NCBI RefSeq assembly: GCF_037038585.1
Contig: NC_092556.1
Location: 386,619 to 450,618 of the forward strand
Source of the DNA: Patagioenas fasciata
Lineage: Eukaryota
Reading direction: 5' to 3'
Length of the DNA stretch: 64,000 nt
The notes beneath the pieces were generated by a model that did not search any database, was not told the DNA's origin, and saw nothing but the letters and a program-made list of their open reading frames with translations. Shown here in pieces: positions 1-64,000 of the stretch (position 1 is its first letter; every line of letters begins with the position of its first letter). A program made the translations under genes and the position numbers.

Positions 1-262
1 GCCATCTTGGATCGGCGTCCATCTTGGACCGGCGGCCATCTTGGATTGGTGGCCATCTTGGTCAGCGGCCATCTTGGATTGGCGGCCATTTTGGATCGGC
101 GGCCATCTTGGATCGGTGGCCATCTTGGATCGGCGGCCATCTTGGATCGGCGGCCATCTTGGATCGACGGCCATCTTGGATCGGCGGCCATCTTGGACCG
201 GCGGCCATCTTGGTCGGCGGCCATCTTGGAACACAACGCATCGCTGCCGGGCGGCCATCTTG
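1..262 (+). repeat. Tandem array of about 14 units of about 17 bp, CGGCGGCCATCTTGGAT. Each unit contains a YY1-like core (GCCATCTTG)
   Basis: Direct reading. The array is truncated by the window start. Two inverted copies, AAGATGGCCGCC, are at about 1495-1535. Confidence 0.9.
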
Positions 263-440
263 GCTTCCCCCCCCTCCCCGGGCGCCATTTTGGGGGGGAA
301 TTGAACCCATTTTGGTGCCATTTCCCGCCCAATAAACCCCAATTACGTTTTAATTAAACATTTGAAGCTTAATTAAGCGTTTGTTGGGTTTTTATTCATT
401 AAATATCTTATCCACAAAGTTAGAAAATATAATCAGAAAT

Positions 441-1310
441 ATCACAGGAAATGGGCCCGAACTCCTGGGTCCCCCCCGAACTCCTGGGTCCCCCCCGAAC
501 TCCTGGGTCCCTCCCCGAACTCCTGGGTCCCCCCCCCGAACTCCTGGGTCCCTCCCGCACTCCTGGGTCCCCCCCGAACTCCTGGGTCCCTCCCCGAACT
601 CCTGGGTCCCCCCCGAACTCCTGGGTCCCCCCCCGAACTCCTGGGTCCCTCTTCCCACCCCAGGAAGTTATTTGGGGTCAAGGGGAGGTTGACCCCTCCC
701 GAACTCCTGGGTCCCCCCCCCGAACTCCTGGGTCCCCCCCCGAACTCCTGGGTCCCTCCCGAACTCCTGAGTCCCCCCCCGAACTCCTGGGTCCCTCCCG
801 AACTCCTGGGTCCCTCCCCCGAACTCCTGGGTCCCCCCCGAACTCCTGGGTCCCTCCCCGAACTCCTGGGTCCCTCCCGAACTCCTGGGTCCCTCTTCCC
901 ACCCCAGGAAGTTATTTGGGGTCAAGGGGAGGTTGACCCCTCCCGAACTCCTGGGTCCCCCTCCCGAACTCCTGGGTCCCTCCCGAACTCCTGGGTCCCC
1001 TCCCGAACTCCTGGGTCCCTCCCGAACTCCTGGGTCCCTCCCGAACTCCTGGGTCTCCCTCCCGAACTCCTGGGTCCCTCCCCCGAACTCCTGGGTCCCC
1101 CTCCCGAACTCCTGGGTCCCCCTCCCGAACTCCTGGGTCCCTCCCGAACTCCTGGGTCCCTCCCGAACTCCTGGGTCCCTCCCGAACTCCTGGGTCTCCC
1201 TCCCGAACTCCTGGGTCCCTCCCCCGAACTCCTGGGTCCCCTCCCGAACTCCTGGGTCCCCCTCCCGAACTCCTGGGTCCCTCCCCCGAACTCCTGGGTC
1301 CCCATTGACC
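441..1310 (+). repeat. Satellite, unit 17-19 bp GAACTCCTGGGTCCC(C)n, about 45 copies, with two about 50 bp spacers (648-701 and 893-946)
   Basis: Direct reading. The reverse complement GGGACCCAGGAGTTCGGG recurs at 5740-5890 and 18800-20000. Confidence 0.9.
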
Positions 1311-1559
1311 CCCAGCTCCTCCATGGCCACCTCATGGGTGCGAAAGGTGCCCAGGGTGGGTTCCTCTTGCCCGGTGGCCACCGTGGCCACCAAGGCTTGG
1401 GCCCCGCCCCCCCCGGCCCTCCCATCATCCTCTGGGAGCCTCACGGGCCCGGCCCAGGGCTCCAAGGACCCCGAGCGGCGGCGCCGGCGCCGGGCAACCA
1501 AGATGGCCGCCAACATGGCCACCAAGATGGCCGCCGTGGCCACCACCGGCAACGGCCAC

Positions 1560-2800
1560 CACCATAGGGCCACCTGGGGATGGGACGGGGCCACCGGGGG
1601 TGGGTGGTGGCCAACGGTGGCCAATGGGGCCTCTTGGTGGCCAATGGTGGCCGTTGAAGACTCCCGGTGGCCAATGGTGGCCATTGAGGACGATTGGTGG
1701 CCAATGGTGGCCATTGAGGACGATTGGTGGCCAATGGTGGCCGTTGAAGCCTCTTGGTGGCCAATGGTTGGTCCCGAAGACGGTTGGTGGCCAATGGTGG
1801 CCGTCGAAGCTGGTTGGTGGCCAATGGTGGCCAATGGGGCTTCTTGGTGGCCAATGGTGGCCGTTGAGGCCTCTTGGTGGCCAATGGTTGGTTCTGAAGA
1901 TGGTTGGTGGCCAATGGTGGCCAATGGGGTCTCTTGGTGGCCAATGGTGGCCAATGGGGACCCGTCGGTGGCTTCGGTGGCCAATGGGGCTTCTTGGTGG
2001 CCAATGGTGGCCAATGGGGCTTCTTGGTGACTCTTGGTGGCCAATGGGATCTCTTGATGGCCAACGGTGGCCAATGGGGCTTCTTCGTGACTCATGGTGG
2101 CCAATGGGGCCTCTTGATGACCAATGGTGGCCAATGAGGACCCATCGGTGGCCAATGGGGACTCTTGGTGGCCCTTGGTGGCCAATGGGGCTTCTTGATG
2201 ACCAATGGTGGCCAATGAGGACCCATCGGTGGCCAATGGGGCTTCTTGGTGGCCCTTGGTGGCCAATGGGGCTTCTTGATGACCAATGGTGGCCAATGAG
2301 GACCCATCGGTGGCCAATGGGGACTCTTGATGGCCAATGGTGGCCAATGGGGCTTCTTGATGACCAATGGTGGCCAATGAAGGCTCATCAGCAGCCAATG
2401 GGGCCTCTTGGTGACCCATGGTGGCCAATGGGGCTTCTTGGTGGCCAATGGTGGCCAATGGGGCTTCTTGATGACCAATGGTGGCCAATGAGGACCCATC
2501 GGTGGCCAATGGGGCCTCTTGATGGCCAATGGTGGCCAATGGGGCTTCTTGATGACCAATGGTGGCCAATGAAGGCTCATCAGCAGCCAATGGGGCCTCT
2601 TGGTGACCCATGGTGGCCAATGGGGCTTCTTGATGACCAATGGTGGCCAATGGGGCTTCTTGGTGGCCAATGGTGGCCAATGGAGCTTCTTGATGACCAA
2701 TGGTGGCCAATGAGGACCCATCGGTGGCCAATGGGGACTCTTGGTGGCCAATGGTGGCCGATGGGGGCCCATTGGTGGCCTCGGTGGCCAATGGGGACCC
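1560..2800 (+). repeat. Satellite GGTGGCCAATGGGGCYTCTT (10/20 bp), about 60 copies of the NF-Y-type GGCCAATGG motif
   Basis: Direct reading. Confidence 0.9.
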
Positions 2801-2929
2801 AGTGGTGGCCCCCATGGGGGGATCTATGGGGCAGAGGCCGGTGAGCAGCAGCACACAGAGGGCGGGGGCCGCGCGCGCCGTGGGGCGGCCCCACATGGCC
2901 GTGGGGCGCGGGGGGCGGGACCTGTGGGG

Positions 2930-4390
2930 ACACAATGGGGCGACCCACACATGGCACCCACGGGACCCACAAGTCCATCCTGGGACCCCCAAGTCCCCAT
3001 AGCACCCATGGGACCCCCAAGTCCCCATAGCACCCATGGGACCCCCCAAGTCCCTCTTGAGATCCCCAAATCCCCCCAGCACCCATGGGTGCCCCATAAC
3101 CCCCTTGGGACCCACAAGTCCCTCTTGGGCCCCACAGCACCCATGGGACCCCCAAGTCCCTCCTGGGACCCCCAAATGCCCACAGGACCCTTGGGTGCCC
3201 CATAACCCCCAAGGGACCCCCAAGTCCCCCCTGAGCCCCCCAAGTCCCCCCAGCACCCATGGGTGCCCCATAACCCCCATGGGCCCCACAGCACCCATGG
3301 GACCCCCAAGTACATCCTGGGCCCCCCAAGTCCCCATAGCACCCATGGGTGCCCCATAACCCCCATGGCTGCCCCACAGCACCCATGGGACCCCCAAGTC
3401 CATCTTGGGACCCCCAAGTCCCCATAACTCCCATGGACCCCCAAGTCGTTCTTGGGCCCCACAGCACCCATGGGCGCCCCATAACCCCCATGGGACCCCC
3501 AAGTCCCTCCTGAGCCCCCCAAGTCCCCATAACTCCCATGGGTGCTCCATAACCCCCATGGCTGCCCCAAGGCACCCATAGGACCCCCAAGTTCATCTTG
3601 GGACCCCCAAGACCCCCATGAGACCCCAAGTCCCCCCAGCACCCATGGGTGCCCCATAACCCCCATGGGCCCCACAGCACCCACGGGACCCCCAAGTCCC
3701 TTCTGAGCCCCCCAAGTCCCCATAACCCCCATGGGACCCCCCCAAGTCCCCACAGCACCTATGGGACCCCCATGGGACCCCCAAGTGCCCTAAACACCCA
3801 TGGGTGCCCCATAACCCACACGGCTGCCCCATAGCACCCATGGGACCCCCAAGTCCATCTTGGGACCCACAGCACCCTCGGGTGCCCCATAACCCCCATG
3901 GGACCCCCAAGTCCCCCCAGCACCCATGGGACCCCCAAGTCCATCCTGGGCCCCCCAAGTCCCCATAGCACCCATGGGTGCCCCATAACCCCCATGGGCC
4001 CCACAGCACCCACGGGACCCCCAAGTCCCTTCTGAGCCCCCCAAGTCCCCATAACCCCCATGGGACCCCCAAGTCCCCCCAGCACCTATGGGACCCCCAT
4101 GGGACCCCCAAGTCCCCCCAGCACCCATGGGACCCCCAAGTCCCTCCTGAGCCCCCCAAGTCCCCACAGCACCCATGGGACCCCCCAAGTCCCTCTTGGG
4201 ACCCCCAAGTCCCCACAGCACCCATGGGCCCCATAGCACCCCATGGGCCCCACAGCACCCATGGGTGCCCCATAACCCCCATGGGCCCCACAGCACCCAC
4301 GGGACCCCCAAGTCCCTCCTGAGCCCCCCAAGTCCCCCCCAGCACCCATGGGCCCCATAGCACCCATGGGTGCCCCATAACCCCCTATGG
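2930..4390 (+). repeat. Satellite about 18-24 bp CCCATGGGACCCCCAAGTCC / CCCCATAGCACCCATGG variants
   Basis: Direct reading. Confidence 0.85.
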
Positions 4391-4529
4391 GTCCCGGTAC
4401 CTGTGGGGCCGCGGCCGTTGGCGCGGGAACCGGGACAGGAAGTGGCGAGTGGGGCAGGAAACCCCGCCCCCCCCGCCCCTCCCCCCCCCCGCCCCACATC
4501 CGGGAGCCAAGCGGGGCCAACATGGCGGC

Positions 4530-5540
4530 TCAATCAGCCCCATAGATGTGGGGCAGCCCCATAGATGTGGGGAGACCCCCATTGGTTGCAATCAGCCCCA
4601 TAGATGTGGGGCGGACCCATAGATGTGGGGAGACCCCATTGGTTGCAATGAGCCCCATAGATGTGGGGCGGACCCATAGATGTGGGGAGACCCCATTGGT
4701 TGCAATGAGCCCCATAGATGTGGGGCGGACCCATAGATGTGGGGCGGCCCCATTGGTTGCAATGAGCCCCATAGATGTGGGGCGGACCCATAGATGTGGG
4801 GCGGCCCCATTGGTTGCAATGAGCCCCATAGATGTGGGGTGGCCCCATAGATGTGGGGTGACCCCCATTGGTTTCAATGAGCCCCATAGATGTGGGGAGA
4901 CCCCATTGGTTGCAATGAGCCCCATAGATCTGGGGAGACCCCATAGTTGCGGGGTGGCCCCATTGATTTCAATGAGCCCCATAGATGTGGGGAGACCCCA
5001 TTGGTTGCAATGAGCCCCATAGATCTGGGGAGACCCCATAGTTGCGGGGTGGCCCCATTGATTTCAATGAGCCCCATAGATGTGGGGAGACCCCATTGGT
5101 TGCAATGAGCCCCATAGATGTGGGGCGGACCCATAAATGTGGGGAGACCCCATTGTTTGCAATGAGCCCCATAGATGTGGGGCGGACCCATAGATGTGGG
5201 GCGGCCCCATTGGTTGCAATGAGCCCCATAGATGTGGGGCGGACCCATAGATGTGGGGCGGCCCCATTGGTTTCAATGAGCCCCATAGATGTGGGGAGAC
5301 CCCATTGGTTGCAATGAGCCCCATAGATCTGGGGAGACCCCATAGATGTGGGGTGGCCCCATTGATTTCAATGAGCCCCATAGATGTGGGGAGACCCCAT
5401 TGCTTTCAATGCACCCCATAGATATGGGGCGGCCCCATTGATTTCGATGAGCCCCATAGATCTGGGGAGACCCCATTGATTCCAATGCGCCCCATAGATC
5501 TGGGGAGACCCCATTGGTTTCAAGGCGCCCCATAGATTTG
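4530..5540 (+). repeat. Satellite about 40-60 bp CCCATAGATGTGGGGNGACCCCATTGGTTGCAATGAG
   Basis: Direct reading. Confidence 0.85.
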
Positions 5541-5899
5541 GGGACTTATGGGTCCGGGTCCAACTTATGGGTCCAGACCCAGAGGGAAGGGGACAAGGGG
5601 GGGACCCCAAACCCCCCACCGGACGCCTGGGTCCCCCCCCAAGAAGGGACCCAGGCGTCCGGGACCCCAAAATCCAAGCCACCAAATGCAAAACCCAGAC
5701 GCTTTATTCCCCCAAATGAAGGCGTTTTTGGGGGGGGACACAGAAATTTGGGGGACCCAGGAGTTCGGGGGGGACCCAGGAGTCCGGGGAGGGACCCAGG
5801 AGTTCGGGGGGACCCAGGAGTTCGGGGGGGGACCCAGGAGTTCGGGGGGACCCAGGAGTTCGGGGGGGGACCCAGGAGTTCGGGGCGGGGAGACTGGGA

Positions 5900-7790
5900 C
5901 ACAATGGGGGGTCCTGGGTAGACCTGGTGGCCCTGGGGGGCTCCTGGGTAGACCTGGTGGCCCTGGGGAGACCCCGAGATTTTGGGGGGTTCCTTGGGGT
6001 TTAGGGGGGTCCCCTGGATTATGGGGGGATCCAAGGGCTTAGGGGGGTCCCCAAGATCTTGGGGGGACCCAGGAGTTCGGGGGGAAGGGGAGAAATAGGA
6101 CATGGAAGCCAATGGGGGGACCTGGGTAGTCCTGGTGGCCCTGGGAGGCTCCCGGGTAGACCTGGTGGCCCTGGGGGGACCCCGAGATTTTGGGGGGTTC
6201 CTTGGGGTTTAGGGGGGGTCCCCTGGATTTTGGGGGGACCCAAGGGCTTAGGGGGGTCCCCAGGGTCCCCAAGATTTTGGGGGGACCCAGGAGTTCGGGG
6301 GGGAATGGAGAAATAGGGCATAGAAACCAATGGGGGGACCTGGGTAGACCTGGTGGCCCTGGGAGGCTCCTGGGTAGACCTGGTGGCCCTGGGGGGACCC
6401 CGAGATTTTGGGGGGTTCCCTGGGGTTTTTGGGGGTCCCCTGGATTATGGGGGGACCCGAGGGCTTAGGGGGGTCCCCAGGGTCCCCAAGATTTTGGGGG
6501 GACCCAGGAGTTCGGGGGGAAATGGAGAAATAGGGCATAGAAACCAATGGGGGGTCCTGGGTAGACCTGGTGGCCCTGGGAGGCTCCTGGGTAGACCTGG
6601 TGGCCCTGGGGGGACCCCGAGATTTTGGGGGGTTCCTTGGGGTTTGGGGACGTCCCCTGGATTTTGGGGGGACCCAAGGGCTTAGGGGAGTCCCCAAGAT
6701 CTTGGGGGGACCCAGGAGTTCGGGGGGAAGGGGAGAAATAGGACATGGAAGCCAATGGGGGGTCCTGGGTAGACCTGGTGGCCCTGGGAGGCTCCTGGGT
6801 AGACCTGGTGGCCCTGGGGGGACCCCGAGATTTTGGGGGGTTCCTTGGGGTTTGGGGGGGGGTCCCCTGGATTATGGGGGGACCCAAGGGCTTAGGGGGG
6901 TCCCCAGGGTCCCCAAGATTTTGGGGGGACCCAGGAGTTCGGGGGGGAATGGAGAAAGAGGGCATAGAAACCAATGGGGGGTCCTGGGTAGACCTGGTGG
7001 CCCTGGGAAGCTCCTGGGTAGACCTGGTGGCCCTGGGGGGACCCCGAGATTTTGGGGGGTTCCCTGGGGTTTAGGGGGGTCCCCTGGATTATGGGGGGAC
7101 CCAAGGGCTTAGGGGAGTCCCCAAGATCTTGGGGGGACCCAGAAGTTCGGGGGGAAGGGGAGAAATAGGACATGGAAGCCAATGGGGGGTCCTGGGTAGA
7201 CCTGGTGGCCCTGGGAGGCTCCTGGGTAGACCTGGTGGCCCTGGGGGGACCCCGGGGTTTTGGGGGGGTTCCCTGGGGTTTAGGGGGGTCCCCTGGATTA
7301 TGGGGGGACCCGAGGGCTTAGGGGGGTCCCCAGGGTCCCCAAGATTTTGGGGGGACCCAGGAGTTCGGGGGGAAATGGAGAAATAGGGCATAGAAACCAA
7401 TGGGGGGTCCTGGGTAGACCTGGTGGCCCTGGGAGGCTCCTGGGTAGACCTGGTGGCCCTGGGGAGACCCCGAGATTTTGGGGGGTTCCCTGGGGTTTGG
7501 GGGGGTCCCCTGGATTATGGGGGGACCCAAGGGCTTAGGGGGTCCCCAAGATTTTGGGGGGACCCAGGAATTCGGGGGGAAGGGGAGAAATAGGGCATAG
7601 AAACCAATGGGGGGACCTGGGTAGACCTGGTGGCCCTGGGAGGCTCCTGGGTAGACCTGGTGGCCCTGGGAGGTCCTGGGTAGACCTGGTGGCCCTGGGG
7701 GGACCCCGGGGTTTTGGGGGGGGTTCCCTGGGGTTTAGGGGGGTCCCCTGGATTTTGGGGGGTCCCAGGAGGGACCCAGGCGTCCGGGGG
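5900..7790 (+). repeat. Higher-order repeat, about 215 bp unit in about 8.5 copies (GGGTAGACCTGGTGGCCCTGGGAGGCTCC ... GGAGAAATAGGGCATAGAAACCAATGGGG)
   Basis: Copies start at about 6121, 6345, 6560, 6775, 6990, 7200, 7415 and 7630. This is the 3' flank of MYLPF. Confidence 0.85.
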
Positions 7791-7804
7791 GTTTTGGGGT
7801 GCCC

Positions 7805-7909
7805 TCATTCTCCCTCTTTGTCCTCGCCATGCGTTATCACGTAGCAGATGTTCTTGTAATCCACGTTGCCGGCCACGTCGGGGGGAAACGCCGCCCACAT
7901 GTTCTTGAT
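7805..7909 (-). CDS. MYLPF: MYLPF exon 7 ([34 protein letters not shown], stop)
   Basis: Acceptor cccccccccag|ATCAAGAAC. The stop codon TGA is at 7805-7807 on the minus strand. Confidence 0.9.
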
Positions 7910-10900
7910 CTGGGGGGGGGGACACCCCAAAATTGGTCAGTGGGGGACCCCAAAATACAAGGGGGGGGGTGCAATGTAGCATGGGGGGGATTTGGGGGGG
8001 ATTTGGGGGGGATTGGGGGGGATTTGGGGGGATTAGGGGGGGATTTGGGGGGTCAGCAAAGGGGGTTTGGGGGGAGCAGTGAGGGGGTATAGGGGGGGTT
8101 TTGGGGTCTCTATGGGGGGGTTTGGGGTCCCCATGGGGGGTTGGGGTCCCCAAGGGGGGTTTGGGGTCCCAAGGGGGGGTCCCAAGGGGGTTTGGGGTCC
8201 CTATGGGCAGTTTGGGGTCCGCATGGGGGGTTTGGGGTCCTCATGGGGGGTTTGGGGTCCCAAGGGGGGGTCCCAAGGGGGTTTGGGGTCCCTATGGGCA
8301 GTTTGGGGTCCCAAGGGGGTTTGGGGTCCGCATGGGGGGTTGGGGTCCCCAAGGGGGTTTGGGGTCCCAAGGGGGGTCCCAAGGGGGTTTGGGGTCCTCA
8401 TGGGGGGTTTGGGGTCCCCATGGGGGTTTGGGGTCCCCAGGGGGTTTGGGGTCCCCAAGGGGGTTTGGGGTCCTCATGGGGGGTTTGGGGTCCCATGGGG
8501 GGTTTGGGGTCCCCATGGGGGGTTTGGGGTCCCAAGGGGGGTTTGGGGTCCCCAAGGGGGTTTTGGGGTCCCCATGGGGGTTTGGGGTCCCCAGGGGGTT
8601 TGGGGTCCCCATGGGGGTTTGGGGTCCCCAGGGGGTTTGGGGTCCCAAGGGGGGTTTGGGGTCCCAAGGGGGTTTTGGGGTCCCCAAGGGGGTTTTGGGG
8701 TCCCCATGGGGGTTTGGGGTCCCCAGGGGGTTTGGGGTCCCAAGGGGGTTTGGGGTCCTCATGGGGGTTTGGGGTCCCCAAGGGGGTTTTGGGGTCCCCA
8801 AGGGGGTTTTGGGGTCCCCATGGGGGTTTGGGGTCCCCAGGGGGTTTGGGGTCCCAAGGGGGTTTGGGGTCCCCATGGGGGTTTGGGGTCCCAAGGGGGT
8901 TTGGGGTCCCCATGGGGGGTTTGGGGTCCTCATGGGGGGTTTGGGGTCCTCATGGGGGTTTGGGGTCCCCAAGGGGGTTTGGGGTCCCAAGGGGGGTCCC
9001 AAGGGGGTTTGGGGTCCCCATGGGGGTTTGGGGTCCTCATTGGGGGTTTGGGGTCCCCATGGGGGGTTTGGGGTCCTCATGGGGGGTTTGGGGTCCCAAG
9101 GGGGTTTGGGGTCCCAAGGGGGTTTTGGGGTCCCCATGGGGGTTTGGGGTCCTCATTGGGGGTTTGGGGTCCCCATGGGGGGTTTGGGGTCCCCAAGGGG
9201 GTTTGGGGTCCCAAGGGGGTTTGGGGTCCCCAAGGGGAGTTTGGGGTCCCCATGGGGGGTTTGGGGTCCTCATTGGGGGTTTGGGGTCCCCAAGGGGAGT
9301 TTGGGGTCCCAAGGGGGGTTTGGGGTCCCAAGGGGGTTTGGGGTCCCAAGGGGGTTTTGGGGTCCCCATGGGGGTTTGGGGTCCTCATGGGGGGTTTGGG
9401 GTCCCAAGGGGGTTTGGGGTCCCAAGGGGGTTTTGGGGTCCCCATGGGGGGTTTGGGGTCCCCATGGGGGTTTGGGGTCCTCATGGGGGGTTTGGGGTCC
9501 CAAGGGGGTTTGGGGTCCCCATGGGGGTTTGGGGTCCCCATGGGGGGTTTGGGGTCCCATGGGGGTTTGGGGTCCTCATGGGGGGTTTGGGGTCCCAAGG
9601 GGGTTTGGGGTCCCCATGGGGGTTTTGGGGGGTTCTGGGGGTTTTGGGGGTGGTTTTGGGGGGTTTTGGGGGGTCCCGGGGGGGTTTGGGGCTGATTTTG
9701 GGGTGATTTGGGGGGTTTTGGGGCTCTCACCTCCTCGGGGGTGAAGCGGTCGCACTGGGTGGTCAGGAGCTCCTCAAGGCTGGGGGGGCACAGTGACCCC
9801 AATGTCCCCATTGACCCCCACTGGCCCCCATTGGCCCCCATTGGCCTCCATTGACCCCCACTGGCCCCCATTGGCCCCCGTTGGCCCCCCATTGTCCTCA
9901 TTGGCCCCCATTGGCCCCCATTGGCCCCCCATTATCCCCATTGTCACCCCATCGGTCCCATTGCCCCCCATTGTCCCCCCATTGGCCCCATTGGCCCCCA
10001 CTGGCCCCCATTGGCCCCCATTGGCCCCCATTGTCACCCATTGTCCCCATTGTCCTCATTGGCCCCCATTGGCCCCCACTGGCCCCCATTGGCCCCCGTT
10101 GGCCCCCATTGTCACCCATTATCCCCATTGGCCCCCCATTGGCCCCATTGGCCCCCACTGGCCTCCATTGACCCCCATTGGCCCCCATTGGCACCATTGT
10201 CACCCATTGGCCCCATTGTCACCCATTGTCCCCATTGGTCCCCATTGGCCCCATTGTCACCCATTGTCCCCATTGTCCCCCCATTGTCCCCCATTGGCCG
10301 CCATTGCCCCCCATTGTCCCCCCATTGCCCCCCATTGTCACCCCATTGGCCCCCATTGGCTCCCATTGACCCCCATTGGCCCCCATTGGCCCCCCATTGT
10401 CCTCACTGTCCCCCATTGTCCCCATTGTCCCCATATCCCCCAATGTCCCCATATCCCCCAACACCCCCATTGTCCCCCCATGTCCCCCATGTCCCCCATG
10501 TCCCCAATGTCCCCATATCCCCCAACACCCCCATTGTCCCCCCATGTCCCCAATGTCCCCAATGTCCCCATTCCCCCCAACACCCCCATTGTCCCCCCAT
10601 GTCCCCCATGTCCCCCATGTCCCCAATGTCCCCAATGTCCCCATATCCCCCAACACCCCCATTGTCCCCCAATGTCCCCCATGTCCCCAATGTCCCCAAT
10701 GTCCCCATATCCCCCAACACCCCCATTGTCCCCCCATGTCCCCCATGTCCCCCATGTCCCCAACGTCCCCACTCACAAGCTCTTCTTGATGGAGCCCTTC
10801 CCGTCGGGGTCCAGCACCTTGAACGCCCCCATGATCACGTCCTCGGGGTCCGCGCCTGCCCCACGGGGTCCCCAAGGTCAAGGTCACGGCCCCAATGTCC

Positions 10901-13900
10901 CCAATGTCCCCCCATGTCCCCCAATGTCCCCCCATATCCCCCAATGTCCCCCCATGTCCCCCAATGTCCCCCCATATCCCCCAATGTCCCCCCAATGTCC
11001 CCAATGTGCCCCCATGTCCCTCATTGTCCCCATATCCCCAAATGTGTCCCCATGTCCCCCCATATCCCCACATCCCCCAATGTCCCCATGTCCCCCAATA
11101 TCCCCCTGTCCCCATATGTCCCATTGTCCCCATATCCCCCAATGTCCCCATTTTCCCCTCCATGTCCCCCATATCCCCCAATGTCCCCATTGCCCCCAAT
11201 GTCCCCATTGTCCCCATAGTCCCCCCATATCCCCCCATGTGCCCCCATTTATCCCCCCATATCCCCCAATGTCCCCATGTCCCCCATTGTCCTCATTGCC
11301 CCCAATGTCCCCATTGCCCCCAATGTCCCCATTGTCCCCCTATGCCCCCATAACCCCCATTGCCCCCAATGTCCCATTGTCCCCATGTCCCCCAATGTCC
11401 CCATGTCCCCCCATTATCCCCATACCCCCCACATCCCCCATATCCCCCAATGTCCCCATATCCCCCCATGTCCCCCATTGCCCCCCAATGTCCCCACGTC
11501 CCCCCATTATCCCCATGTCCCCCAATGTCCCCATGTCCCCCAATGTCCCCATGTCCCCCCATTATCCCCATATCCCCCAATGTCCCCATGTCCCCCAATG
11601 TCCCCAGATCCCCCCATTATCCCCATATCCCCCAATGTCCCCATGTCCCCCCATTATCCCCATATCCCCCAATGTCCCCATTGTCCCCCAATGTCCCCAG
11701 ATCCCCCCATTATCCCCATATCCCCCAATGTCCCCATTGTCCCCAATGCCCCCATTGTCCCCCTATCCCCCCATGTCCCCCCATTATCCCCCTGTCCCCC
11801 AATGTCCCCCTGTCCCCCAATGTCCCCATGTCCCCCAATGTCCCCCAATGTCCCCCAACGTCCCCAACGTCCCCACCCTTGAGCTTCTCCCCGAACATGG
11901 TGAGGAACACGGTGAAGTTGATGGGGCCGCTGGCCTCTTTGATCATGGCGTCCAGCTCCTCGTTCTTCACGTTCAGCCGGCCTATCAGAGACAGGGGGCG
12001 GGGCTTAGCGGGACACGCCCACCCCCAAACCCCGCCCCCTAGGCAATAAACCCCGCCCCTTACCATTCGGATTCCACACCCCCCCCTTGGCTCTATAGGC
12101 AATGGAATGGCCCTGGAGGCCACGCCCCCATTCACAAGCCACGCCCCCCTTTTAAACCCCCATTCCCTCCATTGGGTACCAAGGCCACGCCCCCTTTGTG
12201 CAAACCACGCCCCCTTTCCCAACCCCTATTGGCCCTGAGGCCACGCCCCCATTCTAAAGCCACGCCCCCAATCTTTAACCCCGCCTCCTTCTCCATAAGG
12301 CGCTAAGCCCCGCCCACCTTGCATAAGCGACGCCCCCCCCATTCTACCCAATTGGCTCTTGAGGCCACGCCCACATTTCCTCAAGCCACGCCCACATTTC
12401 CTCAAGCCACGCCCCTTTTCTAGACTCCGCCCCCTTCTCTATGAGGCGCTAAGCCACGCCCCCCTTTTCAATCTTCCATTTAATCCATTGGTTCTGGAAG
12501 CCACGCCCCCCCTTCAATCTCCCATTTACTCTACTGGCTGTGGAGGCCACGCCCCCTTTGCATAAGCCACGCCCCCTTTCAATATCCCATTTAATCTATT
12601 GGCTCTGGAGGCCACGCCCCCCACAAGCCCCACCCCTGCAAGCCGCTAAGCTCCGCCCCTTTGCCGCAAGCCACGCCCCCCCCCTTCCACCCCCCCAATT
12701 TACTCTATTGGCTCTGGAGGCCACGCCCACATTGCTCAGGCCACGCCCCCTCGGCAAACCCCACCCCCCCATTCATCCCTATGGCCCCATTGACCCCTCC
12801 ACCCCCCACAAGGCCACACCCATGCTCACTGAGGCCACACCCTCCAAGCCACGCCCACCTCCCCAAGCCACGCCCACCTCCCCCAAGCCACGCCCCCTCA
12901 CCCATGGCGGCGAAGGTCTCGCGCAGATCATCCTTATCAATGATCCCGTCCCGGTTCTGATCGATCACCGTGAACGCCTGCAGGGGGCGCGGGGGAGCAT
13001 GGGCCGCAGGCCACGCCCCCCGCCCCAAGCCACGCCCCCCCGCCCCAAGCCACGCCCCCCACCCCCCCCCCAAGCCTTCAAGGAGACATTGGAGCCGGCA
13101 ACAGGTGCTGGAAAGGACCCAGGCGTCCGGGGAAAGGGACCCAGGCGGCCGGGGGTTGGACCAAATAAGGGACCCAGGCGTCCGGGTGACCCCACCCCCC
13201 CCAAAAAAGGGACCCTGGAGTTCGGGGGTTGAACCAAAAAAGGACCCAGGCGTCCGGGGGGGTCTGATCAAGGGACCCAGGCGTCCGGGGAAAGGGACCC
13301 AGGCGTCCGGGGTGACCCCACCCCCCCAAAAAAGGGACCCTGGAGTTCGGGGGTTGAACCAAAAAAGGACCCAGGCGTCCGGGGTGACCCCTAAAAAGGG
13401 ACCCAGGCGTCCGGGGTGACCCCACCCCCCAAAAAAGGGACCCTGGAGTTCGGGGTTGAACCAAAAAAGGACCCAGGCATCCGGGGTGACCCCTAAAAAG
13501 GGACCCAGGCGTCCGGGGGGATCTGCCCGAGGGACCCAGGCGTCCGGGGGGGTCTGCCCAAGGGACCCAGGCGTCCGGGGGGGTCTGATCAAGGGACCCA
13601 GGCGTCCGGGGGGGTCTGATCAAGGGACCCAGGCGTCCGGGCAAAGGGACCCAGGCATCCGGGGTGACCCCTAAAAAGGGACCCAGGCGTCCGGGGGGGG
13701 TCTGCCCAAGGGACCCAGGCGTCCGGGGGGGTCTGCCCGAGGGACCCAGGCGTCCGGGGGGGTCTGCCCGAGGGACCCAGGCGTCCGGGGGGGTCTGATC
13801 AAGGGACCCAGGCGTCCGGGCAAAGGGACCCAGGCATCCGGGGTGACCCCTAAAAAGGGACCCAGGCGTCCGGGGGGGGTCTGCCCAAGGGACCCAGGCG

Positions 13901-16900
13901 TCCGGGGGGGGGTCTGAAAAAGGGACCCAGGCGTCCGGGGGGGTCTGCCCGAGGGACCCAGGCGTCCGGGGGGGGTCTGAAAAAGGGACCCAGGCGTCCG
14001 GGGGGGTCTGCCCGAGGGACCCAGGCATCCGGGGTTGCCCCCCCATTCCCCCCAAAAGGGACCCAGGCGTCCGGGGGGGTCTGCCCGAGGGACCCAGGCG
14101 TCCGGGGGGGTCTGCCCGAGGGACCCAGGCGTCCGGGGGGGTCTGCCCGAGGGACCCAGGCGTCCGGGGGGGTCTGATCAAGGGACCCAGGCGTCCGGGC
14201 AAAGGGACCCAGGCATCCGGGGTGACCCCTAAAAAGGGACCCAGGCGTCCGGGGGGGTCTGCCCGAGGGACCCAGGCGTCCGGGGGGGTCTGATCAAGGG
14301 ACCCAGGCGTCCGGGCAAAGGGACCCAGGCATCCGGGGTGACCCCTAAAAAGGGACCCAGGCGTCCGGGGGGGTCTGCCCAAGGGACCCAGGCGTCCGGG
14401 GGGGTCTGCCCGAGGGACCCAGGCGTCCGGGCGCCCCCACCTCCTTGAACTCCTGGATCTGGGTCTGGTCGAACATGGAGAAAACGTTGGAGCTGCCCTC
14501 GGCCGCTCGGCGCTTCGCCTTCTTGGGGGCCTGCGCGCAGATGGGGGGCAGGATGGGGGGTGGGTGTGGGGCAGGATGGGGGGGGATGTGGGGCAGGATG
14601 TGGGGGGGATGTGGGGGGGATGTGGGGCGGGTGTGGGGGGGTGTGGGGGGGGTGTGGGGCAGGATGGGGGGGGATGTGGGGCAGGATGGGGGGGGGTGTG
14701 GGGCTGGGTGTGGGGGGGGTGTGGGGCAGGATGTGGGGCAGGATGGGGGGCAGGATGGGGGGGATGTGGGGCAGGATGTGGGGCGGGCGTGGGGTGGGTG
14801 TGGGGCAGGATGGGGGGCGGGTGTGGGGTACAAATGGGGCAGGATGTGGGGGGGATGTGGGGCAGGATGTGGGGCAGGATGGGGGGGGGATGTGGGGGGG
14901 ATGTGGGGGGGATGTGGGGCAGGATGGGGGGGGATGTGGGGGGGGATGTGGGGTACAAATGGGGTGGATGTGGGGCAGGATGGGGGGCGGGTGTGGGGCA
15001 GGATGGGGGGGGGATGTGGGGTGGGATGTGGGGGGGATGTGGGGCAGGATGGGGGGGGATGTGGGGTACAAATGGGGCAGGATGTGGGGGGGATGTGGGG
15101 CGGGTGTGGGGGGGATGTGGGGGGGATGTGGGGCAGGATGTGGGGGGGATGTGGGGCGGGTGTGGGGCGGGATGGGGGGGGATGTGGGGCGGGTGTGGGG
15201 CGGGTGTGGGGGGGATGTGGGGGGGATGTGGGGCAGGATGTGGGGGGGATGTGGGGCGGGTGTGGGGCGGGATGGGGGGGGATGTGGGGTACAAATGGGG
15301 CAGGATGTGGGGGGGATGTGGGGGGGATGTGGGGGGGATGTGGGGCGGGTGTGGGGCAGGATGTGGGGGGGATGTGGGGCAGGATGGGGGGCGGGTGTGG
15401 GGGGGATGTGGGGGGGATGTGGGGTGGGATGTGGGGCAGGATGTGGGGCAGGATGGGGGGCGGGTGTGGGGCAGGATGGGGTGGGGATGTGGGGTGGGAT
15501 GTGGGGGGGATGTGGGGGGGATGTGGGGCAGGATGGGGGGGGATGTGGGGGGGATGTGGGGGGGATGTGGGGCAGGATGGGGGGGGATGTGGGGTACAAA
15601 TGGGGCAGGATGTGGGGGGGATGTGGGGCGGGATTTGGGGGGAGATGTGGGGGGGATGTGGGGGGGATGTGGGGGGGATGTGGGGTACAAATAGGGTGGG
15701 ATTTGGGGTACAAATGGGGCAGGTGTGGGGGGGATGTGGGGCAGGATCTGGGGGGGATGTGGGGTGGGATTTGGGGTACAAATGGGGCGGATGTGGGGTG
15801 GATTGGGGGGGATGTGGGGCAGGGATGTGGGGCAGATGGGGAGCAGGGGGTCCCTGGGGGTCCCTATGGGGTCTGGGGGGGATCTGGGGGGGATCTGGGG
15901 GTCCCTATGGGGTCTGGGGGTCCCTATGGGGTTCCCTATGGGGTCTGGGGGTCCCTATGGGGTCTGGGGGTCCCTATGGGGTCTGGGGGGTCCCTGGGGG
16001 TCCCTATGGGGTCTGGGGGTCCCTGGGGGTCCCTATGGGGTCTGGGGGTCCCTATGGGGTCAGGGGGTCCCTGGGGGTCCCTATGGGGTCTGGGGGTCCC
16101 TATGGGGTCTGGGGGTCCCTGGGGGTCTGGGGGGGATGTGGGGGTCCCTATGGGGTCTGGGGGTCCCTGGGGGTCCCTATGGGGTCTGGGGGTCCCTGGG
16201 GGTCTGGGGGGGATGTGGGGGTCCCTATGGGGTCTGGGGGTCCCTGGGGGTCCCTATGGGGTCTGGGGGTCCCTATGGGGTCTGGGGGGGATGTGGGGGT
16301 CCCTATGGGGTCTGGGGGTCCCTGGGGGTCCCTATGGGGTCTGGGGGTCCCTATGGGGTCAGGGGGTCCCTGGGGGTCCCTATGGGGTCTGGGGGTCCCT
16401 ATGGGGTCTGGGGGTCCCTGGGGGTCTGGGGGGGATGTGGGGGTCCCTATGGGGTCTGGGGGTCCCTGGGGGTCCCTATGGGGTCTGGGGGTCCCTGGGG
16501 GTCTGGGGGGGATGTGGGGGTCCCTATGGGGTCTGGGGGTCCCTGGGGGTCCCTATGGGGTCTGGGGGTCCCTATGGGGTCTGGGGGGGATGTGGGGGTC
16601 CCTATGGGGTCTGGGGGTCCCTGGGGGTCCCTATGGGGTCTGGGGGTCCCTATGGGGTCTGGGGGGGATGTGGGGGTCCCTATGGGGTCTGGGGGTCCCT
16701 GGGGGTCCCTATGGGGTCAGGGGGTCCCTGGGGGTCCCTATGGGGTCTGGGGGTCCCTATGGGGTCTGGGGGTCCCTGGGGGTCCCTATGGGGTCTGGGG
16801 GGTCCCTATGGGGTTCCCTATGGGGTCTGGGGGTCCCTATGGGGTCAGGGGGTCCCTATGGGGTCTGGGGGTCCCTGGGGGTCCCTATGGGGTCAGGGGG

Positions 16901-18164
16901 TCCCTGGGGGTCCCTATGGGGTCTGGGGGTCCCTATGGGGTCAGGGGGTCCCTGGGGGTCCCTATGGGGTCTGGGGGTCCCTATGGGGTCAGGGGGTCCC
17001 TGGGGGTCCCTATGGGGTCTGGGGGTCCCTATGGGGTCTGGGGGTCCCTGGGGGTCTGGGGGGGATGTGGGGGTCCCTATGGGGTCTGGGGGTCCCTGGG
17101 GGTCCCTATGGGGTCTGGGGGTCCCTATGGGGTCTGGGGGGGATGTGGGGGTCCCTATGGGGTCTGGGGGTCCCTGGGGGTCCCTATGGGGTCTGGGGGT
17201 CCCTATGGGGTCTGGGGGGGATGTGGGGGTCCCTATGGGGTCTGGGGGTCCCTGGGGGTCCCTATGGGGTCTGGGGGTCCCTATGGGGTCTGGGGGGGAT
17301 GTGGGGGTCCCTATGGGGTCTGGGGGTCCCTGGGGGTCCCTATGGGGTCTGGGGGTCCCTATGGGGTCTGGGGGGGATGTGGGGGTCCCTATGGGGTCTG
17401 GGGGTCCCTGGGGGTCCCTATGGGGTCTGGGGGTCCCTATGGGGTCTGGGGGGGATGTGGGGGTCCCTATGGGGTCTGGGGGTCCCTATGGGGTCTGGGG
17501 GTCCCCATGGGGTCTGGGGGGGATGTGGGGGTCCCTATGGGGTCTGGGGGTCCCTATGGGGTCTGGGGGTCCCTGGGGTTCCCTATGGGGTCTGGGGGGG
17601 ATCTGGGGGTCCCTATGGGGTTTGGGGGTCCCTATGGGGTCTGGGGGTCCCTGGGGGTCCCTATGGGGTCTGGGGGTCCCTGGGGTTCCCTATGGGGTCT
17701 GGGGGTCCCTATGGGGTTCCCTATGGGGTCTGGGGGTCCCTATGGGGTTCCCTATGGGGTCTGGGGGGGATCTGGGGGATCTGAAAAGGGACCCAGGCGT
17801 CCGGGCTGCCCCCCCCCCATCCCCCCCAAAAGGGACCCAGGCGTCCGGGGGTGTCCTTCCCCAATTTGGGGTTAATTGGGGGTTAATTGGGGGTCCAGGG
17901 GGGTTAATTGGGGGTAATTGGGGGGTTAATTGAGGGTTAATTGGGGGTAATTGGGGGTAATTGGGGGGTTAATTGAGGGTTAATTGGGGGTAATTGGGGG
18001 TCCAGGGGGGTTAATTGGGGGTAATTGGGGGGTCCAGGGGGGTTAATTGGGGGTCCAGGGGGGTTAATTGGGGGTAATTGGGGGGTCCAGGGGGGTTAAT
18101 CGTGGGTCCAGGGGGGTTAATTAGGAGCTAATGAGGGGTTAATTAACCGGGGTCCCCTCACCAT
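7805..18164 (-). CDS. MYLPF: Fast skeletal muscle myosin regulatory light chain 2 (MLC2f), complete CDS in 7 exons, 168 aa
   Basis: Spliced minus-strand exons: 18162-18164 (ATG only), 14441-14530, 12902-12977, 11877-11981, 10777-10855, 9731-9779, 7805-7909 (includes stop). Translation: [168 protein letters not shown]. This matches my recall of vertebrate MYLPF, and the chicken protein in particular. All junctions are GT..AG with pyrimidine-rich acceptors, and exon phases are consistent. Confidence 0.9.
8070..9720 (+). repeat. G-rich satellite, about 20-22 bp GGGGTTTGGGGTCCCCATGG, about 75 copies (MYLPF intron 6)
   Basis: Direct reading. Confidence 0.9.
9731..9779 (-). CDS. MYLPF: MYLPF exon 6 ([17 protein letters not shown])
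   Basis: Acceptor gtgcccccccag|CCTTGAG and donor GAGGAG|gtgagagc. 49 bp. Confidence 0.9.
9790..11870 (+). repeat. 9-bp periodic C-rich satellite (CCCCATTGG / CCCCATGTC / CCCAATGTC variants) filling MYLPF introns 4 and 5, interrupted by exon 5
   Basis: Direct reading. The minus strand reads GGCCAATGGG repeatedly. Confidence 0.9.
10777..10855 (-). CDS. MYLPF: MYLPF exon 5 ([26 protein letters not shown])
   Basis: Acceptor cgtggggcag|GCGCGG and donor AAGAGCTT|gtgagtgg. 79 bp. Confidence 0.9.
11877..11981 (-). CDS. MYLPF: MYLPF exon 4 ([35 protein letters not shown])
   Basis: Acceptor tctgatag|GCCGGC and donor CTCAAGG|gtgggga. 105 bp. Confidence 0.9.
12060..12900 (+). repeat. About 60 bp repeats built on CCACGCCCC cores (MYLPF intron 3)
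   Basis: Direct reading. Confidence 0.8.
12902..12977 (-). CDS. MYLPF: MYLPF exon 3 ([26 protein letters not shown])
   Basis: Acceptor ccccctgcag|GCGTTC and donor GCCATGG|gtgaggg. This is the EF-hand 1 region. Confidence 0.9.
13080..14440 (+). repeat. Satellite about 30 bp GGGACCCAGGCGTCCGGGGGGGTCTGCCCGA (MYLPF intron 2)
   Basis: Direct reading. Confidence 0.9.
14441..14530 (-). CDS. MYLPF: MYLPF exon 2 ([30 protein letters not shown])
   Basis: Acceptor ..ctgcgcgcag|GCCCCC and donor AAGGAG|gtgggggc on the minus strand. 90 bp, phase 0 to 0. Confidence 0.9.
14560..15800 (+). repeat. Satellite GGGATGTGGGGCAGGATGTGG (8-11 bp GATGTGGGG core) in MYLPF intron 1
   Basis: Direct reading. The same core recurs at 62520-64000. 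Confidence 0.9.
15840..17790 (+). repeat. Satellite about 24-30 bp GGGGTCCCTATGGGGTCTGGGGGTCCCTGG (MYLPF intron 1)
   Basis: Direct reading. Confidence 0.9.
17860..18130 (+). repeat. Satellite GGGGTTAATTGGGGGTAATTG
   Basis: Direct reading. Confidence 0.85.
18162..18164 (-). CDS. MYLPF: MYLPF exon 1 coding part (initiator ATG only, then GTGAGG donor)
   Basis: Minus strand reads gcggccATG|gtgagggg. Exon 2 begins with the codon after Met (APKKAKRR), so exon 1 must end exactly at the ATG. A TATA-like TTTAAAA lies 43 nt upstream. Confidence 0.55.
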
Positions 18165-18245
18165 GGCCGCTCTCGGGGTCTCTGGGGGTCCCGGCCCCTC
18201 CGGGGGTTTTAAAGCCTCTTGGCCCCGCCCCCCCCCCGGACGCCT
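18165..18245 (-). promoter_or_regulatory. MYLPF: MYLPF core promoter: TATA/MEF2-like TTTAAAA (18207-18213 plus-strand coordinates) about 43 nt upstream of the ATG, with a GC box (ggggcgggg) further upstream
   Basis: Minus strand reads gggggcggggccaagaggcTTTAAAAcccccggaggggccgggacccccagagaccccgagagcggccATG|gtgagg. The placement assumes an exon 1 that ends at the ATG. Confidence 0.45.
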
Positions 18246-20000
18246 GGGTCCCTCCCCGAATTCCTAAGAAGTTCGTCCCGAACGCCTGGGTCCCTCCCCC
18301 CCCCCCCCCCCGAATTCCTGGGGCACTGGGGCACTCCTGGGTCCCCCCCGAACTCCTGGGTCCCTGGGGCACTCCTGGGTCCCTCCCGAACTCCTGGGTC
18401 CCCCCGAACTCCTGGGTCCCTGGGGCACTCCTGGGTCCCTTGGGGTACTCCTGGGTCCCTTGGGGCACTCCTGGGTCCCTCCCTGAACTCCTGGGTCCCT
18501 CCCGAACTCCTGGGTCCCCCTGGACTCGTGGGTCCCTTGGGGCACTCCTGGGTCCCTGGGGCACTCCTGGGTCCCTGGGGCACTCCTGGGTCCCTCCGGA
18601 ACTCCTGGGTCCCTGCCGAACTCCTGGGTCCCTTGGGGCACTCCTGGGTCCCCCCCTGAATTCCTGGGTCCCCCCCCGAACTCCTGGGTCCCCCCTCCCC
18701 CCTCCCCGAACTCCTGGGTCCCCCCTCCCCCCTCCCCGAACTCCTGGGTCCCCTCCAAGTGGGGGAGGGGCGGGAGAAGGCGGCAGGTGCAAGGAGGGGG
18801 GAGGGGGGGGAAGAAGGGACCCAGGCGTCCGGGAGGGGACCCAGGAGTTCGGGGGGGAGGGGACCCAGGCGTCCGAGCGCTATTTTTACCCCTTTGTCCC
18901 GATAAGGGCACCCGGGGGGACCCAGGAGTGCGGGAGGGACCCAGGAGTGCCCCAGGAACCCAGGAGTGCCCCAAGGGACCCAGGAGTGCCCCAAGGGACC
19001 CAGGAGTTCAGGGGGGGACCCAGGAGTGCGGGAGGGACCCAGGAGTGCCCCAGGGACCCAGGAGTGCCCCAAGGGACCCAGGAGTTCAGGGGGGGACCCA
19101 GGAGTGCCCCAGGGACCCAGGAGTTCAGGGGGGGACCCAGGAGTGCGGGAGGGACCCAGGAGTTCGGGGAGGGACCCAGGAGTGCCCCAAGGGACCCAGG
19201 AGTTCGGGGAGGGACCCAGGAGTCCGGGAGGGACCCAGGAGGTCGGGGAGGGACCCAGGAGTGCCCCAAGGGACCCAGGAGTTCGGGAGGGGACCCAGGA
19301 GTCCGGGAGGGGACCCAGGAGTCCGGGAGGGACCCAGGAGTCCGGGAGGGACCCAGGAGTTCCGGGAAGGACCCAGGAGTTCGGGAGGGGACCCAGGAGT
19401 CCGGGAGGGGACCCAGGAGTCCGGGAGGGACCCAGGAGTGCCCCAAGGGACCCAGGAGTTCCGGGAAGGACCCAGGAGTTCGGGAGGGGACCCAGGAGTG
19501 CCCCAAGGGACCCAGGCGTTCGGGAGGGACCCAGGAGTTCAGGAAGGGACCCAGGAGTTCGGGGAAGGACCCAGGAGTGCCCCAAGGGACCCAGGAGTTC
19601 GGGAGGGGACCCAGGAGTTCGGGGGGGAAACCAGGGGTCTGCGAGGGACCCAGGAGTTCAGGAAGGGACCCAGAAGTTCAGAGGGACCCAGGAGTTCGGG
19701 GAGGGACCCAGGAGTGCCCCAGGGACCCAGGAGTTCGGGGGAGGGACCCAGGAGTCCGGGAGGGACCCAGGAGTTCAGGAAAGGACCCAGGAGTCCAGGA
19801 GGGGACCCAGGAGTGCCCCAAAGGACCCAGGAGTTCGGGAGGGGACCCAGGAGTTCGGGAGGGACCCAGGAGTTCGGGAAAGGACCCAGGAGTTCGGGAG
19901 GGGACCCAGGAGTGCCCCAAAGGACCCAGGAGTTCGGGAGGGGACCCAGGAGTTCGGGAGGGACCCAGGAGTTCGGGAAAGGACCCAGGAGTTCGGGAGG
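18230..20000. repeat. GGGACCCAGGAGTKCSGG family satellite. Plus orientation is GAACTCCTGGGTCCC / CACTCCTGGGTCCCTGGGG at 18230-18760. The reverse orientation is at 18800-20000
   Basis: Direct reading. The orientation switches near 18770. Confidence 0.9.
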
Positions 20001-20339
20001 AACCCCACATTGCCCCATTTTACACCACAATTTACCCCAACTTCCCGCCATTTTCCGCTCTGGCCCCGCCCCTTCCCGCTCCCCCACTCGCTCCCCATTG
20101 GCTCACGGCACCGCTCGCCCCGCCCACTCGCTCCCCATTGACCCCATCGCCTCGCCCCGCCCACTCGCTCCCCATTGGCTCACGGCGCCGTCCGCCCCGC
20201 CCACTCGCTCCTCATTGACCCCCATCGCCTCGCCCCGCCCACTCGCTCCCCATTGGCTCACGGCGCCGCTCGCCCCGCCCACTCGCTCCCCATTGGTTCT
20301 CCACGTCCTCTCCCTCCCCTCCTCCCATTGATTGAGGCG

Positions 20340-21840
20340 CCAAACCCATTTTGGGCTCAAATAACCCAGTTTTGGGGGTCAAAGAACCCAGTTTTGGGGT
20401 CGAAAAAGCCATTTTTGGGGTCAAAGAACCCATTTTTGGGGTCAAAACCCCCATTTTTTGGGTCAAATGACCCATTTTTGGGGTCGAAAAAGCCATTTTT
20501 GGGCTCAAATAACCCATTGTTGGGTCTCAAATAACCCATTTTGGGGGTCAAAAAAGCCTTTTTTGGGGTCACAACAGTCATTTCTGGGGTCAAATAACCC
20601 ACTTTTGGGCTCAAATAACCCATTCTTGGGGTCAAATAACCCACACTTGGGCCTAAATAACCCACACTTGGACTCCCATCACCTGTTTTGGGGGTCAAAT
20701 CACCCATTTTTGGGGTTGAAAAAACCATTTTTTGGGTCAAAAAAGCCATTTTTGGGGTCGAAAAAGCCATTTTGAGGCCCAAATAACCCAAGTTTGGGCT
20801 CAAATAACCCATTCTTGGACTCCAATAACCCATTCTTGGGAGTCAAATAACCCACACTCGGGCCTAAATAACCCACACTTGGGCCTAAATAACCCACACT
20901 TGGACTCAAATCACCTGTTTTTGGGTCAAATAACCTGTTTTTTGGGTCAAATAACCCATTTTTGGGGTGGAGGAAGCCGATTTTGGGGTGGAAGAAGCCA
21001 TTTTGGGGGTCACAACAGCCATTTCTGGGGTCAAATAACCCATTCTTAGGCCCAAATAACCCATTCTTGGGGGTCAAATAACCCACTCTTGGGCCTAAAT
21101 AACCCACACTTGGACTCCAATCACCCGTTTTTGGGGTCAAATAACCCGTTTTTTGGGTCAAAAAAGCCATTTTGAGGCCCAAATAACCCAAGTTTGGGCT
21201 GAAATAACCCATTCTTGGACTCCAATAACCCATTCTTGGGGGTCAAATAACCCACACTCGGGCCTAAATAACCCACACTTGGACTCCAATCACCTGTTTT
21301 TGGGTCAAATCACCCGTTTTTGGGGTCAAATAACCCATTTTTGGGGTGGATGAAGCCATTTTGGGGGTCACAACAGCCATTTCTGGGGTCAAATAACCCA
21401 TTCTTAGGCCCAAATAACCCATTCTTGGGGGTCAAATAACCCACTCTTGGGCCTAAATAACCCACACTTGGACTCCAATCACCTGTTTTTGGGTCAAATC
21501 ACCCGTTTTTGGGGTCAAATCACCCGTTTTTGGGGTCAAATAACCCGTTTTTTGGGTCAAAAAAGCCATTTTGAGGCCCAAATAACCCAAGTTTGGGCTC
21601 AAATAACCCATTCTTGGACTCCAATAACCCATTCTTGGGCGTCAAATAACTCACACTCGGGCCTAAATAACCCACACTTGGGCCTAAATAACCCACACTT
21701 GGGCCTAAATAACCCACACTTGGACTCCAATCACCTGTTTTTGGGTCAAATCACCCGTTTTTGGGGTCAAATAACCCGTTTTTGGGGTCAAATCACCCGT
21801 TTTTGGGGTGGAGGAAGCCGATTTTGGGGTGGATGAAGCC
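20340..21840 (+). repeat. AT-richer satellite about 20-22 bp GGGTCAAATAACCCATTYTTGG / GGCCTAAATAACCCACACTTGG with an about 400 bp higher-order period
   Basis: Direct reading. Confidence 0.85.
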
Positions 21841-21850
21841 GATTTTGGGG

Positions 21851-22011
21851 TCAGCAGGGCGGTTTCTGGGCGCCGCGGCGCGCGGGCCCGGGCGGGAAGA
21901 GCTCCACGGGGTCCTGCCCGGTGCGCAGCAGCTGCTGCTCCAGCGCCTGGTGCCGCTTCATGTCCCACAGCACCTTGTCCAGCGCCGCCCGCCGCGACAC
22001 GCGGCCCGGGC
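21851..22011 (-). CDS. PAGR1: PAGR1 exon 3 (..[30 protein letters not shown].., stop)
   Basis: Acceptor tgttgcag|GCCCGGGCC. The stop codon TGA is at 21851-21853. This matches the C-terminal block of human PAGR1. Confidence 0.85.
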
Positions 22012-25000
22012 CTGCAACACCCGAAAACCACGCAATTCAACCCAAACCGCCCGCCCCCACACGCGGCCCGGGCCTGCAACCCAAAATCGCCGCAATTCAA
22101 CCCAAAGCGCCCGCCGCCACACGCGGCCCGGGCCTGCAACACCCGAAAACCACGCAATTCAACCCAAACCGCCCGCCGCCACACGCGGCCCGGGCCTGCA
22201 ACCCAAAATCACCCCAATTCAACCCAAAGCGCCCGCCCCCACACGCGGCCCGGGCCTGCAACACCCGAAAACCACGCAATTCAACCCAAACCGCCCGCCG
22301 CCACACGCGGCCCGGGCCTGCAACCCAAAATCACCGCAATTCAACCCAAAAGTACTTGGGGAGGTTGGGGGAGATCTGGGGGAGATTTGGGGGAGATTTG
22401 GGGGAGATTTGGGGGAGATTTGGGGGAGATTTAAGGGAAATTTAAGGGAAATTTAGGGGAAATTTGGGGGAAATTTGGGGGAGATTTGGGGGAGATTTGG
22501 GGGAGATTTGGGGGAGATTTGGGGGAGATTTAGGGGGAGATTTGGGGAAAAATTTAGGGGAAATTTAGGGGAAATTTGGGGGAAATTTGGGGGAAATTTA
22601 AGGGGAAATTTAAGGGGAAATTTGGGGGAGATTTGGGGGAGATTTGGGGGAGATTTGGGGGAGATTTGGGGGAGATTTGGGGGAGATTTGGGGGGAAATT
22701 TAAGGGGAGATTTGGGGAAAAATTTAGGGGAAATCTAGGGGAAATTTGGGGGAAATTTGGGGGAAATTTAAGGGGAAATTTGGGGGAGATTTGGGGGAGA
22801 TTTGGGGAGGAACGTGGGGCCCACAACCCCAAAAACGCCAGAATTCAACCCAAAGCGCCCGCCCCCACACGCGGCCCGGGCCTGGAACCCAAAAACACCG
22901 CAATTCAACCCAAAAGTAGTGGGGGAGATTTGGGGGAGATCTGGGGGAGATTTGGGGGAGATCTGGGGGAAATTTGGGGGAAATTTGGGGGAAATTTGGG
23001 GGAAATTTAGGGGGAAATTTAGGGGGAAATTTAGGGGAGATTTAAGGGAAATTTAGGGGAAATTTGGGGGAAATCTGAGAGAAATTTAAGGGAAGATTTG
23101 GGGGAGATTTGGGGGGAAATGTAAGGGGAAATTTAGGGGGAGATTTGGGGGAAATTTGGGGGAAAATTTAGAGGAAATTTAGGGGAAATTTAAGGGAAAA
23201 TTTGGGAAATTTGGGGGTAATTTGGGGGAAATTTGGGGGGAAATTTGGGGGGAAATTTGGGGGGAAATTTGGGGGGAATTTGGCGGGAATTTTGGGGGAA
23301 ATTTAGGGGAAATTTGAGGGGAAATTCAGGGGAAATTCGGGGGAAATTTGAGGGGAATTTTGAAGGGAAATTTGGGGAAAATTTGGCGGGAATTTCGAGG
23401 GGGATTTGGGGGATTTTAAGGGAATTTTGGGGGAAATTTTGGGGGGAATTTTGGGGGGAATTTGGCGGGAAGCTCTGGGGTTTCCAGGGATGTAAGGGCA
23501 GCGCGTGGGGGTTAACGAGGGGTTGGTGAGGGGTTAGTGAAGGGTTAATGAGGAGCTAATGAGGAGCTAATGAGGGGTTAATTAGCAGTTAAAGAGGGGC
23601 TAACGAGGGGCTAACGAGGGGTTAATGAGGGGCTAATGAGGGGCTAAGGAGGGGTTAATTAGCGGTTAACGAGGGGCTAACGAGGGTCTCGGGGCCTCAC
23701 CGTGCGCCCTCCGTCGGTCGATGAGCGGCTGCGGCGCCACGGGCTCCAGGGGCTCGTCCTCGAACTCGAACTGCGGCACCACCCGCGGCCTGGGCACAGA
23801 AACCCCCCCAGCTCCCTCAGTCCCCCCCAAATCGCCCTCACAATCCCCCCCAAATCGCCCTCACAATCTCCCCCAAATCGCCCTCACAATCCCCCCCAAA
23901 TCGCCCTCCCAGTCCCCCCCAAATCGCCCTCACAATCCCCCCCAAATCGCCCTCACAATCCCCCCCAAATCGCCCTCCCAGCCCCCCCCAAATCGCCCTC
24001 ACAATCCCCCCCAAATCACCCTCACAATCCCCCCCAAATCGCCCTCCCAGCCCCCCCCAAATCACCCTCACAATCCCCCCCAAATCGCCCTCACAATCCC
24101 CCCCAAATCGCCCTCCCAGCCCCCCCCAAATCGCCCTCACAATCCCCCCCAAATCGCCCTCACAGCCCCCCCCAAATCGCCCTCACAATCCCCCCCAAAT
24201 CGCCCTCCCAGCCCCCCCCAAATCGCCCTCACAGCCCCCCCCAAATCGCCCTCACAGCCCCCCCCAAATCGCCCTCACAATCCCCCCCAAATCGCCCTCA
24301 CAATCCCCCCCAAATCGCCCTCACAATCCCCCCCAAATCGCCCTCACAGTCCCCCCCAAATCGCCCTCCCAGCCCCCCCCAAATCGCCCTCCCAGCCCCC
24401 CCCAAATCGCCCTCACAGCCCCCCCCAAATCGCCCTCACAATCCCCCCCAAATCGCCCTCACAATCCCCCCCAAATCGCCCTCACAGTCCCCCCCAAATC
24501 GCCCTCCCAGCCCCCCCCAAATCACCCTCACAATCCCCCCCAAATCGCCCTCCCAATCCCCCCCAAATCGCCCTCCCAGCCCCCCCCAAATCGCCCTCCC
24601 AGCCCCCCCCAAATCGCCCTCACAGCCCCCCCCAAATCACCCTCACAATCCCCCCCAAATCGCCCTCCCAGCCCCCCCCAAATCGCCCTCCCAATCCCCC
24701 CCAAATCGCCCTCCCAGCCCCCCCAAATCGCCCTCACAGCCCCCCCCAAATCGCCCTCCCAGCCCCCCCCAAATCGCCCTCCCAGCCCCCCCCAAATCGC
24801 CCTCACAGCCCCCCCCAAATCACCCTCACAATCCCCCCCAAATCGCCCTCCCAGCCCCCCCCAAATCGCCCTCCCAGCCCCCCCAAATCGCCCTCACAAT
24901 CCCCCCCAAATCGCCCTCACAGCCCCCCCCAAATCGCCCTCACAATCCCCCCCAAATCGCCCTCACAGCCCCCCCCAAATCGCCCTCCCAGCCCCCCCCA

Positions 25001-28000
25001 AATCGCCCTCACAATCCCCCCCAAATCGCCCTCACAATCCCCCCCAAATCGCCCTCCCAGCCCCCCCCAAATCGCCCTCACAGCCCCCCCAAATCGCCCT
25101 CACAATCCCCCCCAAATCGCCCTCACAATCCCCCCCAAATCGCCCTCCCAGCCCCCCCCAAATCGCCCTCACAATCCCCCCCAAATCACCCTCACAATCC
25201 CCCCCAAATCGCCCTCCCAGCCCCCCCCAAATCGCCCTCCCAGCCCCCCCCAAATCGCCCTCACAATCCCCCCCAAATCGCCCTCACAATCCCCCCCAAA
25301 TCGCCCTCACAGCCCCCCCCAAATCGCCCTCACAATCCCCCCCAAATCGCCCTCACAGCCCCCCCCAAATCGCCCTCCCAGCCCCCCCCAAATCGCCCTC
25401 ACAATCCCCCCCAAATCGCCCTCCCAGCCCCCCCCAAATCGCCCTCCCAGCCCCCCCCAAATCGCCCTCACAGCCCCCCCAAATCGCCCTCACAATCCCC
25501 CCCAAATCGCCCTCACAATCCCCCCCAAATCGCCCTCCCAGCCCCCCCCAAATCGCCCTCCCAGCCCCCCCCAAATCGCCCTCACAGCCCCCCCCAAATC
25601 GCCCTCACAATCCCCCCCAAATCGCCCTCACAATCCCCCCCAAATCGCCCTCACAGTCCCCCCCAAATCGCCCTCCCAGCCCCCCCCAAATCACCCTCAC
25701 AATCCCCCCCAAATCGCCCTCCCAATCCCCCCCAAATCGCCCTCCCAGCCCCCCCCAAATCGCCCTCCCAGCCCCCCCCAAATCGCCCTCACAGCCCCCC
25801 CCAAATCACCCTCACAATCCCCCCCAAATCGCCCTCCCAGCCCCCCCCAAATCGCCCTCCCAATCCCCCCCAAATCGCCCTCCCAGCCCCCCCAAATCGC
25901 CCTCACAGCCCCCCCCAAATCGCCCTCCCAGCCCCCCCCAAATCGCCCTCCCAGCCCCCCCCAAATCGCCCTCACAGCCCCCCCCAAATCACCCTCACAA
26001 TCCCCCCCAAATCGCCCTCCCAGCCCCCCCCAAATCGCCCTCCCAGCCCCCCCAAATCGCCCTCACAATCCCCCCCAAATCGCCCTCACAGCCCCCCCCA
26101 AATCGCCCTCACAATCCCCCCCAAATCGCCCTCACAGCCCCCCCCAAATCGCCCTCCCAGCCCCCCCCAAATCGCCCTCACAATCCCCCCCAAATCGCCC
26201 TCACAATCCCCCCCAAATCGCCCTCCCAGCCCCCCCCAAATCGCCCTCCCAGCCCCCCCCAAATCGCCCTCACAATCCCCCCCAAATCGCCCTCCCAGCC
26301 CCCCCCAAATCGCCCTCCCAGCCCCCCCCAAATCGCCCTCACAGCCCCCCCAAATCGCCCTCACAATCCCCCCCAAATCGCCCTCACAATCCCCCCCAAA
26401 TCGCCCTCCCAGCCCCCCCCAAATCGCCCTCCCAGCCCCCCCAAATCGCCCTCCCAGCCCCCCCAAATCGCCCTCACAGCCCCCCCCAAATCGCCCTCCC
26501 AGCCCCCCCCAAATCGCCCTCACAATCCCCCCCAAATCGCCCTCCCAGCCCCCCCCAAATCGCCCTCCCAATCCCCCCAAATCGCCCTCACAATCCCCCC
26601 CAAATCGCCCTCCCAGCCCCCCCCAAATCGCCCTCCCAGCCCCCCCAAATCGCCCTCACAATCCCCCCCAAATCGCCCTCACAGCCCCCCCCAAATCGCC
26701 CTCACAATCCCCCCCAAATCGCCCTCACAGCCCCCCCAAATCGCCCTCCCAGCCCCCCCCAAATCGCCCTCCCAATCCCCCCCAAATCGCCCTCCCAGCC
26801 CCCCCCAAATCGCCCTCACAATCCCCCCCAAATCGCCCTCACAATCCCCCCCAAATCGCCCTCACAGCCCCCCCCAAATCGCCCTCCCAGCCCCCCCCAA
26901 ATCGCCCTCCCAGCCCCCCCCAAATCGCCCTCACAGCCCCCCCAAATCGCCCTCACAATCCCCCCCAAATCGCCCTCACAATCCCCCCCAAATCGCCCTC
27001 CCAGCCCCCCCCAAATCGCCCTCACAATCCCCCCCAAATCGCCCTCACAATCCCCCCCAAATCACCCTCACAATCCCCCCCAAATCGCCCTCACAATCCC
27101 CCCCAAATCGCCCTCACAGCCCCCCCCAAATCGCCCTCACAATCCCCCCCAAATTTCCCCCTAAGTTCCCCCCAAATTGCCCTCAAAATCCCCCCCAAAC
27201 TTCCCCCCAAATTTCCCCCAAAATTCCCCCAAAATTTCCCCCTAAATTCCCCCCAAATTCTCCCAAATTTCCCTCAAAATCCCCCCCAAACTTCCCCCAA
27301 ACTTCCCCCAAACCTCCCCCAAACCTGCCGCCAAATTCCCCTCCATAATCCCCCCAAATTTCTCCTCAAAATCTCCCAAATTTCCCTCAAAATTCCCCCC
27401 AAATTTCCCCTCACAATTCCCCCCAAATTTCCCTCAAAATTCCCACCAAATTTCCCCCAACTTTTCCCCAAATTTCCCCCAAATCTCCCTCAAAATTCCC
27501 CCCACATTCTTCCCCAAATCTCCCCCAATTCTCTCCCAAATTTCCCCCAAATTATCCCCAAATCTCCCCCCAATTTCCCTCAAAATTTCTCCCAAGTGCC
27601 CCAAAATCTCCCTCAAATCTCCCCCAAATCCCCCCTTAAATTCCCTCTCAAATCTCTCCTTAAATTTCCCAAAATTTCCCCCAAATTTCCCCTCAAATTT
27701 TCCCCAAATCTCCCCCAAATTTCCCCACAAATCTCCCCCAAATTTTCCCCTCAAATTTTCCCCAAATTTCCCTCAAATTTCCCCAAATCGCCCCCAAATT
27801 TTCCCCTAAATTTTCCCAAATTTCCCCCAAATTTTCCCCAAATCTCCCCCAAATTTCTCCCTAAATTCCCCCAAATTTCTCCCTAAATTTCCTCAAATTC
27901 CCCCCAAATTTCCCTCAAATTTTCCCCAAATCTCCCTCAAATTTCCCTCAAATTTTCCCCAAATTTCCCTCAAATTTTCCCCAAATTTCCTCAAATTTCC

Positions 28001-28838
28001 CTCAAATTTTCCCCAAATTTCCCTCAAATTTCCCCAAATTTCCCTCACATTTTCCCCAAATTTCCCCTCAAATTTCCCCAAATTTCACTCAAATTTCCCC
28101 CAAATTTCTCCCCAAATTTTCCCCAAATTCCCCCCAATTTTCCCTGAAATTTCCCCAAATTTCCCTCAAATTTTCCCCAAATTTCCCCTCAAATCTCCCC
28201 CAAATTTTCCCCAATTTTTCCCCAAATTTCCCCTCAAATTTCCCCCAATTTTCCCCCAAATTCCCCCCAAATTTCCCCTCAATTTCCCCCAAATCTCCCC
28301 CCAATCTCCCCCCGATCCCCCCCAGTCCGCACTTGTGCGGGGGCAGGGCGGGCCGCTCGTCGTGGCGCTGCGGCTCGGGGGGCTCCTGGGGGTGGGGGGT
28401 GGGGGGCCGGCGGGGCCGGGAGCCCCCCCGCAGGCGCAGGGTCCCGTGCCGCTCGATCAGCTCCAGCAGGCGCCGCAGCTCGGGGGGCGCGGGCGCCCAG
28501 CCCCCGCCTTCCTCCTCCTCCTCCTCCGCGTCGCTGCACGGGACGCACCAATCGGCGCCCTCCTTGTCCCAATCGGCGCCCTCCTTGTCCCAATTAGCGC
28601 CTTCGTTACCGCAATTAGCGCCTTCGTTACCGCAATTAGCGCCCTCGTTACCCCAAGGGGCGTCCTTCCGGTCCCAAGGGGCGTCCTTCCGGTCCCACGG
28701 GGCGTCCTTCCGGTCCCACGGGGCGCCCTTCCGGTCCCACGGGGCGCCCTTCCGGTCCCAAGGGGCGCCCGGGGGGTCCTCGCCGCCCGTCATGGCCGCC
28801 GGGCTGGGGGAGGCGGGAGCGGCGGCCTCGGCCGCCAT
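21851..28838 (-). CDS. PAGR1: PAXIP1-associated glutamate-rich protein 1 (PA1), complete CDS in 3 exons, about 251 aa
   Basis: Minus-strand exons: 28333-28838, 23701-23789, 21851-22011. Translation: [33 protein letters not shown](WDRK..)...[156 protein letters not shown]. From recall it aligns with human PAGR1 over [95 protein letters not shown]. Length and exon number agree with human PAGR1. Confidence 0.82.
22001..22330 (-). other. PAGR1: About 60 bp unit in about 6 copies, each reiterating the PAGR1 exon 3 splice acceptor plus the first about 11 nt of the exon (ACGCGGCCCGGGCCTGCAAC on the plus strand)
   Basis: The motif is at 22001, 22061, 22121, 22181, 22241 and 22301, with a further copy at 22861. 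Only the 22001-22020 copy joins the real exon. Confidence 0.85.
22340..23480 (+). repeat. 13-bp satellite GGGGGAGATTTGG / GGGGAAATTTAGG (PAGR1 intron 2)
   Basis: Direct reading. Confidence 0.9.
23701..23789 (-). CDS. PAGR1: PAGR1 exon 2 ([31 protein letters not shown])
   Basis: Acceptor tctgtgcccag|GCCGCGGG and donor GCGCACG|gtgaggcccc. This matches the human [23 protein letters not shown] block. Confidence 0.85.
23800..27160 (+). repeat. Largest array: about 155 copies of the 21-22 bp C-rich unit CCCCCCAAATCGCCCTCACAAT (alternating CACAAT / CCCAGC variants), 3.4 kb in PAGR1 intron 1
   Basis: Direct reading. Confidence 0.92.
27160..28320 (+). repeat. Satellite CCCCAAATTTCCCYCAAATTT variants (PAGR1 intron 1)
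   Basis: Direct reading. Confidence 0.85.
28333..28838 (-). CDS. PAGR1: PAGR1 exon 1 (Kozak gcagccATGG; ends ..PPH + AA|gtgcgg)
   Basis: The ORF starts at 28838. The acidic [15 protein letters not shown] and [15 protein letters not shown] segments match PAGR1. The donor was chosen as the only GT that keeps frame with exon 2, and it is a weak donor (gtgcgg). An acceptor-like ccctccatttgcag lies immediately 5' of the ATG, which suggests an upstream non-coding exon. Confidence 0.72.
28540..28760 (-). repeat. PAGR1: In-frame coding 21-bp minisatellite inside PAGR1 exon 1: (APWDRKG/D) x5, (NEGANCG) x3, (DKEGADW) x2
   Basis: Plus strand reads ggtcccacggggcgcccttcc x5, ttaccgcaattagcgccttcg x3 and tcccaatcggcgccctccttg x2. 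All units are 21 bp, so the frame is preserved into the conserved DWCVPCSD block. Confidence 0.85.
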
Positions 28839-28969
28839 GGCTGCAAATGGAGGGTTAATTAGCTTAGAACTGCGTTAATTACAGAGAGAAACGGGCGGTT
28901 TCACTCAGGAATGGGTTAATTAATTCATACGTTCCGTTGTTTGCCGTGGAAATGGGGGTTTAGCTTCGG

Positions 28970-29640
28970 AAAGTGGGGGTTTGGCCTCGGAAATTGCGGA
29001 TTTAACCTCAGAAAATGGGGAATTAACCTCAGAAATTGAATTATTTACCTCAAAAAATGGGGGATTTGCCTCACAAAATGGGGATTTACCCTCAGAAAAT
29101 GGGGATTTAACCTCAGAAAATGGGGATTTAACCTCAGAAAATGGGGATTTAGCCTCGGAAAGTGGGGTTTTAGCCTCAGAAAATGGGGGGTTTGCCTCAG
29201 AAATTGAATTGTTTGCCTCAGAAAATGGGGATTTAACCTCAGAAAATGGGGATTTAACCTCAGAAAATGGGGATTTACCTCAGAAAATGGGGATTTAACC
29301 TCAGAAAATGGGGATTTAACCTCAGAAAATGGGGATTTACCTCACAAATTGAATTGTTTACCTCAGAAAATGGGGATTTAACTTGAAAAAATCGGGGTTT
29401 TGCCTCAAAAAATGGGGATTTAACCTCAAAAATTGGGGGATTTGCCTCAGAAAATGGGGATTTAACCTCAGAAAATGGGGGTTTTGCCTCAGAAAATGGG
29501 GATTTAACCTCAAAATGGGTTCATTACCTTACAAATTGAATTATTTACCTCAAAAATCAGGGGATTTAACCTCAGAAAATGGGGATTTAACCTCAGAAAA
29601 TGGGGATTTAGCCTCAGAAAATGTAGATTATTTACCCCCC
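28970..29640 (+). repeat. 22-bp satellite CCTCAGAAAATGGGGATTTAA, about 30 copies
   Basis: Direct reading. Confidence 0.9.
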
Positions 29641-30000
29641 CATTCCCAGTGTGGCCATGCCGGGGGTCACTGGTTCATACTGGGAATGGGGGGGGGGTTA
29701 CTGGGCCATACTGGGAATGGGGGGGGGGTTACTGGGCCATACTGGGAATGGGGGGGGGTTACTGGGCCATACTGGGGGTCACTGGGCCATACTGGGGGGA
29801 ATGGGGGGGGGGTTACTGGGCCATACTGGGGGTTACTGGGCCATACTGGGAATGGGGGGGGGTTACTGGGCCACACTGGGGGGAATGGGGGGGGTTACTG
29901 GGCCATACTGGGGGTTACTGGGCCATACTGGGAATGGGGGGGGGGTTACTGGGCCATACTGGGGGTCACTGGGCCATACTGGGAATGGGGGGGGGGGCGC
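29640..30000 (+). repeat. Satellite CCATACTGGGAATGGGGGGGGTTACTGGG
   Basis: Direct reading. Confidence 0.85.
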
Positions 30001-30480
30001 TGGGCTCCTACCGGCTCCGCTGTGTCCTCAATGGCGGCCGCGTCCCCGCCCTTTCCCCCCGCCCACCTCCCCGGAACCACCCAATCAGCGCCCTCTCCCT
30101 TGCCCGCACCGCCCTCTGATTGGCCGCCCCTTTCCCTTAACCCCGCCCCCTCCCTGGCACGCCCGCTTCCCTGCCGCCTCAGCGCCCCCAGCGCGCATGC
30201 GCCGCCTTCCCCCCTCCCACCACCTCCGCCGGGGTCCACTTCCGGTTGCCGCCGGCGCCATCTTGGAGCCGGGGCGGCGGGAAAAGCGGCGGCGCCGGGG
30301 GGTCCCGCGGGTTCCCCCCCCCCCCAGGGTGGTTTTTGGGGTGAAATCGGCGCTTTTGGGGGCTCCCCCGGAGCGGGGGGGCGGGCGGGGCCCCCCCCCG
30401 GGAGCTGCAGCCGCCGGGGGGGGGGGAAACTTATGGGGCCGGGTCGGGAGCCACAAGTGGAGACAGCGGAGAGAACGGTG
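30000..30480. promoter_or_regulatory. Non-repetitive CpG-island promoter between head-to-head PAGR1 and TAOK2, probably bidirectional. Motifs found: YY1-like gccgccattgagg (minus, about 30030) and gcgccatcttgg (30256-30266); CCAAT 30081-30085; inverted CCAAT 30119-30123; NRF1 GCGCATGCGC 30193-30202; ETS/GABP cacTTCCGG 30237-30245; several GC boxes; a candidate TAOK2 non-coding exon 1 donor AACG|gtgagg at 30477/30478
   Basis: This is the only unique, CpG-dense stretch in the 4.1 kb between the PAGR1 ATG (28838, minus) and the TAOK2 ATG (32941, plus). The GABP + NRF1 + YY1 + NF-Y + SP1 combination is typical of bidirectional promoters. PAGR1 has an acceptor immediately 5' of its ATG and TAOK2 has an acceptor at 32856/57, so both need upstream non-coding exons. 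Confidence 0.5.
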
Positions 30481-30499
30481 AGGGGCGGAATGGGGGGGT

Positions 30500-32820
30500 C
30501 TGGGGCACTTGTGGGGCAGAGCTGGGGTCACTGAGGCACTTATGGGGCCGAATGGGGGGGTTTGGGGCACTTATGGGGAGTTTGGGGGCACTTATGGGGA
30601 GTTTGGGGGCACTTATGGGGCAGAACTTGGGGTACTTATGGGGCAGAACTGGGTCCTCTGGGGCACTTGTGGGGCTGAATGGGGAGCTTTGGGGCACTTA
30701 TGGGGAGTTTGGGGCGCTTATGGGGCAGAACTTGGGCTCTCGTGGCACTTAGGGGGCAGAACTGGGTCCTCTGAGTCACTTATGGGGCAGAATGTGGGGG
30801 TTTGGGGCACTTATGGGGCAGAACGTGGGGTCTTGGGGCACTTAGGGGGCAGAACTGGGTCCTCTGAGTCACTTATGGGGCAGAATGTGGGGGTTTGGGG
30901 CACTTATGGGGCAGAACTTGGGGTCTTGGGGCACTTATGGGGCAGAACTGGGTCCTCTGAGTCACTTATGGGGCAGAATGTGGGGGTTTGGGGCACTTAT
31001 GGGGCAGAACTGGGTCCTCTGGGTCACTTATGGGGCTGAATGGGGAGGTTTGGGTCAGTTATGGGGAGTTTGGGGGCACTTATGGGGCAGAACCCGAGTC
31101 ACTTATGGGGCTGAACTGGGTCCTCTGGGGCACTTATGGGGCAGGATCTGGGTTTGCTGGTCACTTATGGGGCACAACCTGAGTCACTTATGGGGCAGGA
31201 TTTGGTTCCCAGGTTCACTTATGGGGCAGGATTAGGACCCCTGAATCACTTATGGGGCAGGATTTGGATCCGTGGGTCACTTATGGGGCAGGATTTAGTC
31301 CCCAGGTTCACTTATGGGGCAGGATTAGGACCCCTGAATCAGTTATGGGGCAGGATTTGGATCCGTGGGTCACTTATGGGGCAGGATTTGATCCCATGGA
31401 TCACTTATGGGGCAGAACCTGGGTCACTTATGGGGTAGGAATTGGTTCTCTGAGTCACTTATGGGTCAGAATTTGGTCTCCTGAGTCACTTATGGGGCAG
31501 AATTGGGACCCCTGGGTCACTTATGGGGCAGAACCTGAGTCACTTATGGGTCAGGATTTAGTGCCTTGGGTCACTTATGGGGCTGCCTTGGGGCCCCAGG
31601 TTCACTTATGGGTCAGGATTTGGACCCCTCAGTCACTTATGGGGCTGAGTTGGGACCCCTGGGTCACTTATGGGGCAGAACCTGGGTCACTTATGGGTCA
31701 GAATTCGGTCTCCTGAGTCACTTATGGGGCAGAATTGGGACCCCTGGGTCACTTATGGGGCAGAACCTGAGTCACTTATGGGTCAGAATTCGGTCTCCTG
31801 AGTCACTTATGGGGCAGAATTGGGACCCCTGGGTCACTTATGGGGCAGAACCTGGGTCACTTATGGGTCAGGATTTGGTTCCCAGGTTCACCTATGGGTC
31901 AGGATTTGAATCCGTGGGTCACTTATGGGTCAGGATTTGAATCCCTGGGTCACTTATGGGTCAGGATTAGGACCCCTGTGTCACTTATGGGGCAGAACCT
32001 GGGTCACATATGGGTCAGGATTAGGACCCCTGAATCACTTATGGGTCAGGATTTGGATCCGTGGGTCACTTATGGGTCAGGATTTGGATCCGTGGGTCAC
32101 TTATGGGTCAGGATTTGGATCCGTGGCTCACTTATGGGTCAGGATTAGGACCCCCGTGTCACTTATGGGGCAGAACCTGGGTCACTTATGGGTCAGGATT
32201 TGGTTCCCAGGTTCACCTATGGGTCAGGATTTGAATCAGTGGGTCACTTATGGGTCAGGATTTGAATCCCTGGGTCACTTATGGGTCAGGATTAGGACCC
32301 CCGTGTCACTTATGGGGCAGAACCTGGGTCACCTATGGGTCAGGATTAGGACCCCTGAATCACTTATGGGTCAGGATTTGGATCCGTGGGTCACTTATGG
32401 GTCAGGATTTGGATCCGTGGGTCACTTGTGGGTCAGGATTTGAATCCGTGGGTCACTTATGGGTCAGGATTAGGACCCCCGTGTCACTTATGGGGCAGAA
32501 CCTGGGTCACTTATGGGTCAGGATTTGGTTCCCAGGTTCACCTATGGGTCAGGATTTGAATCAGTGGGTCACTTATGGGTCAGGATTTGAATCCCTGGGT
32601 CACTTATGGGTCAGGATTAGGACCCCCGTGTCACTTATGGGGCAGAACCTGGGTCACCTATGGGTCAGGATTAGGACCCCTGAATCACTTATGGGTCAGA
32701 ATTTGAATCCGTGGGTCACTTATGGGTCAGGATTTGGATCCGTGGGTCACTTATGGGTCAGGATTTGGATCCGTGGGTCACTTATGGGTCAGGATCAGGA
32801 CCCCCGTGTCACTTATGGGG
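30500..32820 (+). repeat. Satellite about 40 bp CACTTATGGGGCAGRAYYTGGGTCCTCTGAGT, two subfamilies, 2.3 kb upstream of the TAOK2 ATG
   Basis: Direct reading. Confidence 0.9.
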
Positions 32821-32940
32821 CAGCACCTGACCCCCGTGTCCCTCCTTCCCCCCCCAGGCCGCCTCCCGCCTGCCCCACGGCTCCCAGCTGGGACCTCTGC
32901 CGACGCGTGGGGCCGCCCCATAGATTCCGTGGGTCGCGCG

Positions 32941-33051
32941 ATGCCGTCGCTCAGCCCCACGGATCCCGGGTTGTTCCGCCCCGAAGACCCCGAGACCCTG
33001 TTTGGGGACCTATGGGAGATCGGGCACGGCAGCTTCGGCGCCGTCTACTCC
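32941..33051 (+). CDS. TAOK2: TAOK2-like coding exon 1
   Basis: gcgcgATGCCG (purine at -3) through TACTCC|gtgagt. Encodes [37 protein letters not shown], including the glycine-loop GxGxxG. Confidence 0.85.
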
Positions 33052-36000
33052 GTGAGTGCCGCCCCATAGCCGCCCCATAGCCGCCCCATAGCCGCCCCAT
33101 AGCCGCCCCATAACGTCCTGCACCCCCCATCAGGCCCGGGACCTTCGCACTAACGAGCTCGTCGCGATTAAGAAAATGTCCTATGGGGGGAAACGATCCG
33201 ATGAGGTAATGGGGGGGGGTTGGGGAAGGGACCCAGGCGTCCGGGAGGGGACCCAGGCGTCCGGGCCCCACGGATCCGTGGGTCTGCCCCCCAGAAATGG
33301 CGCGACATCGTGCGCGAGGCGTCGCTGCTGCAGCGCCTGCGCCACCCCAACATCGTGGCCTTCCGGGGCTGCTACCTGCGGGGCCACACGGCCTGGGTGA
33401 GCGACCCACAAGTGTGGGGCGGGACCCATAAGTGTGGGGTGGGACCCATAAGTGTGGGGCAGGGGGGAGTGGGGTTGGAAATGGGGGTTTGGGGAGGGTT
33501 TGGGGGCTCAGAAATGGGGGTTATGGGGGGATGTTGGGACCCATAAGTGTGGGGCAGGACCCACAAGTGTGGGGCAGGGGGGAGTGGGGTCGGAAATGGG
33601 GGTTTTAGGAGGGTTTGGGGAGGGTTTTGGGGCTCAAATGTGGGTTATAGGGGGATGTTGGGGCCCGTAAGTGTGGGGCAGGACCCATAAGTGTGGGGCA
33701 GGACCCATAAGTGTGGGGCGGGACCCATAAGTGTGGGGCAGGGGGGAGTGGGGTCGGAAATGGGGGTTTTAGGAGGGTTTGGGGAGGGTTTTGGGGCTCC
33801 AATGTGGGTAATGGGGGGATGTTGGGGCCCATAAGTGTGGGGCTGGACCCATAAGTGTGGGGCAGGGGGGAGTGGGGTTAGAAATGGGGGTTTTGTGAGG
33901 GTTTGGGGGCTCAGAAATGGGGTTTTGGGGGTGGGTTTGGGACCCATAGATGTGGGGCAGGGGGTGTTGGGCCCCATAAGTGTGGGGCAGGACCCATAGA
34001 GGTGGGGCAGGGGGTGTTGGGCCCCATAAGTGTGGGGCTGACCCATAGATGTGAGGCAGGGGGTGTTGGGCCCCATAAGTGTGGGGCTGACCCATAGATG
34101 TGGGGCAGGGGGTGTTGGGCCCCATAAGTGTGGGGCTGACCCATAGATGTGAGGCAGGGGGTGTTGGGCCCCATAAGTGTGGGGCTGACCCATAGATGTG
34201 GGGCAGGGGGTGTTGGGCCCCATAAGTGTAGGGGAAGGACTTGGGGCCCAGAAATGGGGCTTTGGGGGGCACTGGGACCCCCAAATGTGGGGCAGGGGGT
34301 GTTGGGCCCCCTAAGTGTGGGGCAGAGGGTTGTCGTGCCCCACATCTATGGGGCAGGCCCGCTCTCCCTAGCTGGCCATGGAGCGCTGCCTGGGCTCGGC
34401 CGCCGACCTGCTGGAGGGTGAGTGCCGTGGGGCGGCGCTGTGGGGCAGCCCCACAGATCCCGGAGCTCACCCCCCAACCTCTGCCCCACAAGTGCACAAG
34501 AAGCCGCTGCGGGAGGCGGAGATCGCGGCCATCAGCCAGGGGGCGCTGCGCGGCCTGGCCTACCTGCACCGCCTGGGGGTCGTCCACAGGTCAGCCCCAT
34601 AGATCGACCCATAGATCGACCCATAGGTCCCGCCCCATAGGTCCTGACCCATAGCGGGACCCACAGCACCTGTTGTATTGGTTTCTCTGGGTCTTTTCTT
34701 GTGCTTGTTGGTCCCGCCCCATAGGTCCCGCCCCATAGATCCCGACCCATAGATCCCGCCCCATAGATCCCGCCCCATAGATCCCGCCCCATAGCGGGAC
34801 CCACAGCCCCCGTTGTGTTGGTTTCTCTGGGTCTTTTCTTGCTTGTGCTGGTCGGACCCGCCCCATAGGTCCCACCCCATAGATCCCGCCCCATAGGTCC
34901 CACCCCGTAGATCCCGCCCCATAGATCCCGACCCATAGCGGGACCCACAGCCCCCGTTGTGTTGATTTCTCTGGGTCTTTTCTTGCTTGTGCTTGTTGGA
35001 CCCGCCCCATAGGTCCCGCCCCATAGGTCCCGACCCATAGATCCCGACCCATAGATCCCGCCCCATAGATCCCGCCCCATAGCAGGACCCACAGCCCCCG
35101 TTGTGTTGATTTCTCCGGGTGTTTTCTTGCTTGTGCTGGTCGGTCCCACCCCATAGATCCTGACCCATAGATCCTGACCCATAGATCCCGCCCCATAGAT
35201 CCCGCCCCATAGCAGGACCCACAGCCCCCGTTGTGTTGATTTCTCCGGGTGTTTTCTTGCTTGTGCTGGTCGGTCCCACCCCATAGATCCTGACCCATAG
35301 ATCCCGACCCATAGATCCCGCCCCATAGATCCCGCCCCATAGCAGGACCCACAGCCCCCGTTGTGTTGATTTCTCCGGGTGTTTTCTTGCTTGTGCTGGT
35401 TGGTCCCACCCCATAGATCCTGACCCATAGATCCCAACCCATAGATCCTGACCCATAGCGGGACCCACAGCCCCCATTGTGTTGGTTTCTCTGGGTCTCC
35501 CCTTGCTTGTGTTTGTTGGTCCCGCCCCATAGGTCCCGCCCCATAGGTCCCGCCCCATAGATCCCACCCCATAGGTCCCGCCCCATAGGTCCCACCCCAT
35601 AGATCCCACCCCATAGATCCTGCCCCATAGCAGGACCCACAACCCGTGTTGTACGGATTTCTCTGCTTCTTTTCTTGCCCCACTGATTCTGCCCCACATT
35701 CTCTACTGTGCCCCACAGCTCCTGCCCCACTGATCCCACCCCACTCATCTCTGGCCCCACAGCTCCTGCCCCGCTGATCCTGCCCCACAGCTTCCGCCCC
35801 ACTGATCCCACCCCACTCCTCTCCCTCTTCTCTGCCCCACAGCTCCTGCCCCACTGCTCCTGCCCCACTGATCCCACCCCACTTCTCTCCCTCTTCTCTG
35901 CCCCACTGATCCCGCCCCACTGATCCTGCCCCACTTATTTCCCTATTCTCTGCCCCACAGATCCCGCCCCACTGATCCCGCCCCACTGATCCCGCCCCAC

Positions 36001-39000
36001 TGATCCTGCCCCACTCATCTCCATAATCTCTGCCCCACAGCTCTTTTGCTTCTTCTCTGCCCCACTGACCCCGCCCCACTGACCCCGCCCCACTGACCCC
36101 GCCCCACAGCTCCTGCCCCACTGACCCCGCCCCACTGACCCCGCCCCACTGACCCCGCCCCACGGCTGCTGCCCCACTGACCCCACCCCACAGCTCCCGC
36201 CCCACAGCTCCTGCCCCACTGACCCAGCCCCACTGACCCAGCCCCACAGCTCCCGCCCCACTGACCCCGCCCCACAGCTCCCGCCCCACAGCTCCCGCCC
36301 CACAGCTCCTGCCCCACTGACCCCGCCCCACTGACCCCGCCCCACTGACCCCGCCCCACTGACCCCGCCCCACGGCTGCTGCCCCCAGGGACGTGAAGGC
36401 CGGGAACATCCTGCTCAGCCCCACAGCCCAGGTCAAACTCGGCGACTTCGGCTCCGCCGCCACGGCCGCCCCGGCCGGGGCCTTCGTGGGGACCCCCTAC
36501 TGGTGAGAGACCCACACGTGTGGGGCTGGGACCCCCAAGTGTGGGGCTGGGACCCCCAAGTGTGGGGCTGGGACCATAGAGCGGCTGGGAGTGGGGGTTG
36601 CGACCCCCAAGTGTGGGGCTGGGACCCCCAAGTGTGGGGCTGGGACCATAGAGTGGCTGGGAGTGGGGGTTGTGACCCCCAAGTGTGGGGCTGGGACCCC
36701 CAAGTGTGGGGCTGGGACCATAGAGTGGCTGGGAGTGGGGGTTGTGACCCCCAAGTGTGGGGCTGGGACCCCCAAGTGTGGGGCTGGGACCATAGAGTGG
36801 CTGGGAGTGGGGGTTGTGACCCCCAAGTGTGGGGCTGGGACCCCCAAGCGTGGGGCTGGGACCATAGAGCGGCTGGGAGTGGGGGTTGTGACCCCCAAGT
36901 GTGGGGCTGGGACCCCCAAGTGTGGGGCTGGGACCATAGAGCGGCTGGGAGTGGGGGTTGTGACCCCCAAGTGTGGGGCTGGCCCCACACCCCAGCCCCG
37001 CTCCCTGCCCTGCCCCCGCCCCGCCCACAGTGCTGCCCCACACCCCTGCCCCACACCCCGCCCCCTGCCCCGCCCCCAGTGCTGCCCCGCCCCCCTGCCC
37101 CCCTGCCCCACCCCCAGTGCTGCCCCGCCCCCCTGCCCCCCTGCCCCGCCCCCAGTGCTGCCCCGCCCTCCCCACCCCGCCCCACACCCTCACCCCACAC
37201 CCCTCCTCACACCCCCACCCCACACCCCCGCCCCACAGCCCCCACCCCTGCCCCCCACCCTGCCCCACAACCCCACCCCACACCCCCCCCACCCTGCCCC
37301 GCCCCCCAGCCCCGCCCCACGTCCCTGCCCCACACCCCTGCCCCACATCCCCCCCCCACCCCTGCCCCACACCCCCCCCACCCCCGCCCCTGATCCCCGC
37401 CCCTGCCCCACACCCCCACCTCCCATCTTGCCCCACACCCCCGCCCCACACCCCTCCCCACACCCCCGCCCCATCACCGCTGCCCCACACCCCCGCCCCA
37501 CATCCCTCCCCACACCCCTGCCCCACACCCCTGCCCCACACCCCTGCCCCACACCCCGCCCCCAGTGCTGCCCCGCCCCCCCTGCCCCCGCCCCGCCCCC
37601 AGCGCTGCCCCGCCCCCTGCCCCACACCCCGCCCCATCACCGCTGCCCCACAGCCCCGTCCCACACCCCGCCCCCTGCCCCCCGCCCCGCCCCACGCGCG
37701 CTGTCCCCAGGATGGCCCCCGAGGCGATCGTGGCTCCGGACGGGCGGGCGAGCGACGGCAGAGCCGACGTCTGGGCCCTGGGCATCACCTGCATCGAGCT
37801 GGGTGAGACGTGACCCCTGACCCTGACCCTGACCTCTGACCCCTGACCCCTGACCCTGACCCCTGACCCTGACCCCTGACCCACGGCTGACCCGTGACCC
37901 TGACCCACGGCTGACCCATAGCTGACCCACGGCTGACCCACAGCTGACCCACGGCCCTGCCCCATGGTTGACCCATAACCTTGACCCATAGCTGACCCAT
38001 AGCCCTGACCCACAGCTGACCCATAGCCCTGACCCACAGCTGACCCACGGCTGACTCATAACCCTGACCCACAGCTGACCCACGGCTGACCCACAGCCTG
38101 ACCCATAGCCCTGACCCATAGCCTGACCCACATCCTGCCCCATGGCCTGACCCATAGCCTGACCCACAGCTAACCTATGGCTGACCCATAGCCCTGCCCC
38201 ATAGCTGACCCACGGCTGACCCATAGCCCTGACCCATAGCTGACCCACAGCCTGACCCACAGCCTGACCCACAGCCAGAGCCTGACTCACAGCCACCCCA
38301 TAGCTGATCCACATCCTGACCCACATCCTGACCCACATCCTGACCCACATCCTGACCCACAGCCCTGAGCCACAGCCCTGACCCACATCCTGCCCCATAG
38401 CCTGACCCACAACCTGACCCACAGCCAGAGCCTGACCCACATCCACCCCACATCCACCCACATCCCTGACCCACATTCAACCCACACCCACATCCACCCC
38501 ACAGCTGCCCCACATCTCCCCTCACACCCCACCCCCCACCCCACCCCACCCATTGTTGGGGTCTCGTTCCTGTTCCAATTGGGGGGCGGCGGGCGGGGGC
38601 GGTTCTGGGGCTGCTGTGGGGCTGCCCCCCCGCTCTGCCCCACACATCCCCCCCCGCTCTGCCCCACACATCCCCCCCGCTCTGCCCCACACATCCCCCC
38701 CCGCTCTGCCCCACACATCCCCCCCCGCTCTGCCCCACACATCCCCCCCGCTCTGCCCCACACATCCCCCCCCGCTCTGCCCCACACATCCCCCCCCGCT
38801 CTGCCCCACACATCCCCCCCCGCTCTGCCCCACACATCCCCCCCGCTCTGCCCCACATATCCCCCCCGCTCTGCCCCACACATCCCCCCCGCTCTGCCCC
38901 ACACATCCCCCCCGCTCTGCCCCACACATCCCCCCCGCTCTGCCCCACACATCCCCCCCGCTCTGCCCCACACATCCCCCCCGCTCTGCCCCACACATCC

Positions 39001-42000
39001 CCCCCCGCTCTGCCCCACACATCCCCCCCGGCTCTGCCCCACACATCCCCCCCGGCTCTGCCCCACACATCCCCCCTGCTCTGCCCCACACATCCCCCCC
39101 GCTCTGCCCCACACATTCCCCCCCGCTCTGCCCCACCCCCCGCTCAGCCCCACCCCCCGCTCAGCCCCACCCCCCGCTCAGCCCCACCCCCCGCTCAGCC
39201 CCGCCCCCCCGCTCAGCCCCGCCCCCCCGCTCAGCCCCGCCCCCCCGCTCAGCCCCGCCCCCCCGCTCAGCCCCGCCCCCCCGCTCAGCCCCGCCCCCCC
39301 GCTCAGCCCCGCCCCCCCGCTCAGCCCCGCCCCCCGCTCAGCCCCGCCCCCCGCTCAGCCCCGCCCCCCGCTCAGCCCCGCCCCCCGCTCAGCCCCGCCC
39401 CCCGCTCAGCCCCACCCCCCCGCTCAGCCCCACCCCCCGCTCAGCCCCACCCCCCGCTCAGCCCCACCCCCCCGCTCAGCCCCACCCCCCGCTCAGCCCC
39501 ACCCCCCGCTCAGCCCCACCCCCCCGCTCAGCCCCACCCCCCGCTCAGCCCCACCCCCCGCTCAGCCCCACCCCCCCGCTCAGCCCCACCCCCCGCTCAG
39601 CCCCACCCCCCGCTCAGCCCCACCCCCCCGCTCAGCCCCACCCCCCCGCTCAGCCCCACCCCCCCGCTCAGCCCCACCCCCCGCTCAGCCCCACCCCCCC
39701 GCTCAGCCCCACCCCCCCGCTCAGCCCCACCCCCCGCTCAGCCCCACCCCCCGCTCAGCCCCACCCCCCGCTCAGCCCCACCCCCCCGCTCAGCCCCACC
39801 CCCCCGCTCAGCCCCACCCCCCCGCTCAGCCCCGCCCCCCGCTCAGCCCCGCCCCCCGCTCAGCCCCGCCCCCCGCTCAGCCCCGCCCCCCGCTCAGCCC
39901 CGCCCCCCGCTCAGCCCCGCCCCCCGCTCAGCCCCGCCCCCCGCTCAGCCCCGCCCCCCGCTCAGCCCCGCCCCCCGCTCAGCCCCGCCCCCCGCTCAGC
40001 CCCGCCCCCCGCTCAGCCCCGCCCCCCTGCCCCCCAGCGGAGCGGAAGCCCCCCCTGTTCCACATGAACGCCATGAGCGCCCTGTACCACATCGCACAGA
40101 GCGCCCCCCCCCGCCTGCACGGGACCCAATGGTGAGCGTAGGACGCCTGGGTCCCTTGGGGCACTCCTGGGTCCCTCCCGAACTCCTGGGTCCCTCCCGA
40201 ACTCCTGGGTCCCCCCCGAACTCCTGGGTCCCCCCCCGAACTCCTGGGTCCCCCCCCGAACTCCTGGGTCCCTCCCGAACTCCTGGGTCCCTCCTGAACT
40301 CCTGGGTCCCTCCTGAACTCCTGGGTCCCCCCCGAACTCCTGGGTCCCCCCCCGAACTCCTGGGTCCCTCCTGAACTCCTGGGTCCCCCCCCAAACTCCT
40401 GGGTCCCTTGGGGCACTCCCGGGTCCCTGGGGCACTCCCGGGTCCCTTGGGGCACTCCTGGGTCCCTTGGGGCACTCCCAGGTCCCTGGGGCACTCCTGG
40501 GTCCCTGGGCCACTCCTGGGTCCCTTTCCCCCCTCCCCTGGGTCCCTTGGGGCACTCCCGGGTCCCTGGGGCTCTCCTGGGTCCCTGGGGCACTCCTGGG
40601 TCCCTTTCCCCCCTCCCCTGGGTCCCTTGGGGCACTCCCGGGTCCCTGGGGCACTCCCGGGTCCGTGGGGCACTCCTGGGTCCCTTTCCCCCCTCCCCTG
40701 GGTCCCTTGGGGCACTCCCGGGTCCCTGGGGCACTCCTGGGTCCCTGGGCCACTCCTGGGTCCCTTTCCCCCCTCCCCTGGTTCCCTTGGGGCACTCCCG
40801 GGTCCCTGGGGCACTCCCAGTTCCCTTGGGGCACTCCTGGGTCCCTTGGGGCACTCCTGGGTCCCCGGGGCACTCCTGGGTCCCTGGGGCACTCCTGGGT
40901 CCCTGGGGCACTCCCGGGTCCCTTGGGGCACTCCTGGGTCCCTGGGGCACTCCCAGTTCCCTTGGGGCACTCCTGGGTCCCTGGGGCACTCCCAGGTCCC
41001 TTGGGGCACTCCTGGGTCCCTTGGGGCACTCCCGGGTCCCTGGGGCACTCCTGGGTCCCCGGGGCACTCCCGGGTCCCTGACGGGGTCCCAGGTCCCCGT
41101 GTTTCGGGGGGTTCGTGGCTTCGTGTCTGCAGAAGCGGCCGCAGGAGCGCCCCACGGCCCAGGAGCTGCTGCAGGTGCCTCGTTAGCGCCAATTAGCGCT
41201 CATTAACGCTCATTAACGCTCGTCGCCCCTCATCGCCCCTCATTGTCCCCTCGTTACCCCGGTACCCCCTCAATTGCCCCATCGAGCCCCGTTATCCCGT
41301 TAATTACCCCACTGATCCCCATTATACTGTTAATTATCCCCATTGATTCCCGTTATCCCCATTATCCCATTAATTACCCCATTTATCCCCATTATCCCAT
41401 TAATTACCCCATTGATCACTATTATCCTATTTATTATCCCCATTGATTCCCAGTGTCCTTATTATCCCATTAATTACCCCATTGATCCCCATTATCCTGT
41501 TAATTATCCCCATTGATTCCCATTGTCCTTATTAACCCATTAATTACCCCATTGATCCCCATTATCCTGTTAATTATCCCCATTGATTCCCATTGTCCTT
41601 ATTAACCCATTAATTACCCCATTGATCCCCGTTATCCTGTTAATTATCCCCATTGATTCTGGTTATCCCCATTATCCCGTTAATTACCCCATTGATCCCC
41701 ATTGTCCTGTTAATTATCCCCATTGATTCCCGTTATCCCCATTATCCCATTAACTACCCCATTGATCCTCATTATCCTGCTAATTATCCCCATTGATTCC
41801 CATTGTCCCCATTATCCCATTAATTACCCCATTGATCCCCATTATCCTGTTAATTATCCCCATTGATTCCCATTGTCCCCATTATGCCATTAATTACCCC
41901 ATTGATCCCCATTATCCTGTTAATTATCCCCATTGATTCCCGTTATCCCCATTATCCCATTAATTACCCCATTGATCCCCATTATCCTGTTAATTATCCC

Positions 42001-44491
42001 CATTGATTCCCGTTATCCCCATTATCCCATTAATTACCCCATTGATCCCCATTATCCTGTTAATTATCCCCATTGATTCCCGTTATCCCCATTATCCCAT
42101 TAATTACCCCATTGATCCCCATTATCCCATTAATTATCCCCATTGATTCCCGTTATCCCCATTATCCCATTAATTACCCCATTTATCCCCATTATCCCAT
42201 TAATTACCCCACTGATCCCCATTATCCTGTTAATTATCCCCATTGATTCCCATTGTCCTTATTAACCCATTAATTACCTCATTGATCCCCGTTATCCTGT
42301 TAATTATCCCCATTGATTCCGGTTATCCCCATTATCCCGTTAATTACCCCATTGATCGCCATTATACTGTTAATTATCCCCATTGATTCCCATTGTCCCT
42401 ATTATCCCATTAATTGCCCCATTGATCCCCATTATCCCATTAATTACCCCATTCATTCCCATTGTCCCCATTATCCCATTAATTACCCCATTGATTCCCA
42501 TTACCCCATTAATTACCCCCATTGATCCCTATTATTCCATTAATTAGCCCCATTGATCCCCATTATCTCCATTATCCCGTTAATTATTGATCCCCATTGA
42601 TCTCAATTACCCCGTTAATTACCCCATTGATCTCCATTATCCCATTAATTACCCCATTGATCCCCATTATCCCATTAATTACCCCATTGATCCCTGCTAT
42701 CCCAGTAATTACCCCCATTGATCCCCATTGACCCCATTATCCCATTAATTACCCCTATTGACCCCCATTGATCCCATTAATTACCCCCGTTGATCCCATT
42801 AATTATCCGTGTTATCCCATTAGTTACCCCATTCATACCCATTATCCCATTAATTACCCCATTGATCCCCGTTACCCCGTTAATTACCCCATTAATTACC
42901 CCATTACCCCGTTAATTACCCCATTAATTACCCCATTACCCCGTTAATTACCCCATTAATTACCCCATTGCCCCGTTAATTACCCCGTTGACCCCGTTAC
43001 CCATCGATCCCATTCATTCCTTCATCCCCCCCATTCCCCCCTTCTCCCCTCACCCCATTGGCTCACTCTGCCCTTTGGCCCCGCCCCTTTCTCCAGCACC
43101 ACTTCCTGCAGAGGCCCCGCCCCCCGCGCGTGCTCCTGGATCTGATTGGCCGAGCCCAGGCGGCCGCGCGGGCCCTGGACCAGCTGCACCTGCGGCCAAT
43201 CAGGAAGCTGCTGCTCCCGGAAGGCCCCGCCCCCGGCCCCGCCCACCAGGTTCGTGGGGGGCGATTTTGGGGACGTTTTGGGGGAATTTGGGGACATTTT
43301 GGTCACCTTTCCGGACCCATTGTCCCTGTGGGGTGGCCCCATTGGCCCCATTGACCCCATGGGGCATCCCCAAGGTCCCGTTGACCCCATTGGGGTCCCC
43401 ATTGACCCCCATGTCCCCATTGTCCCCATTGGGGTCCCCATTGACCCCTTGGGCTCCGTTGACCCCCCAGGTGTCCTCATTGACCTCATTGTCCCCATTG
43501 GGGTCCCCATTGTCCCCTTGGGCTCCATTGACCCCCCATGTCCCCGTTGTCCCCAGTGTCACCTCCTGAGCTCCCATTGTCCCCATTGACCCCACAAGGT
43601 CCTATTGACCCCCATGTCCCCATTGTCCCGTTGGGTTCCATTGACCCCATGGGACATCCCCAAGGTCCCATTACCCCTATTGGGGTCCCCCATTGTCCCC
43701 CATTGTCCCCATATCCCCATTGGGGTTCCCATTGTCCCCTTGGGCCCCATTGACCCCATGGGACGTCCCCAAGGTCCCATTGTCCCCATTGACCCCATTG
43801 TCCCCATGGGACGTCCCCATTGACCCCACAAGGTCGCATTGACCCCCATGTCACCATTGGGGTCCCCATTGTCCCCTTGGGCCCCATTGACCCCATGGGA
43901 CGTCCCATTGTCCCCATTGACCCCACTGACCCCATGGGACGTCCCATTGTCCCCATTGACCCCATTGACCCCATGGGACGTCCCATTGTCCCCATTGACC
44001 CCATTGACCCCATGGGACGTCCCATTGTCCCCATTGACCCCATGGGACGTTCCATTGTCCCCTTGGGCCCCATTGACCCCATGGGACGTCCCCAAGGTCC
44101 CATTGTCCCCATTGTCCCCATGGGATGTCCCATTGTCCCCATTGACCCCACAAGGTCCCATTGACCCCATTTGTCCCCATTGGGGTCCCCATTGTCCCCT
44201 TGGGCCCCATTGACCCCATGGGACGTCCCCAAGGTCCCATTGACCCCATGGGACGTCCCCGATGTCCCCATTGACCCCATGGGATGTCCCCAATGTCCCC
44301 AGGGGGCGGAGCCCGCCGGCAGCCCCGAGCGCAGCCATTGGCCGCCCAGCGCGTCCGTCAGCGAATCGAGCGGCAGCAGCGGTGCCAGTGCGGCCAATGA
44401 CGACGGTGACGGTGACGACGGTGACGGTGACGACGGTGACGGTGACGACGGGGATGAGGAAGGGCCCCCATTGGCCGCCCCGCACCCGCCC
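32941..44491 (+). CDS. TAOK2: TAO-family Ser/Thr kinase (TAOK2-like), N-terminal 11 coding exons covering the kinase domain through the acidic region; C-terminal exons not found
   Basis: Plus-strand exons: 32941-33051, 33134-33205, 33295-33396, 34372-34417, 34493-34589, 36389-36502, 37711-37802, 40038-40131, 41093-41174, 43097-43249, 44303-44491. All are GT..AG and phases are consistent. The first exon starts at an acceptor at 32858, with 5'UTR before the ATG at 32941. Translation begins [361 protein letters not shown]...[12 protein letters not shown]. It is collinear with my recall of the human TAOK1/2/3 kinase domain. The acidic tract followed by EEGP and the 16p11.2 synteny favour TAOK2. 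Confidence 0.82.
33134..33205 (+). CDS. TAOK2: TAOK2-like coding exon 2 ([24 protein letters not shown])
   Basis: Acceptor ccatcag|GCCCGG and donor GATGAG|gtaatg. VAIKK contains the catalytic lysine. Confidence 0.85.
33295..33396 (+). CDS. TAOK2: TAOK2-like coding exon 3 ([34 protein letters not shown])
   Basis: Acceptor ccccccag|AAATGG and donor GCCTGG|gtgagc. Confidence 0.85.
33400..34340 (+). repeat. Satellite about 21 bp GACCCATAAGTGTGGGGCAGG with an about 125-160 bp higher-order period (TAOK2 intron 3)
   Basis: Direct reading. Confidence 0.85.
34372..34417 (+). CDS. TAOK2: TAOK2-like coding exon 4 ([15 protein letters not shown])
   Basis: Acceptor ctctccctag|CTGGCC and donor GGAGG|gtgagtgc. 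Confidence 0.82.
34493..34589 (+). CDS. TAOK2: TAOK2-like coding exon 5 ([33 protein letters not shown])
   Basis: Acceptor ccccacaag|TGCACAAG and donor CCACAG|gtcagc. Confidence 0.82.
34590..35700 (+). repeat. About 125 bp unit in about 8 copies (CCCCATAGRTCCCGCC blocks plus TTGTGTTGGTTTCTCTGGGTCTTTTCTTGCTTGTGCTGGTCGG) in TAOK2 intron 5
   Basis: Copies are near 34670, 34805, 34945, 35100, 35220, 35340, 35465 and 35640. Confidence 0.85.
35700..36370 (+). repeat. Satellite CCCCACTGACCCCGCCCCACAGCTCCTG (TAOK2 intron 5)
   Basis: Direct reading. Confidence 0.85.
36389..36502 (+). CDS. TAOK2: TAOK2-like coding exon 6 ([10 protein letters not shown]...DFGSA...VGTPYW)
   Basis: Acceptor ctgcccccag|GGACGTG and donor CTACTG|gtgagaga. 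Carries the HRDVKAGN and DFG motifs. Confidence 0.85.
36510..36970 (+). repeat. 63-bp unit in 7 copies (ACCCCCAAGTGTGGGGCTGGGACCCCCAAGTGTGGGGCTGGGACCATAGAGTGGCTGGGAGTGGGGGTTGTG), starting 8 nt after the TAOK2 exon 6 donor
   Basis: Direct reading. Confidence 0.9.
36970..37700 (+). repeat. C-rich low-complexity repeat CCCTGCCCCACACCCC (TAOK2 intron 6)
   Basis: Direct reading. Confidence 0.8.
37711..37802 (+). CDS. TAOK2: TAOK2-like coding exon 7 ([30 protein letters not shown])
   Basis: Acceptor ctgtccccag|GATGGCC and donor GAGCTGG|gtgagacg. Carries the APE motif. Confidence 0.85.
37810..38500 (+). repeat. 12-13 bp satellite CTGACCCACAGC / CCTGACCCATAGC (TAOK2 intron 7)
   Basis: Direct reading. 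Confidence 0.85.
38640..40020 (+). repeat. 23-bp satellite CTCTGCCCCACACATCCCCCCCG (38640-39120), then 16-17 bp CTCAGCCCCACCCCCCG in about 55 copies (39120-40020) (TAOK2 intron 7)
   Basis: Direct reading. Confidence 0.9.
40038..40131 (+). CDS. TAOK2: TAOK2-like coding exon 8 ([32 protein letters not shown])
   Basis: Acceptor ctgccccccag|CGGAGCGG and donor CCAATG|gtgagcgt. Confidence 0.85.
40140..41080 (+). repeat. GAACTCCTGGGTCCC / GCACTCCTGGGTCCCTGGG satellite (TAOK2 intron 8)
   Basis: Direct reading. Same family as 441-1310. Confidence 0.9.
41093..41174 (+). CDS. TAOK2: TAOK2-like coding exon 9 ([27 protein letters not shown])
   Basis: Acceptor ggggtcccag|GTCCCCG and donor CTGCAG|gtgcct. 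Matches the human [24 protein letters not shown] block. Confidence 0.78.
41240..43000 (+). repeat. 60-bp AT-richer satellite in about 28 copies, CCCCATTGATTCCCGTTATCCCCATTATCCCATTAATTACCCCATTGATCCCCATTATCCTGTTAATTATC (TAOK2 intron 9)
   Basis: Direct reading. Confidence 0.9.
43097..43249 (+). CDS. TAOK2: TAOK2-like coding exon 10 ([51 protein letters not shown])
   Basis: Acceptor ctttctccag|CACCAC and donor CACCAG|gttcgt. Matches the human [42 protein letters not shown] block. Confidence 0.8.
43300..44290 (+). repeat. 9-bp-based satellite CCCATTGACCCCATGGGACGTCCCATTGTCC (TAOK2 intron 10)
   Basis: Direct reading. Confidence 0.85.
44303..44491 (+). CDS. TAOK2: TAOK2-like coding exon 11 (Ser-rich then (DGDGDD)n acidic tract, ..[12 protein letters not shown])
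   Basis: Acceptor aatgtccccag|GGGGCGGAG and donor CCGCCC|gtgagtcc. Corresponds to the human [21 protein letters not shown] region. Confidence 0.65.
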
Positions 44492-44639
44492 GTGAGTCCA
44501 GGAGGGTCCCAAAAACCCCCAAAATGGGTTAAAACGCCCCAAAAAGGCCCCAAAATGTGGTTGAGACCCCAAAGAAACCTCTGGGAGGGATTAAAGGGTC
44601 GGGGGCTCTTTAAGAAACTGGTGGGTGGGGCTTAGGGGG

Positions 44640-44890
44640 TGGGGTTTGGGCTTGCGGCCAATCAGCTGCTGAGGAGGCCATGGGGGGCTGTTTAAGGACA
44701 AGGGGGCGGGGCTTGAGGGGGGGGCGGGGCTTGGGGGGGGTGGAGTTTGGGGGGTTTGTAGAACCTGATTGGTCAGAGGGTTCTGGGCGTCTGATTGGTC
44801 AGAAGGCCCTGGGAGGTCCATATAAGGTGGTGGGCGGGGTCTGAGAGGGGATTGGACAAGAGCTTAAAGGGGGCGGAGCTAAAGGGGTTG
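44640..44890. promoter_or_regulatory. Promoter-like motif cluster: CCAAT gcggCCAATcag about 44656, two inverted CCAAT (tgATTGGtcag, twice), a CArG/TATA element CCATATAAGG about 44818-44827, and GC boxes gggggcggggc
   Basis: Unique sequence downstream of the last TAOK2-like exon found. Motifs only; no transcript evidence. Confidence 0.25.
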
Positions 44891-45449
44891 TAGTTGTTCC
44901 CTATGGAGGGGGGGGAGCGTTTGGGGCCCCCAAAAACCCCTAAATGAGCCCAAAATTGACCCCGAAACCCACGGGGGGGGCTGGAAATGGCCCAAAATAC
45001 CCAAAAAGTGCTGAAAACGCCCCAAACCCACCCAAAATAGCCCAAAAAACACCCCAAGAACACCCCCAAAAATCCCTCAGATCAGCCTGAAAAGGGCTCG
45101 AAAATCACACAAACTGACCCAAAATGGACCCAAAATGGACCCAAAACAGCGCAAATTCAACCCAAAAATGCGAGGGGGTTCAAGGGGGGGTTTGTGCCCC
45201 TATTTCCAGATTTCGGGTGCAATTTTGGGGTGATCTGTGTGGTTATTGGAGCGTTTTGGGGTCTCGGAGCCCCAAAAGCGTGGGATTTTGCCCCAATTTC
45301 AGGCGGAGGACCAGGAGCCTCCTCCGGTCGGCGCTAACGAGGCTGCGGAGCAATTAGCGGCGCGGTTAACGAAGCCGCGCGAGCGGGGCGGCCCCGGAGG
45401 CGACCCGGGGACCCCAAATGCCCGGCGTTTCGCCCCAAATTCCAGCGTT

Positions 45450-46090
45450 TCCCGCCCAAATTCCCTCCGGCTTCACCCCCATTGCCCCCCCAGTTCCCCC
45501 CATTCCACCCCCAATTCCCCCTATTCCACCCCCAATTTCTCCCCCATTTCCCCCCCAGATTTCCCCCCCAGTTCCCCCATTGGTCCCCCCAGTTCCACCC
45601 CCACTTTCTCCCCCATTGATCCCCCCACTGATCCCCCCATTGATCCCCCCACTGATCCCCCCATTGATTCCCCCATTGATCCCCCCAGTTCCCCCATTAA
45701 GCCCCCCAGTTTGACCCCCAAAAATCCCCCCAGTTCCCCCATTGATCCCCCCAATTCCACCCCCACTTTCCCCCCCATGAACCCCATTGATCCCCCCATT
45801 GGCCCCATTGACCCCATTGGCCCCATTGACCCCATTGGCCCCATTGACCCCATTGATCCCATTGACCCCATTGGCCCCATTGATCCCATTGGCCCCATTG
45901 GCCCCATTGACCCCATTGACCCCATTGGTCCAATTGGCCCCATTCATCCCATCGGCCCCATTCATCCCATTGGCTCCATTGGCCTCATTGATCCCATTGG
46001 CCCCATTGACCCCATTGGCCCCATTGACCCCATTGACCCCATCGACCCCATCGACCCCATCGACCCCCTCGACCCCATTGCCCCCCTCGA
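45450..46090 (+). repeat. 6-12 bp satellite CCCCATTGATCC / CCATTGGCCCCATTGACC
   Basis: Direct reading. Confidence 0.85.
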
Positions 46091-47039
46091 CCCCCTTGCC
46101 CCCATCCCCCCCCCTCCCCTCCCCGCCCTCCCCAAGCCCCGCCCCCCGCCCCTCCCCCCCGCTCTCCCATTGGCCACCGCCCTCGCCGCCCTTTACCTCC
46201 GCCCCTCCCTCCCCCTCCTCCTCCTCCTCCTCCTCCTCTGGCTCCTCCCCCGCGCCGGGCGCGGCCCCGTGGGGGGCGGAGCCATGGGCGTGGCCTTGGC
46301 GCTGACCCTCCCGGAGCCCTCCTGGCGCCTGGGGCTGGCGGCCCTGGGCGCGGGGGCGGGGCTTTGGCCGCTGCTGGGGGCGCTGCCCCCCGGCCCCCGC
46401 GCCTGCGCCCCCGCGCTGCTGCTGGCGGCGCAGCTGCTGCGCTGGCCCTGCCTCTTCCTGGCCGCCTACCTGCTGGGGGCGGGGGGCCGGGGGGCGCTGG
46501 GGGGCGGCGGGGGGCGCCTGCAGCGCTGGCTCTTCCGGGGGGTGCTCGGCCTGCCCCCCCCCGTTTTCCGCCTCCTTTCCCGCCTGGGCTTGGTGGCCGA
46601 AGGGCGTTTCGCCCAAATCTTCCCCAAAACGCGGCCCCGTTGGGGCTTCCGCTCCCGCCTGCCCGTCCCCCGGCGCCGGCCCGCCCCGCCCCCCCCGCCC
46701 CTCCCCCTGCGCCTCTGGCGCCGCCTCCGCAGGGCTTGGGGGGAGGGGTGGGCGTGGGGGAGGGGGAGGGGGTGGGGGAGGGGGAGGGGAAGGGGGGGGG
46801 GAGCCCCCCAGCCGCATCCCACGCCCCGCCCCCCGCCCCCCCGCGGGGCCCCCAGGGAGGGGGGGAGGGGCCAGAAGCCCAGCGGGGGGGGCGGGGAGGG
46901 GAGCGGGGGCTCCGCCCCCGAGGAAACCGTGGAGGTGATGGAGGCCCCGCCCCCGCGGGGAGGAGGAGCCAATGGGGGGGGGGGGAGGGGAGGGGAGGGG
47001 AGGGGGGGTGGGGCGAGAAGGGCGGGAAAGGGGGGGGGA

Positions 47040-48100
47040 TTTGGAAATTGGGAAATTGGGAAAATGGGAAAATGTTGAAAATTTCCCAGGATTTTGGAAA
47101 TTTGGAGAATGGAAAAATTGTGGAGATTTCCCAAGATTTTGGAGATTTGGAAATTTTGAGTTTTCCCAAGATTTTGGAAATTTGGAAATTTGGAAAGTTT
47201 GAATTTTCCCAAGATTTTGGAAATTTGGAATTTTCCCAAGATTCTGAAAATTTGGAAATTTGTAAAGTTTGAATTTTCCCAAGATTTTGAAAATCTGGAA
47301 ATTTTGAATTTTGCCAAAATTTTGGAAATTTGGAAAGTTTGAATTTTCCAAGGTGTTGAAAATGTGAACATTTTGGAAATTTGGGAGCTTTCCAAGGTTT
47401 TGAGAATTTGAAACTTTTGAATTTGTCCAAAAGTTCAGGAATTTTGAAAATTTTCACAGGTCAAGATTTGGAAGAATTTGAAAAATTTTAAAATTGAAAA
47501 CTTTTGAACATTTTTAGAATTGAAAATCTTGTAAATTTTGAGGTTTTTTAGAATTGGAAATGGTGGAAATTTGGAGAATTGAAAATTTGGAAGATGTCGG
47601 AAATTTTTAGAATTGGAAATTTTGCAGATTTGAAGAATTTTAGAATTGGAAAGTTTGAAAAAGTTTTAGAATTGAAAATTTGGAAGATTTTTAGGATCAA
47701 AAATCTTGAAAATTTTTAGACTTTGAAATTTTGAGAATTTTGAAAACTTTTAGAGCTGAAAATGTTGGAAATTTTTAAAATGAAGAATTTTGAATAACGA
47801 AAATTTTTAGAATTGAAAAATCGAAGCATTTTTAGAATTTTTAAAATTTAAAAATCAAACTCTTGGCAAATTTTTAAATTTTGGAAAATTTTTAAAATTC
47901 AAAAATAACCTTGAAAATGTGAGAAATTTCAACATTTTTTAAATTTCAAATGGAAATTTTGGAAAATTTTGACCGGCTTGAGATTTTTAAAATTTAAAAA
48001 TTGCGATTTTTAAAAGTTTTGTATTTTGGGGAAATTTTTAACATTTGAAATTTTGAAATTTTCAAACTTGAACAAATGGAAATGTAAAGAATTTAAAAAT
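47040..48100 (+). repeat. AT-rich satellite (GGAAATTTGGAAATTTTGAATTTTCCCAAGATTTTGG and degenerate GAATTTTAGAATTGGAAA units), a compositional outlier
   Basis: Direct reading. Confidence 0.85.
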
Positions 48101-48780
48101 GCATCAAATTGGCCAAAGCCGAATTTGGGGCAGAAATGGGGAATTGGAGGGGAAAGGGGGAATTTTGGGGCTCAAAAGCCTCATTTTGGGGCCCAAAATC
48201 CATCGTTTGGGGGCAAAAAAACCTCAAATTTGGGGCCAAATAGAAGAATTGGGCCCTGAAAACTCCAATTTTGGGGCTAAAAGCTCTGATTTTGGGGTGA
48301 AAAACCCTGATTTTGGGACCCGAACCCCGCACATTTTGGGACCCAAACCCCCCAGTTATTTTGGGGCCAAAAATCCCTGATTTGGGGGCAAAAAAAATCC
48401 CCAAATTTGGGGCTAAAAATCCCGAAATTTTGGGGCGGAAAACTCTAATTTTGGGAGCCGAAAATTCCCAATTTTGGGACCTGGAAACCCCCGATTTTGG
48501 GGCCGGAAACCCCAATTTTGGGGGCACAAAAACTCTAATTTTAGGGGTGAAACCCCCAGGTTTTGGGGCGGAAACGCTCGATTTTGGGTCAGAAATCCCT
48601 AATTTGGGGTCAGAAATGGTTCATTTGGGGACTCGAAGCCCAAATTTGGGGCCAGAAATCGACGAATTTGGGGCCAGGAATCGACAATTTTGGGACCCAA
48701 ACCCCCCCAATTTGGGGCCAAAAAGCCCGAATTTGGGGTCCGGGACCCCCCGAATTTTGGGGCGATTTCTCCCTTTTCCA
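48100..48780 (+). repeat. About 40 bp satellite AATTTTGGGGCCAAAAMCCCYGATTTGGGGC
   Basis: Direct reading. Confidence 0.8.
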
Positions 48781-48959
48781 TCATTTTGTGTCATTTTTGG
48801 TTCATTTTCCCCGGTTTATTTTATTTTGTGTCCAATAGAATTATTTAATTCTCCCCAAATTCTTCATTTTTCGGTGTTTTTGGGGGGAGGGGCACCCATG
48901 GGGGGGGGGAGGGGCCTGGTGACGTCATCAACGGGGGCGGCCAATGGGGACCCAACGAT

Positions 48960-49450
48960 CGCCCCACAGGGACTCAACGTGAGCCAATGGGGAGCGAGGA
49001 GTGGGTGAGGGAGCCAGCGGTCAGCCAATGGGGAGCAAGAGGCGGGTGAAGGGGCCAATGGGGAGCCAGCGATGAGCCAACGGCCAATGGGGAGCCAGCG
49101 GGGTCTTGGTGGGGACACGGGGAACCAATGGGGAGCAAGAAGTGGGTGAGGGAGCCAATGGGAACCCAACGATGACCCAACAGCCAATGGGGAACCAATG
49201 GGGTCTTGGTGGGGACTCAATAGCCAATGGGAACCCAACGATGACCCGACAGCCAATGGGGAGCCAATGGGGTCTTGAGGGGGCCACAGGGAACCAATGG
49301 GGACCAAGAGGTGGGTGAGGGAACCAATGGGGAGCCAGCGATGACCCAACGGCCAATGGGGAGCCAATGGGGTCTTGAGGGGGACATGGGGAACCAATGG
49401 GGAGCAAGAGGTGGGTGGGGGAACCAATGCTGACCCCACATTGACCCCAA
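48960..49450 (+). repeat. About 60 bp satellite rich in GCCAATGGGGA (NF-Y-like CCAAT boxes)
   Basis: Direct reading. Confidence 0.8.
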
Positions 49451-49799
49451 TGACCCCACATTGACCCCATTGCTGACCCCACATTGACCCCAGATGTGTG
49501 GGGCAGGGGGTCCCCAACCCCCCATATGCTCCCCCCACCACCCCCCCTCCCATTTTTATCCACTTTAATTAAAACCTCAATTAACCCCCGATCATTTGCG
49601 AGGCCACGCCCACTTCGCTCCCGAACGCCTGGGTCCACCCGGAAGGGGGGGGGGGGGGGGCGGTTAATTAAGGGTCTAATTAAGGGTCTGGGCGGGCGGG
49701 GAGGCCCGGGGGGGGGCGGGGAGGCCCGGGGGAGGGGGGTGGCCCGGGGGGGGGCGGGGAGGCCCGGGGGGGGCGGGGTTAATTAGCGGCTCGTTAATT

Positions 49800-50039
49800 A
49801 CTCACGTCAATCAGCGCCTCTTCCCGCGTCGCCATGGGAACGGCGGGCGGGGCGGGCGGGACCGCGGCGCCGCGCGCGGGGGATGCCGGGAAGGAGAAAT
49901 GGGGAGGGGGGGGAGGTGAGCGCGGCGCTGATTGGTGGCGGGGAGGGGGGAGCGCGGCGCTGGTTGGCTGGGAGGGGGGAGGGCGGGGCGCGGCGCGGTC
50001 ACGTGGGGGGCGGGGTTAAAGGCGGCGCGGAGCGGGGCC
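49800..50039 (+). promoter_or_regulatory. CDIPT: CDIPT TATA-less GC-rich promoter region (inverted CCAAT gctgATTGGtgg about 49926-49937, E-box CACGTG 50000-50005, multiple GC boxes)
   Basis: Unique GC-rich sequence immediately 5' of the CDIPT ATG at 50040, with housekeeping-type motifs. Confidence 0.45.
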
Positions 50040-50088
50040 ATGGGGGGGAAGGGGGAGAACGTCCTGCTGTTCGCGCCCAACGTCATCG
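50040..50088 (+). CDS. CDIPT: CDIPT exon 1 (MGGKGENVLLFAPNVIG)
   Basis: ggggccATGG start, then ATCG|gtaacg. A GC-box and E-box promoter lies upstream. Confidence 0.85.
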
Positions 50089-53000
50089 GTAACGGGGGGA
50101 CCGGGGGACTGGGGGGACTGGGGAGCGATTTGGGGTGACTGGGATGGACTGGGAGGGACTGGGGAGCGATTTGGGGTGACTGGGAGGGACTGGGGGGCGA
50201 TTTGGGGCGACTGGGATGGATGGGGAGGGACTGGGGGGCGACTGGGAGGGACTGGGAGGGATGCGGGGGGAACTGGGAGCGATTGGGAAGGACTGGGAGT
50301 GCTGGGATGGACTGGGGGGACTGGGAGCGACTGGGGGGCGATTTGGGGCGACTGGGATAAACTGGGAAGGGACTGGGGGGGACTGGGAGGGATGGGGGGG
50401 AACTGGGAGCGATTGGGAGGGACTGGGAGTGCTGGGATGGACTGGGGGGAACTGGGAGGGACTGGGAAGGGGTTGGGGGTGACTGGGATAAACTGGGGGG
50501 GCGCTGGGATGAACTGGGAGGGACTGGGGGGCACTGGGAAGGGATTGGGGGCACTGGGAGGGAACTGGGGAGGACTGGGATGTATTGGGAGGAACTGGGG
50601 GGACTGGGGGCACTGGGATGAACTGGGTGGACTGGGAAGCGATTTGGGGTGACTGGGAGGGCCTGAGAAGGGACTGGGAGGGATGGGGGGGGCACTGGGA
50701 GGGACTGGGAAAGGGTTGGGGGTGACTGGGGTAAACTGGGGGGGCACTGGGATGAACTGGGAGGGACTGGGGGGCACTGGGAAGCCTCTAAGAGTGGGTT
50801 TGGGGGTCTCTGTGCACAGGGGGTGCTCGGGGGGGGTTCTGGGTGACCCCCAGGGCCCTTGGGGAGCTGAAACGACCCATACTGGTCCATACTGGTTTAT
50901 ACTGGTTTATACTGGAAATGCCTCTAAGAGTGGATTTGGGGGTTCCTGTGCATAGGGGGTGCTTGGGGGGGGTTCTGGGTGACCCCCAGGGCCCTTGTGG
51001 AGCTGAAACGACCCATACTGGTCCATACTGGTCCATGCTGGTTTATACTGGAAACGCCTCTAAGAGCGGGTTTGGGGGTCTCTGTGCACAGGGGGTGCTC
51101 GGGGGGTCCCTGCTGACCCCCCCGCCCCTCCCCCCCCCCCAGGCTACGCCCGCGTGGCGCTGGCGGCCGCCTCGTTCTGGCTGATGCCGTCGCGCCCCGG
51201 CCCCGCGGCCGCGCTCTACGGGGCCAGCGCCGCTCTGGACGCCGTGGACGGCGCCGTGGCCCGCAGGCTCCACCAGGGTGGGCGGGGCTTGGGGGGGCGG
51301 GGCCTGGGGGCGGGGAGTTTGGGGGGCGGGGCTGATGGGGTGGGGGTGGGGTAGGTTGGGTGGATGGGGGGAGGATGGGGCATGGGGAGGTGGAGGGGGG
51401 GCGTGGTTTAGGAGGGAGGGGGGTGTGGTTTAGAGGGGGTGTGGTTTAGGTGGAGGGGGTGTGGATTAGAGGGGGTGTGGTTTAGGTGGGAGGGGGTGTG
51501 GTTTAGGAGGGAGGGGGGTGTGGTTTAGGTTGGAGGGGGGTGTGGTTTAGGTGGGGGGTGCGGTTTAGGTTGGAGGGGGTGTGGTTTAGGTGGGAGGGGG
51601 CGTGGTTTAGAGGGGGAGTGGTTTACAGGGGGTGTGGTTTAGGTGGGAGGGGGAGTGGCTTGGAGGGGGAGTGGCCTGAGGGGGTGGGGATGCAATGGGG
51701 CGGGGCCTCGGGGCTGGGGGAGGGGTAACGGGGGTGTATAGGGGTGGGGGGGGACATAGGGAGGTGGGAGGGGGCGTGGTTTAGGTGGGGAGGGGTGGGG
51801 CTTTTGGGGGTGGGGATTGGGGGGCGGGGTTTCCGGGGGGCGGGGCCTTGGGGGTGGGGGAGTGGTAACTGCGATGTATAGGGTGGGGAGGGGGCGTGGT
51901 TTAGAGGGGGTGTGGTTTAGGTGGAGGGGGTGTGGTTTAGAGGGGGTGTGGTTTAGGTGGGAGGGGGCGTGGTTTAGGTTGGAGGGGGTGTGGTTTAGGT
52001 GGGAGGGGGCGTGGTTTAGGTGGGAGGGGGCGTGGTTTAGAGGGGGAGTGGTTTATGTGTATTGGGTGTGGTTTAGAGGGGGTGTGGTTTAGAGGGGGTG
52101 TGGTTTAGAGGGGGTGTGGTTTAGAGGGGGCGTGGTTTAGAGGGGGTTGTGGTTTAGAGGGGGCGTGGTTTAGGTGGGAGGGGGCGTGGCTTGGAGGAGT
52201 CGAGGCCACGAGGGGGCAGGTGAAATGACCTATACTGGTTTATACTGGTCCATATTGGTTTATACTGGTCCATACTGGTTTATACTGGGAATGGCATTAT
52301 GGGGGTTTTCTTGGGCAAGGGGGAGCCAGGGGGTCACTGGGGGGTCCCCTAGGACCCTTGAGGAGGTGAAATGACCGATACTGGTTTATACTGGTCCATA
52401 CTGGTTTATACTGGTTTCTGCTGGTTTGAAGGCCCTTAGGGGGTGTCTATGGGGGGTTGGTTCCGGGGGTCACCCGGGGGCCCCCCCGCTGTCCCCGCCC
52501 CCCCAGGGACCCGTTTTGGCGCCATGCTGGACATGCTGACCGACCGGCTGAGCTCCATGTGCCTATTGGTCAACCTGGCGCTGCTCTACCCGGCAACCGC
52601 CGCCCTGTTCCAGCTCAGCATGGCGCTGGACATCGCCAGCCATTGGCTGCACCTGCACTGGTGGGCGGGGCCGGCGGGGGGCGGGGCCCGGCCAGAAGGG
52701 GCGGGGGCAGAGGGGGTGGGGATAAAGGGGGGGGCATAGAGGGGGCGGAGCTAAACGGGGTGGGGGTAAGAGGGTGGGGGTAAGGGGGCGGAGCTAAAGG
52801 GGTGGGGATAGAGGGGGCGGAGCTAAAGGGGTGGAGGTATGGGGGCGGAGCTAAAGGGGTGGGGATAGAGGGGGCGGAGCTAAAGGGCTGAGGGGTGGGG
52901 ACAAAGGGGGTGGGGATAAAGGAGGCGGAGCTTGCAAGAGGGGGTGGGGATAAAGGGGGTGGGGCTAAAGGAGAGAGGTGAAGGGGGCGGTGCTAAAGGG

Positions 53001-56000
53001 GGTGGGGATGAAGAGGGTGGGGCTAAAAGGGGGTGGGGCTAAAGGGGTGGAGCTAAAGGCAGTGGGAATAAAAGGGGTGGAGCTAAGGGGGGCGGGGATA
53101 AAGGGGGTGGGGTTAGAAGGGGCGGGGATAGAGGAGGTGGAGCTAAAAGGGGTTGGGAAGAAGGGGTGGAGCTAAAGGGGCGGAGCTTGGAGGGGATGGG
53201 CGGGGCTAAGGGGGTGTGGTCGGGGGGTGAACTGGGGGGTGCTGGGAAGGCCCAGCTGGGGTCTATGGGGGGGGGGGTGGGCGAAGGGGCGTGGCCGGTG
53301 GGCGTGTCCCCCGTGACCCCGCCCCCTTTCCCCTCCCCCAGCACCACCCTGGAGGGCGGAGCCTCCCACAAGAACGTGGGGGGGGAGGGGCACTGGCTGC
53401 TGCGCCTCTACTACACACACAAGGTGGGGGAGGGGCCAAGGGGGAGGGGCCAAGGGGTGGGGGAGGGGTCATGGGGTTGGGGGAGGGGCCAAGGGGGAGG
53501 GGTCATGTGGTAGGGGGAGGGGTCAGGGGTTTGGGGTGGGGTTGGGGGTGGAGTCATGGATTTGGGGGTGTGGTCAGGGGTTTGGGGGTGGGGTGATGGA
53601 TTTGGGGGTGGGGTCATGGATTTGGGGGTGTGGTCAGGGGTTTGGGGGCGGGGTGATGGATTTGGGGGTGGGGTCAGGGATTTGGGGGTGGGGTCAGAGG
53701 GGTGGGGTGGGGTCATGGGGCGTGGCCAATGTAGGAGGCGGGGTCATTATTTGGGGGCGGGGCCAGGGATTTGGGGGTGTGGTCAGTGTAGGGGTGGAGT
53801 CATTTGGGGGTGGGGGGGCGTGGTCAGTGTGGGGGTGGAGTCAGGGTGGGGTCAGTGTATGGGGACGGGGTCATTATTGGGGGCGGGGCCGTGGGGTTGT
53901 GGGCGGGGCCACGGGGTTGGGGTGGGGTCAGGCGGCTGTGGGCGGGGCCGGGGGCGTGTCCAGCTCAGGGGGCGTGTCGGCGCTGTCCCCGCCCCCAGCC
54001 GGTGCTGTTCGTGGTCTGTGCTGGGAACGAAGCGTTTTACTGCGCGCTCTACCTGCTCCGCTTCGGCGACGGGCCCCGCGGTGAGGCGCTGGGCACACGG
54101 GGCACAGACTGGGCACAGACTGGGTACACTGGGTACAGACTGGTTAGACTGGGTACAGACTGGTCAGACTGGGTACGGACTGGTCAGACTGGGTACAGAC
54201 TGGTTAGATTGGGTACAGACTGGTCAGACTGGGTACAGACTGGTCAGACTGGGTACGGACTGGTCAGACTGGGTACGGACTGGTTAGACTGGGTACAGAC
54301 TGGTTAGACTGGGTACGGACTGGTTAGACTGGGTACGGACTGGTCAGACTGGGTACGGACTGGTCAGACTGGGTACAGACTGGTCAGACTGGGTACGGAC
54401 TGGTCAGACTGGGTACGGACTGGTCAGACTGGGTACGGACTGGTCAGACTGGGTACGGACTGGTCAGACTGGTTACAGACTGGTCAGACTGGGTACAGAC
54501 TGGTCAGACTGGGTACAGACTGGTCAGACTGGGTACAGACTGGTCAGACTGGGTACGGACTGGTCAGACTGGGTACGGACTGGTCAGACTGGGTACAGAC
54601 TGGTTAGATTGGGTACAGACTGGTCAGACTGGGTACAGACTGGTTAGACTGGGTACGGACTGGTCAGACTGGGTACAGACTGGTCAGACTGGGTACGGAC
54701 TGGTCAGACTGGGTACAGACTGGTCAGACTGGGTACAGACTGGTCAGACTGGGCACAGACTGGTCAGACTGGGTACAGACTGGTCAGACTGGGTACGGAC
54801 TGGTCAGATTGGGTACGGACTGGTCAGACTGGGTACAGACTGGTCAGACTGGGTACAGACTGGTCAGACTGGGTACGGACTGGTCAGACTGGGTACGGAC
54901 TGGTCAGACTGGGTACGGACTGGTCAGACTGGGTACAGACTGGTCAGACTGGGTACAGACTGGTCAGACTGGGTACGGACTGGTCAGACTGGGTACGGAC
55001 TGGTCAGACTGGGTACAGACTGGTCAGACTGGGTACAGACTGGTCAGACTGGGCACAGACTGGTCAGACTGGGTACAGACTGGTTAGATTGGGTACAGAC
55101 TGGTCAGACTGGGTACGGACTGGTCAGACTGGGTACAGACTGGTTAGATTGGGTACAGACTGGTCAGACTGGGTACGGACTGGTCAGACTGGGTACAGAC
55201 TGGTCAGACTGGGTACAGACTGGTCAGACTGGGTACAGACTGGTCAGACTGGGTACAGACTGGTCAGACTGGGTACGGACTGGTCAGACTGGGTACAGAC
55301 TGGTCAGACTGGGTACAGACTGGTTAGACTGGGTACAGACTGGTCAGACTGGGTACGGACTGGTCAGACTGGGTACAGACTGGTCAGACTGGGCACAGAC
55401 TGGTTAGATTGGGTACAGACTGGTTAGATTGGGTACAGACTGGTCAGACTGGGTACAGACTGGTTACAGACTGGTTAGACTGGTTACAGACTGGTTACAG
55501 ACTGGTTACACTGGTTACAGACTGGTTACAGACTGGTTACAGACTGGTTAGACTGGTTACACTGGTTACAGACTGGTTACAGACTGGTTAGACTGGTTAC
55601 ACTGGTTACAGACTGGTTAGACTGGTTACAGACTGGTTAGACTGGTTACAGACTGGTTACAGACTGGTTACACTGGTTACAGACTGGTTACAGACTGGTT
55701 AGACTGGTTACACTGGGTACAGACTGGTTACAGACTGGTTACAGACTGATTACACTGGTTACACTGGTTACAGATTGGTCAGACTGGTTACACTGGTTAC
55801 ACTGGTTACACTGGTTACACACTGGTTACACTGGGGAGAGAGTGGTCAGACTGGTTACAGACTGGTCACAGACTGGTTACACTGGTCAGACTGGTCACAG
55901 ACTGGTTACACTGGTCAGACTGGTTACAGACTGGTTACACTGGTTACAGACTGGTTACACTGGTTACAGACTGGTTACAGACTGGTTACACTGGTTACAG

Positions 56001-57697
56001 GCTGGTTAAACTGGTTACAGACTGGTTACACTGGTTACAGGCTGGTTAAACTGGTTACAGACTGCTCAGACTGGTTACAGACCGGTTACACTGGTTACAG
56101 ACTGGTTACACTGGTTACACTGGTTACACTGGTTACACTGGTTACAGACTGGTCAGACTGGTTACAGACTGGTTAGACGACTGGTTACACTGGTTACAGA
56201 CTGGTTACAGACTGGTTACACTGGTTACAGACTGGTCAGACTGGTCAGACTGGTTACACTGGTTACAGACTGGTCAGACTGGTCAGACTGGTTACAGACT
56301 GGTTGCACTGGTTACACACTGGTTACACTGGTTACAGACTGGTTAGACTGGTCAGACTGGTCAGACTGGTTACACACTGGTTACACTGGTTACAGACTGG
56401 TCAGACTGGTTACACTGGTTACAGACTGGCTACACTGCGGAGAGACTGGTTATACTGGTTAGAGACTGGATATACCAGTTATGGACTGGTCAGACTGGTT
56501 ACAGACTGGTTAGACTGGAGAGAGACTGGTTAGAGACTGGGGAGAGACTGGTTAGACTGGTTAGAGACTGGGGAGAGACTGGTTAGACTGGTTAGAGACT
56601 GGATAGACCAGTTACAGACCGGTTAAACTGGTTACAGACTGGTTAGAGACTGGGGAGAGACTGGTTAGACTGGTTAGAGACTGGATATACCAGTTACGGA
56701 CTGGTTAGACTGGTTACAGACTGGTTAGACTGGAGAGAGACTGGTTAGAGACTGGATATACCAGTTACGGACTGGTTAGACTGGTTACAGACTGGTTAGA
56801 GACTGGATAGACCAGTTACAGACTGGTTAGACTGGTTAGAGAGACTGGTTATAGCCATTAGAGACTGGTTAGCCTGGTTATACCAGTTAGAGACCAGTTA
56901 GAGCCTCATTAGACTGGTTAGAGCCTCATTAGACTGGTTAGAGACTGGGGAAAGAGACCGGTTATGATACTGGTTATACTGGTTAGAGAGACTGGTTAGA
57001 CTGGTTAGCGAGATTGGTTAGACTGGGGAGACTGGTCAGACTGGGGAGTTACACTGGTTATACTGGGAACACTGGTTATACTGGGGGTCTGGTTATACTG
57101 GGGAGGTTGGTTATACTGGGAGACTGGGGGGAACTACGGGGAACTGGTTTATACTGGAGGGACTGGGAGGGATTGGGGAGCACTGGGATGAACTGGGAGG
57201 GGATTGGGAAGGACTGGGGGGGTCACTGGGATGAACTGGGGGTCACTGGTCGGTACTGGTCTGTACTGGTCCATACTGGTCTGGACTGGTCCGTACTGGT
57301 CCCAGGGGGCCCCGGGCTGTTCAGCCTCCTCCTCTGGGTCGGGACTGGGGGGCACTGGTCTGAACTGGTCCGTACTGGTCTGAACTGGTCCATACTGGTC
57401 CATACTGGTCTGAACTGGTCCGTACTGGTCTGAACTGGTCCGTACTGGTCTGAACTGGTCCGTACTGGTCCATACTGGTCTGAACTGGTCCATACTGGTC
57501 TGAACTGGTCCGTCCTGGTCCCAGTGCTCCCGGGGGGCCCCGGGCTGTTCCGCCTCCTCCTCTGGGTCGCGACCCCCATGGCCGCCCTCAAGTTCCTGCT
57601 GAACCTGCTGCAGCTGGGCGGAGCCGCCGCGCGATTGGCCGCCCTGGACGCCGCCGCCAGGCGATTGGACGGGGCGCCCCGCCCCAAAACCCAGTGA
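50040..57697 (+). CDS. CDIPT: CDP-diacylglycerol--inositol 3-phosphatidyltransferase (phosphatidylinositol synthase), complete CDS in 6 exons, 224 aa
   Basis: Plus-strand exons: 50040-50088, 51143-51277, 52507-52660, 53342-53423, 53999-54080, 57525-57697 (includes stop). Translation: MGGKGENVLLFAPNVIGYARVALAAASFWLMPSRPGPAAALYGASAALDAVDGAVARRLHQGTRFGAMLDMLTDRLSSMCLLVNLALLYPATAALFQLSMALDIASHWLHLHCTTLEGGASHKNVGGEGHWLLRLYYTHKPVLFVVCAGNEAFYCALYLLRFGDGPRGVLPGGPGLFRLLLWVATPMAALKFLLNLLQLGGAAARLAALDAAARRLDGAPRPKTQ*. It is collinear with my recall of human CDIPT (..FLFVPNLIGYARI...DAFDGHAARALNQGTRFGAMLDMLTDRCSTMCLLVNLALLYP...SHWLHLH...LRIYYTSRPALFTLCAGNELFYCLLYL..) and carries the CDP-alcohol phosphatidyltransferase D-G-x-x-A-R...G-x-x-x-D-x-x-x-D signature. 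All junctions are GT..AG. Confidence 0.9.
50090..50790 (+). repeat. 7-bp based satellite GACTGGGAGGGACTGGGGGGC (CDIPT intron 1)
   Basis: Direct reading. Confidence 0.85.
51143..51277 (+). CDS. CDIPT: CDIPT exon 2
   Basis: Acceptor cccccccccag|GCTACGCC and donor CACCAGG|gtgggcgg. Confidence 0.88.
51290..52170 (+). repeat. About 20 bp satellite GGTGTGGTTTAGGTGGGAGGG (CDIPT intron 2)
   Basis: Direct reading. Confidence 0.85.
52507..52660 (+). CDS. CDIPT: CDIPT exon 3
   Basis: Acceptor cgcccccccag|GGACCCG and donor GCACTG|gtgggcgg. Contains the GAMLDMLTDR active-site block. Confidence 0.9.
52690..53230 (+). repeat. About 30 bp satellite GGCGGAGCTAAAGGGGTGGGGATAAAGG (CDIPT intron 3)
   Basis: Direct reading. 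Confidence 0.85.
53342..53423 (+). CDS. CDIPT: CDIPT exon 4
   Basis: Acceptor cctcccccag|CACCACC and donor CACAAG|gtgggggag. Confidence 0.88.
53999..54080 (+). CDS. CDIPT: CDIPT exon 5
   Basis: Acceptor cgcccccag|CCGGTGCTG and donor CCCCGCG|gtgaggcg. Confidence 0.88.
54090..57060 (+). repeat. 3 kb satellite in CDIPT intron 5: 22-bp GACTGGTCAGACTGGGTACAGAC in about 60 copies (54090-55450), grading into ACTGGTTACAGACTGGTTAC variants (55450-57060)
   Basis: Direct reading. Confidence 0.9.
57525..57697 (+). CDS. CDIPT: CDIPT exon 6 (terminal; ..LWVATPMAALKFLLNLL.., stop TGA)
   Basis: Acceptor cgtcctggtcccag|TGCTCCC. Frame is continuous from exon 5. The stop is at 57695-57697. Confidence 0.82.
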
Positions 57698-57789
57698 CTC
57701 CGCCCCAGAACCCGCCCGGGACCCCCGCGAAATGTCCCCAAAACCGCCCCATAAACGGAGCAACCGCCCACCCCTGGAGGGGTTTCCTC

Positions 57790-59400
57790 ACCATTGACTC
57801 GTTAACGCCTTCGCCAATCAACGGGGGGTTAATTAGGGGCTAATTAAGAGTGGGGAGGGGTCTCCTGACCTTCTAGACCCCATAACTACCAACCCAACCC
57901 ATTGAGACCCAATGACCACCAACCCCATTGAGACCCAACCACCAACCCTATGTAGATGCAACTTCACCATTGACTCATTAAGCCTCTGGCCAATCAATGG
58001 GGGGTTAATTAGGGGCTAATTAAGAGTGGGGGAGGAGTCACCTGACCTTCTAGACCCCATAACTACCAACCCAACCCACTGAGACCCAATGACCACCAAC
58101 CCCATTGAGATGCAACCACCAACCCCTTGAGATGTTTCCTCACCATTGACTCATTAAGCCCTTGGCCAATCAACGGGGGGTTAATTAGGGGCTAATTAAG
58201 ACTGGGGGAGGAGTCACCTGACCTTCTAGACCCCATAACTACCAACCCCATAGAGACCCAATGACTACGAACCCATTGAGACTCAAGAACCATCAACCCC
58301 ATTGAGTTGTTTCTCCACCATTGACTCATTAAGCCCTTGGCCAATCAAAAGGTTAATTAATTATGGACTAATTAAGAGTGGGGAGGGGTCTCCTGACCTT
58401 CTAGACCCCGTAACTACCAACCCAACCCATTGAGACCCAATGACCACCAACCCCATTGAGATGCAACCACCAACCCCTTGAGATGTTTCCTCACCATTGA
58501 CTCATTAAGACCTTGGCCAATCAAAATGTTAATTAATAAGGGGTTAATTAAGAGTGGGGAGGGGCCTCCTGGCCTTCTAGACCCCATAACTACCAACCCC
58601 ATAGAGACCCAATGACCACCAACCCACTGAGACCCAATGACCGTGAACCCCATTGAGATGCAACCACCAACCCCTTGAGATGTTTCCTCACCATTGACTC
58701 ATTAAGCCCTTGGCCAATCAACGGGGGGTTAATTAGGGGCTAATTAAGACTGGGGGAGGAGTCATCTGACCTTCTAGACCCCATAACTACCAACCCCATA
58801 GAGACCCAATGACCATGAACCCATTGAGACCCAACGACCATCAACCCCATTGAGTTGTTTCTCCACCATTGACTCATTAAGCTCTTGGCCAATCAAAAGG
58901 TTAATTAATTATGGACTAATTAAGAGTGGGGAGGGGTCTCCTGACCTTCTAGACCCCATAACTACCAACCCAACCCACTGAGACCCAATGACCACCAACC
59001 CCATTGAGACCCAACCACCAACCCTATGTAGACGCAACTTCACCATTGACTCATTAAGCCTTTGCCAATGAATGGGGGGTTAATTAGGGGCTAATTAAGA
59101 GTGGGGAGGGGCCTCCTGGCCTTCTAGACCCCATAACTACCAACCCCATAGAGACCCAATGACCACCAACCCATTGAGACTCAAGAACCATCAACCCCAT
59201 TGAGATGTTTCCTCACCATTGACTCATTAAGCCCTTGGCCAATCAACGGGGGGTTAATTATGGACTAATTAAGAGTGGGGAGGGGTCTCCTGACCTTCTA
59301 GACCCCATAACTACCAACCCAACCCACTGAGACCCAATGACCGTGAACCCCATTGAGATGCAACCACCAACCCCTTGAGATGTTTCCTCACCATTGACTC
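57790..59400 (+). repeat. 177-bp (nucleosome-length) satellite in about 9 copies, containing GGCCAATCAA and GGGTTAATTAGGGGCTAATTAAG motifs, between the convergent 3' ends of CDIPT and MFAP4-like
   Basis: Monomer starts (CACCATTGACTCATTAAGCC) are near 57965, 58143, 58316, 58494, 58685, 58862, 59040, 59215 and 59390. Confidence 0.88.
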
Positions 59401-59472
59401 CTGAAGCCTGTGGCCAATTAACGAGCGGGTTTAATTGCACGCGCGGGGGCGGGGCGGGGCGGGGGCGGGGCC

Positions 59473-59720
59473 TCAGAGGCGCCGGATCTTCATCTCGCTC
59501 TTGCGCAGCGAGTAGTAGAAGCCCTTCCACTGGGCCCAGTTGATGCCGTTGGCGTAGGAGAGGTGGGCGCCCCCCAGGTAGAAGCCGTTGAGGTTGGAGA
59601 AGTGGCAGCTGCGGAACCACCAGGCGCCCGAGGAGAGGGCGGCGCAGTTCTGCACGTACAGGTCCTGGTCGCGGTCGAAGGTGGAGAACTTCTGCCCGTT
59701 GTGGTAGCTCAGGGAGTCCC
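59473..59720 (-). CDS. MFAP4: MFAP4-like last exon ([39 protein letters not shown]...EMKIRRL*)
   Basis: Acceptor caccccccag|GGGACTCC on the minus strand. The stop codon TGA is at 59473-59475. Confidence 0.88.
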
Positions 59721-62510
59721 CTGGGGGTGGGGGGGGTCGTTGGGGTGGGGTCCCCGTCCCCATGGTTGACATTGACCTGGGGTCCCCTCCATTGACCTGG
59801 GGTCCCCTCCATTGACCTGGGGTCCCCTCCATTGACCTGGGGTCCCATTCCCATGGTTGACGTTGACTTGATCTCCCTCCCATTGACCCCCATTGACCAC
59901 ATTGAACCCCATTGACCCCCATTGACCCCCATTGACTCCCATTGATCCCCATTGACTGCCATTGAACCCCATTGACCCCCATTGACCCCCATTGACGCCC
60001 ATTGACTCCCATTGACCGCCATTGACTCCCATTGACCCCCACTGATCCCCATTGACCCCCATTAACTCCCATTGACGCCCATTGATTCCCATTGATCCCC
60101 ATTGACCCCCATTGACTTCCATTGATTCCCATTGACCCCCATTGACCTCCATTGACTCCCATTGACCCCCATTGACCCCATTGATCCCCATTGACCCCCA
60201 TTGACTCCTGGTCGCGGTCGAAGGTGGAGAACTTCTGCCCGTTGTGGTAGCTCAGGGAGTCCCCTGGGGGTGGGGGGGTCGTTGGGGTGGGGTCCCCGTC
60301 CCCGTGATTGACGTTGACCTGGGGTCCCCTCCCCATGGTTGACATTGACCTGGGGTCCCCTCCATTGACCTGGGGTCCCCTCCCCATGGTTGACATTGAC
60401 CCAATGGCCCTCATGGTGGACGTTGACCTGGGGTCCCCTCCATTGACCTGGGGTCCCCTCCATTGACCTGGGGTCCCATTCCCATGGTTGACGTTGACTT
60501 GATCTCCCTCCCATTGACCACATTGAACCCCATTGACCCCCATTGATCCCCATTGACTCCCATTGATCCCCATTGACTGCCATTGAACCCCATTGACCCC
60601 CATTGACCCCTGTTGATCCCCATTGACTCCCATTGACTTCCATTGATTCTCATTGACTCCCATTGACCCCATTGACGCCCATTGACTCCCATTGACCGCC
60701 ATTGACCCCCATTGACTCCCATTGACCCCCATTGACTCCCATTGACCACCATTGACCCCCACTGACCCCCATTGACCCCCATTGACCCCCATTGACCCCC
60801 ATTGATCCCCATTGATCCCCATTGACCCCCATTGACTCCTGGTCGCGGTCGAAGGTGGAGAACTTCTGCCCGTTGTGGTAGCTCAGGGAGTCCCCTGGGG
60901 GTGGGGGGGTCGTTGGGGTGGGGTCCCCGTCCCCATGGTTGACATTGACCTGGGGTCCCCTCCATTGACCTGGGGTCCCCTCCATTGACCTGGGGTCCCC
61001 TCCATTGACTTCTTGTCCCCTCCCCATGGTTGACATTGACCTGGGGTCCCCTCCATTGACCTGGGGTCCCATTCCCATGGTTGACGTTGACTTGATCTCC
61101 CTCCCATTGACCACATTGAACCCCATTGACCCCCATTGACCACATTGAACCCCATTGACCCCCATTGACTCCCATTGACCCCCACTGACCCCCACTGACC
61201 CCCATTGATTCCTATTGACCCCCATTGACTCCCATTGACTTTCATTGATTCCCATTGACCCCCATTGACTCCCAGTGACCCCCAGTGACCCCCACTGACC
61301 CCCATTGACCCCCATTGACTCCCATTGACCCCCATTGACTCCCAGTGACCCCCAGTGACCCCCACTGACCCCCATTGACCCCCATTGACCCCCATTGACT
61401 CCCATTGACCCCCACTGACCCGCATTGACTCCCATTGACCCCCATTGACTCCCATTGACCCCCACTGACCCCCATTGACTCCCATTGACCCCCATTGACC
61501 CCATTGACCCCCACTGACCCCCACTGACCCCCATTGAACCCCATTGACTCCCATTGACCCCCATTGACCCCATTGACCCCCATTGACCCCCATTGATCCC
61601 CATTGACTCCCATTGACTCCCATTGACCCCCATTGACCCCGTTGACCCCCATTGACCCCATTGACCCCCATTGACTCCTGGTCGCGGTCGAAGGTGGAGA
61701 ACTTCTGCCCGTTGTGGTAGCTCAGGGAGTCCCCTGGGGGTGGGGGGGTCGTTGGGGTGGGGTCCCCGTCCCCGTGATTGACGTTGACCTGGGGTCCCCT
61801 CCATAGACCTGGGGTCCCCTCCATGGACCTGGGGTCCCATTCCCATGGTTGACGTTGACTTGATCTCCCTCCCATTGACCACATTGAACCCCATTGACCC
61901 CCATTGACCACATTGACTCCCATTGACCCCCATTGACTCCCATTGATCCCCATTGACTGCCATTGAACCCCATTGACCCCCATTGACCCCTGTTGATCCC
62001 CATTGACCCCCATTGACTTCCATTGATTCTCATTGACTCCCATTGACCCCCACTGACGCCCATTGACCCCCATTGACCCCAATTGACTCCCACTGACCCC
62101 CATTGACCCCCACTGACCCCCACTGATCCCCACTGACCCCCATTGACTCCCATTGACCCCCATTGACTCCGTTGACCCCCATTGACCCCCACTGATCCCC
62201 ATTGACCCCATTGACCCCCATTGACCCCCATTGATCCCCATTGACTCCCATTGACTCCGTTGCCCCCCACTGACCCCCACTGACCCCCATTGCCCCCCGT
62301 CGCCCCCCGTCGCCCCCCGCCCCTCACCGGCGCCGCCGTCCACGAAGCCGCCCACGTGCAGGGTGTACCCGTCCTCCTCGGCGCTCACGGCGTGGGGCGA
62401 CAGCGCGAAGCGGCCGTAGGTGGCGGCCGCCGAGTTGTTCTCGAAGTCCTCGAGCTCCACGCGCAGCTCGTAGCGGCCCTGCAGCGTCAGCAGGTGCAGC
62501 GCCTGCAGCC
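59473..62510 (-). CDS. MFAP4: MFAP4-like fibrinogen C-terminal domain protein, 3' terminal two coding exons only (partial at window end)
   Basis: Minus-strand exons 62328-62510 and 59473-59720. Translation: (G)[142 protein letters not shown]. It is nearly collinear with my recall of the human MFAP4 C-terminus (..[142 protein letters not shown]). Upstream exons must lie beyond 64000. Confidence 0.82.
59730..62310 (+). repeat. 12-bp satellite CCATTGACCCCC with a 550-840 bp higher-order structure carrying copies of the MFAP4-like last-exon 5' fragment (MFAP4-like intron)
   Basis: Direct reading. Confidence 0.9.
62328..62510 (-). CDS. MFAP4: MFAP4-like penultimate exon ([25 protein letters not shown]...[10 protein letters not shown])
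   Basis: Acceptor ccccacctgcag|GGCTGCAG and donor GGCGCCG|gtgaggggcg on the minus strand. 183 bp. Phase is consistent with the last exon. Confidence 0.82.
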
Positions 62511-62519
62511 CTGCAGGTG

Positions 62520-64000
62520 GGGTGATGTGGGGTGATGTGGGGTGATGTGGGGCAGATGTGGGGCGGGATGTGGGGTGATGTGGGGCAGATGTGGGGCGGG
62601 ATGTGGGGTGATGTGGGGCGGGATGTGGGGTGATGTGGGGCGGGATGTGGGGCAGCTCGTAGCGGCCCTGCAGCGTCAGCAGGTGCAGCGCCTGCAGCCC
62701 TGCAGGTGGGGCGATGTGGGGTGATGTGGGGTGATGTGGGGCAGGATGTGGGGCGGGATGTGGGGCAGATGTGGGGCGGGATGTGGGGCAGCTCGTAGCG
62801 GCCCTGCAGCGTCAGCAGGTGCAGCGCCTGCAGCCCTGCAGGTGGGGCGATGTGGGGTGATGTGGGGTGATGTGGGGTGATGTGGGGAGGGATGTGGGGC
62901 AGATGTGGGGCGGGATGTGGGGCAGCTCGTAGCGGCCCTGCAGCGTCAGCAGGTGCAGCGCCTGCAGCCCTGCGTGTGGGGTGATGTGGGGTGATGTGGG
63001 GTGATGTGGGGCAGATGTGGGGCAGATGTGGGGCGGGATGTGGGGCAGCTCGTAGCGGCCCTGCAGCGTCAGCAGGTGCAGCGCCTGCAGCCCTGCAGGT
63101 GGGGTGATGTGGGGTGATGTGGGGCAGATGTGGGGCGGGATGTGGGGCAGATGTGGGGTGATGTGGGGCAGATGTGGGGCAGGATGTGGGGCAGCTCGTA
63201 GCGGCCCTGCAGCGTCAGCAGGTGCAGCGCCTGTAGCCCTGGATGTGGGGTGATGTGGGGTGATGTGGGGCGGGATGTGGGGCAGCTCGTAGCGGCCCTG
63301 CAGCGTCAGCAGGTGCAGCACCTGCAGCCCTGCATGTGGGGTGATGTGGGGTGATGTGGGGTGATGTGGGGTGATGTGGGGCAGGATGTGGGGCGGGATG
63401 TGGGGCAGCTCGTAGCGGCCCTGCAGCGTCAGCAGGTGCAGCGCCTGCAGCCCTGCAGGTGGGGCGATGTGGGGTGATGTGGGGTGATGTGGGGCAGGAT
63501 GTGGGGCGGGATGTGGGGCAGATGTGGGGCGGGATGTGGGGCAGCTCGTAGCGGCCCTGCAGCGTCAGCAGGTGCAGCGCCTGCAGCCCTGCAGGTGGGG
63601 CGATGTGGGGTGATGTGGGGTGATGTGGGGTGATGTGGGGAGGGATGTGGGGCAGATGTGGGGCGGGATGTGGGGCAGCTCGTAGCGGCCCTGCAGCGTC
63701 AGCAGGTGCAGCGCCTGCAGCCCTGCGTGTGGGGTGATGTGGGGTGATGTGGGGTGATGTGGGGCAGATGTGGGGCAGATGTGGGGCGGGATGTGGGGCA
63801 GCTCGTAGCGGCCCTGCAGCGTCAGCAGGTGCAGCGCCTGCAGCCCTGCAGGTGGGGTGATGTGGGGTGATGTGGGGCAGATGTGGGGCGGGATGTGGGG
63901 CAGATGTGGGGTGATGTGGGGCAGATGTGGGGCAGGATGTGGGGCAGCTCGTAGCGGCCCTGCAGCGTCAGCAGGTGCAGCGCCTGTAGCCCTGGATGTG
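62520..64000 (+). repeat. About 120-150 bp tandem units in about 11 copies. Each is a copy of the MFAP4-like penultimate-exon acceptor plus the first about 50 nt of that exon, followed by GATGTGGGG satellite
   Basis: The unit GGGCAGCTCGTAGCGGCCCTGCAGCGTCAGCAGGTGCAGCGCCTGCAGCCCTGCAGGTGGGGTGATGTGGGG.. is repeated. The minus-strand ORF 62812-63321 reads [17 protein letters not shown] three times. Confidence 0.9.

Follow-up and report, generated by a model that had tools for sequence, protein, structure and literature searches.

Splice-acceptor and exon-start fragments of MFAP4 are tandemly amplified in the gene's own introns in a pigeon: probable exon stuttering

Two introns of the MFAP4 gene of Patagioenas fasciata carry tandem copies of the start of the exon that follows, each with its splice acceptor. 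We analyzed a stretch of 64,000 nucleotides (the window; contig NC_092556.1, positions 386,619 to 450,618) and refer to the exon-5 starts in intron 4 as array A, to the exon-4 starts in intron 3 as array B, and to the copied acceptors as decoys. We consider it likely (probability about 0.8) that the arrays represent exon stuttering, a by-product of extreme tandem-repeat instability in GC-rich genes of avian dot chromosomes, and that the decoys are functionless and seldom spliced. Exon stuttering has been described on the dot chromosomes of chicken, with 236 introns published (Hron et al. 2026, Genome Biol Evol 18:evag038; PMC12954441), and chicken MFAP4, on dot chromosome 38 (GGswu chr38:1462727-1477796), appears in the Fig. 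S5 list of that study (PMC12954441). The novelty implied by the initial annotation of this DNA therefore does not hold.

The avian MFAP4 gene lies on the minus strand, as do all exons, introns, signals, and decoys listed below. Its identity was established by a Pfam Fibrinogen_C match (E = 3.5e-40) and by 94-95% identity to curlew and cuckoo MFAP4. Exon 4, the penultimate exon (62328..62510, 183 nt), was delimited by translation and by tblastn to cuckoo, and a donor scan placed its donor, CCG/GTGAGG, at 62327. Exon 5, the last coding exon (59473..59720), comprises 248 nt including the TGA stop, its translation ending in KIRRL and the stop; it is preceded by an acceptor AG at 59722-59721 and is 97.6% identical to cuckoo MFAP4 residues 168-249 in tblastn. 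Both exons are intact in their open reading frames and splice sites. An ATTAAA poly(A) signal found by regex scan at 59430..59435, after the real exon 5, is the sole AATAAA or ATTAAA between the exon-4 donor and position 59300. Intron 4 occupies 59721..62327 (2607 nt); the 3' portion of intron 3 occupies 62511..64000 and holds array B, the rest being cut off by the window end. TRF repeats make up 83.7% of the window and leave almost no part of introns 3 and 4 uncovered; 47% of intron 4 and 54% of the visible intron 3 lie in G4 motifs, which are on opposite strands in the two introns. GC content in the window is 51-76%. The gene order, TAO-kinase-like, CDIPT-like, MFAP4, is that of the cuckoo chromosome record CM030674.1 (1.06 Mb). 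Comparison of 9 TAO-kinase-like and 3 CDIPT-like exons with their own flanking introns in the window gave no matches, so exon capture is not general in this window.

Exact and fuzzy matching showed that the opening 58 nt of exon 5 occur three more times in intron 4, each time at 100% identity. The initial annotation had placed them at 60208-60263, 60839-60894, and 61678-61733; the 58-nt copies found here start at 60206, 60837, and 61676. Each copy carries its own AG together with some 70 nt of intron flank, and these flanks differ solely by one G in a G-run. Decoy A1 (60206..60265; exon piece 60206-60263, AG 60264-60265; 100%, 115 bits) is joined to the satellite at cattgacT CC/TGGTCGCGG. Read-through from it to the real exon 5 is in frame and stop-free, adding 543 nt (+181 aa). 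Decoy A2 (60837..60896; exon piece 60837-60894 plus AG) would meet a stop codon after 81 aa if used. Decoy A3 (61676..61735; exon piece 61676-61733 plus AG), the earliest transcribed array-A acceptor, would meet one after 283 aa. Successive acceptors are spaced 543, 631, and 839 bp apart. Intron 4 as a whole resolves into four higher-order units (543, 631, 839, and 653 bp), in which the 58-nt exon piece is followed by a unique flank of about 75 nt, then by 20-mer repeats, and then by a CCCATTGACC 10-mer satellite. These units are 93-96% identical when gaps are left out of the count, and indels are numerous. The real exon 5 forms the closing unit of the array, and all array-A copies carry the base derived in the window lineage at exon position 2.

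Array B is denser. The initial annotation had reported about 11 copies upstream of the penultimate exon, and we found the first 48 nt of exon 4 repeated 11 times between 62652 and 63991 with 97.9-100% identity (8 exact copies, 3 with one substitution). Since the array runs beyond the window, 11 is a minimum. The AG is kept in 11/11 copies, and every copy is fused to GATGTGGGG-type satellite, giving units of 91-189 bp made of the 48-nt exon-4 start, the AG, and (GATGTGGGG)n. Decoy B1 (62652..62701, 48 nt of exon 4 plus AG) lies 189 nt upstream of the real acceptor, and read-through from it to the real donor is in frame and adds 63 aa. It is followed by B2 (62788..62837), B3 (62922..62971), B4 (63045..63094), B5 (63191..63240), B6 (63282..63331), B7 (63405..63454), B8 (63541..63590), B9 (63675..63724), B10 (63798..63847), and B11 (63944..63993). 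The single substitution of B5 changes CTGCAG to CTACAG next to an acceptor flank CATCCAG, and B11 carries the same variant. The substitution of B6 creates the only GT of the array (CAG/GTGCTG, 4.2 bits). Six decoys share the derived acceptor flank of the real exon 4, and two, B3 and B9, have the Columba guinea-type flank, CACACGCAG. Six units with spacings of 136, 134, 123, 146, 91, and 123 form a 753-bp higher-order repeat (62655..64000, no strand assigned), whose second copy begins at 63408, is cut by the window end, and shows 0 mismatches to the first in 593 nt. Sequence reading and matching thus bore out, nearly to the base, that acceptor and exon-start fragments are tandemly amplified in MFAP4's own introns, and the claimed 14 decoy acceptors in the window are each in the phase of the real ones.

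The similarity is far above what chance would give. In blastn-short, array A scored 115 bits (58 nt) and array B 88-96 bits (48 nt), against a top score of 24.3 bits among 20 shuffled introns. The same search found no exon-start matches in non-adjacent introns or on the opposite strand. All 14 matches are in direct orientation and begin at exon base 1, with the AG and intron flank included. The published screen uses blastn-short with -dust no and accepts matches of at least 20 nt and a bit score of at least 42.1 that exceed a shuffled-intron control, with a source within 1 base of an exon border and the splice site carried along (PMC12954441). Both arrays pass at 115 and 88-96 bits, start at exon base 1, and lie in the adjacent upstream intron only; the coding exons are unaltered, with open reading frames and splice sites intact, and TRF rows fill introns 3 and 4. 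The arrays thus show every sequence feature that defines exon stuttering.

Each array has a single founding junction, the same in every copy, and both junctions show microhomology of 3-4 nt: array A has TCC and array B has GCAG. Columba guinea provides a third capture, in which the 3' end of exon 5 and the UTR are copied with 100% identity 684 bp downstream, with AAGGG at the junction. Taking the standard formula P(k) = (k+1)p^k(1-p)^2 with p = 0.26, we calculate a joint chance of about 6e-6 for three junctions to show at least 3, 4, and 5 nt of microhomology. More speculatively, the 3-5 nt microhomologies may point to template switching at G4 satellites as a general mechanism of exon stuttering.

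The proposed course of events would start from short G4-prone satellites already present in MFAP4 introns 3 and 4. In each intron, one microhomology-mediated tandem duplication, by a replication template switch or slippage, would have joined a breakpoint within the satellite to a second one lying 48 or 58 nt inside the downstream exon, and the upstream duplicate would then hold the acceptor and exon start fused to satellite. Because a tandem duplication leaves one intact copy, the gene would have survived. The founder unit would subsequently have multiplied and been reshuffled through unequal exchange or slippage among units, and gene conversion with the real junction would keep the copies nearly identical. 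Expansion of a founder unit by unequal exchange, as originally suggested, fits the one junction per array and the 753-bp repeat copies, which are 100% identical over 593 nt. We infer this molecular pathway, the gene conversion, and the non-use of decoys in splicing from the sequence. Points against exon stuttering as set out here include similar satellite motifs at distant window sites, which fit a strictly local origin poorly, and the possibility in principle that the same microhomology site was hit twice, independently, in the two pigeons.

Columba guinea was the closest relative found, differing from the window at 7/431 exon nt (1.6%); the exon 5 amino acids are the same, and exon 4 differs at 2/60. 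Copy number, for which a comparison across species had been proposed, differs between these pigeons, at least 11 in the window vs 3 in Columba guinea for array B and 3 vs 0 for array A, and exon-piece copies sought in cuckoo, curlew, and ground tit were absent. The array-B junction, GAGCTG/CCCCACAT, is common to the window and Columba guinea, so that founding event was not very recent. Faster substitution in the stuttered part of exon 5 was considered, as 3/4 of the Columba guinea differences fall in the first 58 nt, and rejected: outgroups make two of those three Columba guinea-derived, leaving no acceleration in the window. The Columba guinea MFAP4 gene model begins in exon 4 and omits 28 residues, an example of how such arrays mislead gene prediction.

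Decoy acceptors match the real ones across 12 to at least 70 nt upstream. The real donor scores 9.2 bits and the best donor-like site past an array-A decoy 3.8-6.3 bits, and there is zero or one weak GT in the 400 nt downstream of 9/11 array-B decoys. Most of the distal decoys lead into stop codons. Decoys are probably seldom spliced, because they would not be definable as exons: those of array B lie in virtually GT-free, C-rich surroundings with no donor, and G-run satellite comes after those of array A, where GT sites are only weak and a poly(A) signal is absent. A strong donor or poly(A) site is coupled to the last copy of each array only. Exon definition could account for the spliceosome ignoring decoys, because they have no usable donors. 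Recursive splice sites (AG/GT) were rejected, as the decoys read AG/GGGACT and AG/GGCTGC. The proximal decoys are in frame (+63 aa and +181 aa), so nonsense-mediated decay need not remove their products. In the duplicated-splice-site experiments of Reed and Maniatis from 1986, the acceptor nearest the donor reportedly can win, which would favor decoy A3 and counts against exon stuttering with silent decoys. With 4 identical acceptors for a terminal exon in 3 kb, the locus is a compact natural experiment on the choice among identical acceptors.

A more active role for the decoys can be framed in two ways. The first, which we regard as unlikely, is that ongoing gene conversion with the real junction keeps the decoys perfect and yields a pre-mRNA with more than 14 authentic acceptors. 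These would then either be used measurably, giving in-frame extended MFAP4 isoforms or a copy-number-dependent expression brake that varies among individuals, or be actively suppressed in a way tied to the G-run and C-run satellites. The second, which we judge very improbable, is that the decoys are functional, either as alternative acceptors for the +63 or +181 aa isoforms or as non-productive decoys that tune MFAP4 output via intron retention. The acceptors are perfect, with AG kept in 14/14, both proximal decoys are stop-free as well as in frame, and Hron et al. noted that such copies "create potential alternatively spliced transcripts" (PMC12954441). However, copy number and even presence differ between pigeons 1.6% apart, cuckoo, curlew, and ground tit lack the copies, no donor follows the decoys, stop codons are met from most of the distal ones, and a fibrinogen-C domain with an insertion at its middle would probably not fold. 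The same absences and the unequal copy number led us to reject a conserved regulatory decoy or poison exon.

False tandem expansion of a low-complexity region during long-read assembly, a concern raised by the initial annotation, is in our judgment highly improbable, with a different standing for each array. Array B is real DNA: an independent assembly from Columba guinea (L004) shares its junction, in one full and two internally deleted copies that differ from each other, which argues against an artefact even though the 100% identity of the 753-bp copies over 593 nt would suit either very recent duplication or over-expansion. Array A was seen in this window only. A search of the decoy-junction ORF against a protein collection returned solely exon 5 of an unrelated bird, the window's 449-aa ORF running through decoy A1 had no exact match on record, scanning both junctions in metagenomes gave 0 matches, and no other contig or ORF with the array-A junction was found. 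Its units are, however, unequal in length (543, 631, 839, and 653 bp), 93-96% identical, and rich in indels, and do not represent a single locus read in duplicate. Hron et al. caution that local variation may be technical (PMC12954441), yet exon stuttering in chicken was verified by raw nanopore reads (PMC12954441).

The satellites predate exon capture, the exon edge having later been taken into a higher-order unit, because introns 3 and 4 of both cuckoo and curlew contain short satellites without exon pieces, as does intron 4 of Columba guinea. The orthologous-intron motifs are CCCCACATC in intron 3 and GGGGTCAATGG or GGTCAAC-type in intron 4, and related motif families recur in the window at 9797-11865, 14540-15833, and 45773-46105. 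The originally proposed seeding of the arrays from the exon-intron junction thus has the order backwards, and derivation of the entire satellite from junction sequence is hardly credible: CCCCACATC looks like the C-rich polypyrimidine tract that directly precedes the exon-4 acceptor (cuckoo version ctgccccacggccgccccccag) and Hron et al. favor a local repeat origin (PMC12954441), but 9-12-nt satellites fill those exon-free introns, one exon piece is present in each 91-839-bp higher-order unit, not in each satellite unit, and the same motif families lie far away in the window. An origin from a paralogue or pseudogene fragment was rejected because the copies include intron flank and share one common junction.

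Among known systems, the MFAP4 arrays resemble minisatellite (VNTR) higher-order repeats in their nested periods, 10 nt within 543-839-bp units in array A and 9-12 nt within 91-189-bp units within a 753-bp repeat in array B, in the near-identity of neighboring higher-order copies, and in fast copy-number turnover. They differ in that a unique exon edge, together with the host gene's functional splice acceptor, is part of the MFAP4 unit. Tandem duplication mediated by microhomology, through FoSTeS/MMBIR or polymerase-theta, shares the 3-5 nt at each novel junction and the G4-dense DNA. G4-induced polymerase-theta events in C. elegans are mainly small deletions, in contrast to the duplications at MFAP4. 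Tandem exon duplication likewise places copies of coding sequence in tandem within one gene, whereas the MFAP4 copies are 48-58 nt plus an acceptor, with no donor. Cassette-exon duplication was rejected, since the copies break off after 48 or 58 nt of exon and run on as satellite with no comparable donor, and such partial copies cannot serve as cassette exons. Decoy or pseudo-exons and cryptic splice sites are also intronic splice-site-like elements that compete with real sites or are ignored by the spliceosome, but the MFAP4 acceptors are exact copies of the authentic one and are not conserved across species.

The closest likeness is to exon stuttering in chicken. In both, an exon edge and its splice site are repeated directly and in tandem within a repeat-saturated adjacent intron, next to an intact exon, in a GC-rich and G4-rich context and in the same gene, MFAP4. 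Pieces of 48 and 58 nt in at least 11 and 3 copies fall inside the published ranges of 20-187 bp and 1-44 copies (PMC12954441). Copy number varies between close relatives. In the chicken study, extensive intron-length variation within the species is a key feature (PMC12954441); the variation observed here is between species. The bird here is of the pigeon lineage rather than a chicken, one founding junction is common to two species, and 3-5 nt microhomology, a single founder per array, and higher-order repeats are documented. Hron et al. treat the mechanism as speculative, naming FoSTeS/MMBIR and polymerase-theta end joining at G4 sites as candidates (PMC12954441). Single founding junctions with microhomology and a cross-species junction offer the first concrete clues to the mechanism and timing of an unexplained phenomenon. 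Herein, exon stuttering, so far systematically documented only in chicken, affects the same gene in the pigeon lineage, where that gene has been hit at least 3 times independently, at the exon-4 start, the exon-5 start, and the Columba guinea exon-5 end.

The introns of pigeon MFAP4 display exon stuttering, in which the edge of a coding exon and its splice site are directly tandem-repeated in the adjacent intron (Hron et al., PMC12954441). The last two coding exons of this avian gene occupy the right end of the window on the minus strand, as exon 4 (62328-62510, donor CCG|GTGAGG) and exon 5, the last coding exon (59473-59720, acceptor AG at 59722-59721). The protein encoded by the two exons has a Pfam Fibrinogen_C match (E = 3.5e-40) and shares 94-95% identity with curlew and cuckoo MFAP4. 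Against Columba guinea, 7 of 431 exon nucleotides differ (98.4% identical), with no difference in the exon-5 protein, which places the window in a bird closely related to C. guinea and distinct from it. Two genes lie downstream of MFAP4 on the opposite strand: a CDIPT-like gene (51142-54076, plus strand) and a TAO-kinase-like gene (32932-43237, plus strand), the latter recognised by successive ORFs that carry consecutive segments of the Pkinase profile. Cuckoo (a 1.06-Mb chromosome record) and the C. guinea contig have the same gene order, MFAP4, CDIPT-like, TAO-kinase-like. GC content is 51-76% per 2 kb, and tandem repeats cover 83.7% of positions 1-64000 (Tandem Repeats Finder). Over the whole window, coverage by canonical G4 motifs is 17% on the plus strand and 21% on the minus strand. 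The introns of the TAO-kinase-like and CDIPT-like genes are likewise packed with tandem repeats, and none of their 12 exons mapped within the window has copies in its flanking introns. Thus, plain intronic satellite expansion occurs everywhere in the window, and exon capture is specific to MFAP4 there.

The initial annotation had described exon starts and their acceptors tandemly amplified as decoys inside the gene's own introns, and this was confirmed with three copies in intron 4 (array A) and 11 in intron 3 (array B), all 14 retaining the AG. These copies score 88-115 bits and shuffled introns reach at most 24.3 bits, indicating that they are not chance matches. Array A repeats the first 58 nt of exon 5 at 100% identity at 60206-60263, 60837-60894, and 61676-61733. 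Each copy comes with the AG and with roughly 70 nt of flanking intron, the sole difference being one G in a G-run. Intron 4 consists of four higher-order units of 543, 631, 839, and 653 bp, similar over their entire length and 93-96% identical with many satellite-length indels set aside. Array B has 11 visible copies of the first 48 nt of exon 4 within 62652-63991 and continues past the window end. Eight of the 11 match exactly, and the other three have a single substitution each. Array-B spacings of 136, 134, 123, 146, 91, and 123 make up a 753-bp higher-order repeat. Its consecutive copies (62655-63407 and 63408-64000) are identical at 593 of 593 comparable positions, reflecting either very recent duplication or assembly over-expansion.

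The locus was compared with that of other birds. Cuckoo MFAP4 is compact, with introns of 500-700 bp that hold no exon copies and carry degenerate repeats (CTGCCCCACATCC in intron 3, GGTCAAC/TGGGG in intron 4). Curlew introns of about 3 kb are packed with related tandem repeats and also contain no exon copies. In C. guinea, intron 4 is a 2.1 kb GGGGTCAATGG satellite without exon-5 copies. Satellites free of exon copies in cuckoo, in curlew, and in C. guinea intron 4 show that the short satellites are older than exon capture. C. guinea intron 3 holds the exon-4 start three times, one copy being full-length with one mismatch. The other two (9120-9158 and 9478-9515 of the contig, L004) share a 24-nt deletion between CTGCAG direct repeats; decoys are thus decaying by slippage, with the real exon still intact. 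The junction GAGCTG|CCCCACAT is common to all three copies and to array B in the window. Its presence in an independent assembly argues that array B is genuine, not a product of misassembly, and was probably founded before the two pigeons split. Array A would be either younger than array B or lost or collapsed in C. guinea. Every array-A copy has G at exon-5 position 2, derived in the window lineage, and five other birds have C. Two array-B decoys retain an acceptor flank of the C. guinea type, CACACGCAG, and the derived flank CACCTGCAG is common to the real exon 4 and six decoys. This distribution implies continuing exchange between the real exon-4 junction and its copies. The deposited C. 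guinea MFAP4 model (P0013, L004 10001-12568) begins within exon 4 and skips 28 residues; the stuttered introns probably misled this prediction.

Based on these comparisons, the earlier proposal that the arrays were seeded from the exon-intron junction has the direction wrong, and its expansion by unequal exchange fits. Each array would start with one tandem duplication with one breakpoint in the exon, and the founder unit would then be amplified by unequal exchange. Exactly one novel junction is found per array, the pattern expected if one founding tandem duplication was followed by amplification of the unit. Such a duplication always leaves an intact terminal copy, which accounts for the real exon being the last unit of each array and for the tolerance of such events. 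The later expansion by unequal exchange is supported by the periodicity at the higher-order level and by the identity of the 753-bp copies.

A third, independent capture, again exon stuttering, lies at the 3' end of the C. guinea gene rather than in an intron. The 3' end of exon 5 (L004 12514-12640) is duplicated at 100% identity 684 bp downstream (13198-13324). The duplicated segment takes in the final 54 nt of the CDS, the stop codon, and roughly 70 nt of 3'UTR that includes ATTAAA. This copy sits inside the 176-bp satellite that follows MFAP4 and is absent from the window. Exon and satellite share TCC at the array-A junction, GCAG at array B, and AAGGG at the C. guinea 3' capture. We calculated a joint chance of about 6e-6 for three junctions with microhomology of at least 3, 4, and 5 nt. 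This makes template switching, slippage, or microhomology-mediated joining more likely than blunt joining. The DNA is highly G4-prone: on the sense strand, G4 motifs occupy 47% of intron 4, and on the opposite strand they occupy 54% of the intron-3 part. The specific enzymatic pathway of array formation is one that we infer.

The 176-bp satellite and an array of the 20-mer CTGGTCAGACTGGTTACAGA occupy the same positions in the window (57760-59436 and 54105-57130) and in C. guinea (L004 12620-16735). They are about 72-86% identical, whereas the exons are 98.4% identical, pointing to conserved satellite position with fast sequence turnover. The motif families found in MFAP4 introns (GATGTGGGG, CCCCATTGA/TC) form further large arrays in the window at distances of tens of kb, and both strands carry a 19-20-mer of the CCCGAACTCCTGGGTCCCC type at several sites. 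These distant sites lie at 9797-11865, 14540-15833, and 45773-46105, and also at 456-1303, 18316-20005, and 40146-41080. Such recurrence does not easily fit the idea that every stuttering repeat arose strictly locally.

Decoy acceptors are indistinguishable from real ones by their own sequence; the downstream context differs. Array-B decoys lie in nearly GT-free sequence; for nine of 11, the 400 nt downstream contain no GT or a single weak one. The sole strong donor is the real one (9.2 bits with an approximate matrix), and every decoy is at least 372 nt away from it. Downstream of the array-A decoys comes G-run satellite with best GT sites of 3.8-6.3 bits, and the sole ATTAAA found is 3' of the real exon 5. 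Under the exon-definition model of Berget and colleagues, reportedly established for vertebrates, only the last copy of each array would be pairable with a donor or poly(A) site. Read-through from the proximal decoy into the real exon is in frame without a stop on the minus strand at 59473-60822 (+543 nt, 181 aa) and 62328-62699 (+189 nt, 63 aa), and a 449-aa ATG ORF spans the exon-5-proximal decoy and exon 5, ending at the real stop codon. These frames call for caution about decoys being ignored, and the donor-nearest acceptor might be kinetically favoured, which also counts for caution. G-rich and C-rich satellites are almost free of stop codons in sense frames. The MFAP4 locus is a clean test case for acceptor choice.

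Sequence stuttering of introns was described on chicken dot chromosomes (Hron et al., Genome Biol Evol 2026, PMC12954441; preprint September 2025). A full-text literature search found no other papers describing the exon-stuttering subtype. In chicken, more than 90% of exon-stuttering sources lie within 1 base of an exon border, exon pieces are 20-187 bp, expansions have 1-44 copies, and dot chromosomes hold 190 of the 236 affected introns (PMC12954441). With the same screen parameters, the window gave 14 passing matches, all from exon base 1 and confined to the adjacent upstream intron. That study is essentially chicken-only and without transcript data, notes that copies "create potential alternatively spliced transcripts", and treats mechanism as speculation only, with G4 or replication stress and meiotic gene conversion as its candidates (PMC12954441). 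The pigeon case makes modest additions on the mechanism and age of exon stuttering. Chicken MFAP4 (chr38:1462727-1477796) is among the 115 exon-stuttering genes in the Fig. S5 catalogue (PMC12954441). The phenomenon in pigeon MFAP4 is therefore of a very recently described, already published kind, the same as in chicken and catalogued there in the same gene.
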